The notes under the pieces were generated by a model that was not told the DNA's origin, searched no databases, and was given only the letters and a program-made list of their open reading frames with translations. A stretch of DNA of 63,264 nucleotides, the filler included, from Porpidia crustulata (lineage: Eukaryota), in the NCBI GenBank assembly GCA_964255105.1. It is 5 parts of 5 records of this genome, joined end to end, with 100 filler letters (N's around TTAATTAATTAA, not from the genome) between each part and the next. Parts side by side here need not be neighbours in the genome. Positions count along the whole stretch, not along the records: positions 50,700 to 63,264 come from CAXUWE010000513.1; 4 more parts are not named here. The stretch is one strand, 5' to 3'. Below, piece by piece: positions 1-63,264 of the stretch; positions within the stretch are counted from its first letter, which is position 1, and every line of letters starts with the position of its first letter. Position numbers and translations under genes: made by a program.

Positions 1-345
1 ACCTTTCTTAACACCCTTCAGCACTTTCTTCCCCGCCTTCTCGTCCATCAGAGGGTTCGCAAAGGGCACCAGGGCGCCGAGCAGCGGTTTCGCGGGGGAT
101 GCGCCGCGGTGGTCGTCGTCTTCTTCTTTGAGCGGCGCAACGCTTGGGGCATTGGTGTCAAGGGTGTTGAGCAGATCGGTTGTCATATCCGTGTCTTGCG
201 CGTCCGCGGCGGTTTTGGGTTTCTTCTCTTTTTTGTCTTTGGAGGATTTGGATTTGCGGACGCCGTCTTTCTCGGAGCGTTTTTCTTTCTTGGCGGATTT
301 GGAGGCTTGGCGGTCGGCGTCGTCGGTGGGTTTTTCTTTGGCCAT
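1..345 (-). CDS. NHP2: H/ACA snoRNP subunit Nhp2 (L7Ae family), first exon, truncated at window edge
   Basis: Manual translation from ATG at 345 gives MAKEKPTDDADRQASKSAKKEKRSEKDGVRKSK...LLGALVPFANPLMDEKAGKKVLKGVKK. The Lys-rich N-terminus plus the ALVPFANPL-x-DEK-x-x-KKVLK motif is typical of filamentous-fungal Nhp2. Missing from the ORF track because there is no stop in the window. Confidence 0.85.
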   Translation of the reverse strand, partial: MAKEKPTDDADRQASKSAKKEKRSEKDGVRKSKSSKDKKEKKPKTAADAQDTDMTTDLLNTLDTNAPSVAPLKEEDDDHRGASPAKPLLGALVPFANPLMDEKAGKKVLKGVKKG

Positions 346-924
346 GGTGGGCAATCGGTTTGACAGGAAGGGGGATTGAGAGAATGGGAGGTGTTGGAGG
401 AGCGGGGAAGTGGGAGGGTGTTGGAGCGTTTGTGGTGGTAGGTGGATTTTGAGCTCGTGTAGCTCTGCTCCAAAAAAGTTGTAGGCGAAATTCTGGTAGA
501 ATCTGAATGATACGGGTAGGACGATATCTTTTCCTTCAACGCCAACAAGTGACCCATCCATTCTGTACCCTCGAAAGTATCTCTCATGTTTATTCCATCA
601 TTTACCCTACCTTCTTCAAGCAAATTACTTCTACAAGGTGTGCGAGTCATGCATGGATTTTTGCGCCACAATATCAATAAGGTTGATATCAAATCGCCTC
701 AGCTGTGAATTGCTTTGTAGCTAAAGATGGCAATAATTCTGTCCTGATTATTTCAAGCACACATCCTTTGTCAATGACTGCCTGTAAAGGTGGTGATGCT
801 TTACAGGCAGTAATGCTCTTCGCTAACGATGATCTCCTTACAGTTTTGTCACGAATATCATCAGTGGCCTTCCCTTCACCCCCAGCTTTGTCAAAATCAT
901 CAGACTCGCGCTTCTCTCTAATTT

Positions 925-1371
925 CTATGGCGTATAGGAATCTCTATTGGAACGGGTAATGTCCGTCGGCTCCCAATCCATCTCGTCCGGATCAGAGGCA
1001 AGGCGCTGTAGGTACTCACTTAGATCCCTGACCATTCTCTCGGCCAGGGCATTTCGGTTTGATAGGTCGTTGATGGTGCTGTCTATCTTGAGACTTCGGA
1101 AGTTGCGGTACATGGGGCCCGGTTCATGTGGGGGCGGAGGCTCGCATTCCTGTATTTCTTTCCTCCCTATTTGCTTGGGATCGATCACGTTCTCCATCGC
1201 AGAAGTGAGGGTGAGGTTTTTGGGGAAGTCGACGTTGGTCTCTCGGGGTGGCGAAGGGAGGGCTTTCTGGCAAAACGCTTGAGTGCTCAAAGATAGCATC
1301 TCTCGTATAGTGGTGTCTGTTATCTCCCTGTGTGTTACTCTATTGTATTCGGAATTTGTATGTCTCGGCAT
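925..1371 (-). CDS. hypothetical protein
   Basis: 148-aa ATG-started ORF with natural-looking composition and a DEMDWEPT motif; no family recognised. Confidence 0.4.
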   Translation of the reverse strand: MPRHTNSEYNRVTHREITDTTIREMLSLSTQAFCQKALPSPPRETNVDFPKNLTLTSAMENVIDPKQIGRKEIQECEPPPPHEPGPMYRNFRSLKIDSTINDLSNRNALAERMVRDLSEYLQRLASDPDEMDWEPTDITRSNRDSYTP

Positions 1372-1615
1372 TATATAGAATTTGAGGACTAGATTCTGCA
1401 GTGAATGGAGGCCGAGAGGTTGTCTTGTGATTCATATTCGTTCGAGAGCTACCCTCGAAAGGGGTTACCTAAATCATAAAGAGGAGCTTGAGGAATTTCC
1501 AAAACCCTTCTAGAGGCGTGCAGAATCTTTACCAAGACGCTCCTTAGCTATCGAAGCGAACAAAGCACCTGTAGTAAGACAGGCAATCTCGGAAGCCCTG
1601 CGACACATCATAACT

Positions 1616-4298
1616 TCACGTGTTTTTAGGACTTCCATCATTTTCCCAATCCCATTCCTTCAACAGATGCGGAATACGATAATCTGCCGCCCAGCCAGTA
1701 TCTGCCTCGATGTCCTTGAGAAGTTCTAGGACCGCTCGTCTTTCGCAAGGGTCTGTAAGACATTGTCCGGCGACATAGAGAGGTTGTATCTAGTAAAGAT
1801 TAGGTAGATGATCTAGCGGGGTTTCTCATGTAAATTATTTACCATGTGGGGTCGAAACGAAGATTCTGGGCGAGACAAAGCGAAACCACTGCCAACTGTT
1901 AACTGTATTACACAGAGTAAAACCTCAATCCATAACTTGGTTTGGGTGGAGGACGTCAAGGCTTGGTGCAAGCTGTAGATCTTGAGCCTAATACGTACAT
2001 TATTTCACGGCAGTGATGCATTATCTCATCATGGATGAGTCGATAAGATCCCAGACGCCGAGCAACAGTGCTCCGGCGAGCAGTACTTTCGTGAGGTTTG
2101 TTGATGAGTAAGAGGATACGAGCCATGTGATAATTCTGTATAGCTGAGCCGCACATGGGGATACTGTACCATATTTCGGAGAAGATAGGAGCATCATGCT
2201 TATCACCTTTGTGAGAGAGTGGGTGTGGTATCTTGATACAGGGCCTGAAAGTTTCTGGCAAGCCACTGTACCATGTAGTAAGTTCCTTATCAATTCTATC
2301 CCATCTCTCGAGAAGCATCTGCTGCGAAATCCCAATCGTAATAGATTCATCGTCGGGTAGACTCTGCTCTCGATGGCCTGCAGGGATCGGATTAAACGTC
2401 TCGCCAGCAGCGATGTAATTGATCAGTCTAGATGTGAGCCAAATCAGCGCGTTACATATCATGTCTTCTCTCATAACAATGTTGTCCTTGGCATGATCGC
2501 TATCGAAGTTGCTTGACATTATGAAGCCTTTATTGTCTATAGATAAGCCAGCCTCTCTCCAGAGTTCTAAGTCATCTGTATCAAGCCGAGTCTGGCAATC
2601 ATTTATTACTTTCAAGGTCATTAGCTTCAGTATTTTACGGATTGAAGAAGACTCGTACATGCTGCTAGACAATCTTGGCGTGCAAAGTTCCAGAATATGG
2701 CTTTCCTGGCTGCCGACGGCTTTTTGAGTTCATGCAAGGATTGGAAACATCCCGGTGCAGCTGGTACCTCTACCGAAATCAGCTTCGTCTGTGCAATATC
2801 TAATAACGACTTTGTGCCATTGAGGTGGCGCGACCAGGCAGCGCCTGATGCATCGAGGAATTCATATACTGAAAGAATCGCCGTGGCTGCTAGAACATTA
2901 TCGGATTGCTTCTCATGAGACTGTCTTTCCTTTCCGTGCTCGTTTCCGGTTGAATAAGTTGGTTCGGCTTCTTTCCATGAACGTTCACCAACATCGAAAG
3001 GACCGCTGATTGTGGGATTTTGATCTTGCGGTAGTGCTTCCATCAACAGAGATATTGCCATATCCTAATGATTTACTTAAATTACTGCAAGTTAACTTTA
3101 TCAGGGGTTACGAACATAATGTTTCGCTCCATACCAAGCCCAGTCGGTTGTTTGAGCACTTGGCCATAACTCCATACTTGCCTGTACAGAGCACAAGCCG
3201 CCAATGCTTGCTCTAATACCCTTCACTCGACCAAGCTGCTTAGCTGCGAATGCACAGGCTGAATGCTTCAATAAAGGATTTGAAAGCGCTCTCATAGGCA
3301 CATGAGATCCGAAGAACTTTCCCCAGTCGAAGAGATCCATCCTATGTCCATCAGCATTCTGCTCCATGTTTCAGTCATCGAAATACACACCACGGACCAA
3401 GGGTCTCGGAGAAGTAGCGCAACAGAAAAGCAATCTCGTGCTTTGTTTCGACGGCAAGCTCAGATGGAGTACCTCTTAAGTTACCAAAAGGACTATTTGA
3501 AACACTTGAGAGAGATGACCCTTTGGCTGAAGGGGGCCTTTGCAGGTTCGAATCTGTAATCGGGCTCGATAGAGAAGTGGGGTTCAGAAGGAAATTCAAG
3601 TTATTGCTTGGAGATACCATAGACGATGGAGGAGAGAATGGTGAGCATCTAGTATCCCGAACGGGCGTTTGTGGCTGTGAGATACTTTGAAGGTCTAGTC
3701 TACCTACTGACGCCGTTTGAGGGACGTCGTTGATCTTGCGGGTACTGTAAAGAGCAGCGGCAGACAGAGCTTCTAATCTATAGCAATCCATTTGCGACGT
3801 CTTTGGTCGACTTTCAGATTCCCAATCATAGTGATGCTGCTGCAAGTCCGTTGAGATCTCGTTCACAGGAAGGGTGCCTTCGAGGTCAGGGGATGGCGTG
3901 TCGGTATAAGGATCAGAAGTGTTAATGAATGTGACTGAATAATTCAGCAATCTGAACATTCGTTCGGACATTAAAGTAACCGACTCTGCTCCGGAATATC
4001 TAGCCATACACTATCCTCATCGAAGGTGTTTCTATACGCGTAGAAACTTCCTAGGTTCTCGTTAGTCGTAGATCCGTCTTCGATGGCGTTCATCGAAGCA
4101 TTCTGCTGATGCCGAAACACAATGCCCGAGCTGGCTTGGCAGTCACGGTGGGCTTTTTGGCATTGACCGCATGTTGGCTTTTGCTCGTCGCACTTGAGCT
4201 TCCGTCGACGGCATGTCAAGCTGGTGATCGTTTAAACAATTGGTCGGCAAGTTGAAGTTTGGAATGAGATATACTTACCATCCGGTTCTGGACCTCAT
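1616..4298 (-). CDS. Zn(II)2Cys6 fungal transcription factor (multi-exon)
   Basis: Exon 1 MRSRTG (4298-4279), GTAAGT..CAG intron, then CLTCRRRKLKCDEQKPTCGQCQKAHRDC. Later exons carry fungal-TF middle region motifs (MDLFD...FG..VP, AILSVYEFLD, AIFWNFARQD, QNYHMARILL). Last exon QPLYVAGQCL...TGWAADYR ends in TGA at 1616-1618. Confidence 0.9.
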
Positions 4299-4946
4299 CA
4301 CCCAATGACTCGGAGTAGAGGGTCTTAACAAGTCATCTCATTGCAAACGGAAGTTGAAATAGAGTAGCTATAAGGGAACTTTGATGCCCGCAAAGGATGG
4401 CACGCCACCTTATCTTATCCCACCTCACGTCAGCACGTGATACCTTTGAGAAGGGGCATTTCTGTGCTCTTTCCTTTCCATCAGACTCTTTTCTTTCACC
4501 TCGTCGTAGAACATAAAGTAAATTCATCAAGGATATAGTTGCTCCAGTACCTCCATAAGTCATCGGTCTTGAGAAGCCTAGGAACCAGACCATCAGATTA
4601 CTTTAATACGGTATCTACTTCTAACATCTCTCTATCATACACTTTCTCTTTATATTATGCAGTAAGTGCCAGCCTACCTCCTATGTAACAATATCATGCC
4701 CCTGGCACCTATATAGAATATATTATAGCCCATTGCCTGATGTGCCTTATCTTCGTTATCATAATCAAACATGGCTCGCGCCAACCGTCTTTCGTAAATG
4801 CTCGCTGTGAAATGCTTCGCTCAAAACGCTGACCAGGCAAGCTACCTCAATGAATTTTCGTCGCTATCCTTTCAACTTCATAGATCGTTTCAACATCGTC
4901 GTCATAGTCGTAGTGTATCGTCTCTCAATATGTTTTCCCTCCTACT

Positions 4947-7900
4947 TCACACAGATACTGTCCTTCTCCTGGGCGCCAATGGCTTCTGGGCGTAGCAAAT
5001 CAACAGCTTGAATCCCGTGTCTCGCTTCTCACATTCTCTCAGCAAAGCCTTGTCCGTCCAAATGCTTCGCTGAATGTCATCGGCAGGCAAAACGCTCATC
5101 TCATAGCACCTTGTGTACCACCACCTTCCCACTTTCGACACCATCTTCGTGATACTTTCATCGCCTTGCTGCGACGAGTCCTTCAACATGTCCCCTAGAG
5201 ACATGTTTCTGTCGTCGAAAGAGCCAGCCGCAGAATCAGCCAAGCTACCAGAGACTGGGACGCTGACAGTGCAGCGGCTGAGATTCTCGAAACCTCTACG
5301 CCCAAGCATCTTCTGGATATTGTCCGAAACTGGTTTGAGCGAGACTTCTGGCTCTGCAGTCTGCATCTTGACTTTCAGCATGCGCACTGCGCGTCTTGCT
5401 CGATTTCCCATGTTCACCATGTCAAGGTCGAGGATGCTCATCTCCAGATAACCACCAGGACGAAGAACGCGCTTGCACTCCGAAACTGCGTTGAAATAGG
5501 CGTCCTCGGAACTTGCGACAGGAAAACGAAAAACTGCCGCGGTAAAGAATCCCTTTGGAAAAGGGAAAGGGTGTTTCATATTGTTATGGTAAATCTGTCT
5601 GTGATTCGAGGGAGAGCCATAGCCATCAATATTCCGTTTCCTCTCGGAGCCTGTGCTGGTACGTCGGAAAGAGCTCAGGTTGTACACTGTGGCACCAGGG
5701 TAAGTTAGGGCGCAGTAAAACGACCAGTCATCGTTGCCCAGTCCGTCTAGCACAAGCACTCGATCCTGCCGATTACTCTGGATTTCCACGTGGGCAGGGC
5801 TAAAGAGAACTCTGCCAAACGATAGCCATCGACTGGTCATCAATGCACTGAAACGTAGATTACTTTGCGGACCAGGGTCGGTCCCAGTCTTCTCCGCCAT
5901 AATGTCGGTGTTTCTCCTTCTCTCCGTCTTATCGTATCCTGGTGGCGAAAGGTCGGAGCTGTAATGGCTCCCAGACGATGCACTTTGACGCCTACTTGCC
6001 GTGATACTACGATTACGGTCACCGTAGCCAGCGAAGAAGTCTGAGAATGACACAGGTGTCAAGGTGGCGTCTGCTGGTGGAAACGAAGAGAGAAGGGCAG
6101 GTTTTTTCGGGGGGCTAGGAAGGGCATAGCTAGGTGGGCCGCCAGGGGATTGTGGCAAGTCGATATTTGAAGGGCTATCGGTAGATCCGATCACGAGCGA
6201 TTCTTTCCTGATATGGAGGGGTTCGGGTGTCCACTGGCTCTTCCTTGGCATAGGCTGTTGGCTTATATAATCTTTTGACCGGGAGGCCCGGGCATCCACA
6301 TTGTCCAAAAAATCGTCATACTCGTTCCAGACTTCGTCCTCGCTCAGAGCAGTTCCAGGAGGGGGCACAATGGCTGTTGTCGCTAAGCTTAGGACTCCCG
6401 AACTACTTGATCCAGAAACCTCCGAGTCGATCCTTGGCAGAAATTTCAAGAATTCGGCTCTGCCAGGTGGGTTACGTGTACCAACCGATCCTACCGGAGC
6501 GCTTGCCGGCTTAGAAGAGTCAGGCTCGCCCCACGCGGTTGGTGCTAACATCTCGGTCTGTACACCGAGGGTCGGACGCTCTGCGTTCTTGAGATCCACG
6601 CGTTGATGCTCCAATTTGGAGAGCTCATTGTCCACTACACGAGTTCTCATGAAAGGACGAGAGAATGACTGTGGTGCGGGGTTGTGAAGTCGATCACGCT
6701 TTGAAATTACCCTTGGAATGCGGCCAACCTGCTGTAGCCGGGGCTCTCGTGGTTTTGGAAGTGCATTAACAACGATAGAACCAGGTGCTGCAGCTGATAG
6801 CTGATGTAGGTCTACCCTGGATGGCGGATCCCCTCGGAGGTGGGCGAACTCGGCTGGTGAGTTCGGTGGAGATGGAAGCAGCATCGAAAGCTTGTGGTAT
6901 TGCCTGCGGGATTTATTATCATTTTCGACCGGCGGTACGTCTGGGCCAAACATCTGCACCTGCTCGACATTTCCGCTTGCTTGGGGTTGGTAAGTCCCTT
7001 TGCCAAAGTCTGATTGGTCGTCGGCGTCGAGCATTGCATAATGTGCAACGGAGCGAGACTCTGGAAGCCTAGAGATGGCAACCGGGAGTTCTTTCAGATT
7101 ATTTTCGCCATCGTACGAGCTAGGAGTCATAGATGTCTTTGATGCAGCTTGTGCTCTCTGGAAGAAGTTCCACTTCCTCGGTGACTTGGCGCTCTTTTCC
7201 GTTTTTCGAGACTTCAACCAATTGCCTTCCCGGCCTTCAGTGATACTGTCCGTTAAAAGAAGAGAACTATCATCAGTCGGGAGGCTAGACATATGCGTTC
7301 CGTCTCGGCTCTCGGTTATGGCGGCCGACACAAGAACCCGAGTGTTTATATGGGTGGGAAGTCTGAGCGGCTCCGCCTCTTTGAATAACTGTGATCGATG
7401 TAGAGAGCGCCGAGCAGCCAAGGTGGGGGCTCTGCGAGAGAAGTCGGTGTCATCCGTACTTTGATCCGAGACATGGTCGAAATAGTTCTGGGTATGATCG
7501 GGTTCCCTGGCGTCGCGGTTGAAAAAGCTATCGTCATATGGCTTCGAGATCAAATTCGTCTCACGCACTGGGCTGTGGGTTAACGTCAATCCCCTGTGAC
7601 TACCTGCGCTACTGGCTCCGGAGGAATAAACCTCGCTGTTGCGATTGTCGGATATTTGGCCACCACCACTGATTATGACAGGTGTCAGTCTATCCCGCAG
7701 GAAATTGTCCATCTCAGGCTCATCTTGACTCGCGAAGCTGCTCTTGCGACTGGTTGAAGGCCGCGGCATGCTACCCGAATGGCCAGTACTCGTTGACCGA
7801 CCTCTACTTGCAATTGTACTGGTGCTGCCACTTCTTCCTCGTCTGGCATACTTGCCGTAACCCTCGTGACCAGTGCCTGCGGCTGGCCCTTTCTTGGCGG

Positions 7901-9599
7901 CTCGCTCCATACTCTCGATTGAACTTACCTCTAGTGGGGACTTGGTTCGCTTGGTAAAAAGCCCAAATCGACTAGAAGATTTGGCTGTGCCAACACTTAA
8001 CGCGCTAGGTTCTTTGATTGAGCGGCCAGCTTTCACATTCGAATCCCCAGTCGGAGTCTCCTTTGCTTGAGAGTAACCGTCTTTATGTATTTTCAAATTG
8101 CCAGCTGGCCCCGGACTTGGTGAAGGTAGTTTAGAAGGCTTCCCTTTTACTGATGAAGCATTGGATGGGGAGCGTCCTAATGTAGGTCGACTGAGCAGGG
8201 GTGTTCCAGTGCTAGCCTCAGGCTGGAATGGTTTTTCTATCGAATCCCTCCGCTTGTGCCCAGTTGTGATCAGACGGTTTAGGTTGCTTTGTATGACCTG
8301 AGGAGGGTCGGTAACGTTGTCGAGTTTGGGTGTATTTTCTCGGCTTGGTCTAGTTGGGACAGTCCTTGTCAAAGGCGGACCCATCCGAAGGATCGGCGAT
8401 ATGGTACTCTGCCGTGGCCGGGGTACTCCATGCGTCTCAGATTCAGACATAGCTTCTACCAATCTCTGAGTGTAGCTGTTGATTGGATACCCGCTAATCG
8501 CTGGAATCTTCGATGCTTTCGCCTGTTTCTCTGGAAGTGCGCGGCTGGGCGCACTACCAGGAGGCGCGACAAACTTGTTCCCAGGTTTTCCGATCCTAGT
8601 TCCTTCGGCCCTCTCTACACCTTTGATGGTCGAAGAGGATGAAGAAGACGCGGCAGATTCCCGAAGCGCGGGCAAGCCTCGAGGACCAGGGGCCATCATG
8701 TCTTCTCTGCGTGGCGGAACACCATACCGTCTGGTGACTGGCGGGCGGCTGCTAGTGGGACTTAGTTGCCTAGTGTGTAATGGGGATTTCGCTGGCACGG
8801 AAATTCCAGGGGAGTAGGATGACATGGAAGTTGGCGTAGACGTCCGACTAAAAGAGCCAGGGGACTCAGAACGGCGAGTTGAGGACCCGCTACTATGAGC
8901 AAACGTAGGCGCTGGGTACGGTAAGTTTTGCGACGAAGTCGTTGCAGGCTGCTGTCGCCTGCTGTAGTTAGCCATGATCGAGCTAGAAGTGGCCTGATTA
9001 TAATCCACCATCCTCGGGCCTGGAAGATTTGACATCGGGGCAGATAGATCAGGTACAGCAATACCCAGGATAGACTCAGAGGAGGAATCTTCGAATCTGC
9101 CGGGCATGCTTGCAGTTTCTCTATGTGGCCTCGTCGCCACTGGCTCAGACGTGACGGAAGACGAAGTATGGGCATATCGGCTGTGCTGGTCGATCGAGGA
9201 TGCTTTACGTCTGAGTACCCGGGGTTGGCGCTTCTCTTGATGTACTGCTGGGACAGGAACCAAAGGCTTCGCATTGGAGATACCCAAGCCAAGAGTCCGA
9301 GATGACTGCTGTATGGCCCTGGCCTCCGGTTCACTTTCAGCAGAAACGTTTCCTGTGGCTCTTTGCGCTGTCCCACTCATCATACTGGAGGCTGTCTCGA
9401 ATTTGGAACTTGGAGGCGCCGCTATACGGCTTTGCTTGCCACGCGAAAACCAAGAGGATGAGGGAATCTTGGAGGTTACCGCCGAGGTAGATGTGATGGA
9501 CGATCTCCGCGACAGTCCTGGGGGCACCATCTTCTCCCTCTCAGTCTCTTCTGCTGGCTTCCTCGTCGTCCGTGACCCATATGTCGCGCGTGAAGCCAT
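4947..9599 (-). CDS. large Ser/Pro-rich protein with C-terminal class I SAM-methyltransferase-like domain
   Basis: 1550-aa single ORF. C-terminus has RVLVLDGLGNDDWSFY, PFPFPKGFF and SECKRVLRPGGYLE; N-terminal ~1250 aa are low complexity. Confidence 0.85.
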   Translation of the reverse strand: MASRATYGSRTTRKPAEETEREKMVPPGLSRRSSITSTSAVTSKIPSSSWFSRGKQSRIAAPPSSKFETASSMMSGTAQRATGNVSAESEPEARAIQQSSRTLGLGISNAKPLVPVPAVHQEKRQPRVLRRKASSIDQHSRYAHTSSSVTSEPVATRPHRETASMPGRFEDSSSESILGIAVPDLSAPMSNLPGPRMVDYNQATSSSIMANYSRRQQPATTSSQNLPYPAPTFAHSSGSSTRRSESPGSFSRTSTPTSMSSYSPGISVPAKSPLHTRQLSPTSSRPPVTRRYGVPPRREDMMAPGPRGLPALRESAASSSSSSTIKGVERAEGTRIGKPGNKFVAPPGSAPSRALPEKQAKASKIPAISGYPINSYTQRLVEAMSESETHGVPRPRQSTISPILRMGPPLTRTVPTRPSRENTPKLDNVTDPPQVIQSNLNRLITTGHKRRDSIEKPFQPEASTGTPLLSRPTLGRSPSNASSVKGKPSKLPSPSPGPAGNLKIHKDGYSQAKETPTGDSNVKAGRSIKEPSALSVGTAKSSSRFGLFTKRTKSPLEVSSIESMERAAKKGPAAGTGHEGYGKYARRGRSGSTSTIASRGRSTSTGHSGSMPRPSTSRKSSFASQDEPEMDNFLRDRLTPVIISGGGQISDNRNSEVYSSGASSAGSHRGLTLTHSPVRETNLISKPYDDSFFNRDAREPDHTQNYFDHVSDQSTDDTDFSRRAPTLAARRSLHRSQLFKEAEPLRLPTHINTRVLVSAAITESRDGTHMSSLPTDDSSLLLTDSITEGREGNWLKSRKTEKSAKSPRKWNFFQRAQAASKTSMTPSSYDGENNLKELPVAISRLPESRSVAHYAMLDADDQSDFGKGTYQPQASGNVEQVQMFGPDVPPVENDNKSRRQYHKLSMLLPSPPNSPAEFAHLRGDPPSRVDLHQLSAAAPGSIVVNALPKPREPRLQQVGRIPRVISKRDRLHNPAPQSFSRPFMRTRVVDNELSKLEHQRVDLKNAERPTLGVQTEMLAPTAWGEPDSSKPASAPVGSVGTRNPPGRAEFLKFLPRIDSEVSGSSSSGVLSLATTAIVPPPGTALSEDEVWNEYDDFLDNVDARASRSKDYISQQPMPRKSQWTPEPLHIRKESLVIGSTDSPSNIDLPQSPGGPPSYALPSPPKKPALLSSFPPADATLTPVSFSDFFAGYGDRNRSITASRRQSASSGSHYSSDLSPPGYDKTERRRNTDIMAEKTGTDPGPQSNLRFSALMTSRWLSFGRVLFSPAHVEIQSNRQDRVLVLDGLGNDDWSFYCALTYPGATVYNLSSFRRTSTGSERKRNIDGYGSPSNHRQIYHNNMKHPFPFPKGFFTAAVFRFPVASSEDAYFNAVSECKRVLRPGGYLEMSILDLDMVNMGNRARRAVRMLKVKMQTAEPEVSLKPVSDNIQKMLGRRGFENLSRCTVSVPVSGSLADSAAGSFDDRNMSLGDMLKDSSQQGDESITKMVSKVGRWWYTRCYEMSVLPADDIQRSIWTDKALLRECEKRDTGFKLLICYAQKPLAPRRRTVSV

Positions 9600-11937
9600 T
9601 GTTCCTGCCGGGCTTGCGACGCTGAGATAGAAAGTGCAGTGGTAGACAACATGGGCGATATGTGCAGTGTATCGAAAAGGGATTTATCATCTGTGTATCA
9701 TGACTGTATAAAAATTCAGCTGATTTGATCCTAAACATCAGAATCCCATGGAGTCGCTAAACCGAACCTTGAGCAAATCATGTACCGTGCAGTACGATAG
9801 ATAACCCAAACGACGGCGACGTGCTGGATATAATTTCAAACGATTAGATGTCATACCCTTGATGTAACCAGGTGATTTTGTGTCACGGGCTTTATTATGT
9901 ACAAAGGACGCAAATACTGGAAGGCGCCACAGAGTTCTGAATGCCAGCGAATACTTTACTAAGGCAGCACAGCCACACACTTCGGAGGTTCCGAAAATAT
10001 TCTCAGCGGTGAGACTAGTGATAATGATGAGTCGTCAACTGCGGGTTGTAAGTGCGATGATGCAGCTACCAAAGGCGAAATGAATAACGGATAAAAGAAT
10101 TGCAATAATCATATAATAATGATGGTGAGGATTAGTAGAGAAAAAGCGGGAATTGATACAAATGTCAACGAGTATTTTTCCAAGAGTGGGGGGCTGCGCG
10201 ATAAAAGACTCTGGGGTTGTCGCGATTGGCTGTCACGCACTTCCAGCTTGAGCCCAGTGCAGCAGTAGCGGCATGTTGGTTTCCATCCGGGTCCATGGGA
10301 GGATGGGATGCTGGGATGATGGGAGCCTGTCAAGTTTGCCAAAAGGTGCGGAGAACTAAGTCGATCAGGGTCTAAAGCACCGTGGTTGACTATGCCCTGT
10401 GCAAGTCTCAGCTTGTCAAGACTCCTTGAGTTCATGTGGTCTGATCTGTGATGACTACTGTCAATAGGTCGACATAGGTCGCATCACAGACCTGCTCTGA
10501 GCCGTGAGACTGGCAGATTGAAGTCGACGGTACGTGAAAGACAGTCGGACTATCAACATAGCGCGGTCGCACAGAGTACCAGTAACGTGACGAGCTTATA
10601 TGGAGACAACGTCATTCGTCAGGTTTTCCCGCGAGCTGGGGAGAGAGGAGTCTGGTACGGGATAGATTTTCAGCGGAACAAATGAACGCCTTTCCTTCAT
10701 TCGTCCTCGCCAGAAATTGTAGCGCACAATACTTGCATGTGCTGGAAATCATTGCTGAACGAAAGCGCTTGCTTACCTGCACTTCGCCGCTGTGCTGGAC
10801 AATTCCCCGTTCCGATGCATATTCCAGGGCAACTAGGTCGCTTTCAGCAGGCGCCCCCGTCAGACCACACTATCTGGCATGACTAATGCAGTAAGTTGTC
10901 TTTTGCTGCCGAACAGACTGGTACGAGCTTTTGTTATCGAGCATGAGGAATTTCAAAGTCTTTACAGATGCAGAAGACGCCAATAGCTTTAACTTCAATA
11001 CACGATCGATTTGGTGAAAGCGTTGGCGGACCAACGAGACAAGTCTGGGGGCAACGCGAGCCTTGTAACGTTGACTCGTCATTGTTCATTCACTGGCCGC
11101 CTCGGTCCGTTTGACCAACAGATATCCAATCAGATCAGATGAATGACTGAAAAGCTTGTGCCGGAAGACCAGGACGGGATCAGGATAAGGTCTTCTGGGT
11201 GATTTGTACTCTTTACACCAAACTCGTCGTTGCCTCAGATCATGCTGTTACTGGCCACCCACCAAAACTCTGCGGTAGTTGAACAGCAGGTCTTGAGAGC
11301 TATCATACGTCTTAAGCAGAGATTTGAAAAGATGTCGTGCATCTCCATTCTACACTCTTCCGATCAGTCGGAAACAAGTGCATGAAGTGCAACACCACTC
11401 GCCCCAAAAGGCAGCAACGGCCGACCTGTACGACTGGCTACTGGCTAGCTAGAATCTCAGATGAGAGGTGACAGATCTCTGTCAATGTGCCATACGGCTC
11501 TTCGCCTTGCAGTAGTATTGTGTTAGATAGGAAGACGGAAGCCTGCTTCAGGATCTCATTCGCCCAGCCGATTTGGTGGCTTTGGGTCGAATTCAGTCAT
11601 GTGATCCCGAGAGGTGTGGAGGGATCTGTGATTTAAGAAATTCTCTATTGCAAATTGCAAAATATGGAATTCATGCAGGTAACAGAAGGCGGGTATAATC
11701 ATTTTAATGTTCTGCTCCGATGGCTCAGCCAGGCTGTAGTTTTGGTCTCTAAAGCCCTGTAGTCAATCGGTAGGAAACCCTACATCCCATCCTTTGAGAG
11801 CCCGTCCAAGGCTCGTGAGCTAAACTTATGTCGGAGAAAGATTGTCGCTGGATGTATTTGCATAGGATGTCACTATCGAGACCATTTGAATGGAGAGGTG
11901 ATTCTTTGGCATGGCCGAAATAAGCCTAGTGCTAAAA

Positions 11938-11992
11938 GTGTTGATATCGTTGAAGCTTTTAATCACAGAATGGAGAAGCCTGATAAGTGAAG
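11938..11992 (+). repeat. 55-bp exact direct repeat, copy 1 (copy 2 at 12526-12580)
   Basis: gtgttgatatcgttgaagcttttaatcacagaatggagaagcctgataagtgaag occurs identically at both positions. Confidence 0.95.
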
Positions 11993-12363
11993 CACAAGAA
12001 GGCGTGAATAAATGCAATTTATTTTCCCGTCAATTGAGGCAATAATTCTACAATACAACGGTTCAAGTAACAAAAAATACGAATAGCAACGTAACGTGGA
12101 TGGAATGGGAATAGTGGCGCAAAACATTCTCAGCCACATGCCAGAACTTATCCTCCATCCGCGTTCAGCATAACAAACTCATATCCTTTGCTGTCGCATC
12201 TCATCCAGCATCTCAACTCCCATCTTTCTTGAGTCTTCACCTCAACTCCGAAGTCAACCGACACTTTAAAGCTCCTTCAGTCCCAAGAATTGCGCATACC
12301 AATTGAGCTTCATTGACTATTCGCCAACTCACGTAACCCTTGGTCTAAAGCTTCGCCGCAAGA

Positions 12364-12525
12364 ATGTCAACCGACTACTCCAAAAGAAAAAACGTCGAGC
12401 TTACTGAACTCCTTAAATCTCGCTCACTCCCCCACACCGGCAAGAAAGACGAACTCATCGCCCGGCTCCAGGACTCTGACGCCAAAGCCGCTGCCTCTAC
12501 CACCACATCGGCTGCTAAGAAGGAC
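12364..12525 (+). CDS. SAP-domain protein (Tho1/SARNP-like), N-terminal fragment
   Basis: MSTDYSKRKNVELTELLKSRSLPHTGKKDELIARLQDSD is a SAP motif at the extreme N-terminus; truncated by the duplicated segment and the contig end. Confidence 0.8.
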
Positions 12526-12580
12526 GTGTTGATATCGTTGAAGCTTTTAATCACAGAATGGAGAAGCCTGATAAGTGAAG

Positions 12581-12680
12581 NNNNNNNNNNNNNNNNNNNN
12601 NNNNNNNNNNNNNNNNNNNNNNNNTTAATTAATTAANNNNNNNNNNNNNNNNNNNNNNNNNNNNNNNNNNNNNNNNNNNN
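12581..12680. other. artificial contig spacer
   Basis: N44-TTAATTAATTAA-N44, giving stops in all six frames. Confidence 0.99.
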
Positions 12681-14191
12681 GCGAGAAGCCCTGTCTCTGC
12701 ATGTTTGCTGTGAGGTCAAGGGTCCCCTCCTTGGATATCCGTGGGCTATCAGCACGATGGCACCTTTTACAAGCCAACGCAAATCAGCACCATGTCGCCG
12801 AGATTAACTACGATAGTCCTCCGTCTCTTTAGCAGAGGGGATCACGTGGAGGTAAAAATTGGGACAGAGGGGTGTTTTCTGGATTGCAAACGTTCATTTG
12901 TGGTTTTGCAAGAGATTTTCTGTACAAAATGGGCTCATGTAACGTAAGGTCGACGGTGGTAGCTCTTAATCTTGATGGTCTAGTATGATGGGCGCAGATG
13001 ATCAATATACATAGTGATTTGTATCCCCCATTCACAGACCGTTTGCCTCTACTATTCCCCGATGGTCTGCCGCCAAGGAATTGGGCACATCCGCCTGCTG
13101 AGCCTCCACCACTCTCAACCCATCTTGCCCTTGACAAGCCCCTCACCCGTAGCCCTCGGCCAACGCGTAGTGAACTTTGCTTCGTAATCTTCCCCGTATC
13201 TAAGTCTAATGACGGCCATGTGGTAGAGTACAGAAGGGCCACAGTCTTCCATAATCATAGACCTAAAAGTAAAGGCACCGGAAAGGGAAAAGCTGCGACG
13301 ACGCGTCGGAGCGTCGATATAATTTCCATGACGACATGGCCTATGCAATCTAGTCTCAATTCTCCACGCAGCGAGAGGCCCATCGAAGTCCACGGCAGTG
13401 GGTGGTGACGAATTTGCTTCAATGGAAATGAACTCCAAAACGTCGGGCACATTCGGCTCAAAGTAGTCGAGAATTCGGATCGTGGGCCATTGGCCCAATC
13501 CAATGGAGCTTGCAATGGCGGATACTGATCTGTATGACGGTCTCTAAGTAGGTCAAAGATTGTTCGAAAGAAAGGGCATGGAGGAAGGTATTCGGCGTTG
13601 GTGACGTCGAATGTATGTATGTTACTGACATGTCAGACTTGTGTTGGGAGGAGATTTAGACAAATCGACAAAGGGGCGGCCACGTCCGGTATGCGTGGTA
13701 ACAGCCATGACAGAAAAGGCACTGGAAGGAGATTTGATTGGTGTCGATTCGCAGATGAGAACATTTTATGTGGGCTCGCCTTTGAATATTTGAGAAGTTG
13801 CTTTGATCGGTAGGTCGAGAGGACCTTCTCTTGATCATGCATTCAGACCTATTCCTACATGTCAGATGAGCTTGAGGACGCTGACGTAGTGATCCATACA
13901 TTCAGGGGTTTTCAAGTTCTTGCTGGTCATCGATTGGTAACGAGGTGTGTGTGTCCCCAAGCCTTACCTTTTTTTGGCCGGTGGTATGTTTGACTGTCCA
14001 ACAGATGTTTAATTGGCAAATGTGACGTCTGCACGGCTGCGAGAGCCAAGCCGTCAGGGAGACGCCAAGGTCCTGCTACTTGGCTCCTTCGGGGCCATGC
14101 ACGCGTATCTCAGGACGCTAGGACAAATGCTTCCAAACGTCGCCATTGATATCCCGCTCGATTGGAGAGTTCCTTTTCACGACAGTATTGT

Positions 14192-15967
14192 TCAATGCCC
14201 ATCTTCATTGCTACATAATAACGAACTTGCCCTGTCTACCCAAATTACACCGTCGGCCTTCTCTTTGCTGGCTATCCTTATCACACGAGCAGTCTTAGAC
14301 TCCCACGTCTCGCTTTCAGAAGCAGGCTCGATGCTTCTCCCTATAATCCCTACATTTCTTGTGCTTGGTATTCGCAGCATTTCCCTCTCGACCTTGTAAC
14401 CAACACTAGCCGCTAGGTGGGAGACCCACTCACAGAGGCTCGAGTATGCTGATGGTTGTCTCGCTCTAGCCTTGACGCTTAGGCTTTTGAGATCACCAGA
14501 GATAGGCTGCTGATCGTCAATTGATGTGCCAGCGATTGTGATTGGGACATGCTTCAACTTTGTAATGTGGGAAGCAAAGTATGAAGGAGCTAGAACATCA
14601 GCAGAATAATTGTTGAAGGTAGATGGAGCCCGGAAGCGAAGTCCAGAAAGATTGTGTGAGCAACAGGGAATGATAAGGAAAGGAGAAGAGGAGATGGAGG
14701 CGAGGAGAGGCGTCCAAGGAGTGAGCTCGTCAGCGTGGTTCGATATAATAAAGGTGCCAGTAGAAAATATACCATTGTGCCAGATCGGCCCTTCATCAGC
14801 CCCTTTGCTTGCTGATAATATGGCTGATGAGAATTTCGGGGATAGAATGCCGCCATCTGCGTGTGTCGAGTCCGAATATAATTCGAAGAGGGGCTGAGGT
14901 ATCAGAACTAATTGCTTTAGATTTTGTTGAATGGCGAGGTCAAAGGTAGCCCACGTCTTCCGCTTTCGAGCATCGAAGCCCCAGCCATGATAGCCCTCTC
15001 GCAGAAGAACGTCGGTTAGAACGCCATTGCCACAGCCGATATCTACAAACCCCGGAAACCTAGGTTTGCTGGCGTCGTTCTTAGCTTCCCCATACAGGTC
15101 CTTCCACAGCTCTATTAGGAATGCTGCTATCCCCAGATCCTCGAACACATGCTTGCTCGGTTCTGTTTTCTCAACCCAGTTATTACACAATCTTTTCGAA
15201 TGCCTTTGTTTCAATTCCGTGTAGGTATCCTGAACTCGGTGTTGTGAAATCAATTGATCGTGACAAACACGTTTCGTGTAGCCTGCTAAAGATCCTTGGC
15301 CATGTTTATAAAGTGTGGCGAGAAGCTGATGTCCTGTGCGAATGAGCCGCTGTGAGAGCGGAAGTGGCTCGGACTGGAATAGACGGTAATGTAAAGATAT
15401 ACTACCTCGATTCTTACCAGAAAGGTTACAGTCTAGCGCTTCTGGCTTATGTGAAGGTAAGGGCGGCCATGTGTGCAAGTAGGCTAGAGATTGGACTCTG
15501 GGATGATACCAAGGGAGCTCATCTACGCTTTCCGCATGGGGGATGTAAGCAATAAGCGTTTGTTCCGAGCCGTCAGCTTGTTTGGATCGAAGGATTTGAC
15601 ATGTCTGCGCTATTGGCATATCCAAAGTCGGATTGCGTGGGATCATCAGCCGGATAAAGGTCCTCTCCACCTCGAACCCGGGGAACTCGCCATTCTTGAT
15701 GCCAAACTCTGTCAACAGCGACCGGGCGTTAACGGCTTGGGGCACACTCCCAAGCCCGTCGTTGAGGCTATCGTAAAGGATATCGGCTCGGAAGAGAACA
15801 GTGGAGTTGATGTTAGGGTTCCTGATAAGATTGATACTAAGTGCATCGAAGATCTGAGGGGTGAAGTCACAGGCGTGCCAGAGGATTGGCAGCCAGAGTT
15901 CATCTGATAGTGAGTAGAGCTTTTGATTGGCCTTTGTAGTGAGATCTTCTGGTTCGAAAACCGGCAT
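14192..15967 (-). CDS. TRM44: tRNA (uracil-O2'-)-methyltransferase Trm44
   Basis: KHVFEDLGIAAFLIELW, FVDIGCGNGVL, GWGFDARKRKTW, IISNHADELTPW, IPCC and LRIPSTRN motifs. Confidence 0.93.
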   Translation of the reverse strand: MPVFEPEDLTTKANQKLYSLSDELWLPILWHACDFTPQIFDALSINLIRNPNINSTVLFRADILYDSLNDGLGSVPQAVNARSLLTEFGIKNGEFPGFEVERTFIRLMIPRNPTLDMPIAQTCQILRSKQADGSEQTLIAYIPHAESVDELPWYHPRVQSLAYLHTWPPLPSHKPEALDCNLSGKNRGSISLHYRLFQSEPLPLSQRLIRTGHQLLATLYKHGQGSLAGYTKRVCHDQLISQHRVQDTYTELKQRHSKRLCNNWVEKTEPSKHVFEDLGIAAFLIELWKDLYGEAKNDASKPRFPGFVDIGCGNGVLTDVLLREGYHGWGFDARKRKTWATFDLAIQQNLKQLVLIPQPLFELYSDSTHADGGILSPKFSSAILSASKGADEGPIWHNGIFSTGTFIISNHADELTPWTPLLASISSSPFLIIPCCSHNLSGLRFRAPSTFNNYSADVLAPSYFASHITKLKHVPITIAGTSIDDQQPISGDLKSLSVKARARQPSAYSSLCEWVSHLAASVGYKVEREMLRIPSTRNVGIIGRSIEPASESETWESKTARVIRIASKEKADGVIWVDRASSLLCSNEDGH

Positions 15968-16002
15968 GGTGTTGTGCTAAGACCTCCATTAACACTTGGC
16001 TT

Positions 16003-16069
16003 TTCTTGCCGAGCGTGCTATTGGGAGCTAGTGATAGAGCAGTTCGACCAGTGGCATGCTCGGCAAGGA
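16003..16069 (+). other. long inverted repeat / RNA hairpin
   Basis: cttgccgagcgtgctattgg (16005-16024) pairs with ccagtggcatgctcggcaag (16048-16067); all non-Watson-Crick positions are G-U on the + strand. Confidence 0.7.
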
Positions 16070-16419
16070 CTGAGTTTTGTTATCTGATGGGTTCTTTGTA
16101 AATAGGTATCGTAGTTAGATAGTAGTGTATATTTACTCTGTACAAGATTACGAGTAGCGAGAGAAACATTGGATTATTTGTACTCCGAATATAGATAGTA
16201 GATGACTGACAAATCAAAGTCTTGGTGAGGCGTATGCGGAGGACGTTCCTCGCTAAGGAGAGAACTCTCTAGTCAGGCACGGATTCCGTTTGCAAGCTGC
16301 ATGTCCAATTGAGATGTTCCCAGCTTCAGATTCCAGGCACCTGAGTCAACCACATCACCGCAGCCCTTCACCCGTTGTATCTCATACACACTATCGGCAC
16401 GTGGAAAAAACTTATTGAC

Positions 16420-17048
16420 ATGTGGGCGCCGTCTTCAAAAACCGTTGTATCCCACCCATATCCCATCAATGCCTCCGGGCCGCTGTTCTCACCCTCCCTC
16501 ATTTCCCCCGAGGTTGTATCCGCCCTTCCAACAAATTATACAATTCGACCCCTCCAACGCTCCGACTATCAAGCAGGCGTCCTCGATGTGCTCCGTGTGC
16601 TGACGAATGTCGGCGACATCACAGAAGAGGCGTGGAATGAGCGCTTTCACTGGATGGCCAAGAAGGAGGATGAGTATTACATATTGGTGGTATGTAATGG
16701 GGACGGTAAGGTCGTGGGGACTGGGGGGGTGGTTGTAGAGAGAAAATTGTGCGCATACTTGTTACCGCCGTAAAATAGTTGTCAGAGCTAAATATGTATA
16801 GCATCCATAATCTTGGTCTCGTCGGTCACATTGAAGATATCGCCGTTGCAAAAGACCAACAAGGGAAACACCTTGGTCTTCATATCATAAAGGCATTGGA
16901 TCATGTGGCAGAAAAAGTCGGGTGTTATAAGACGATCCTCGACTGCTCTGAGCCAAACGAGGGTTTCTACGTCAAATGCGGCTATAAGCGAGCTGGAGTT
17001 CAGATGGGACATTATTTCGGCTCAGCCTCGTCGAAGGGTAGCCTTTGA
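16420..17048 (+). CDS. GNA1: glucosamine-6-phosphate N-acetyltransferase
   Basis: Exon 1 has YTIRPLQRSDY...DVLRVLT..G. Intron 16749-16801 joins ERKF|IHNLGLVGHIEDIAV...QQGKHLG...GCYKTILDC...FYVKCG. Start codon tentative. Confidence 0.93.
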
Positions 17049-18160
17049 GGATTGCAAGTTACGTGGAAATGGATGACCGATTAGAGGATACTTCCACATA
17101 GACTACATAATGAACATGACAATAAATCCATCCATGTATATTGTACGGCTGATAGCGTGAGTCCTTTATGATTACTTACCTACCTATACGAAAATTTCTT
17201 ACTGCATCCGAATCTACTTTGCATTACCATTAGTCTTGTTCACTATCTCCACAATGCACTTGCCGCTAATAACGACTCCATCCGGCAAACTTGGCCATAA
17301 CTCCAGAAAGGGCATTTGTACTCTATCCCTACTCATTCCTGAGGTGAGCTGAAGTTAAGAAGGTAACCATGAATTCTGGAGCAAAGTCGGCATCGAAGAA
17401 ACTTGAAATTTAGAGCTCGGGATTATTGAAGCATACTTTAAATTCGAGATCTAGCCCTCCCAAAGCCTTTCAGGATGGACCAGGCACGTGAGAAGAAATC
17501 GTAGAAGGAAGCCGTCTGATCCTATAATTGCAGGCTATAATCTGTATGCTGTTAGCGGAGGAGTTGTTAACAGTGAGAAATAAGTACTGTCTTGGCTTTA
17601 AGTTGTGAGACACTAAGAATGGCTAATTGCAGATTGCAGTCGCCGATGAGATCAACAACCAAATCAATATTTCTTTGATAGAATTGAAACTCGTACGTAG
17701 AAAGCCCACCAGCCATTTTTCGGAGCAGATTTCATGGTAGAACAGGCAAAGTGCTGAGAGATGACCACCGAGACTTGAAGTTGAGACAGGACTGAGCTTG
17801 AAGATGGAACTGAACGATAAGATCAAAGCATCATCAATTGACAGACATGCAATTAGTTTCCTAGATCATGGCTAGTAGATCTTGAGACGGATAATTTTCT
17901 GTGTAAGCATCCACAGTTCAAGGTATCCTCCACTGCACTGTGGACAGGATGCATCTAGCGAGACATCCAGACGGAGGTTGGCAGAGAATTAGGTAGTTTT
18001 CGCGCATTTGCCGCGTGGATGACGCCAATACGCGTCAACACTGGTGCATTGGCCTATCAGCTTGTCACAATCCCAATTACGACGTAGTCAGACGGAGCAA
18101 ACTTGGCTTCCTAGAGCGATAAGTCACTGCTTCACTTGATCTCCACTTGCCTCGACTGTA

Positions 18161-19768
18161 ATGCCTCGCCGCAACGTTCAAACACAAGTCAACACTTCTA
18201 AAACTGCTCCTGCGAAACGGGCGCGGTATTTGGCAGAAACGCCTTCCCGTCAGTCGAAACGTATCAAAACCTCTCCGCACGCGTCTGGGACACCCAAGAC
18301 GACGCCAGAGAAAAGCCAGTTCTTCGAGCATCAATCGTCTATCACCGATATAGAATCCGAAATTGACAACGAGGAATCGGGGTATGAGGACGAGGACGCT
18401 TCCGTCAGCGCTGTATCCACCCCACCTGATTCGGACGTCAATGAAGAAGAGGAAGTGGACGATTACTCTTCCGAGGATGCTAGGTCGAAGAAGCGTAAAG
18501 CTCGGAAGAAGGGGAGTAATGCTATTACGACGGTAGTCCCCAAATCGGGAAAGGGGCATGAGTTGTGGAGGCCAGGGGTCAAAACCGACCTGGCGCCAGG
18601 AGAGGCGGTTTTCATCAAGCTACCCAAAGCTAGGGAGCCAGGAAAGACACCGTATGTCGATACTACGATCCATCCGAATACGATGTTATTCCTACAAGAC
18701 ATCAAGGACAATAACGACAGGGAGTGGTTGAAAGGTAAAAAGTCTAATTTCTATGAAGCCCAGAATTTGAGTACATTGCGCTCACCCGCGTTTACAGTGC
18801 ACGATGCGGATTATCGTCAGTCGCAGAAGGACTTCAACAGTTTTGTCGACAGCCTAACTGAAAACATTATTGAAAAGGATGAGACCATTCCAGAACTACC
18901 GCACAAAGATCTTGTAATGCTGCCATGAAAGCCCGTATCAATGTAGAACAATATGTGCTAATTTCCTTACATAGACATTTCGAATATATCGGGACATAAG
19001 GTTCAGTCCGGATCCTACTCCGTACAAAGTGAGTAGTAGACACCAAGCCACATTTCGGGGCGACCAATGTATTTACTAATAATTGCAGACATACTTCTCG
19101 GCCGCTTGGTATGAGTGAGACTAAGATGTATTGTGGCAGCTGCTTACGATACGTACAGGTCGCGAACAGGCAGAAAAGGCCCATATGCAGCGTATTATGT
19201 ACAGATACAGCCAGGAGGTGGGTCTTTCGTTGGCTGCGGGCTCTGGCATCCTGATGCGCAGCCCGTCGCCCTACTTCGACGAGATATAGACAGAAAGTCG
19301 CAGAAATTAAAGAAAGTGCTTCTCGACAAGGCTATCAGGAAAGAGCTCCTCAGTGGAGCACCTGATGATGAGAATAAGGTAGTGAAAGCTTTTGTGGAGT
19401 CAAACAAGGAGAACATGCTGAAGACCAAGCCAAAGGTAAGCAATAGTCTATGCTCGAGTGATAACTTGATTAAACGTCCGTGTAGGGCTACGACGCGGAT
19501 AATCCCAATATCGCTCTTCTCAGATTGCGGAACTATACAATTGGCCGTAGATTGACAGACGCTGAGGTGACTGGCCCGGGAGCCCTGAGCCGAATCACCG
19601 AGCTGCTCGGCGTAATGACTCCTTTCGTAAGATTTTCTCCTCGATCCAGCACTTACAGAATGCTCATATCATCTGTAGGTCACATACTTGAACAGTGTAA
19701 TAATGCCGGATGACGAACCAAGCTCTGACGATGACGAAGAGGAGCCGGAGGAAATTGACGGAGAGTAA
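18161..19768 (+). CDS. DUF2461 (TIGR02453-like) family protein with acidic/basic N-terminal extension, multi-exon
   Basis: FLQDIKDNNDREWLK, FRIYRDIRFSPDPTPYK and RTGRKGPYAAYYVQIQPG motifs across several short GT-AG introns; TAA at 19766-19768. Confidence 0.85.
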
Positions 19769-22700
19769 GTAGTATGTAAGGCCTGGTTGTAAGCATCGAG
19801 AATATTACCTAAGACAGCGTCCGTTCGTCTTCATTAGAAGCGAAGGCGCCTCACAGGCCCAGAAGGGTTATTGGAGCCGGGAAACGAAGGCGTCTAGTCA
19901 TGCGGCTCGTCCCTCACCGCTGCGATACATGCCAAATTCGTCACATGAGGACGAGGACGACGGCGTTTTGATGCGATGCTCCCTTGCTGCTTTATGAGAC
20001 CGCTTTTCACCCTTTCACTACTCAAGCTATAGAAATCAAATTTCCAAAGGAACTTGGAACACAACACCTGCGCGCGGAGAGTAAGGAGCCGTCATCACTG
20101 AGGATACTATTTTCTAATGTCGCCTTACCTGCATATGCTGATGTAGCATATTTGACTTCTACGCCCTCAAGCCTTCCCACGTCGAGGCATGTGGAAATGA
20201 GTGGGCAAATGTTCATTGCATTGAAAGTTCACTTGTTGATGTAACAATGTCACCATTCCATGTAAAAGTATCCTTGATCTCCTAACTTTTGCCCCAAGCC
20301 TGCATTAGCCGAGCCCACAAAACCGTAGCTAAAATTTGCCTTTTGATTTCCGCATCGGTGCTCTAACTCATCCCATAGTACTAGGCAGGTCGTTTGATCT
20401 AGAGCCATTTGTAATGTTGTCGTAACATGGGAAAATCTCATAGTCTCATCCTACGACGATTACCTCACCTTAACCTTGTCCGTTGGCATAGATTGATGGG
20501 CCTCTTTTCCTAAATTAGCCTACATGTGAATTTACTTTCTCCAAAAAGACATATGTCCAAACCTAGGCTGTCTCGGACTGTATCGACCTGCAAGAGCTAA
20601 ACAGCGCACCTTACATGGCGGACCCAGAACCTTTTTGCTTTTTTGGGGACCTCGATGCGTTGTCAGTCTTTTGCAGACAAGGTTGTGTTGTGATTGGACT
20701 TGCATTTTTTCTGCTGCTTTCTATGCCAGAACAATTAATTACAGTGTCTCTAGTTGATAATTTATCTCCGTTTGCTATCCAATCGACCTGGATTACGCAG
20801 TTCCGGCCCGTTGCATCGTGTCCGTGTGGGTTTTTGACTTTAATCTCAAGCTCGCATGTAGATTCGGTCATCTGATCATTGAGCTAGGGCTAAAAGGCCC
20901 AGAGGCACTCAAAAGCGGCCCGAGGTGGCCAAGCCCGCCAAGTACGAGAGTTATTTAATTACCTTTTACTTCCGTAAGGTTTAATTTGGTTTGGTAAGTA
21001 ATCATGGTACGGATCGTCCCCACGTCCATCAAAAATGAAACGATACCCGACATCAGTATATTCTTGTCCTTCAGTAATAATAATGATCAGCAAGTCGCCT
21101 TGTGCAAGCCACCAACCATATCTTGGTTGCGTAGTTCCAGTTTCGGCAACTGTCGCGTTGCCTGCACGCTCGTCGTTCAGCTCGCACGCGAGAGAGGGCT
21201 TGCCAAGGCGTCAAGGAATGGGATATGGTGGTTGTCTATCCGTACTTAGATAAGTTGGAGTGACGATGCGGGACAAATCGATTGTCGAATATGCGCCTAT
21301 GTGCGACTTGAGTCCATGTAGGAAGCGAAGTGCTACCTACCTCAAGGACCGCAGCGAGTACTGATGAGCGAAAGGGTGACGAGGGGACAATAGGATAATG
21401 GCTGTCGTGCAGCTGAGGCTGTGTACTGTCAAACCCATAAGCGCATTTATGGGACCGGGATTCAAAAAAGTATGATTGTGAGGGCGATAGGCACCTCGGC
21501 AAGACGATTCAATTGTTACATAGGCAAGGGGTCTGATCTTGCCTAAGTCGTCCGCCACCACGCCATTGCTGCACCCGGATCTCTTTTCGGCCATCACCGA
21601 GTCAATGATCAAGCAAACGATCAATGGGCACAGCTGGCATTTGCGCATCACAAGACACTGTATGACACCGAGGAACTGTCCCTAATGTATTATTCGTGGG
21701 CTTATTTAACTTCTCGGTGAGTTGCCTCATAGTTGCATTGGCTCGACGCGCCCTGCTACTGCTGTCCTACCTTACCCTATTGTATCGAACCAATACAGCT
21801 ACCCAACCCAATGATGCAGCCTTCCGTCCCGTACTGGCGGGACCACATGGCACCTTCGTGTCGAGCCGTCCATGACATCTGAACCAGCCCAATGGGTCCT
21901 CCTTAATAACATTCATAACAACTGAACGTCCGTGACAGCGTAGCTCGACACCCGCTGATAAGCGACATCCAGCACACCAAATGCTTATATATCTTGACTT
22001 ACCAAGATATTGTTGGACAAGATCATGTTCCACAGCAGATGAAACCTAGACTCGTCCATGATGCAGGTTCTCTCGCGTGACCTCCCTTTACATGCACCAA
22101 ACGGTATGGAAATTGGCTGTCGAACAGACTGGTGTCGCATCGGCGTTCGCTGGTGCTGATGATCTTGCCGGTTCAGTCAGAGACCGTGGTATCTGTAATA
22201 TTAATATTGAATATCACATAATAGGGAGAGTTGGTCGACATGCACAGACAATAGGATAGGCTTGCCAATGTGCCAGTCCCTAGGATTTCGCCATAGCCTA
22301 ATCAACCCAAGGACCAATCTGAAATTGCACTCATACATCGAGGCTCTCCCTAGTTATTAGTCTCTAATGTCGGAAACTGTACAGGACCGTGCCACAGCTA
22401 CAGGCCGATTCCCTGGCCGCGCAAGACACCAGAGCACGACATTCGGTACGCGTGGTAGCGCCTTGTTGTTGTTACCTCCAGCGTCTCCGTGCTGTCTTTG
22501 AAGCCGAAATACGTAGAGGAATGAGCGGAACAGCAGAAGTTACTTCTTGTAAGAATTCGGTTGTCCTCCATGGCCTAAATAGTGAAGGAATTAGAGCAAG
22601 AAACATCGAAACCGTAGAATGGATGGCTGAGACACTGCTGATGAATAAGCCCACGGGAGCGGCGTCATGCGCAGTGGAATATCCTTGCCACACTGTTAGT

Positions 22701-25256
22701 ACTCACAAGCGGCGAGATTTTCAGCACTTGGCAGGCCAGAAAAAACATGGGCGTTTACGGCAAAGAGGGGAACAGTCTTACTGCATATGGAAGCAAATAC
22801 AAGTTGTGACGGGAGGATAGCAGTCGCTTTTGATTCGCCTCATACCCGATAGCGGCCGTAACAGCTGGGTATTCTCCTTGCGTGCCGGACCGATAAACCA
22901 TGCCGACACATCTGACAAACAATGGCAACATCATTTATTGATTAGTATCTACGTGAGAGGGCATGAAACTAATCACGAGTGCTCTAGACACGAGCATTAG
23001 CTTTCATTCGCAAGTTCATGGATCGAACGAGGATAGCATCTGCGCGCTCAGCTCACAGACCCCGAGTTCTTGATTTTGATGACGACTAGTTAACTATAAC
23101 AAGAACAGAATTCGGTGCCACGGTGCCACGGAGGCACGGAGGCACCGTAGTATGAAAAGGGAATCATACTAGGACTGCCATAAATTACAACCACAGCACG
23201 GATCAGCAGAACTTACCGTGGTACCCAATCCTGTATTCAAAGGTAGTGACTGGTCGAGGCAAGCCGGAGATGATGTGTAGCAAAACCACTTTCCCAGTCT
23301 TTTTGATTGTCGAAGCATTACCCTTTACCTGCCATACCTGGCTTATTACTCGTGGATTGCCTAGTCTTAGTCCCATGAGAAGGCGAATACTCTAATCTCT
23401 CATGTACGGGCGGACTTCGCCGGGTCAGCCGTTGCCCCCAACGCAGACTGAATGGGAAAAAGGGGCAGTTTATTGGACTGGGGGGTGTGGAAGATCTTCG
23501 CGCGTGGCAGCCGCATGTACTCCCTCCGCACTAGCAGGAAAAGACTGGACCCCGTGGTTGTTCCACTGTTTCGTCACTGAGCATGAGACATCCACCATCA
23601 CCTCAGGTACGCACCGTGGCACCTAAGATACCTCAATGTCCGCCTACTTCCTATGGTGACCACTACTCCAGAGCTCGGTTCGAGGTATGAGTAAGCATTT
23701 CCTGCGTCAAATGCTCGAAGTCGCCTGACACAGTGTGCAGTCGGTCTTTTCTGCACGTTTAAGAAGCGCACTTTACCTGCGACGATGTTGCTTCTCAATT
23801 ATTATTGCTCCGGCTTCTGCGACAAGATTGGTCATATGATACGGTCTTCCCGCCTTGTCCCAACCCAAGGAAAGCTGATCGGAAGATAGTCGGCGGGGGC
23901 AAATCAGATTGCTCAGACGAGCGGGCTCAGCCTTCATGCATGGATTCCACTTCAACTTGCAGCGGTTCGGGATCGTTCAAGCGAGGGAGCCTGCCACTTT
24001 AACCCTCGAAAGCTTCCCATTCCCCCACCCTGGCCCATGCTACTATTGAAATACGGTCAGACGGTAACAACGGTAGCGGTAAGACAGTAATACATCTAAC
24101 CTAGGCTGATACGACACCTGTAACGCATTTTTGGGCTGAGAACTCACGTCGCACAGACTCTCCTATACCGACTTCAACGCCGACTACGAAACCAGACCTG
24201 TCGTAATCGCGTCAGCTGGCTGCTTGCATCTCCCGCATCTATCGCTACCGAAGCAGCGAGCAGTGACAGCAGCAGAAAACAGCAACCGCAGAAGAGTGGG
24301 TACATGTCACCCTCAGCCTCAGTGTTGGATTTCTTGATAGGCACATGCGATATCTGGCTGCTTACCCATCCAGCCTACGGTCGCGTCCTTTTTTGGGACT
24401 GCATTTGCCATCCCTCGGTCATCGAGGCATTTGATACGCCGCGTATGTACAAGGTATCTAAGAGAACCACAAACACAGTATACAGGCATGATCCCCTTCA
24501 ACAGACGATCTGATGGACTGCGTATTACAGAATCAGCACCAGCGGAACGATTGGCTGGGTGGGTATAACCGTAAGGTACATAGATCCGTAATCTATATCG
24601 ATGATCAACCGCCCCTACCGCAAGCATGCAGGTGACTGATTACAGCACTACTGTACTTGGAGGGTACGAGGATTTCTTACTTGCGGCAGTCGACGGAACG
24701 GGACACCTGGAAGTATCTTTCAGTTTCATAGCGTGGGATTCTCGTGACTAGTTTGAACCATCATTAGTACTGCACTTCATTATTGTAGTGTGTACAATAC
24801 TGTTCGTATTTGCTCTATCTCTCCGGCACATTGTGGATAAAGAGAACAACCGTAGAGTCCCATATCCCAAGAAAAACCACCCTTCTTGTGGTGTATTTCC
24901 ACACACCTTGTTAGCGAGTAATTATCGGTATATAAACGACGTAATGATTGTAGCCTAGCAGTATTAGAAGTGTGGACGAGACTTGGCTTAGGCTGGCGAC
25001 TAGTATGGGGCAAGGGAGGCGACTGGGATTAAGAAAAAGGTTTTACAAGCCCGTAGGGTGACTAGGGGGGGTTGAGTGGGACAGTGGGAGGAGTGGGCCG
25101 TTCTGCCACATAAACCCAACTACCTAAGCACCCCAGCACCCAAGCACCGGCTTCTTCCCAACTTTCTCAATTTCAAACACAGGAGCAAGCGATCTAAAAT
25201 ACCGCGAGCCACCCAGCTGGGTCCGTAATTCACAAAGTCCCTACCCACCACATACC

Positions 25257-25356
25257 NNNNNNNNNNNNNNNNNNNNNNNNNNNNNNNNNNNNNNNNNNNN
25301 TTAATTAATTAANNNNNNNNNNNNNNNNNNNNNNNNNNNNNNNNNNNNNNNNNNNN
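25257..25356. other. artificial contig spacer
   Basis: N44-TTAATTAATTAA-N44. Confidence 0.99.
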
Positions 25357-25358
25357 GG

Positions 25359-26837
25359 GGCCCCCCACCCCCACCACCGACTAGCCCTCCCTCGAATAGG
25401 GTTATTAGCGGACATGAGAAATCGCCACCGCCAGTACCGATAAATCGGCCCCAAGATGGTAATGAGGGAGAAATCACCGAATACGACGGTGACTATGATA
25501 CTGATATGGCTCCCGGAGCAACTCATAAAGACGCCCTCAAATCGCATGATCGCGTCTCAAGTTTTGAGGGAGATTCAATGAACGAGGAAGCAGCCCTACA
25601 CCATTCTGGGTTACCATCACTTGGTCCAGTGCCCTCTGGTGCTCCGCGTTCTTTTCCACGGCCTCCCCCGAATCAACCGCCTAGAAATTCCCGTCAATCC
25701 TCGGATATGCCCCGGGCACCACCACCTCCGCCGCCGCCGCCGCCTAAGGAGCAGGACTTTGAAGATCAAGACGATGAATACGATCCTTACAGGCATACCG
25801 CAGCTATGCCTCGAGGTTTTACTGATGCTGAAGAAGATAGCCCGCAACATCCGATAGCACCAAGGCTTGAGGACCCGGACGAGTTGTACTCTGCTTCTCC
25901 ACCTCGACGCTCAATACCGCCTCCTCCCACAGTTCAGAACACAACGCAATATACTTTGGCGCCTTCACTATCTGTTTCTGGGAGATCGATGCCCCGGCAG
26001 TCGTTGGAAGTACAACACGCAAATACTAATGCGAGAAGATCCGTGGACTTACCCCGGCCCTCTGGCGAACAAGGTTTTATAGCTGGGGACATCGACTTAG
26101 CTCAAAATAGTCAATGGTGGACACAACCTAAAATACCCCCTCCATCACTCCAGAATCGTCGAGATGTACAATATGAAATTGAAGAGGGTGTGGCTACACG
26201 AGGTAGTAAGCAAGTTGTTACTAAGTCTGTCCATGTTTTGTACATGGACTATTCGCAGACCGTCGTTACTGCACAGTATGACGCACGAGATAATTTGAGT
26301 GTGACTCTGGAACAGAGCCATGAACCGCCTCCTGCACGTCTGCGGCAAGATCAGCTCGAAGATGCTCACACAAGATTTGGATCGCGCATTGCGGAGATTG
26401 CTGTTTCAAAAAAGGAGACTATAGTGGGAGATGGAAGTCCGCACGCTCTGGTTCTGGGACTTGTGACTTCTCTTCCTGAGGCTCTACTTCCAGTTGGCCT
26501 GCGAGCGTATGGCGCCCTAGTATATGCCAATTTGGCGAATGCCTCTGTGCAACAATTTGATGAGATACGCTCTGGTGACGTGGTAACGTTCCGTAGCGCC
26601 AAGTTCCAGGGTCACCGTGGGCCTATGCACACAAAGTATAGTATCGAGGTTGGAAAGCCTGACCACGTAGGCGTGGTCGTCGACTGGGATGGCACAAAAA
26701 AGAAAGTAAGAGCTTGGGAGCAAGGGAGGGAGAGCAAGAAGACAAAGATGGAGAGTTTCAAGCTGGGTGACATGCGAAGTGGCGAAGTTAAGGTATGGCG
26801 GGTTATGGCGAGGCAGTGGGTTGGATGGGAAACATAA
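25359..26837 (+). CDS. BBC1: Bbc1/Mti1-like actin patch protein, C-terminal part (5' truncated)
   Basis: Frame is open from the contig start (PPPPPTS...EITEYDGDYDTD), proline-rich, then YMDYSQT, YGALVYANLANASVQQFDEIRSGD, DHVGVVVDWDGTKKKVRAWEQ and SGEVKVWRVM..WVGW. Confidence 0.85.
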   Translation, partial: GPPPPPPTSPPSNRVISGHEKSPPPVPINRPQDGNEGEITEYDGDYDTDMAPGATHKDALKSHDRVSSFEGDSMNEEAALHHSGLPSLGPVPSGAPRSFPRPPPNQPPRNSRQSSDMPRAPPPPPPPPPKEQDFEDQDDEYDPYRHTAAMPRGFTDAEEDSPQHPIAPRLEDPDELYSASPPRRSIPPPPTVQNTTQYTLAPSLSVSGRSMPRQSLEVQHANTNARRSVDLPRPSGEQGFIAGDIDLAQNSQWWTQPKIPPPSLQNRRDVQYEIEEGVATRGSKQVVTKSVHVLYMDYSQTVVTAQYDARDNLSVTLEQSHEPPPARLRQDQLEDAHTRFGSRIAEIAVSKKETIVGDGSPHALVLGLVTSLPEALLPVGLRAYGALVYANLANASVQQFDEIRSGDVVTFRSAKFQGHRGPMHTKYSIEVGKPDHVGVVVDWDGTKKKVRAWEQGRESKKTKMESFKLGDMRSGEVKVWRVMARQWVGWET

Positions 26838-27851
26838 AGGTGAAACCCCCGACCATTACCCATACGAGTGCCACACTGTTCACATTCGTCGTCTGTCACC
26901 GTGTTGTTCGTAGATGTTTAAGAAGTTTTCAGCATAGCGCGAGGAATCTATATTTTCGTTTACCGGGATACACAATCCTATTGATGAGAATCGCGTTCAC
27001 CGCGGCGACTAGATCAAGACATGTTGTCGTACTTCTCACGCCGATGCCCTGACACAAATCCTTTTCAGTCAGATTAAGCAGCTACATATATGGCAAGGCT
27101 TTCTCTTCATACCTGTCGCATTTCGTTCGCTGGGAAGACTAGGAACGAGATTCATTCTAGTTGATAAGCGGCAAGATCACGCAAAGATTGACAGTACTGC
27201 GACTTCTTCACTCTCGAGGCATTAATCCAACATTCATCTAGAATATTCAGCCCTCGACCTACAACAAAATGAATCATGCGCCCCGCGTGACTGCCTGGCC
27301 TTTCCTATAGCTATGAAACCCTTTTCTCATCTATCAACCCTAAATAGGCGAGATATCGTCTGAGTATACCAGAAGGGAATCCTACCAATACTTCTTAGGG
27401 AACCCTTACTGCGCCTAGGAAACATTAAAACATCAATACTATATGATGGAACAAGGCAGGACTGGCAGCGTTTAGCCTTCTCTGTCCACCGATACCAATG
27501 GTAGTGTGTATATCGAAAATGCCAAAGATGCTGCACTGCACGCTCAGCCAGGTTCCTCGTGCACTTGTGGCCAGCTCAATCGTTCTACGATGTTCTCTAC
27601 AGAAGGCCTATCGGATTCATATTCAAGCCTTGCACCATCGGAGGACGCTCGAGTCATAGCCTGCATAGATGCGGTGTCGCTGAGTTCCTCTTCGGATCCT
27701 GATACTCAAATGTCGATCAGGACTTGAAGAGCCCATCTTCAAGACTACACAACTGATAACCAAAGTGCTTGATCCTCAATCGCCTCATACGCATTCCTAC
27801 TCCGCACAGAGAAAAGTTCAATTATTCGTGATAAAACCATCAGAGGCTTCT

Positions 27852-29372
27852 ATGCCTGCTCGATCCCCATTGAGGCCGGCCGCTTCATCAGCTGTTGTCG
27901 TGCCTCCAACGACTACGGATATCATGAAGCAAATGCCCCCAGCTGTGTGCGGTCATTGTACAGGATATACTAATGTGAGTGCTTGGCTGAAAGATTCTAG
28001 AGACGAGCCATCGTTGTCAGTCAATTCACTGCCAGCTATCGGGTTTCCAATGGCCACGGATCTATCAGGTCGTTCTTGGATAGCCCTGCGAAAATCGAAT
28101 CCAACAAATTTGGAGTATTCAAAGCCGATCAACATTACAGCAAGGGCACCTACCTCAAAGGTTAGGTCCTACACTTTAGGGAAATCAGTAGTCACAAAAA
28201 GAGATTCTATGAGGGTCTCTCCAAGAACTAAAACCTTGAACTCTGTACGTCTCCTAGATCGAGAGCTAGCCAATAATTCGACACACCGTCAATCATCAAC
28301 AAATTCACCACATCAGTCAACACGTGAATCATCGACTGGAACCCGTCGACCACGAAATACTGGAAAACATCCACAAACCCCAACACATCAAGCAACAATT
28401 TCCAAGTACCCAACATCAGCGACCGCACGTACATATCCTTCCATACAAAGGTTCCGTACCATTTCCACGAGCCGTCCACAACTCCCAGCTCGTCTGATGG
28501 CTACCACAAGGAGTCAAGCTATCGCAAATGCTCAGCGAATAATGGCCACCAGACAGAATCCTCAACTGCAGAGCTCAACACGCTCCCAGCCCATCGGAGT
28601 CGGCACAACAGCGGCTGAAACTGCAAGGCAAGCTGAAGCGGAGAAGGTGAGAATCCAAGAATATGCAGCTAGAATGACGGCACAGAACAATCCGCCGAGA
28701 CCATACCAAGGCCTGCGCAAAGAAATGATCGCCCAAATCAAAGCCGCTACCAATAGGCGCCTCGATACACAGGAATATGCAGCACGTATGGCAACAGAAG
28801 CGGAAGCCGCCCGGGTGGCGAAGGAAGGAGAAGCCACGCGTTTATCCAGGGAAACAGAAGCCGCGACGGTTGTAGCACGGCTCGACCGAGTCCAGGAAGA
28901 TGTCCATGGCATAGCGCCACACATGGCCGAAGCGACCGGGGAGATGATCTCGGCTGCGAGAATACTGATGCAATTGAAACTAGAACAAATCGCCAGTATG
29001 GAATGCACGATACAAGAAACGAATAATCGGGTAGCACATTACCAAGCGGCGCAGAACCTGGCAGCAGTCAACCAAGATGCGCAACAGGCGGCGTGGCAAC
29101 GAGCGGCCGGACACCAAGGAGCGCAACAGCTGGCCTGGAATCGAGCGGTGTTGAACCAAGGAGTGCAGCAGTCGGCGTGGCATCAAGCAGCACTTAATGA
29201 AGCCGCACAGCAAGCGGCACACGAAAGGGCAACACGATATCAAGCCACGTACCAAACGGCGGACGAGGCCGAAGAAGATGCAATGAGGCTTTTGTACATG
29301 AGACACGGATTCAACTTTCGGCACGAGCAGGAACGGCTAGAGCGAGAGCGTGAGAGGAATGCACAGAAATGA
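27852..29372 (+). CDS. hypothetical Ala/Gln/Thr-rich protein with internal repeats
   Basis: Open frame >500 codons. S/T/R-rich N-half and helical A/Q/E-rich C-half with 14-aa repeats. Start uncertain (first ATG used). Confidence 0.65.
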   Translation: MPARSPLRPAASSAVVVPPTTTDIMKQMPPAVCGHCTGYTNVSAWLKDSRDEPSLSVNSLPAIGFPMATDLSGRSWIALRKSNPTNLEYSKPINITARAPTSKVRSYTLGKSVVTKRDSMRVSPRTKTLNSVRLLDRELANNSTHRQSSTNSPHQSTRESSTGTRRPRNTGKHPQTPTHQATISKYPTSATARTYPSIQRFRTISTSRPQLPARLMATTRSQAIANAQRIMATRQNPQLQSSTRSQPIGVGTTAAETARQAEAEKVRIQEYAARMTAQNNPPRPYQGLRKEMIAQIKAATNRRLDTQEYAARMATEAEAARVAKEGEATRLSRETEAATVVARLDRVQEDVHGIAPHMAEATGEMISAARILMQLKLEQIASMECTIQETNNRVAHYQAAQNLAAVNQDAQQAAWQRAAGHQGAQQLAWNRAVLNQGVQQSAWHQAALNEAAQQAAHERATRYQATYQTADEAEEDAMRLLYMRHGFNFRHEQERLERERERNAQK

Positions 29373-29876
29373 TTAATGGATGGGTATGAGGATAGTAAGG
29401 AGAGACAGGTCTTGAAATGGCAAATTCGACCAGCATTGAGACTCCAGATACGTCCGTTGAACGTGGTGTTCCTGGAGTTGGCGGGGTTTCTTTTCTTTTC
29501 TTTCCATTTCTTCAAGATTGACATAAAGAATTCCTTTCTTGGACGATGATATGAAGATACGGAATGTACATGAAGGATGCTCAACTTTGGTCTCACGACT
29601 CCCTTCCAATGGAAGGCCCTCCACGGGGTAAACGGGCCGGGAGAGGTCAAAAGAACCTCTTCTGTGAGAATTATTCCGGGAGACTGGTATACCTAGGGTG
29701 CATACTTAGTTGTAGATTCGAAGAGTTTCTCTTCCTTGAACTCAACTCCTCAGGGGCATAGAGACGCAGTTTGGCACATAATATAACTCTCATCAGGGCC
29801 ATCAGTATCATGTCCATATTTATCAAGAAGCACGCTAGCATAGTCTATTGTAGCCACGAAAACACACCTCTCTTCC

Positions 29877-30496
29877 CTATCGAAAAGCAAATACAACCCT
29901 CTCCAACGGCACCCTTTCCGTCTCCCAAGCCAACCAATCACTTCTCGTTGTCGGGAACAAACCCATCCCATTGACCTTCCATATTCCCAACCCCAGCGCC
30001 ACCAGATTCATGGCCACATACATGGCCTTGACCATCCACAGCGTCTTCCGGGTCCCCTCGGTTTCGAATTTCGTGAAGACGGTGTTCGTCTGCAGGAGTC
30101 CCTGGATGGGGGTCTTGAACAGCATGAAGACCATCATGATGCTGAAGATCTGCAGGCTGTTGCCGGACATGTACATCATGATGGCGTTCATCGGCAGCGC
30201 TTTGGCCGGGGCAAGGGCGAGTTCCCAGGATTTCTTGATCTTGAGCGTGTCGGTTTCTTCGGGCGTCGGGGGTTTTCGTTGTGTGACTTGCTTGGCGGCG
30301 GCGCGCTGAGGGTACTTCAGTATAGCTGCCGAAGGGGGAGATGGATCTGAGGATATTTTACCTTGCCGCTGAGTGCTGCGGAGTAGCCGGGTGGGTCGGG
30401 GATGTTGGATGGTTTAGGCCTGGGCTTGGGAGGGTTGGTGAGGTCGTTGATCCATCGCGGTGGTGATGAAGCTTCTGTGGAGGTGTTCGAAGTCAT
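29877..30496 (-). CDS. EMC4: ER membrane protein complex subunit 4
   Basis: Exon 1 30496-30362 (IPDPPGY), intron 30361-30306, exon 2 KKSWELALAPAKALPMNAIMMYMSGNSLQIFSIMMV...GLFPTTRSDWL. Confidence 0.93.
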
Positions 30497-30811
30497 GTCT
30501 GCTTTTAGGCAATATGAGATAGAGAGGGTAGTATGATAAAGCGCTTGAGTGCAGTTGACCTTGATGAAATTTGAAGCTCTGGTAGATATCGGCGTATGGT
30601 CAGCCCTACTCTAAGGTATGGGCGTTCCCGGCCCCTGCCGCACCGAGCGGATCTTCCTCACATTGACTTCTGGGACAAATAATCTCCATCAATTTATTCT
30701 CCTCGTTTTGGGTGTTTACTCAGTGACTTTATAGCTGATCTATTCATTTCATTTCTTCATGTAATGTTTGGGATAGGCCCTGGTCAGGCCAGTGCAAAAG
30801 ATTCGTCCAAG

Positions 30812-33411
30812 ATGAGTTCAGGAGGAGACGCGAAGTTATTCGCCAGAGTGAGTGGAGTGCCTTCCTTTTTTCGGTCCACCTGATCGAGCCTTCCCTATTT
30901 TGTGTTTTTGTTTCGTAGATTCTGGACGAATTGTATCCCATCAAGATTGTAAAGCTTTCATGAGTGATTTTGCGTATAAATCTAGTCATCTCTAAATTCA
31001 CCTCATCTGTAAGAAATACCATCATGGCTATGCCAGGGATGATTGTCATGCGTGCCAGTTCCACAGCCAAACCTCAGTCTACAACGGAAATCTTTGGGGA
31101 ACGTACTAAGAGACCGCAGGGTAAGGTTGCCGAGCTGCGACTCGAGCTCACAAGTGGGGGCAGGAAGGATAAGAATCATTCTGCCAAGAAGATTGCCCTC
31201 AAAAAGATCGTGGCGAATATGACAATGAGCAATAATGATATGGTTGCCTTGTTTCCCGATATTATAGCTTGTATGCAGATACCGAGTTTGGAGATTAAAA
31301 AGATGTAGGTTTACAGGTATAAGCCACACACGGTCTTAGTAGAGTAACGAGTCTACAGGTGCTTCCTCTTCTTGGTCAATTATGCTCGGATAAAACCAGA
31401 CGTTGCCTTGAAGGCCCTTCCCGTGCTCATAACGGTACGCATCTATGATAGTTTGTGACACTGGACCTTTCTAACCCGACGACACATTGTAGGACATGGA
31501 CGACTCAAATCCCCTGATACGAGCGCTTGCCCTTCGCACAATGTCTTACATCCACGTCCGCGAGTTCGTCGAGGCCGCAGTACCACCAGTGAAGATATTA
31601 CTGAAAGACCAGGATCCGTATGTCCGTAAGACAGCGGCATTTACGGTAGCAAAGCTTTACGATCATGACAGACAGCTTGTTGAGGCATCGGACTTGATTG
31701 ACAGACTAAACGGCATGCTCAGAGATGATAATCCCACGGTCGTCGCTAGTGCTCTTGCAGCATTGATGGACATTTGGGAAAGAAGTGAGACTATCAAGCT
31801 CACCATTGACTATGCTAGTGCTTCTAAGATAGTCCAGATATTACCTGACTGCTCGGAGTACGTTTCTCCGATCATCTGCAACCATTGGCTGAGAAGCATA
31901 CAGGTGGTGTCAGACCTACATACTGGAAGCTTTAATGTCATACGTACCCCAAGAAACGGCAGAGGCACTGCTCCTGGCCGAACGGATTGCACCTCGCTTG
32001 TCCCATTCAAATTCAGCCGTGGTCCTTACGTGCACCCGGGTTATATTATACTTAATGAATTACATCGCCGACGAAAAGCAAATCTCTTCTCTTTGTCGCA
32101 AACTTTCGCCACCACTTGTAACATTACTAGCCAAGGGCCCGGAGGTCCAATACCTTGCACTTCGGAACGCTCTCCTAATCCTTCAAAGACGACCAGAAGT
32201 GCTACGGAATGATATAAGAGTCTTCTTTTGCAAATACAATGACCCCATCTACGTAAAGGTTACGAAATTGGAGTTAATTTTCATGTTGGCCTCCGAAAAG
32301 AACATCAAGGAGGTTTTGACGGAGTTGAGAGAGTACATAAACTTCCATCATTAGATCTAAAGGACTGCAAGCTAATGTCTATATTAGGTACGCTACTGAA
32401 ATTGACGTGCATTTTGTCCGCAAGTCAGTACGAGCGATTGGTAAATTGGCCATCAAGATCGAACCTGCAGCACAGCTCTGCATCGATTCGCTCCTGGAAC
32501 TAGTTGCCACAAAAGTCTCGTATATTGTTCAAGAGGCGACGGTGGTGATACGGAATATTTTCCGAAAGTACCCCAATCAGTACGAGTCGATAATATCCAC
32601 TTTGTGCGAGAACCTCGATTCTCTAGATGAGCCCGAGGCAAAAGCTGCAATGATATGGGTCATTGGCCAATATGCTGATAGGATCGATAACTCAGATGTT
32701 TTGTTGGACGACTTCTTGTACTCATTCGCCGAGGAACCAGTAGAGGTGCAATTAACCTTGCTCACCGCAACAGTCAAACTTTTCATACAAAGACCTACCA
32801 AAGGGCAGGACTTAGTGCCCAAGGTCCTCAAATGGGCCACTGAAGAAACGGATAACCCTGATCTACGAGACCGAGGATACATGTACTGGCGTCTTCTTTC
32901 GTCAGATCCAGTAACCGCAAAGAAGGTAGTGATGGGCGAAAAGCCGGCCATTACTGCTGAATCGGAGAAGCTGGACCCGGCCACGCTAGAGGAGATGTGC
33001 CTTAATGTGGGAACTTTGGCAACCGTCTACCTCAAGCCAGTGCAACAGGTGTTCAAAACGGCACGAGTTAGAAAGCTTATCGACAGCCCGGCTTTACAAA
33101 AGCATGCCCTGCCTACTCACTTCACCACAGGTGTACAACAGCCGCTATCTTATGCCAATGGAAGAGGGCCTGCCGAAGGAGCAGCGCCGGCCAACGGGAA
33201 TGTTGCAGCCGCTGCAGATGCCGCCGATGCCTACTTCTCCCAACTGAACACGCAGAACATGGCCGTGATGAATCTGAATGATGATGGTTTTGGTGGAAGT
33301 CCGACGGTGGGGAATGCAGGGGAGAGACAATATGTAGTGAACCAGAACAATCCCCAACAAGTCTATCAACCACAGGTTGGGGGAGGGAATGGCGATTTGC
33401 TGCTGCTCTAG
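30812..33411 (+). CDS. APL1: AP-2 adaptor complex beta subunit
   Basis: Exon 1 [12 protein letters not shown] (30812-30847), intron to 31119, then [49 protein letters not shown] and [16 protein letters not shown]. No appendage domain, as known for Dikarya beta2. Confidence 0.9.
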
Positions 33412-33779
33412 GTGAATTTTTGACCACTGTAATTAGTGCCGGCCAGGTCAATCATGATTCACTCGTGACTGTGTTCCTATTTCAACAGACATCATCTATG
33501 GCAGTATGAGTAGGAATGTTGCTTCTGATCATATTTCTCCATGCACCTTAATCCCTCTTTTCCGAGGTATAGACTGAGAGCATGCTCTGAAAGGGGCTCG
33601 GTTACGACGGCAACCGATTCGGAATCACGGTATCCGCTTCGTCATGTCTGCATGAGCATTCGTGGTACTATCGTAGTGCTTTGTAAGAATATTCCTCTAT
33701 AGATCGATATGGCTTCACCTTCTACTGCTGGTCTCCGTTACAATTCCCCAGAGCCTTGGGACTATTCTGACCGGGCATC

Positions 33780-35589
33780 ATGTCCTCAAGCGGTTGTGCG
33801 GTCCAGACCGAAATATCGAAGAAGACTGATACCGCAGAACTTCCAGAGCCAGACAGAATTTTATTATCTGAAGAACATCGAAGATCCCTGATACAGGCAG
33901 AGGATTCGGATGTGTTACCGATTCCAAATGAAATATCGGACGGAAGCAGGACGTACTCGGAATCCGCAGCAGCGGCACAACCTACGGAAACCGTTTCTAC
34001 GACGATGCCATCCAAAAGTCAAGAAGTTGGGGACATTGAGGCTTGTGCACGACCGGGCATAGGAGGGTCTGAGTATTCGATATTCACTAAACGCCAAAAG
34101 CAGTACATTGTATTCTTGACAGCATGTGGAGGCTTTTTCTCTCCTCTCTCGGCCAATATATACTTCCCAGCGCTAAACAGTCTTGCCAAGGACCTCAAGG
34201 TCTCCAATGAGCTCATTAATTTGACGCTGACGTCTTACATGATCTTTCAGGGACTTGCTCCTACTATCTTTGGAGATCTGGCAGACATGGCGGGTAGAAG
34301 ACCGGCGTATATGATCGGCTTCATCATCTATATTGGCGCCAACATTGGATTAGCTTTACAGAATAAGTACGCTGCTCTATTCATCTTACGATGCCTGTAA
34401 AGTACAGGCAGTAGTGGGGCAGTCGCTTTGGGGAGCGGCGTTGTTGCAGATATCGCTCCAAGTGGGGAGAGGGGTTTATTTATGGGATACTCTCAATTCG
34501 GTCCCATGACAGCTCCAGCCATAGCGCCAATTCTCGGTGGCATTCTGTCTCAATTCCTGGGTTGGCGATCTCTCTTTTGGTTTTTGACCATCTTATCTGT
34601 CATTTATCTAATTCCCTTCGCCATGACTTTCCCTGAAACGGGTCGGAACATTGTTGGCAACGGCTCAGTTCCACCTCCGAGTTGGAATATGTCTTTGATA
34701 AACTATTTGAAGACACAGCAAATCGAAAACGACTCGGAGCTCAGCCGTAACGTGTCGCGTCAGGAGAAAAAAGCTGCTCAGGCAGAGCTTATCGGCAAAA
34801 ATAAATTGAGGTGGCCGAATCCACTCAAAACGATATATATCATTCTCAAAAAAGACGTCGGCATAATACTTGTGTACAATGCTTTGGTATATGCGGCTTT
34901 CTATGACGTGACAGCTAGCCTACCAAGTTTGTTCGCGGAAATGTACGGCTTCAATGATCTGCAAATTGGTGTGTATGTTACCTACGATGGTCTAGTTGAA
35001 CCCAATTGATTTGATTTTAGGTCTGTCATTCAGAATAGGATGCTCTCTAGCCTCATTAATCTGTGGACAGCTCATGGACAGAAACTATAAACGTGTCGCT
35101 AAACTGGCTGGCTTCATGGTTGATCTGAAAAGGGGCGACGATATGCGGCACTTTCCTACAGAGAAAGCTCGGATACAAGTCATCTTTCCTCTACTCTACG
35201 TTGGCATTGCCGCAGTACTATGCTACGGCTGGGTCCTTGAACGAAACGCTCCACTGGCCGCACCGCTTGTCCTGCATTTCATCATCGGCCTCACATTGAC
35301 GGGCTCGTTCAACGTGATGAGCACTATGATGATTGACTTGTATCCCTTGAGTCCATCAACGGCCACTTCGGCCAACAATCTTGTCCGGTGCTTGATGGGG
35401 GCAGCCGGCACGGCTGTCATCCTACAGATGATAACTGCGATGGGCAGGGGATGGTGTTTTACCTTTATTGCAGGTGTCATATTTTTCACGAGTCCGCTTC
35501 TCTGGGCAGAATTGAAATGGGGTCCAAAATGGAGGGAAGAGAGAAGAGTGAGGATGGTAAAGCTCGAGGAAGATAAAGCAGCGGGATGA
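33780..35589 (+). pseudogene. MFS drug:H+ antiporter (DHA1/Qdr-like) with in-frame nonsense codon
   Basis: FFSPLSANIYFPAL, GDLADMAGRRP, FPETGR and NNLVRCLMGA motifs. TAA at 34398-34400 lies inside LRCL*STGSSG; intron ~34969-35020. Confidence 0.75.
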
Positions 35590-36461
35590 TGCAATATTAC
35601 GAGAGTCCATGAAGACGTCACAGAAAAGATATGAAGTTTATGATCGGACAGATGCGTACGAGGTAGCGAGCTTTCTACAGTTGTAGCATCTAGAAGGTTT
35701 AGTGGAGGAAAACCGGAAAATATGTTGGCAATCACGATCCACGATAGAGTCTCACAGTGAGTCGTCTACACCACCAAGGACCTCTAGTGTCGACACAAGA
35801 CAGACGAGTAGGCCGCACTGTTTACCTTCAGCCTCGGAGCTTCGTTTCCCATACACAATTAGCAGCAGTCGCATTGGTACGACTCGGAATCGGCAGAGCG
35901 GATGCATGTACAATGCTATAATTCCAATTTCATCCACATCCATCGGCATGAGCTTCTGTGTCGATTGGATAGGGCGAGTATTCTGGTCAGGGGCCATGAA
36001 TCTATCTGCTCTCAATCCGGCTCCGGAGAAATGAGACGGTGAGTTATCGAGGGGCTGTACTTACGGGCATCTATGGCATCTATATTGAAAAGGTTAGTAG
36101 GATCAACGATGATCTTTAGAGCGGAGTCGTATCACTCGAAACATGTTGTTGTTGTAGATAGCTAGAAAGATGAATAGCCGAGGAGGCACATGCCAATAAG
36201 ATGATAGTCACAAGTCACACACCTTGCTCGTGATAAATCCTACACTCCAAATCTCCGAGTCGACCTATATAAAAATGTCTTGCAATATCAACAGTAGCAA
36301 GCAACGATATCTGTCAAGCTGTCAAGCTGTCACATCGGTAGTCGATCCAGAGACTTCAACCAGTCAACGCAATCCCTGCAGTCCGTTCATGCGAGAAGCG
36401 ACCTGCCACTTGCAGTTGCAGCACAGCTCACACCGCCCGCCCTGAGGCTTTTAATTCTGCC

Positions 36462-37926
<1,465 letters not shown>

Positions 37927-37931
37927 GATGG

Positions 37932-38031
37932 NNNNNNNNNNNNNNNNNNNNNNNNNNNNNNNNNNNNNNNNNNNNTTAATTAATTAANNNNNNNNNNNNN
38001 NNNNNNNNNNNNNNNNNNNNNNNNNNNNNNN
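37932..38031. other. artificial contig spacer
   Basis: N44-TTAATTAATTAA-N44. Confidence 0.99.
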
Positions 38032-40121
38032 AGATGTAATTGTTTGACATCGAACATGACCCTCTCCTTCGCCACATGCGTCGCGTATGCCCTGACGTGG
38101 CTCACAAACGCCTTCCTCGTCATCTTGCCCGCCTTTCTGTCATCCAAGACCCACCTCTCGACCGCTAATTGCCAATCCGTTGCCCTTTCCTCCCAGTTAC
38201 CACCGCCGCCCCTGCTCTCAAAACCTCTTTTGAGCACTTCGGACGCTTCCATCCTCGCCACCCTCCCGATCCCATCTTTATAGCCGGCTTTCAAGATATC
38301 AACATACCCCTCCTCACCTCCTGGCATCAGGAAGATCATCGCCCTTCCCTCCTTTCCCGCTCTCGCCGTCCTGCCCACTCGGTGCAAATGATCGTCTGCG
38401 CTGAACGGTGGATCGTATTCGATAACGAGGTCGATGTTGGGCAGATCGAGACCGCGAGATGCGACGTCAGTGCAAAGGAGGATGCAAGGGTCCGTCGAGC
38501 GTGAGAAGGAAGCGAGGGTGGCGGTGCGGAGAGATTGGGGCAGAGAGCCGTGGAGTTTGTGAAGGTGCAGGGAGGGGTTCTGTGGGCTGGTGAGAAGGTG
38601 GGATGGGGATATGGTGGGGAGGTCGGGAAAGGGGGGTTTTGGCTTCATAGAAGCTGCTGCAGGCAGTTCGGAATCCGAATCGGTGGAATCGTTGTTGGGC
38701 GGCGCGACAGTCTTTGTGGGTCGCGTTTCCGGCGCTACGTCAGGGTCTTTGCGCGCGAAGACCTCGAAATGAAAATCCACGGAGTCGGCGCACGACAAGA
38801 AGACTATCGCTTTCATGACGGACCCGCGCCGCGCAAAAGTATGTTTCAGTAGTGCCGCGAGCGTGACGAGTCGTTGCTTTGCCGGTACTACGACGTATGA
38901 CTGTTTCAGCTGCGCAGGTGCCAGGAACGCCGTGTCTTTGCTTTCTTCTGCCTTTCCATTCTCGGCGTTTGATGGTTTTTGCGGCTCGGCTTTGATATGC
39001 ACGGCGTCCTTGAGACTGATTTCCCCGAGTCTTTGCACTGTCATCTTCATCGTAGCTGAACACATAACTGTTGTTCTTCGTTCCGGTAGTCCTGGTACTG
39101 CTATCTGGCCACTTCCGCTCCTCTCCTCAAGCTTGCTGATGATGCCCTTGATTTCCTCCTCGAAGCCCAATTCCATCAGTCTATCCCCCTCGTCCAGCAC
39201 CAGCCACCGCACATTGCCCACGTCTAGCACTTCGGTGTTATCTAGATGATCCGCCAACCTTCCCGGCGTGGCCACGAGGATGTTGATGCCTTTTCGTAAG
39301 CGCGCCTTTTCCGACTTTTTCTTCTCGCCTCCGATGACGGTACCCGCGACGATCCAGTGTGCTGCGCCAAGGAGGGCTATGAGAACGACAGAGATTTGCT
39401 TGCAGAGTTCGCGCGTTGGCGCTAAGATGATTGCGAAAAGCCCAGAGTCCCGGTGAACCTTGTGAGGGGTTTCCACAGTCGTAGAAGCTTCTGTGGAAGT
39501 CGACGGTTTCTGGGAGAGAAGCATAATACGTTGTACGATGGGCAGGAGGTAAGCGAGGGTCTTTCCCGACCCTGTTTCGGCCTGTATGAAGGCGTCGGAG
39601 TCTTCCAACAAGAGCTGGATCACGGTGGCTTTCTGGATAGCCGTCGGGGCTTTGAGGGCGAGCTTGGTGAGGAGATGGGTTGCGAGGGCGGGGGAAAGGC
39701 CGAGGGAGGTAAATGTATCGAGGTCGGATGAGAGTGGGGCATTCGAGGGAACGGGCGCCAGAATGCCTTCTGTTGGTTTCTCGCTCTTGGAGGGGCCGGT
39801 TGTGGAGGGGTTCGAAGAAAAGAGGGATGAAATGACTTCTTGGGTGGGTTTATTGGAGCCTTGTTTTGGATGCGATGTGGTAGACCCGTTGAGCTTTTGC
39901 CTTTTGATGGGGCGGGTGCTATCACGCTCTGTGTCTCCAGCAACCGTAGAGTTTGCATTGCTTGTAGTGGATGGTCCCAGTGTATGGATTCTCTTGCCAT
40001 GGTGCTGAGCTCTTTTCTTCAAGGTCAATCGGTCTTTCCAGCGGCCTCCCTTGAAGACAGGTTTGGAACCTAGTAAACTGTCTCCAATGGAGAAATTCAC
40101 CAGCAAGCCATCGTCGGCCAT
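38032..40121 (-). CDS. DBP7: DEAD-box RNA helicase Dbp7 (3' truncated)
   Basis: MADDGLLVNF start, AETGSGKT, PTREL, GGEKKKSEKARLRKG, DEGD, SAT, HRVGRTARAG and SHVRAYATH. Confidence 0.93.
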
Positions 40122-40448
40122 GGTGGCTTAATATATGACTGGATCTGTCTGTTTCGACATTTGTGACATTTTTTTGGTCCATGTTGGTAAGACCTCAACC
40201 GCCGACTTACCGGTGCTATAACGAAATTTACGGCTAGCTGTACGGAACTACTGGGACACGCGATACGTCTGACAGCAGCCAGCCCTTGATCAACGCAGCA
40301 GGATCTATCACGTCAAAGGCTTTCATCTTCGGCGGTGAGCCCATCCATGACTCGCGATGTGCGGTGTCAATGATCTTAGGGCCAGCCTGGATCCGTGTGC
40401 TCTTCGAACTCCGAATATTGCAGCAAGAACCGCGGATTCTTCTAGACA

Positions 40449-41650
40449 ATGTCGATGCGACGCCCTCCGTCACCGCAAAAGGCCAAGGAAGCAGTATTTC
40501 AAAGCGTTCGAATGGTCCAGGGTAGGCTTCAGCATCAATCTTGATCGTGACAACAGTACCTAAGTTGATCACAGGTGGCAGTGGGAAGAGAATGACACCT
40601 GAAGGTCAATTCCCAAAGCCCAAGAGCTACCAAGTAATCACCAATATACCCAGTCTTCGCAAGATTCGTCGAAAAATTCTCTTTGGTAAACACACTGTGG
40701 GCTTAGTGCCGACGATGGGCGCATTGCACAAGGGTCATTTAGACTTGGTCCGCCTGGCGGCACGAGAGAATGACTTTGTCTTCGTATCCATCTATGTAAA
40801 TCCTACTCAATTTGGGGTGAACGAAGATCTTTCAACGTATCCGAGAACCTGGAGTAGCGACCTTTCAAAGCTCAAAGCTTTGTGTACGGAGCTGGTCCTT
40901 AATGATAAGATGGGCCAACTAACCACAGTCTTCAGCCCTTCAACAAGTGAGATGTATCCGGGTCTCCCACCCACATCTGAGATTGACGGTGAAGGTTCCT
41001 TCGTCACAATTACCCCCTTGTCGAATATGCTTGAAGGCATTTCGAGACCTGTTTTCTTTAGAGGCGTTGCGACTGTTTGTATGAAGCTTTTGAACATCGT
41101 CGAGCCAGAAAGGGTCTACTTTGGACAAAAAGATATTCAACAGACAGTGCTTGTAAAGCGGATGGTGAAAGACTTTCACATTAACACGGAGGTACGTGTA
41201 GGAGCTACAGTCAGAGAACCTGGGGACTTAGCCTTGAGCTCGCGAAATGTTTATCTGGGCGAAAGGCGACGACAAGTAGCAACTATACTTATCAGATCTC
41301 TGAAAGAAGCTCAAAGCGCATATGCAAAGGGTTGCAGGACAAGATCAGACGTGCTTGCTGCAGCACACCATTTGCTGTCCTTGGAACAAGAGAAACAAAA
41401 AAGTTTGCTTCCTAGTCAGCGAGCAATGTTCGAGGTCGATTATATCTCTCTTGCGAATCCGCACACCTTGATGGAATTCGGAGAGGAGCTGGTGGACGGT
41501 GCTATACTTAGTGGAGCAATCAGGATGTTACCTATCGAAGAGCCTCAAGAGGGCGAGGATACTGGAGTCGGTGGAGGGACGGCGCCGGTGAGATTGATTG
41601 ACAACATCTATCTCGATGCCTATTCGTCCGTTTTTGCGAAACTCTTCTAG
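40449..41650 (+). CDS. PAN6: pantoate--beta-alanine ligase
   Basis: VPTMGALHKGH, SIYVNPTQF, YFGQKDIQQ, LALSSRN and RLIDN. Probable first exon 40449-40521 and intron 40522-40574 (start tentative; alternative ATG 40592). Confidence 0.92.
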
Positions 41651-41672
41651 GCCTGAATTCCCTACCTAAGCA

Positions 41673-42460
41673 TCAAAGATCAACCATGTTCCTCTGCTTG
41701 AATTTTTTGGTCGCGCGATCGGTAGCTCTGTTCTCAAATTGCGACCCATGTAATTCGAAGACAAGAGGATGTAACTGTGAGGAGTCCTCCAGTGGCTGTG
41801 CCACTTCTGCCGTCCATACAGCATCGCTAGGCTCCATCGGAGCCTGTGGTATTTCGAACCGAAAAATTGTGTGCTTCTTCGGGACAGCTGGGCTCGACGT
41901 CAGTGGCGGCCTTCTCTATGTGAGGGAAAGAGCTAACTCTTGAGCTCATTTCTCGTGGTAATGACTTGAAATGTAAATCTGGTATCTTTGACCACAATTC
42001 CTTTCAATCCTAACATGCCAATTGCTCTACTTCTGACCACAGTCACCTCGGCTCCATGGAAATCCGCACTAGCTAGCTTACTCCCAGCGCTTTGCGCAGT
42101 CATATAAAATCTCTCGCCTTCTTTTATGCCTAAGATCTCCCTCATGTATCCTAACCACATTCTGTGCAGCGGCACGTATGTTGCATAGCTCTGCGCACTT
42201 TTAGGTATCTCATGGACGCCTAGGATACGCTTCTCTGTCGCTGACAATGTTTGAGGCTTCTGTCGTCGCTGAGACCTTTCTTTTGCACGAAGACGCTTCA
42301 AACGACGCTGTGCACGAGCATCTTGCGAAGAGGGGTCTGGGGACGTGGGGCGCAGATGCAAAGGTTTGTGGAGAATTCTCTCCGCAAAGATCGTTGACGC
42401 TACTTCTGGAGGATGTGCTTTGGAGAGGAGGATGTGAGCAATGTGCTTTGGGGAGCCCAT
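41673..42460 (-). CDS. POP4: RNase P/MRP subunit Pop4 (p29)
   Basis: PLHRMWLGYM, KLASADFHGAEVTVVRS and GIVVKDT. Second exon VPKKHTIFRF...FELHGSQFENRATDRATKKFK ends in TGA at 41673-41675. Confidence 0.92.
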
Positions 42461-42578
42461 AGTTCCATTCGTTCTGGCGGCCCGAACACTGTGCTCTGTG
42501 AAACTATCTACTTCAAATACTTAGTGATTGGAGTGAAAGTAGCGTACAGACAGGGATTACGATAACGGCTAGATCCGG

Positions 42579-42604
42579 ACGCGTAAAGTAAATTGTTCAC
42601 GCGT
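42579..42604. promoter_or_regulatory. two MCB-like ACGCGT elements in the divergent POP4 / SNF2 promoter
   Basis: ACGCGT at 42579-42584 and 42599-42604; function inferred only. Confidence 0.4.
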
Positions 42605-42903
42605 GCAGCGTGTTGCAGCCTTGAAGGTCATCCCTTCAACACTCAGATGATCCCGTCGCAAAGGATTCAGCCGGCACATTATTAAATTCATAGAGAGCGG
42701 ATCTCAGCCACATAGAAAATCATAATCGCCTACTCTAAACTCATCTACAAGCAATTGTACTACTAGTATCGAGAGTGCATGAGTACGCTATATAGATAGA
42801 CGAATCTGGTTCAGCCAGGATCGTAAGCTTGCCCTCAATATTTATCTGCTCCGGCTCACACGATTTGCTAATTTCAGATAAAGTACTAGCTCAAGACTTT
42901 CCT

Positions 42904-45900
42904 ATGCCATTCCCACAGTCACCGCTTTCTACGTTACTGGTCCCTCAACCAACCGCTGATCAAACCTTAGTCAATAGTCCAGCATGCAGTCCCAAGATCC
43001 AATTCAAGAGGAATTCCACCGCTTCTGAGATATTGGCTGCGTTTTCTCCAAAATCTCAAGCGAAGAAAGATCATCAAACCTGGGTCACTCCACCGGAATT
43101 CGCAGTCACCATGACCGACAAACGAGGTTTGCGCTACAAGCCGCGAGTGTCCTATGAGATCTCCGATGACTCTGACGACGTTGAGACTTCCTCAACTGTC
43201 GATTCAACATTTTCATCGCCAGAAAAGCCTCGTCGAGCTCGGAATGTTGAATATGTGGATCTCGAAGACGAGATAGAGGAGATTGAGCCAGCAAAAACTC
43301 CACCGCCACGAATTTCGACCGCAGGTCATTCATTACGACAGCATTCCGATATGCATTTGTCTATGAGGGCTCAAGAGAACGGCGACAAACCAAGAATTGT
43401 CAAGAGACGAAGAGTTTCTCATTCAAATAAGAAGAGGTCTAGAAATGTACTTGAAACTCAGTTTCCCGCTCCTATGAAGACTGTGCGCAATGAGATAAGG
43501 GATCAAATTGCTACAAAGACCGCTATAAAAAGAGCCAATTTCTTCGTCGCTAAGAAAGAATTCTTCCTGCCACTTCTGCCAGAAGGGAATCACATCCAAC
43601 GACTCGCGGATCAGCAGGTCCAGCAGGAAGACTTGAGTGTTCCATATGAAGCTCTTAACCATCAGCCAAAGGGGGTCACGGCGACCATGAAACCTTACCA
43701 ACTCTCAGGTCTATCTTTTCTCGTATATCTGTACAACAACGGCTTATCAGGCATATTGGGCGATGAGATGGGTCTAGGCAAAACTCTCCAGACGTTGTCA
43801 CTCCTTCAATATCTGAAAGAAAACAAGAAGCTGTCAGGTTCGAAAAGCGAGAACCGTCCTTCACTTGTCGTTTGTCCTCTCAGCGTGCTTAGCTCGTGGA
43901 TCTCTGAGGCTCGAAGGTGGACGCCAGGTTTGAAGGTCCTAAGATTTCATGGCCCAGTCCATGAGCGGAATCGATTGAAGAAAGTAGCAACTGGTGAAGA
44001 AGACGTGTATGGCAACACGACCAAGCAAGCACGTAAAAAAAAGAATGATCGGCGAACTGCTACAGGTAAAACGATCATTGATCTGGATACTGATTTGGAT
44101 GACGCACCTGATGAAATAGGCGTTGATCTCGTAGTGACCACTTATGAAGGCTATCAGGCCGAACAAAGCTGGTTCAAGCGAGCTTTTGTCTGGAGCTACG
44201 TCGTTTTGGACGAAGGGCACAAAATCAAGAACGATCTCAGCAATATTTCTAGATCACTTCATGGGCTCGGAGCTGAGTATCGTTTGATTCTCACTGGTAC
44301 TCCGTTGCAGAATAATCTAGTAGAGTTGTGGGCACTACTGCGCTGGCTCTACCCTGAGATCTTTACGGAGAAATCAGCAGAGCTTTTCAGGACTGCCTTC
44401 GATTTGACTCGTGGCAAAGTCAGCACTAACGTTATGGACGACTCCCGTCACTTACTTGAACTTATCATGCTGCGAAGGATGAAAAACAGCCCTGGCGTCG
44501 ATCTCAACCTGCCACCAAAAACCGAAGTATTACTTTTTGTGCCCCTTACGCCTATGCAGCGCTTTTGGTACACTCGACTGCTTACTAGAGCTGATCAAGG
44601 TCTCCTAGAAGAGCTATTTCAGGGTGCACAGCAGAAAGAGTCGGTCGTACTGCAGCAAGAGAGCCAGATCAAGAAAGACTGGGAGGACAAGGATATCGAC
44701 GAACTGGAGAACTTGGAGACAGAGGGCACAGGTGGTGACTGGGAAGAAAGTAAAGAGATTATGCGACAAGCTCTCGCACACGAACAACAGGACGAGAGCA
44801 AGAAGTCCGCATGGAGAAAGCTAATGAATCTTCTGATGCAACTTAGAAAATGCTGTAACCATCCTTATCTGCTGCCACATGCCGAACCTGATCCATATTA
44901 CATCGGCGATCACATCATCCGTGCATCGGCCAAATTCATCGTACTCGACAAGATCATCGACGAGCTTGTGCTCAAACAAAAAAAGAAGGTCCTGATCTTT
45001 TCTGGTTTCACTCGCATGCTTGATTGTTGTGAAGACTTTTTGTTTCTCCGAGGTGGAAATGGAGATCAGTTCAAATATGCTAGACTAGATGGAGGTACCA
45101 GTCGCGCGAGGCGGAACCTAGGAATAAGAATGTTTAATCAAGAAAATTCGGAATGTCGGGTGATGCTGATCTCGACAAGGGCTGGTGGATTAGGAATCAA
45201 CCTTGCAACTGCATCTGATGTGATCATGCTTGATCAGGATTGGAATCCCCAGATCATGCTGCAGGCAGAAGCGCGGGCCCACCGTATTGGGCAGACCAAG
45301 CCAGTAACTGTTTACAAACTTTGCACTCAAGGCACAGTAGAGGAGCAAATGATGGGCCGAATTCAGAAGAAGCTCTATTTGTCTGTCAAGGTCACAGAGT
45401 CAATGCGAAACGTGAACACAGCGTCCACACCAATGGGAACGAACAAAGGCCCTGGAGGTCGAATCATCGAGGCCACTGATGATGACATGCCTCAAATGGA
45501 TACAAATCAGCTGATGTCTTTAGTCCGTCGAGGCGCGCAAGCACTCGCTCATCCTGAGCTTGACGTAAACGAAATGCTTGGCTGGGATTGGCCCACTATG
45601 TTGGAGAAATGCAAAGACAAACCAGCTGACATCCACGTATCAGAGCAGACTAAGACTGATGCCAAGGTGAAAGAAGAAGACGAAAAAGCATGGTTATCGC
45701 AAATGGAGCAGGTGGAATCGAGAGTTTTCCAGGGCAGACGATACACGAAAGAGAAAGAGCTTGGGAACTACGGCAACATCTCTCAGGAGTGGGCTAGAGA
45801 AGAAAGGAGGAAAGGTAAAAATACCACCGTAATGGTGGATGGCTATGCGGTGAGCAAAGAGAGTATGTCTTGCGCAGATTGGGAGGCCGTTCCTACGATG

Positions 45901-46669
45901 GCCGGTAAAGATCCACGTCTTGCAGAGCCGAAGCGGGAGAAAAAGGCGGCTGTCTTGAACCAGGAGGTATTTGGCTTGTACAATCTTTCACCATTGCGCG
46001 CCATTAGCTGACGATCTGTAGCACTGCCAGGTATGTTGGGATGGTGGAGACCTTGTCCTCTGTTCTGGCTGCCCTCGTTCCTACCACTACAAGTGTCTTG
46101 ACAAAGATGCTAGAACTCGTTCCCGCGGTACAATGAACTTCAATTGCACTCAGCACCATTGCTTCGACTGTCTTCAGAAGACGTCGGATGCTGGAGGCAT
46201 GATCTATCGGTGTCGTTGGTGTGAGCGAGGCTACTGCGAAGATTGCCTTGATTGGGAGAAGACTGACCTACTGGGCGAGAACTTGAAAGAGTTCGAGCTC
46301 CTTGGGTTTCCGTCGGTTTCGCAAGCTTTCTACATACGATGCCCAATCTGCACGGATCATCACGTTGAGGACGAGGGAGCATTGGAATTCTGTGAAAACC
46401 GAGCCACTGAAATCGACTTGCAATACAAGGATTTGTTAGACGAGCAGGCTCTAGTTGCAGCCGCAGCAGAAGAAGCCAAAAAGCCTGCTGGGCCATTGAG
46501 CCGAGCTGAATCGCTTACTGATGCGACAACTCTGGACGACTCCGGCGTCTGCACTCCCCAATTCGCAAGCAACGCGGCTATCACCACCTCCACTTCACGA
46601 AAGCGCAAGGCGGCGCCAGATTCCTTTAAGCCTACACCTTCAAAGCGCTCAAACAGAGTCACGATTTAG
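42904..46669 (+). CDS. SNF2-family chromatin-remodelling ATPase with C-terminal PHD and Cys/His-rich zinc fingers
   Basis: ILGDEMGLGKT, DEGH, TGTPLQNN, QLRKCCNHPYL, STRAGGLGINL and QAEARAHRIGQ. Intron 45967-46021, then CQVCWDGGDLVLCSGCPRSYHYKC and CTQHHCFDC...CRWC...CEDC. Confidence 0.9.
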
Positions 46670-47373
46670 ATTGAGGCCATTTCATCCTCAATGCCGTACA
46701 AAGGCGATGTCTCAAACTTGCCTGAGATACATAGGGAGGACACGGTGTTCTCAGTGGATGTGAAGTCCTGGTCTAGGACTCACATAAGGAGATCTTCGTT
46801 TCAGCCTTTATGCTGCGCAATGTACATTACTAGATGATGAGGACAGTGAGAGCTATCTAACGCAGCACTTGCAAGAATATCCCTTCATGACACCATGACT
46901 AGGTAGAGAGAAATCTACAATTACTTCCAGTGGAGTATGTTGTCCACTCTAGAGCTTCGAACATAGAACACTTTGAAGGGAAGGACTACTCTTGAACTAG
47001 TATCAAGTTATGCGGGTGGTAGATAGTAGTAAGGCGTTCAAATGCTCTCATAGACTCTGAACTTTGCTGGCAGACGGTCCCATTTGTTGCTGGATGATAC
47101 GATACCTTAATTACTCTAGATTTCACTAGCTTGGTATTGAATACCTCATACCCGTTCTGTCACTGTGAAGTAACTTGTAAGAGATGTCACTCAATGCCTC
47201 GCTCGAAGTACGGAAGTACCATAGCATGTTGCGTCGTCGAGAAGGGTGAAGAACGTGTAAGATAATGCTGGTGGTTCGGGTACTATGGGTACATGGCTAG
47301 ATGAGTGAGGTGCCGGATTACTGGTTCAGCAGGCCATAACTAGGAATTCCAGAACACTGAAAATCTTATCAAG

Positions 47374-49441
47374 ATGGCACCTTTTGTTGCGCTATACATT
47401 TCTCGGTCAGACGGCAAATTAGAGGGCACATCAGCAAAGACGAACAAAAAAGAGAGGAATGAGCCTACTGCGGAACAATTAGATGACACACCAGACAGCA
47501 GAGGAATTTCCGATTTCTATAAAAAGCTCGAGATTGGTGATGCCAAAGAGGTCGATTGGAGGCGGAAATTGGGAGGCATGCTCATGAAGGAGATAGGAGG
47601 AAAGGAGCATTCAGGTGAGTCTCACGTGAATCTGTCTTTGAGATCCGTAGCTCATTACCCTAGGCCAGAACTACATTCTTGCAGCTTTGCCAGAAAATTA
47701 TCGGCTGTACGAACACGTGAAGTTCACCACTTCAGAGATTACTGGCGAGTTACTTAAACCATTGAAAAATCATGCGAAGGGTCCTAACGATCGTCAAGAT
47801 GCCTATCTGTACGGTCATCCCCAAGGCCGCAAAAAGCGGTACAGGAGCCCAGGGGACTTTTTCCCTCATCTATTATGGCTTGCCACAGACGAAAGTGGCG
47901 ACCCAGACAACTGCTCCTGTAAGATCTGTGCGCCAGATGATCTTCAAATCTTCGATGCGCCAGGGAAAGTCAAGATCGAGCCCGTGAAGGAAGAAGACCC
48001 TACACCAAAGAGGGAGAGCTCCCCAGCCAGGACTTCGACGTTTAACTCAAATCCTGTAGTCATAGTTCCGAAGCGCCAGATGCCAGTTGAAAATATTCAG
48101 AAATCAGTAAACAAGCCCGTTCCCTCTCCGTCTCCCGCTCTCACCCCAGCGCCTCGTATGGCGACCTCGTCCGTAGCCACACCAAGTCCGCTAGCAGCGG
48201 CCCGATCTTATGAGCAGGACCAAGATGCCCATTACAGCAAGTACTTGTTCCGGCCAGGGGAACTTGTTTGGTTCAATAGAGGCAACGCCTGGGGTTTGTC
48301 GATCATTGTCAAGAGAACACTGTTCAAAGATCAGCGTCAAATGGACCGCCCGAAATATCTTGTGCAGCCACTTTCTCACCCTTTTGACCATCCACCATCG
48401 AAAGTCATCCTTCAGGAAGATCTTTTGCGACCATGGCTGGCTTGGAGTGCCCCCTCCCCAACACACCAGTCTCTCGGTGCCGCAGGCCTGACTTATAACA
48501 CCATTGACTGGAAGGCTGTCATAGGCGGTCGTTATGGTAATGGAGACGCGGAAGTAGACGGCAGTATATTTGCAGCCAAAGCGATCGATGACAGCTTCAC
48601 ACTCATCGAGCCCTTGAGCAACAATACCGCTACGACTGTCACAACTGGTGAAAGATTTTACAATGGCATCTATCTGGGCGGTGAGAAGGTATGGGTTTCA
48701 GAGCCGATAAGGCTCCGGCTTGGTAATGGACAAGATATCATGATAGTGCATCACATTGTCGAGAGACTGAAACCTGGATCTACGAACGCAGCATCCGCAA
48801 TGATACAATTCGTCGGCGACGTCTACAGATTCACCACCGTAAATTACACCCCTGGCTTCGAAGCCCCTGATTCTCGCCATCTTCCCAGCCGCTTCAAGCA
48901 AGATCTCGATTGCCGCAACAGAGCCACCATCTCAATAAAGCGCACGGTATCGTACTGGAAACTTGTACAGGCCGCAGCTCGCCTCGGCATTGCCGAAGTC
49001 AAGGGGCGCTGGTACGAATCAAGCGTCTTACTTCCCATCCTCCGCGGCGCCCAAGATTTCACCAACGACTTACGCTGCGGCGAGATCAACGACGTCGGCC
49101 AATGGATGAACGGACGCGGCGACTCGTCCGGAGTCAGTGTTCCCAAGCCAGGAACGAGGCATTTCGATCGACTCGAGGCTTTTGGAAAAGCAGTACCGCA
49201 AGGCACACGCATCAGCAAAGGCTTGGATGGACCTAAAGAGGAAAACATCTTCCCGGTGGAGCCGGCACCACCGGCTCCCCCGCAGGTTGCACTGACTGAA
49301 GAGCAGAGGCAGCCGATACACCAGGGGATACAGCAAGGCGTTAGCGATGGGGATATTGCGGAGTTTATGGATCTGGATAGGTTGGAAGATAGGTATGTGC
49401 AACAGTATGTGGAGAATGGGGGTCTATTCTTCGAGCGATGA
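47374..49441 (+). CDS. clr2: Clr2-like transcriptional silencing protein (cryptic loci regulator 2)
   Basis: Intron 47615-47663. LPENYRLYEH, DAYLYGHP..KRYRSPGDFFPHLLWL..CSCKIC, FRPGELVWF, YNGIYLGGEKVW and KGRWYE motifs. Confidence 0.82.
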
Positions 49442-50599
49442 AAGCATGTGGGGGTGAATTTCCCCCCCCGGCTCCACTATGCGTCGTCGAGGAGCCGGAA
49501 TAGTCCCCTCGACCTCCTGGCTGTCTTTCCCCGGTAATACTGCTTGATACCCATGTACTTGTACCATAAACCTCCTCACCAGTTCGATTACTGGCGCGAT
49601 ATTGAACTTCCTTCAAAGACACCGTTTGTGCGTCTGGGATTCCTCAAGAATGCTCCCTTGACATCAAAGACGACAATCTTTGCTTTAGCTTTTAACAGCT
49701 TCAATCTTTTAATCAGAACCAAGACCACGAACCCGGCACAGCAGCAGAGAGATCTTGGATCTTGTACGCATAAGAGATAAAAGACAGCAACATGTTAAGT
49801 TGTGGTCCTGACATTTAGCACCTAGCTCCACTCCAAATCAGCCTCCTACGTATGTACTCTCCTGACCTCGCAGACCAAAGAAGGTGGAATCGGAAAGCTC
49901 CATGGATCATAAGGGATAGATGATGGATATATGTACGGAAGTCCGAAGACTTGGCAGATGTATTGAAGGACGAGGATATATCCATGCTATCTCTTCAGAC
50001 CGCTTCTACTTTAAAGAGGCATAAAAGTTCTTGGTGATATGGTCTACATAAGTCCACATATCGACAAAGTTTTCGTTTCTCCGCGAGAGATGGATCTTCG
50101 TCAGGTATTTGTTTAGTGCTGTTAGGTAGCATCCAACACCGAGCATCCAGTATATGAAGATACTCATGTATAACACAACCCCTTTTCTTCCCACACCGTC
50201 TGCCAAAAAAAAATACTTCGAACGGCTCTCGACCCACCCACTATCAGATGAGTGCAACATAGCCAACTCAGAACCCCAATACTTGACCCACCGACCCAAG
50301 GAAATACTTCCGCTCGCAATTGAACCAAAAAAGCCGAGGAATAATTATCTTACTAACTCAGAACGAGGAACTACACGAGAAAACCCGGCGAATACATCCT
50401 CTGTCGAATAATCTAGCTACATATATACATCTTCAGCTTAATAGATTAGATAGACGATATCTTGAAAGTATTCAAAACGGACACAGACCAGACCCATCGT
50501 ACCCAAGCTCTGTGATATTCATTCACTCACTCACTGACTGCATAAATGTCTCGGGTCTGCAGTAGCGGAACTCCGTCGGACGCTACAGCTTCCCCACCC

Positions 50600-50699
50600 N
50601 NNNNNNNNNNNNNNNNNNNNNNNNNNNNNNNNNNNNNNNNNNNTTAATTAATTAANNNNNNNNNNNNNNNNNNNNNNNNNNNNNNNNNNNNNNNNNNNN
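50600..50699. other. artificial contig spacer
   Basis: N44-TTAATTAATTAA-N44. Confidence 0.99.
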
Positions 50700-50754
50700 G
50701 GGTAGGGCGCTGGCCAACTAGAGGGTTTGGCCAACTAGGGGGTAGATTACGTTA
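50700..50754 (-). mobile_element. probable terminal inverted repeat of a Fot1/pogo-type (Tc1/mariner superfamily) DNA transposon with TA target site
   Basis: Minus strand reads TA|ACGTAATCTACCCCCTAGTTGGCCAAACCCTCTAGTTGGCCAGCGCCC: an ACGTAATC start, two internal direct repeats and a flanking TA, located at a contig break. Confidence 0.55.
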
Positions 50755-51460
50755 CTAAATAGCTATTTATGACTAAGCAAAGCACTCAGCTCCACATCGC
50801 TAGTTAACAATTCTGCAATTGATTAATCAGCGAGACTAAGTCGAAAGTCAGTGGACTCAGCCCTACCACCAACCAGGACATCTTCAGCCCCACCAAAACG
50901 TCGAATTTTGCTAATTTCATGAAGTCATCATCATGAATCCGATTTAATAGGTTTACCAACAAATTCAATTAGCTGATCACACCGCCATGGCATTTCCTGA
51001 ATGCGCGCCCGTATTTCGTTCATAGATAGGTTGTGGGGTGAGAACTGAAAGAATTAAATAAACTAAATGGTTTGGTGAGGCCTCGGTAAGGCTGACTTCA
51101 CTGACATTTGCCACCCCCCGATGTTTGACGCAAGACAGATGACGAAGTTATTACATAAGAAGTCATCATGTGATCTTTGAATATCTTTCATATCATCAGC
51201 CTATCAAGGCCCCTGACGTTCATGCGTATCTCATCAAATTCATTGGCTGCGAGTATGCACCTCTAAAGGCCACTGAGATTGAACAAAGACGCTAGTTCGC
51301 CAGTGAACTTCACCACATTTAAACCCCCACGGCGCCGAATCGCGCATGACTTCGCGATCGTGGTGATCGGATAAGAAAAATCAAAATTCATAAGCTTCAT
51401 CACTCGCTTCTCTCGACGAAACGAAAATGCATTGCTTCCTTGGCTTGCTCTGATTTTCCA

Positions 51461-52450
51461 TCATACTGACTTTGGTGGGATTTTGTTGTGCTTCCGGAAC
51501 ATCCCGTACATCACACACGCGTCAGAAACTTGAAGCCCGCCAGCGAAGAGAATACGGCGAGAAGCTGCGGATCCTTGCACGTAGGCGTTAGAGCCGGGGT
51601 CAAGAACCGCCGGCGGACGAAAGCGCAAAGGCCGCTTGGACCACCGTCTTGATGCTCACAGGTGCTTTCGGGTACGCATACTCGAACCCGGCCGGGTTCG
51701 AGTATGTTTCGCCGATACACTTTAGGATGAAGACCAGGATTTGGATCAGGACGTGCAACTGGTTCGAGATCTCGCTGTTGAGGGAAGCTGCGCATCGACG
51801 TGGTCTGTTGAAGCAAGGTCCTATGCTGTAAATTAATTTCTGGATATCGACGACATATGCCATTGCCATTGCTTCTACAATGAAGCCGACCGTCATTCGA
51901 TTGACGGGAGCAAACGGCAGCTTCATTCGGTGCAGAGCTGGGTTTACAAGATGTTGACATATCGACAAGAAGATTACTGCCGCCACGCCATTGAAGGTCG
52001 GAAGCATATCGTTCGGAACTCCGTGGCTGTTCATATTTGTCACTTGCGACATCAGATTCGTGGACATCTAAGTCTGGCAGAGTCAGTATACGACAAACGC
52101 AATTCTAGCGATAAGTGAGTATTGCAAATTGATGGAATTGTTGAACAGGCAGGGTGACTGTCGTAGTATTGCTACTGAATTACGTACTGAACTAGAAGGT
52201 TGAGTGGCCAGGTGGTCACATAAGACAGGGGTAGGGCAAAGCCCTATCACTAGATCCAATCCATCCATTCACACCGACTAGATAATGAGGAGGTTAGGCC
52301 TTCGTCCTACCGCACTTTCCAACAGGAATGAAGCAAACTTACAAAGCGCGGCAGGCTTTTAGATCGCACCTGAGTTTCTTCACGAACGAAGCGGTCCAAC
52401 TCACTCGTGTACCGTATTTTTCGAGAATGTTTTCGGGTTTGGTGGCGCTC
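51461..52450 (-). pseudogene. decayed POT/PTR2-family oligopeptide transporter (C-terminal half)
   Basis: Fragments KPE...WTASFVKKLRCDLKACRA, NMNSHGVPND, RMTVGF, IYSIGPC and GFEYAYPKAPVSIKT. Frameshift near 51600 (ALTPTCKDPQLL continues in another frame) and another near 51510; no N-terminal half seen. Confidence 0.8.
51677..51706. repeat. perfect 30-bp palindrome
   Basis: catactcgaacccgg|ccgggttcgagtatg. Confidence 0.95.
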
Positions 52451-53967
52451 GTCCGCCCACCACTCCTTGTTTACGCTGAGAGGCTGTGTTATCGTCGAAC
52501 TGGTGTGAATCATCTCATTCGCTGTCGAGTATGCACCTCAGCAGAGACTGTCTTGAGAGAAGGCACTAGATCGTCAGCAGAAATCCTGCAGCGTCGGGAG
52601 CGCAATAGCCGCAGGAGTTCGTGGGCCTGGCTTCAACTCACACTTTTTCACATTTCTCCGTTTCATGCGAGGTTTGTTACTTCGCCACGAGTTTGTTGGT
52701 CCATATATCGTCATCGATACGTGTGATGCTGTTTGTCAAATCTCGCCGTAAGTTTACGCTTCAATGTGCCGTAACACCGAACTTACGCGTCAGCGTCCAG
52801 GTCTTCCTAATAATTTGAGCAAAGACTTTAGCCAGAGACTTAGGTCCTTCGGCGTGAACTGCTTGACTAGGCGTAGACTGAGGGCTGGTGATGAGTTTGA
52901 GCACCGACGCAATCAAGAGGAAAGCCTTACTCTGAAAGGCGTCGAAGCTCATTGGTCATCCAATGACCGCTTCCACAGCTGCTTGACCCAGATTTCGACG
53001 CTAGTTGGCCCCAGCACCACACAGGATGGGGGTTCGAAGCGTGGGGAGCAGCACCCATATTTGAAGATGGAGGGGGTAGATCCCATGTACATAGGTAGTA
53101 AAGGTAGCAATATGACCTTGAGCAGCCGCAGTGCTTTAATTGACATTGGCTGCGTTCCGTTGCCGAGCCTATGATGCCCGCCCTATATCTAGCGGCTTGC
53201 GAAATGCACTCGAGTCTATGCTTCAACACAGGTGCATACATGCAAAAAGCCTCCCCCTATATGTGTCATCCTCACACTGAATAACTCTTATTAGCCGCAC
53301 AAGATACACCTCCCCAGGGACTGGAATTAAGCAAGACGCGGGGCGACCAGGGGTTTTCGACAGGGTTACAGAAGTGTGTATTTTTTAAGTGCTACTAAGA
53401 GAAGCTCTTCGTAGAAACTTGCGGTTGTAGCGACTCCTAATAATTGGCAAGCGTATCGTTGTCTCGCAAGGCTAACGCTTATACTCGGTCTTACCCCTCA
53501 ATGGGTCAAAACCCTCAACGAAACTAGTGAGTATAGCCCTAAACCTAGGCTAGCTGACGAGCCATGATCCAATACCTATCCAATATGATTAAAGCCCAAC
53601 CACCTTGGAAATTGAGGAGTGAGTGAATGGCCACTCTCTGAGAAGTATCTTTTCAGTAATGGAATCTTCTGGGCGAATCTAAGCCCTTACGTGTCATGTA
53701 ATCCGTGCAGACGTACTCACATTCATGTTGGGTCGATGATGCTGTAGTGCATTGGAGTCCTTCTAAGCGCTGAACCCCTTCTCATAGCTTCTTTGAGAAA
53801 TGTTATTGAAGTCGTTGATGGTGTACGGCAAGTGCTCAACGTATTTTAGACACCTGTGTCTGATCTAAAATTGGACATAAGGATGCGTTTGGATTACTAT
53901 TGGCATATGGTTTCCTATGGTGATTTCACAAGGAAACGTTGAGGATAGTTGTGTCTGATGCAGTTGA

Positions 53968-56926
53968 TCACCCAACCAGCTCTTTCAGATATTGAAGTCG
54001 ACCATACGTTAAATCCTCCTTTCTGATTGCGCCACCGCTCAAAGTCAGGTCCGCGAGCTCTTGTTTGCGCCGTTGCACTTTCTGGACATTTTGCTCCCAA
54101 GATCCTCTCATAACGTATCGTACGGTCTTGACTTCCTGTGTCTGTCCCAGTCGATGGATTCGATCAAGCGCTTGGGATTCGCTCATGGGATTCCATTGGG
54201 GTTCCATAATGTACGCATGGGAAGCGACTGTCAGATCGAGGCCAATGCCTCCACACGAAATGGTGGCAAGCAGGACTTTGATGTCGGGGTGAGTTCTGAA
54301 GACGCGGAGCACACCCGCTCGGCCTGTTGTGGTCAATGTCCCGTCAAGGCGCACACATCGTATGGACCTCTCGCAAAGTTGAGGTTGGAGTATATCGAAG
54401 GTCCTTGTCCAAGAAGAGAATACAACACTAGAGGTCGTCTTAGTCAGTGGGGTGGTTTCGTTTGTACACGAGGTACCAACCTTTTGATATTGTCTGGAGT
54501 ATCGCAGAGATCTTGAAGCACTCTTCGAATCTTGGTTGATAGATGAAATTGGGTTGTCAAAGGGAAATTGCTATGAAGTTTCAAGATCTCCGACTGTGAG
54601 ATCATGCTGTTTTGCAGATCCGGGGCAACAGCCTTTGACTTCCGTGGCAAATGATTGCATACCCCGAAAGTCTTAGAACGATTTCCAACGTTCCCAATAC
54701 AGGAAGAACACCAAATTTCGAGCGAGTCACTGATGAAGGGTTCATCCTCGTGCTCTGAGTCAGTTTCACTACTTAATGCAGAAGTAAGATCTTGTCGGCA
54801 TTCCGCGTTGGAGCATTTGGCAAGGCCAACATACTCAAGTTGATCAAAATGGGTCTGAGCTTCCTGTACAGTCCACAGCGGCCTTTTGATAGAAGACTCG
54901 TCCAACTTCGGCACGACGTTGTTATTCGGTACTCCATGGGTACAAATCAGGCGAAGTTCATTAACCAATTTCAACGTATTGAGAAAAACAGTTCCGCTAC
55001 CGTCTCGATTTGCAGAATCAATTTGGTGCAGGGTGCTCATTTGGACTTGTCGGTAGTGTGTCCTTTCTGTCTCGTCAAAATCAAGCTCAACTACCTCATC
55101 TTGCCTGACAGGTAGCTCAATTGTTGTCTTTGGACGTCGAAGAGACAGACAATTTACCGTAGTCTTCATCTTTATGAATGATGTTGGATCAGAACTAGCT
55201 TTCCATCCTTGGATGAACTGAGTTTTGAAAACTTCCAAATTGTCGAACGGAGCGCACTGAAGAAATTTGAACAGACTGAACAGGTCCATAAGGCGATTTT
55301 GTATCGGCGTCCCGGTCACTGCCCATCTCATATCTGCTCTGAGGCCACAGACTGATCGCGCAAATGATTTGGACGGTTCGCGGATAATGTGTGCTAACTC
55401 ATTGATCCTATCAAGGTCGTGTTCCTTCCATAAATCAGAGAACTACGTACCTTCATCCAAGACCACTCTACCCCATACCATGGCGTGTAAGGTTAGGGGT
55501 GCCTCAAAATTCTCTTCTAGGCTTTTTTTCCAGTCCAGTCGAGCGACAGAATATGTTGTGATAACCAGGGCATAATTCTCAAGCTCTTTCAAATACTTTG
55601 TCCTGTCTTTACCATAATAAACACAATACTTTAAAGCATTCGGGGACTGTAGGTGTCTACGGCTTTTAGTACTCAGGGCAATTGGCCGGTATCCTTTTGC
55701 GGGACTTACTTCTGTAATTCATCTTTCCAGGTCTGGATGACTATTATGTCTTAGTGCTTTGAGAATGGCGAGAAACATTGCTTGCGGCCTTACGGGTTTT
55801 GGGAACGACCAGCAGAGTTGTAGATTGCGATGCACCTTTGCAGTCGCCCTGCGCTTCACTATGACAATCTGATGCAATGAGAGAAATGATGCTTAGAGAT
55901 TTACCTAAACCAGGTGCGTCTATTAAAAGACCCCCTCGAAATTGCTGCGGGGGTCTGGTCTGCTTCTGACCTGCAATAGTATTGAGGTATAAAGTGCGTC
56001 CATAAGCATCTTTTTGTGTCGCCCATATGTCGCTACCTCGTCCGTCAATTGCCCAGCCGCGCTCTCTTTGTATCATAAATGTAAGAGCCTGCATCTGGTG
56101 ATTATACAAAATGGTACGAAGTGTCTGTGGGGTTTTTGTGCCCACTAGTGTTCCTTGGCCTACCGCATCAGCTAGTAGATCGATAGGATTCAAGGGTATC
56201 TTCAATGTATGTCCGGCATCATTGCGTAAAGCATCATCCAAATTGTAGGTGTATGGATATTTGTTTTCCTGCGGAGATAGACAGTGCGGATTTCGGTATT
56301 GTACGTTCCTATCGCAGTTTCGAGGGTGCTGTAAGAAGAGCTTGCACTTGGCCACAAATAGACCAACAGGTTCGAAGAGGGATTGAGCTCCATACAAAAT
56401 CGCGCACAGTACTATTCCTAAGTCCAAGTTGTTCGATTTTGTGCGACTTGTTCTAGTCTTCTTCCTCGCGACCAGATCCAGCTTGTCAGCAAATAGCTGA
56501 ATTGAAACTTTCTTCTGTAGTACTTCCAGTATTTTTCTGCTGTCCCGGCCAAGACAACCAAAAGAGATTTTCGACATCGCGTCTATGAGGGTGCACGAAT
56601 CTTCTGAGACGTTGAGAGGGATCGGTATCTCGCAGATAGAATAGCTCGCCGACATTGTAAAGTCAAGGTCAACGATCTGGACAATGGGTCTAGTCAGGCT
56701 ATGGCTATTTTGTCTGCAATCAAACCCATACCAAATATTGCTTGAATACTCTGTATCTGGTAGTTTACAGTTTGGAGCGTGAGACTGGATTGGAAACAGG
56801 GTTCGAAGGAAAAGTGACCTAACGAACCATTCCAAAGCAGTATAGATCATTGTCACTTGCTATCATCTTCTCCGACAATTGTTTCACCATACGATCATCA
56901 TTTTCTGTGAGTGCGTGCTTTGTCAT
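53968..56926 (-). CDS. SNF2-family ATPase of RAD5/RAD16-like architecture (non-canonical paralogue), ~863 aa, 6 exons
   Basis: Exons 56926-56828, 56676-55794, 55740-55710, 55656-55451, 55393-54481 and 54427-53968 splice in frame (2592 nt). Motifs GGLLIDAPGLGKS, TLLVVP, VITTY, VVLDEAH, WAVTGTPIQN, KSVVFSSW, RLDG, GIGLDLT and EPQWNP..QALDRIHRLGQ. Start tentative. Confidence 0.88.
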
Positions 56927-57774
56927 TATAAGAATCGTCTTGATTTAGTGCTAACACCGATGATGGGGAAGGAAGACGAAGAAATGGAGAAATCTGCAGC
57001 GCGTGTCTATCAACGGACAAGCTCTATTAAAGTAAATCTGTCACACAGGGCGATGTGCAGTAAAGAAAATGGTGAAAGGAGATGGTAAAACAGTGTCAAA
57101 TTTGGCCAATTGAGACCCACCATATCTGCAGCTTGCTTGACCGATGGCCGGCCAGATTTCGTCTGATATAGTCAAGATTGGATTACCCTTTATCTTCTGC
57201 GTATGCTGTTAATTCAGGAGTTTGCCTTCTTCCTCATCCGCCAACCACGAGCACCAATAAGCCGATCAGTCAGCAACACAGCCGAATATGCAGCCAATCA
57301 TGCGACCTGTCAGCCTTGCACTGCCAGTCTGAGGCTATGAGGTCGTATGGCAGCGACAGGACCAAGTCACCAGGCAGTCACACTCAGGCCTACCTTTTTA
57401 TCCACTTACCATTCCAAGGCTTCTCTATCAGAGCGGAGCAGAGGCAACCCATGCACCTTCTTACGTGTGGAGCCCGCCAGCTCACCACAGTACTCTACAC
57501 GTAGACCTATTCAGCCCGAGCTTTCAAATCGAACACCAAGTTCGCTGTTAAATAGAGGCTTTAGTATCATAAGATCGTGTCTAGTAAAATGTAATTCGCG
57601 AATACCCCACCAAATGCTCAAACTCGGTCCATGGATGTGCGGAGTGCAACCAGTACGGCATCTTCAGTCGCAACAGGTACTTCGTGATGCTTGGTGACTT
57701 ATTGCGAACGGCAAATCTCTCAAGTCTTCTTAATAGTTCTCACCACTTAGGCAAGGCCATTGTGATTCAACATT

Positions 57775-60700
57775 ATGGCAACAGGACAGGCGATAGTTAT
57801 GAAGTCATTGGATCAACTAAAATCGACAATCACTCCCGCAGACGCCCAGGTATTCCAGGATACAAGATTGGAGCATGTATGGGAAGCAGCTCGCGAGATA
57901 GAGAGAGAACAAGGTACCCGTTGGGATCTTAGATTTATGCGTAGAATCGAGCCGCTTCTTCGTTCTCTAGAAACCTATGCACCCGTAATTGAAGTTTTCT
58001 GCCAGGGCTTCTCCCTGATGGCCTTTGTTTGGGTATCACTGAGTTTTCTATCTACTGGCTGTCAATGTGGCTAACAAGTCGATCAGGGACCTATAAAGCT
58101 GATGTTACTTGTATTTCTCCCCACTCCGCTCACACGTCAGGCGCAACTAACAAACCCTGGCTTTAGCTAGCAAGACAGTATTCCGACATCATGGAAAAAG
58201 TACTGCAAGCATTCAATGAGATTGCTGGGTACTTGCCGAAGCTAGACCGACTGAAAGCAACTTTTGGAGCCGTGGCTGACTTCGAACAATCTCTGGGGCT
58301 CATCTACAGCGATATCATCGAATTCCATCGGCGAGCGTATAAATTCTTCCGCCGGAAAGCCTGGCATATATGGTTTGCTTTTGACTGGGGTCTCTTTGAA
58401 CGTCGCTTCAAATCAATCCTCGGAAAGCTACATTCTCATTGTGATCTTCTAGATAGAGAAGCAGCCGCCATACACTTTTCCGAGATGAAGAATATGCGAG
58501 ACAAGCGTGAACTCGATGAAGAAGTCTTTGAGCAACACCGAAGTCGCCAATTGATCCGGGACGTATTTTTCTGGCTTTCAGGAGACGAAGATGATAGCCA
58601 AGAGGAGTGTCTCCACCGGATTTCCGACAATCGCCAGCCTGGGACATGTGATTGGGTTCTCGAGGAACCCCTTGTACGATCATGGATCGAAGATGACAAG
58701 GGAGAGTCGGTGATCTGGATGACTGGTATTCCAGGAGCAGGGAAAAGTTTTCTCTGTTCTTTGATAATCCAAAATCTGGAGACTCATCGGGATCTCACTG
58801 AGGGCTACTACTTTTGTAGTCACTCTAATGGAGATACCTGCGCTACGATACTTCGCATACTCGCGGTACAAATACTAAGGTCTCACCTCGACGTGGCCGA
58901 ACTCGTTCATCAGGCGTACCTCCAGAAGGGTTCCAGTCGCTCATATCCAGCCATGAAAAGGATGCTCAAAGAGATCTTATCTACTGTGCCAAACACGCGT
59001 ATAGTCTTGGATGGCCTTGACGAGGGTGATCAAAAAATGCAACAGGAAACTCTCAAGACTTTGCTGGAACTCCAGAAACATGCTGGGCACAATTGCAAAT
59101 TGTTAATATCTAGCCGGGAAGAACCTTCAATAGGAAAAACCATTCCCTACAGGATTCATCTCAAACTGGATGATAAAACAACTCAAGGTCTGAATATCTT
59201 CATCCAACACAAAGTCGGAGAGTTAAAAATCCACTTTCCTGAGTTAGATACTACTCTTCTGACTCGCGTGAATGATCGATTGCAGGCCCATGCGAAAGGA
59301 ATGTTCCTATGGGTGCGATTAGTTCATGATATGCTGCTGCAGCAATCGTCGGAATTTGAAATCGAGCAGGCAATCAAGCGACTACCAGATGGGCTAGACG
59401 AGGCGTATTGGCGCATATTATCACGATTCCTTGAACTAGGACCGGACTTGAAGAATAGAGTCTTCAAGATTTTACTCTGGGTGAGCGCGGTGGAACGCTC
59501 GGTCTCAATCCATGAAATTGCTGATGGAATAGCCTTGAATTCCAATCAATTGACTCTGAGTAAGAAAACGAAATGCATGGACGGCCAGAGGGATATTCTC
59601 GATATATGTGCACCTCTTTTAGAGATATCGAAGAATCGAGAAGTAAACCTAGTACATTTCTCCGCCAAAGAATACCTACTCCATGACCAGAGTGGTCCTT
59701 TCGTTGATATAGCTCAAGCGCATTTCAACATCGCATACTCGTGTATTGCTAATCTGACGGCTACATTAGTCGTCGTACCTCGACATCGTAATGGCGTAAG
59801 TGATTTTGATCTCGAGACTCAGATAGTGCAGGGAGACTTTGGGCTTCAGCCGTATGGTCACCAATTCTGGGCTGAGCACGTACTAGCTTATTTGGAAAAG
59901 TCTTCGGGGCTGGCTCCCCAGACGGAGAGTTTACTAGTTGCTTTAGAAAAGTTTTCTAAGGTTTGCAAAGCTCAACCACCCGGATGCATTGAACCTGCCC
60001 ATAGACTCAATTCTGGACCTAACTCTAGAGGACTCGATAAGCTTAGAGCGAATCCGTTGCTCTTCAACTTTATTTCAGGCTGGCTGCGATTCAAGTCAAA
60101 AGCACAAGATTCTGAATCTACTATTGATGACTTTCATGCTCAAGAAGATTGGCGATTGCAAGCAGATGAAACGCACCTCAGTCTCATTGATTTCAAGATC
60201 CGAGAGATTTCAGAACGGTTACTTGCAATGACAGCCTCTTCGCTTCCTCCGCACATATCTATGGCTGATCATCAGGCTTTCGTTAACCGCACCAATTTCG
60301 GCTGTAGGTTTTTCGACTGTACCCGTTACTTTGATTCCTTAGGAGACCGTGATGCTCACGAACATACTCATTCAAGATCATTCCCGTGTCTTCAGTGTGA
60401 TTGGGGATTCAAGTCGCGTAAGGATTTGGAAAAACACACTCGAAAGTACCACATGTTTGCAGAGGATTTTGAGATACCAGATTGTTTGCCTGACGCCACC
60501 ATAGATTCGAAGAGCACAACTGGTACTTCTTTTGGGAGGAACTTTGATAGCGCTGATAGAAAAAGTTGCTGGAACAAACATGGTCGTGCGGTTCTACAAA
60601 AAGGCTTCTGGCATGTCCTGGCCAAATTCGCGTCAGGGCCAACGCCAGTGAGCCGCGCTTCGAACAAAGTGAGCTCTATCCATCTAAATCATACCAATCA

Positions 60701-62417
60701 AGAAATATTTTTGGGAGCCTTTTCTGGCTCCCATGGAGAGATTTCAGCAGTAAACGTGGCCTCTATCCGCGCCAAGGTCGAAAACAAGCAGTATGAGACC
60801 TTTGCCGATTTCAAGGACGATATTCAAGAATTATCCAAGAACTTGACTACAACGAGAGAATTTGAAGCTTGGGAAGATATTGCTGGAATTTGTGATCAAG
60901 AGTTCGAAGATGCCACTTCGAATTTCCCTGCGTTCGCGAACTTTGATCTTTGTAAATCAAGACTTGATCTTGACATGACGAATCCCAAAAGCATTACGAA
61001 TCTACCGCTAAGTTCTTTAGGGCAAACCAATGATAACGAGGCCGCTTCCTCTATTGGTAAAAGGAAGCCCTACTGGTCCAAGACAGAGGTAGAGCAGTTT
61101 CCTGAGCTCTTGGATCAATGTGGACGAGATTTCATCACAATAGCCGGTCGCCTGAAAACCAAAACCATCAACGACATCGATCAATATTTGAAGGCGAAAC
61201 CAGAGCTCTTAAGGCTTGCCGAAGAAGCAGACGCAAGGTTGCAACAGATTTTTGAAGCTATACTGCCTATTCAAATTGAGAATGACGATGAGCCTCATAA
61301 GCTGCCGTTGATCGAGTCCGAAGATCCAAGACCGGCAGCGCTTACTTACTCCGCCGAGGCGTTGGAGGCCATGCTTCTCTCTCGAAAGCGTCAGCAAGAG
61401 GCGTCGGCCGATAGAGAAGCTCAATCCAACATGCATACGGGCAACCGTATTTCTCACGTCACAAACGAAGACAGTAAGAAACTCGCTATACCGAAAAGTA
61501 CTAGACGGCGTCCGCGACCAAGAGCAGCATGCCCAAAGTGCAATATACACAAAAATGGACTCCGCGACGAATACGCATTAGAGAGACACTTGAATCGTTT
61601 GCACAACCCAACTCGTCGCGTCTGGGTTTGTGATGACGTCTCAATGGATAAGAAGTTCCTAGCTAAATGCAAACCATGTTCAGCTGGTAAGCGATACAAA
61701 TCCAGACATAACGGGAGCAAACATCTTCGTGATTTCCACTTCGGTGCCAATGCATCGCATAGTCTACTGACAAGGTGGATGCGCGAAATGGAGGAACCCA
61801 ATTCCAATTTCATGGCTGACGATATTACGACTCCGTCTATATTTCCGCAAAAAGCCAAGTACGAGGAGCAGAATGGAATACCACAACTACGGGATAGACC
61901 TAATTCATCGAATAGCTCGGATCTCTTGCCTTCAATGCTACTGACGTCGCCAAGTAAGATCAGTCCTTCCAGCCAAAGTGCATCGCATTCAGTGACCCCT
62001 GGTTCACGTGACAGCGCGGACGACCAGGGTAACGAAGAACCTTCCGAGCCCATTGATGGAGAAGCACCCGGTTTGATTAAACGGACTCTACTTCTTCCAA
62101 ATGTCTCGTTTGATCACCTTTTGGCCGGTCCAGCAACGAGCTCTCAATATGATACCGGGCCAAAGCATCGAACGAACCTCGCTTTAGTCAAACCAGAGCA
62201 GGTTCGAAGACTTCCTCATCTAGACCCTTTCCCCAGACTTGCCTATCAGGACCAGGTCGAGGGTCTCCACAACATTCTTGACCATGAGGTCGAGGGTAGC
62301 AAGCGCTACGAAGGCGCCTTGGAGGACTTGACAGATGTTTCGCGAACACTACTACAAGGTCTCATGCAGTGGCGTCAGCAATCTACCTTGGCTCCGACCA
62401 TTCCTTTCTCGATCTAG
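57775..62417 (+). CDS. NACHT/STAND (fungal NLR-like) protein with C-terminal C2H2, bromodomain-like, SANT and zinc-finger domains, ~1510 aa
   Basis: Exons 57775-58032, 58087-58110 and 58167-62417 splice in frame. N-terminal helical domain (RRIEPLL..VIEVFC..FVWGPIKL), GTCDW, Walker A GIPGAGKS (58725-58748), Walker B IVLDGLDE (59001-59024), ISSR, GMFLWVRL, LPDGLDEAY and LVHFSAKEYL. Confidence 0.9.
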
Positions 62418-63264
62418 ATTTTCGGAGTTGTCTACATTTATCCATCTGCGACTTGAGTCGCCGTTCACTGTTTCGAGCCACCATCAGAATGAGAGCATCG
62501 TTGACTCAGTACTTCACCACCTGGAACTCTCCTAGTATCTGTTACTCTACCTTAAATGTTTGGTAAATGGATATTTCACGATGCAGATACTCATGTTTAA
62601 TGGAATACCAGGTGTGGATTCGGCATTGATGTTGTTACCGCCAGGAGGCTATCCAGCGGTTAAAAAGGAATAGCTCTGGCAAAAACATACCAGCACCCTC
62701 AGCCCAATGTGGGGGAGATTTCTAACTTCCCTAATTGTACCATAGTAACGCGAAATTTCTAGATTACGTGACTAGATACCTAAAGACAAAGGGTTGTAGG
62801 AATCTTTCCCGGCCAGGGCGAAGAACTTTGATTACAAAGCCAGGCCAAGGACTTTACCGCTTCCGTGCGTTCTAATTGGTGCTGGTAAACAGGCTCCGCC
62901 AGCTGCTCGTGGTGAAAATGACGCTAGTTGGCCAGGCCAGACGGCTAAGCCTATTTTAGAGGGATAATGCACTCCCCCGAAAGTTATGCGCATGTTGACC
63001 TCCTTTTATGCAGGCTAATTGGTTAATTTCTTAATCTTTGAATACCTTTACACTTTTGGACCGGAATTCTCGTTACTGTGCCCGGACATCTCAGATCCGG
63101 TCTGCATATTACCTGGTAGGAGGCGTTGTGACTCATCTAATAACTTCCGCGCCGATAAATTGAACGCTTTACTCTTTTAGATAATAATTACATTAAAGCA
63201 TTATACTAAAATGTAGGGAAAGTATAACGGTACACCCCCTTTGTTTACACGTACACCCCCCTCC

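Follow-up and report, generated by a model that had tools for sequence, protein, structure and literature searches.

Introduction

Rad7-Rad16 of Saccharomyces cerevisiae and rhp7-rhp16 of Schizosaccharomyces pombe are global-genome repair pairs, and the S. pombe genes rhp7 and rhp16 lie near each other and are divergently transcribed. In the nwd2/het-S system of Podospora, a NACHT STAND protein is encoded beside the protein thought to be its target, a pore-forming HeLo protein that receives the signal through a short amyloid motif. The vertebrate proteins CIITA and NLRC5 are NACHT proteins of the nucleus that scaffold factors acting in transcription and on chromatin.

Plant NLR pairs such as RRS1/RPS4 and RGA4/RGA5 occur in inverted tandem, often with a common promoter, as stated in a survey of Sordariales (PMC12258605). 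The same survey counts 13 head-to-head NLR-NLR pairs among 225 two-NLR clusters, which makes them rare in this order, and reports 34 non-canonical NLRs with C-terminal C2H2 zinc fingers; the words ‘SNF2’ and ‘helicase’ are absent from its main text. Bacterial conflict systems have been described that comprise a regulatory NTPase and a SWI2/SNF2-clade helicase acting on nucleic acid (PMC7159879). A published description of a SNF2-NACHT gene pair was not found in our literature search. Here, we describe such a pair from Porpidia crustulata.

Results

An intact, divergent gene pair

The window analyzed, a stretch of 63,264 nucleotides, consists of five contigs of about 12.6 kb joined with N spacers, of which the contig at 50700-63264 (12,565 bp) bears a SNF2 gene and a NACHT gene. 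An initial annotation of the sequence had proposed two intact, spliceable and divergent genes about 850 bp apart, and this was borne out, as the start codons at 56926 and 57775 are separated by 848 bp, a region presumed to represent a putative bidirectional promoter. The main features of the contig are the following:

56926..53968, minus strand: SNF2-family ATPase gene, 899 aa, spliced model without stops
56926-56828, 56784-55794, 55740-55710, 55656-55451, 55393-54481 and 54427-53968, minus strand: the six SNF2 exons
56927..57774, no strand: intergenic region common to both genes, 848 bp between start codons
57775..62417, plus strand: STAND/NACHT NTPase gene (‘NLR-like’), 1510 aa, spliced model
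57775-58032, 58087-58110 and 58167-62417, plus strand: the NACHT gene exons
51603-52067, minus strand: POT/PTR2 transporter fragment, matching profile positions 209-369 of 392 only

The five SNF2 introns are all of the GT..AG type and 43-57 nt long. Orthologues in the databases align end to end at 47-59% identity across nearly the full length, and the ‘CFGM’ that closes exon 1 reappears in the consensus of the SNF2 clade. The N-terminus of the NACHT protein agrees with that of the annotated orthologue from Lobaria immixta (P0034). The large exon of the NACHT gene corresponds to P0001 in the protein collection.

The surroundings of the pair had been taken to be an accessory setting with a transposon end, a pseudogene and repeats. 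Only the pseudogene is in line with our results, as it fits the POT/PTR2 fragment. No transposon domain was found in the flanks upon translation of all six frames, no dispersed repeats of at least 25 bp were present on the contig, and the sole tandem repeat was a 17-bp unit in 1.9 copies at 50711-50743. An accessory setting is not established, and a 12.5-kb contig is too short to show one.

The SNF2 protein belongs to the Rad5/16-like group

The following features were located within the SNF2 gene, all on the minus strand:

54142..56109: helicase core, by Pfam and located motifs, the motif positions being invariant in the clade alignment
55897-55911: motif I, GLGKS
55389-55457: motif II, DEAH, split by an intron
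55296-55316: motif III, TGTPIQN
54142-54174: motif VI, QALDRIHRLGQ
56110..56676: clade-specific N-terminal region, residues 70-258
56281-56334: LQHPxxCDRNVxYxNPHC motif within this region, conserved in 28 clade members
56173-56190: NPIDL within this region
54636..54818: Cys/His-rich insert with invariant cysteines, where RAD5 and RAD16 have a RING finger

Pfam analysis of the exon pieces identified SNF2-rel_dom and Helicase_C; both lobes and motifs I, II, III and VI are thus present, and these motifs are invariant among 28 clade members. The N-terminal region was not matched by any Pfam family, and a search of 1.84 billion entries returned 365 representatives of it at E ≤ 1e-3 and 59 at E ≤ 1e-10. 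The best solved relative of the protein is Rad5 (6l8n; E 6e-56), and RAD5 proteins among the search matches carry HIRAN (PF08797). RING families and HIRAN were each matched by none of the 28 clade members (Pfam, E ≤ 0.01). The protein is therefore a SNF2 ATPase of the Rad5/16-like group in which neither RING nor HIRAN was detected.

In a FastTree phylogeny, the SNF2 protein, all 17 placed locus-derived SNF2s and named relatives formed one clade (support 99), apart from RAD5 (including lichen RAD5s), TTF2-like proteins and a Fusarium clade; this tree contains no RAD16 or ULS1 sequence, none having been among the search results. RAD5 and the partner SNF2s formed separate clades with support of at least 99 each, and P0189 and P0212, both lichen RAD5s, fell within the RAD5 clade. 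Lichen fungi hence possess RAD5 besides the partner SNF2. An identification of the protein as RAD5/HLTF was rejected on these grounds, in agreement with the earlier suggestion that it is not a RAD5-type housekeeping gene. Against orthology to RAD16 or ULS1 there are indirect grounds only.

The NACHT protein carries a chromatin-related C-terminal tail

The domains of the NACHT protein, all encoded on the plus strand, are the following:

57775..58484: DUF7708, N-terminal all-helical domain (Pfam; 18 of 21 orthologues)
58641..59690: NACHT (NPHP3_N type) NTPase and winged helix (Pfam NPHP3_N, E 3e-33; NACHT; GPIID_WHD)
59466-59690: the winged-helix domain (Pfam GPIID_WHD)
60288..60455: two C2H2-type zinc fingers (invariant Cys/His pattern; weak Pfam zf-C2H2 match)
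60561..60950: bromodomain-like four-helix bundle (VIA-align wide and Pfam Bromodomain)
61068..61187: SANT/Myb-like domain (Pfam Myb_DNA-binding, matched by all 21 orthologues with E down to 3e-8)
61515..61802: DUF7896 zinc-finger-like domain (Pfam, 21 of 21 orthologues; invariant Cys/His)

The nucleotide-binding domain, a hallmark of fungal NLRs, is present with its Walker A (GIPGAGKS) and Walker B (LDGLDE) motifs, in which G-x-G-K-S and D-G-x-D-E are invariant in the family. The N-terminal DUF7708, a candidate counterpart of the effector or signaling domain of NLRs, is all-helical in the AF2 model of the equivalent region of L025 at low confidence (pLDDT 59.5). NPHP3_N was matched by 21, NACHT by 19 and GPIID_WHD by 10 of the 21 orthologues. 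The ATPase motifs are intact in both the SNF2 and the NACHT protein, and neither family shows variation in its catalytic motifs.

Within the C-terminal part, the top Foldseek rows for the C2H2 region were weak matches to C2H2-DNA complexes, none of them at E ≤ 0.001. Pfam matched Bromodomain in 8 of the 21 orthologues, at best with E 2e-5. The left-handed four-helix bundle typical of bromodomains was recovered by VIA-align wide, where nearly all 50 rows listed for model residues 102-231 were bromodomains (Z 9.2-6.6; top match with rmsd 2.9 over 91 aligned residues), although helical bundles often give Z values in this middle range and the model has a pLDDT of 56-80 here. By eye, no YN motif that would supply the acetyl-lysine-binding Asn follows the ‘DFKDD’ helix, and the model shows no order in the ZA-loop region. 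The SANT/Myb region has the three-helix fold with conserved aromatics and was matched to SANT2 of CoREST (VIA; Z 7.0, rmsd 2.5, 64 aligned). DUF7896 is the best-folded C-terminal part of the model (pLDDT 87-96). The nearest clusters in the ESM Atlas, which are to be taken as a lead only, are ascomycete ‘C2H2-type domain-containing’ proteins with NPHP3_N, WHD and DUF7708. Some neighboring clusters contain a Goodbye domain, likewise a lead only.

The protein thus has the architecture DUF7708 - NACHT - winged helix - C2H2, to which bromodomain-like, SANT/Myb and DUF7896 domains are added in lichen-forming fungi. This tail points to a link with chromatin, and its SANT and bromodomain-like domains, like the C2H2 fingers, agree with the earlier guess of a nuclear role. 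ANK, TPR and WD40 repeat families were absent from the Pfam matches of all 21 orthologues, and the lichen-fungus proteins are of near-constant size and conserved from end to end (40-63% identity between species); it is therefore not a typical NLR, and its classification as a repeat-bearing one was rejected.

SNF2 and NACHT genes are adjacent in distantly related fungi

The census of the arrangement used the NACHT gene alone as its anchor, and the profile of this gene retrieved 76 metagenome loci. In 31 of the 32 informative loci, which cover the start of the NACHT protein and no less than 2.5 kb upstream of it, a SNF2 homologue was located on the opposite strand, the nearest SNF2 and NACHT matches in related loci being 0.95-1.8 kb and, in one case, 3.6 kb apart. 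After dereplication at 85% nucleotide identity, all 17 lineages had at least one such opposite-strand locus, and 10 of them are distant, with NACHT identities of 27-37%. The same adjacency was found in four named lichen-fungus genomes, with adjacent locus tags in Villophora (Q9218_001670/001671) and Dirinaria (Q9191_004972/004973) and consecutive accessions in Pseudocyphellaria aurata (MCJ1463034/035) and Xylographa soralifera (MCJ1385511/512). In three further candidate pairs among the protein matches, both members come from contigs of equal length. Five of nine named NACHT-bearing lichen species had no SNF2 orthologue among the matches listed (best 120 of 141, 267 and 281), which is neither evidence of absence nor support.

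Variants of the arrangement were also observed. Where the SNF2 gene would stand, L021 carries 9.3 kb or more of DNA with 17-33% GC. L027, a relative truncated at its N-terminus, lacks a SNF2 within 10 kb, and only part of the SNF2 (342 aa) was recovered from L056. The spacer of L054 has expanded to about 3 kb, and the SNF2 gene of L069 lies downstream of the NACHT gene on the same strand; in both loci the genes are still neighbors.

When the flanks of 14 dereplicated loci were compared by tblastx, none of the 91 locus pairs gave a cross match, even at E 1e-4. Nor did the P. crustulata flank at 50700-53900 or the 815 bp past the NACHT gene match anything in these related loci. Synteny between lineages ends at the pair, with no other flanking gene in common, and the adjacency of SNF2 and NACHT is not due to chance.

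The SNF2 and NACHT trees, both built with FastTree only, were congruent, a check which the initial annotation had suggested. They had 14 of 17 splits in common, compared to 0.24 on average and at most 3 when labels were permuted 2000 times, and the patristic distances were correlated (r 0.94). Such congruence is expected of any two vertically inherited genes. The two family profiles have no domain in common.

Discussion

The SNF2 gene had been proposed to be the dedicated partner of the NACHT gene rather than a chance neighbor, and this idea is supported by the recurrent adjacency, the separate SNF2 clade without RING and HIRAN, and the congruent trees. That both genes were jointly retained and evolved in step in many distantly related fungi points to a single functional unit. 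We consider it probable (roughly 0.65) that SNF2 and NACHT form an old, vertically inherited and co-evolving gene pair of filamentous ascomycetes, kept adjacent by selection as a conserved two-gene nuclear module. Both genes would be driven by the common promoter of about 0.85 kb. In the nucleus, the NACHT protein would be bound to chromatin or DNA via its C-terminal reader domains, where it may serve as a nucleotide-dependent switch or oligomeric scaffold that recruits or licenses the SNF2 motor, and translocation of the latter on DNA would then remodel or clear the bound site. Candidate purposes of the pair are surveillance or defense, handling or repair of DNA damage, and gene regulation.

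It is possible but less likely that the pair is an immune or surveillance module, with the NACHT protein sensing non-self or altered self in the manner of an NLR, e.g., invading DNA, transposons, viruses or effectors that target chromatin, and SNF2 as the nuclear executing arm. The STAND C-terminus does vary by lineage, from the C2H2, bromodomain-like and SANT tail of lichen fungi to a WW domain after the NACHT part (L064) and, in a distant relative, a run of eight WD40 repeats just downstream of it (L073), although the latter may belong to a separate gene. Some species have more than one SNF2 of the clade (Leptodontidium, P0267/P0274; Annulohypoxylon, P0258/P0273), and the bacterial systems with a SWI2/SNF2 helicase partner (PMC7159879) and the C2H2-bearing Sordariales NLRs (PMC12258605) are consistent with such a role. 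However, the near-constant, full-length conserved NACHT protein of lichen fungi is unlike fast-evolving recognition NLRs; besides the missing ANK, TPR and WD40 families, there was no effector domain of the toxin or enzyme type.

A genome-maintenance pair analogous to Rad7-Rad16, in which SNF2 and the adjacent NACHT protein find or process DNA lesions in chromatin and the NACHT protein stands in for the LRR protein as the non-catalytic partner, appears doubtful. The Rad5/16-like affiliation with Rad5 as best solved relative, the Cys/His-rich insert kept at the RING position, chromatin-reader domains suited to work on nucleosomal DNA and the divergent neighbors rhp7 and rhp16 would all fit. On the other hand, the lack of a RING match in all 28 members renders the E3-ligase side of Rad16/Rad5 function doubtful, the SNF2 clade stands apart from RAD5, and its listed species are scattered across ascomycete classes with multiple copies in some, unlike core repair genes.

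Linkage without cooperation, i.e., an indivisible bidirectional promoter or another cis constraint on genes whose products act in unrelated processes, would agree with the head-to-head layout and short common intergenic region of almost all loci but is improbable, as the pair was kept at 27-37% NACHT identity while all other neighbors changed, and a promoter alone is hard to invoke because adjacency outlasted the altered spacer of L054 and orientation of L069.

Comparison with known systems

The module proposed here resembles Rad7-Rad16 in combining a Rad5/16-like SNF2 ATPase with a dedicated non-catalytic partner, but the place of the LRR protein is taken by a NACHT STAND NTPase that carries chromatin-reader domains, and RAD16 has a C3HC4 RING between the helicase lobes that Pfam did not detect here. 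With RAD5/HLTF the SNF2 protein has in common the Rad5/16-like group, the insert between the two helicase lobes and the closest solved structure, whereas HIRAN, RING and clade set them apart. As in nwd2/het-S, a NACHT STAND gene adjoins a putative partner gene; however, no amyloid signaling motif or HeLo domain was seen in this pair, and the partner is a DNA translocase. The head-to-head layout (inverted tandem) is that of plant sensor/helper NLR pairs, in which both genes encode NLRs, whereas here only one does. A plant-type NLR pair was rejected, since the partner is a SNF2 ATPase in which Pfam identified no NB domain. CIITA and NLRC5 act as NACHT scaffolds in the nucleus, a location that is predicted for the protein described here, but they are related to it by the NACHT domain alone, have LRR tails and lack a linked SNF2 gene.

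The Sordariales C2H2 NLRs also have C2H2 fingers at the C-terminus of a NACHT protein, but the available part of the survey mentions neither a partner gene nor a bromodomain-like/SANT/DUF7896 tail (PMC12258605). Bacterial conflict systems, compared here by description, exhibit a similar pairing of an NTPase with a SWI2/SNF2 protein, but are prokaryotic operons with effectors of the restriction-endonuclease type (PMC7159879).

Structure of the gene pair and its contig

The SNF2 ATPase gene and the NACHT gene were as described in the initial annotation, i.e., divergently oriented, intact and correctly spliceable, with start codons 848 bp apart. The features of the contig carrying the pair are as follows:

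53968-56926, minus strand (read from 56926 to 53968): SNF2 gene, six exons, five GT..AG introns of 43-57 nt, 899 aa, stop-free
57775-62417, plus strand: NACHT gene, 86-codon first exon, 8-codon micro-exon, 1416-codon last exon
51603-52067, minus strand: POT/PTR2 peptide transporter fragment, Pfam profile positions 209-369 of 392 only
End of the contig: 17-bp x1.9 tandem repeat, the sole tandem repeat noted

Runs of N at 12581-12680, 25257-25356, 37932-38031 and 50600-50699 split the window into five pieces of about 12.6 kb, which are ordered by descending size; each spacer consists of an N run of 44, 12 bases and a further N run of 44. As the window is composed of five joined contigs, gene neighbourhoods are not to be read across the joins, and the housekeeping genes at 1-50599 were dropped as context of the pair since they are located on other contigs. 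The pair resides on the last piece (50700-63264, 12,565 bp), and this is also the contig meant in the initial annotation, because the window's NACHT protein is on record on one 12,565 bp contig.

Besides the two genes, this contig contained only the POT/PTR2 transporter fragment. No other part of the transporter was detectable in any frame of 50700-53900, and the fragment is probably a gene relic. A transposon end and repeats had also been proposed for this contig. Neither was recovered, as no transposon domain occurred in any frame of the rest of the contig and, apart from the short tandem repeat, no dispersed repeats of at least 25 bp were present. A contig of 12.5 kb neither confirms nor rejects the 'accessory-looking' setting suggested earlier.

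Two observations concern other contigs of the window. At 42796-46666 and 47651-49441 (plus strand), a second SNF2 ATPase ORF is directly followed by a PHD-finger ORF, which we take together to be Mit1-like, and about 1 kb further on by a Clr2 gene bearing Clr2_transil and Clr2 domains, so that two SHREC-type silencing genes adjoin. On the first contig, a 1578 aa open frame (4947-9683, minus strand) matched no Pfam family at E<=0.001.

The SNF2 protein belongs to a distinct clade

The SNF2 model aligned with database orthologues over almost the whole length at 47-59% identity, and the sequence 'CFGM' at the end of exon 1 is also present in the clade consensus. The protein possesses the SNF2_N and Helicase_C lobes, and the motifs GLGKS, DEAH, TGTPIQN and QALDRIHRLGQ are intact and invariant across 28 clade members. 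The best solved relative is Rad5 (6l8n, E 6e-56). None of the 28 clade members matched a HIRAN or RING family; a Cys/His-rich insert occurs where RAD5 and RAD16 have the RING. The first approximately 260 residues correspond to no Pfam family but contain a conserved LQ[HD]PxxCxRNVxYxNPHC motif, and a search with this N-terminal region alone returned 365 representatives at E<=1e-3 among 1.84 billion proteins, mostly exon-sized fragments.

In a FastTree phylogeny of 59 rows, from which locus L056 was left out, all 17 locus-derived SNF2s (see below), the window's SNF2 and named relatives from Bisporella, Diaporthe, Xylaria and lichen fungi formed one clade with a support of 99; RAD5, with two RAD5s of lichen fungi, TTF2-like proteins of fungi and a Fusarium clade were all separate from it. 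The protein is thus not the RAD5 orthologue, a possibility raised in the initial annotation; orthology to RAD16 or ULS1, sequences of which were not part of the tree, would be excluded by the missing RING only.

Among the profile matches listed, members of this clade occurred in Lecanoromycetes, Eurotiomycetes (Endocarpon, several Aspergillus), Leotiomycetes (Botrytis, Hymenoscyphus, Hyaloscypha, Cadophora), Sordariomycetes (Fusarium, Xylariales, Colletotrichum, Diaporthe) and Dothideomycetes, with two copies in some species. Several orthologues carry labels at odds with their content: those of several lichen-fungus records and one Arachnomyces record (P0122, P0123, P0124, P0279) are named 'alpha-1,6-mannosyltransferase' and have only SNF2 and helicase domains, and P0261 from Colletotrichum asianum bears the name 'WD domain-containing protein'. 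Such labels are probably annotation transfer errors.

The NACHT protein carries chromatin-type domains

The N-terminus of the NACHT protein agrees with that of the annotated Lobaria immixta protein (P0034). The protein begins with a DUF7708 region, continues with a NACHT domain of the NPHP3_N type, in which the Walker A and B motifs are present, and a winged helix, and has a tail in which a pair of C2H2 fingers is joined by a Myb/SANT domain and DUF7896. Among 21 orthologues, Pfam matches were obtained for NPHP3_N, DUF7896 and Myb in all 21, for NACHT in 19, DUF7708 in 18, the winged helix in 10 and Bromodomain in 8, and none of the 21 matched ANK, TPR or WD40 families. The protein is a STAND NTPase with chromatin-type reader domains that lacks the repeat tail defining canonical NLRs.

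For P0001, the large exon of the window's NACHT protein, residues 690-1210 were modelled with AF2, which gave an overall pLDDT of 62.9 with well-folded islands. Foldseek against the PDB returned nothing at E<=0.001 for this C-terminal model. In a VIA exhaustive search with the model, bromodomains made up nearly all of the best 50 rows, aligned to model residues 102-231 with Z scores from 9.2 (rmsd 2.9, 91 aligned) down to 6.6, middling values that are common for helical bundles. Based on these matches and the independent Pfam Bromodomain hits, this region may be read as 'bromodomain-like'; the acetyl-lysine-binding Asn was not seen. Model residues 227-331 matched CoREST SANT2 (Z 7.0). The model of the N-terminal domain (DUF7708 region) was all-helical and of low confidence (pLDDT 59.5). 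An hhalign comparison of the SNF2 and NACHT families gave no common domain (probability 0.2).

Beyond the conserved core, the NACHT tail varies by lineage. A WW domain (L064) and a Myb domain (L027) were found past the core in two metagenome loci, and in L073, a distant pair member, eight very regular WD40 repeats, possibly of the same gene, follow directly (12935-14095). Further downstream, an ORF of 836 aa (L073:15463-17970) encodes a homeobox along with a Tc5-transposase DNA-binding domain. As a lead only, the NACHT core adjoins Ascomycota 'C2H2-type domain-containing' clusters with NPHP3_N, WHD and DUF7708 in the ESM Atlas.

The divergent arrangement recurs across ascomycetes

To determine how regularly the two genes occur together, a metagenome contig collection was scanned with the NACHT protein profile, and the resulting 76 loci, with 10-kb flanks, were searched with a spliced SNF2 model; the census is accordingly NACHT-anchored. 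Loci were regarded as informative if the NACHT match was complete at its N-terminus and preceded by 2.5 kb or more of upstream sequence, which applied to 32. An SNF2 homologue was present on the opposite strand in 31 of these, the nearest SNF2 and NACHT matches being 0.95-1.8 kb apart with a single outlier of 3.6 kb (L054). In two loci with shorter flanks (L013, L044), the 5' part of an SNF2 lies at the contig edge; in all others the upstream sequence was insufficient. Clustering at 85% nucleotide identity over >1.5 kb reduced the informative loci to 17 lineages, every one of which had the divergent SNF2 in at least one locus. Seven lineages are orthologue-grade and stem from lichen metagenomes. 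The other ten are distant and derive for the most part from soil or peat; their NACHT identity is 27-37%, and the match is restricted to the N-terminal core, ending at residue ~790 or earlier. The recurrence of the arrangement, proposed as a check in the initial annotation, is hence borne out from the NACHT side. Stop codons inside the tblastn matches are no measure of gene integrity at these loci, as the matches read through short introns.

Four loci deviate. L021 is 92% identical to L016, with the homology breaking at 9347; upstream of this point, the SNF2 side is replaced by 9.3 kb or more of DNA with 17-33% GC (1-9346) and no ORF of at least 150 aa, which looks like an insertion or rearrangement and like RIP-degraded repeat DNA. 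L027, a relative without the NACHT N-terminal half, has no SNF2 within 10 kb. In L069 the SNF2 is located ~3.9 kb downstream on the same strand, and in L056 (5158-6612) it was recovered in part only (342 aa, mid-helicase missing) and may be a decaying copy.

Annotated genomes gave corresponding results. The pair has adjacent locus tags in Villophora microphyllina (Q9218_001670/001671) and Dirinaria sp. (Q9191_004972/004973) and consecutive accessions in Pseudocyphellaria aurata (MCJ1463034/MCJ1463035) and Xylographa soralifera (MCJ1385511/MCJ1385512), and three more protein pairs are on same-size contigs (P0042/P0293, P0040/P0297, P0057/P0304). For five of nine named NACHT-bearing species (Lobaria immixta, Sticta canariensis, Protoblastenia rupestris, Fulgogasparrea decipioides and Xylographa trunciseda), no SNF2 orthologue was among the best 120 of 141, 267 and 281 matches; these lists score only part of the candidates, so absence there says little either way.

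Conservation of gene order was then compared with that of the surroundings by all-against-all tblastx of the flanks outside the pair in 14 dereplicated loci, with flank lengths of 1.4-6.4 kb beyond the SNF2 and 2.5-9.8 kb beyond the NACHT gene. Not a single cross hit was obtained in 91 locus pairs, either at E 1e-10 or at E 1e-4. The window's own flanks (50700-53900 and the last 815 bp) had no match in the loci, the sole match in that run being due to an SNF2 on another contig of the window. Conserved gene order is thus confined to SNF2 and NACHT, even among lichen fungi. The two gene trees, compared for 20 taxa after omission of three loci with one gene too fragmentary (L056, L033, L026), shared 14 of 17 splits (2000 label permutations: mean 0.24, maximum 3), and patristic distances correlated with r 0.94. 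The predicted congruence was therefore found; as it is expected for any two vertically co-inherited genes, it demonstrates long joint descent, not interaction.

Possible functions of the pair

The results show an old pair of intact genes that have been retained side by side, a conserved ATPase site in each product and, in the NACHT tail, domains of DNA and chromatin type. We consider it probable (roughly 65%) that SNF2 and NACHT constitute a functionally coupled module. The products would act together in the nucleus: bound to chromatin or DNA, the NACHT protein would serve as a nucleotide-dependent switch or scaffold, with the SNF2 as its motor, and a shared promoter would keep their amounts matched. 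A complex prediction for residues 1-770 of the P. aurata NACHT protein and 1-225 of its SNF2, which made no use of alignments, scored 0.25 against a mark of 0.34.

Several roles are conceivable for such a module. The initial annotation proposed surveillance or defence, a candidate favoured by the tails that vary between lineages, by the presence of additional copies in certain species and by precedents from bacteria (PMC7159879). However, in lichen fungi the NACHT protein is conserved over its full length, near-constant in size and free of repeats, which argues against this role. Further candidates are a Rad7-Rad16-like pair handling lesions and a role in gene regulation similar to that of nuclear NLR scaffolds; should the function prove to be repair or regulation, fungi would be shown to employ NACHT switches in everyday chromatin processes. 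It is improbable that the genes are merely linked by a shared promoter and do not cooperate, as adjacency has outlasted a threefold longer spacer in L054 and a change of orientation in L069.

Partner genes beside NLRs are known, and fungal NLR-like proteins number in the thousands. To our knowledge, very few of these have a known partner or output, and the death effectors known so far are pore-forming or enzymatic. As the linkage of the pair has persisted during the diversification of ascomycetes and all other neighbours have changed, one NACHT subfamily gains a concrete partner that can be tested. The pair points to an output directed at chromatin in the nucleus rather than a pore-forming or enzymatic one, and to a likely role for one Rad5/16-like SNF2 paralogue among the many in filamentous fungi that are still unassigned.

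In the literature searched on fungal NACHT, SNF2 and NLRs, no description of a conserved NACHT-SNF2 pair was found, nor any mention of DUF7708 (PF24809) or DUF7896 (PF25438). Both protein families are known, and as far as these searches reach, their conserved combination is undescribed. The terms 'SNF2' and 'helicase' are absent from the main text of a survey of Sordariales NLRs (PMC12258605). This survey counts 34 NLRs with C2H2 fingers, a feature shared by the window's NACHT protein, as 'non-canonical' forms.

A further reading, which we regard as rather doubtful, is an undescribed two-gene nuclear surveillance system of filamentous ascomycetes, in which a chromatin- or DNA-reading NACHT STAND, once activated, would turn on a dedicated SNF2 translocase. 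Its C-terminal reader modules would be exchangeable: lichen fungi would use C2H2, bromodomain-like and SANT domains, and other lineages WD40 or WW. If true, this system would be the first NLR-type pathway with a DNA motor as output instead of cell death, and a eukaryotic counterpart of the bacterial STAND-plus-helicase conflict systems.
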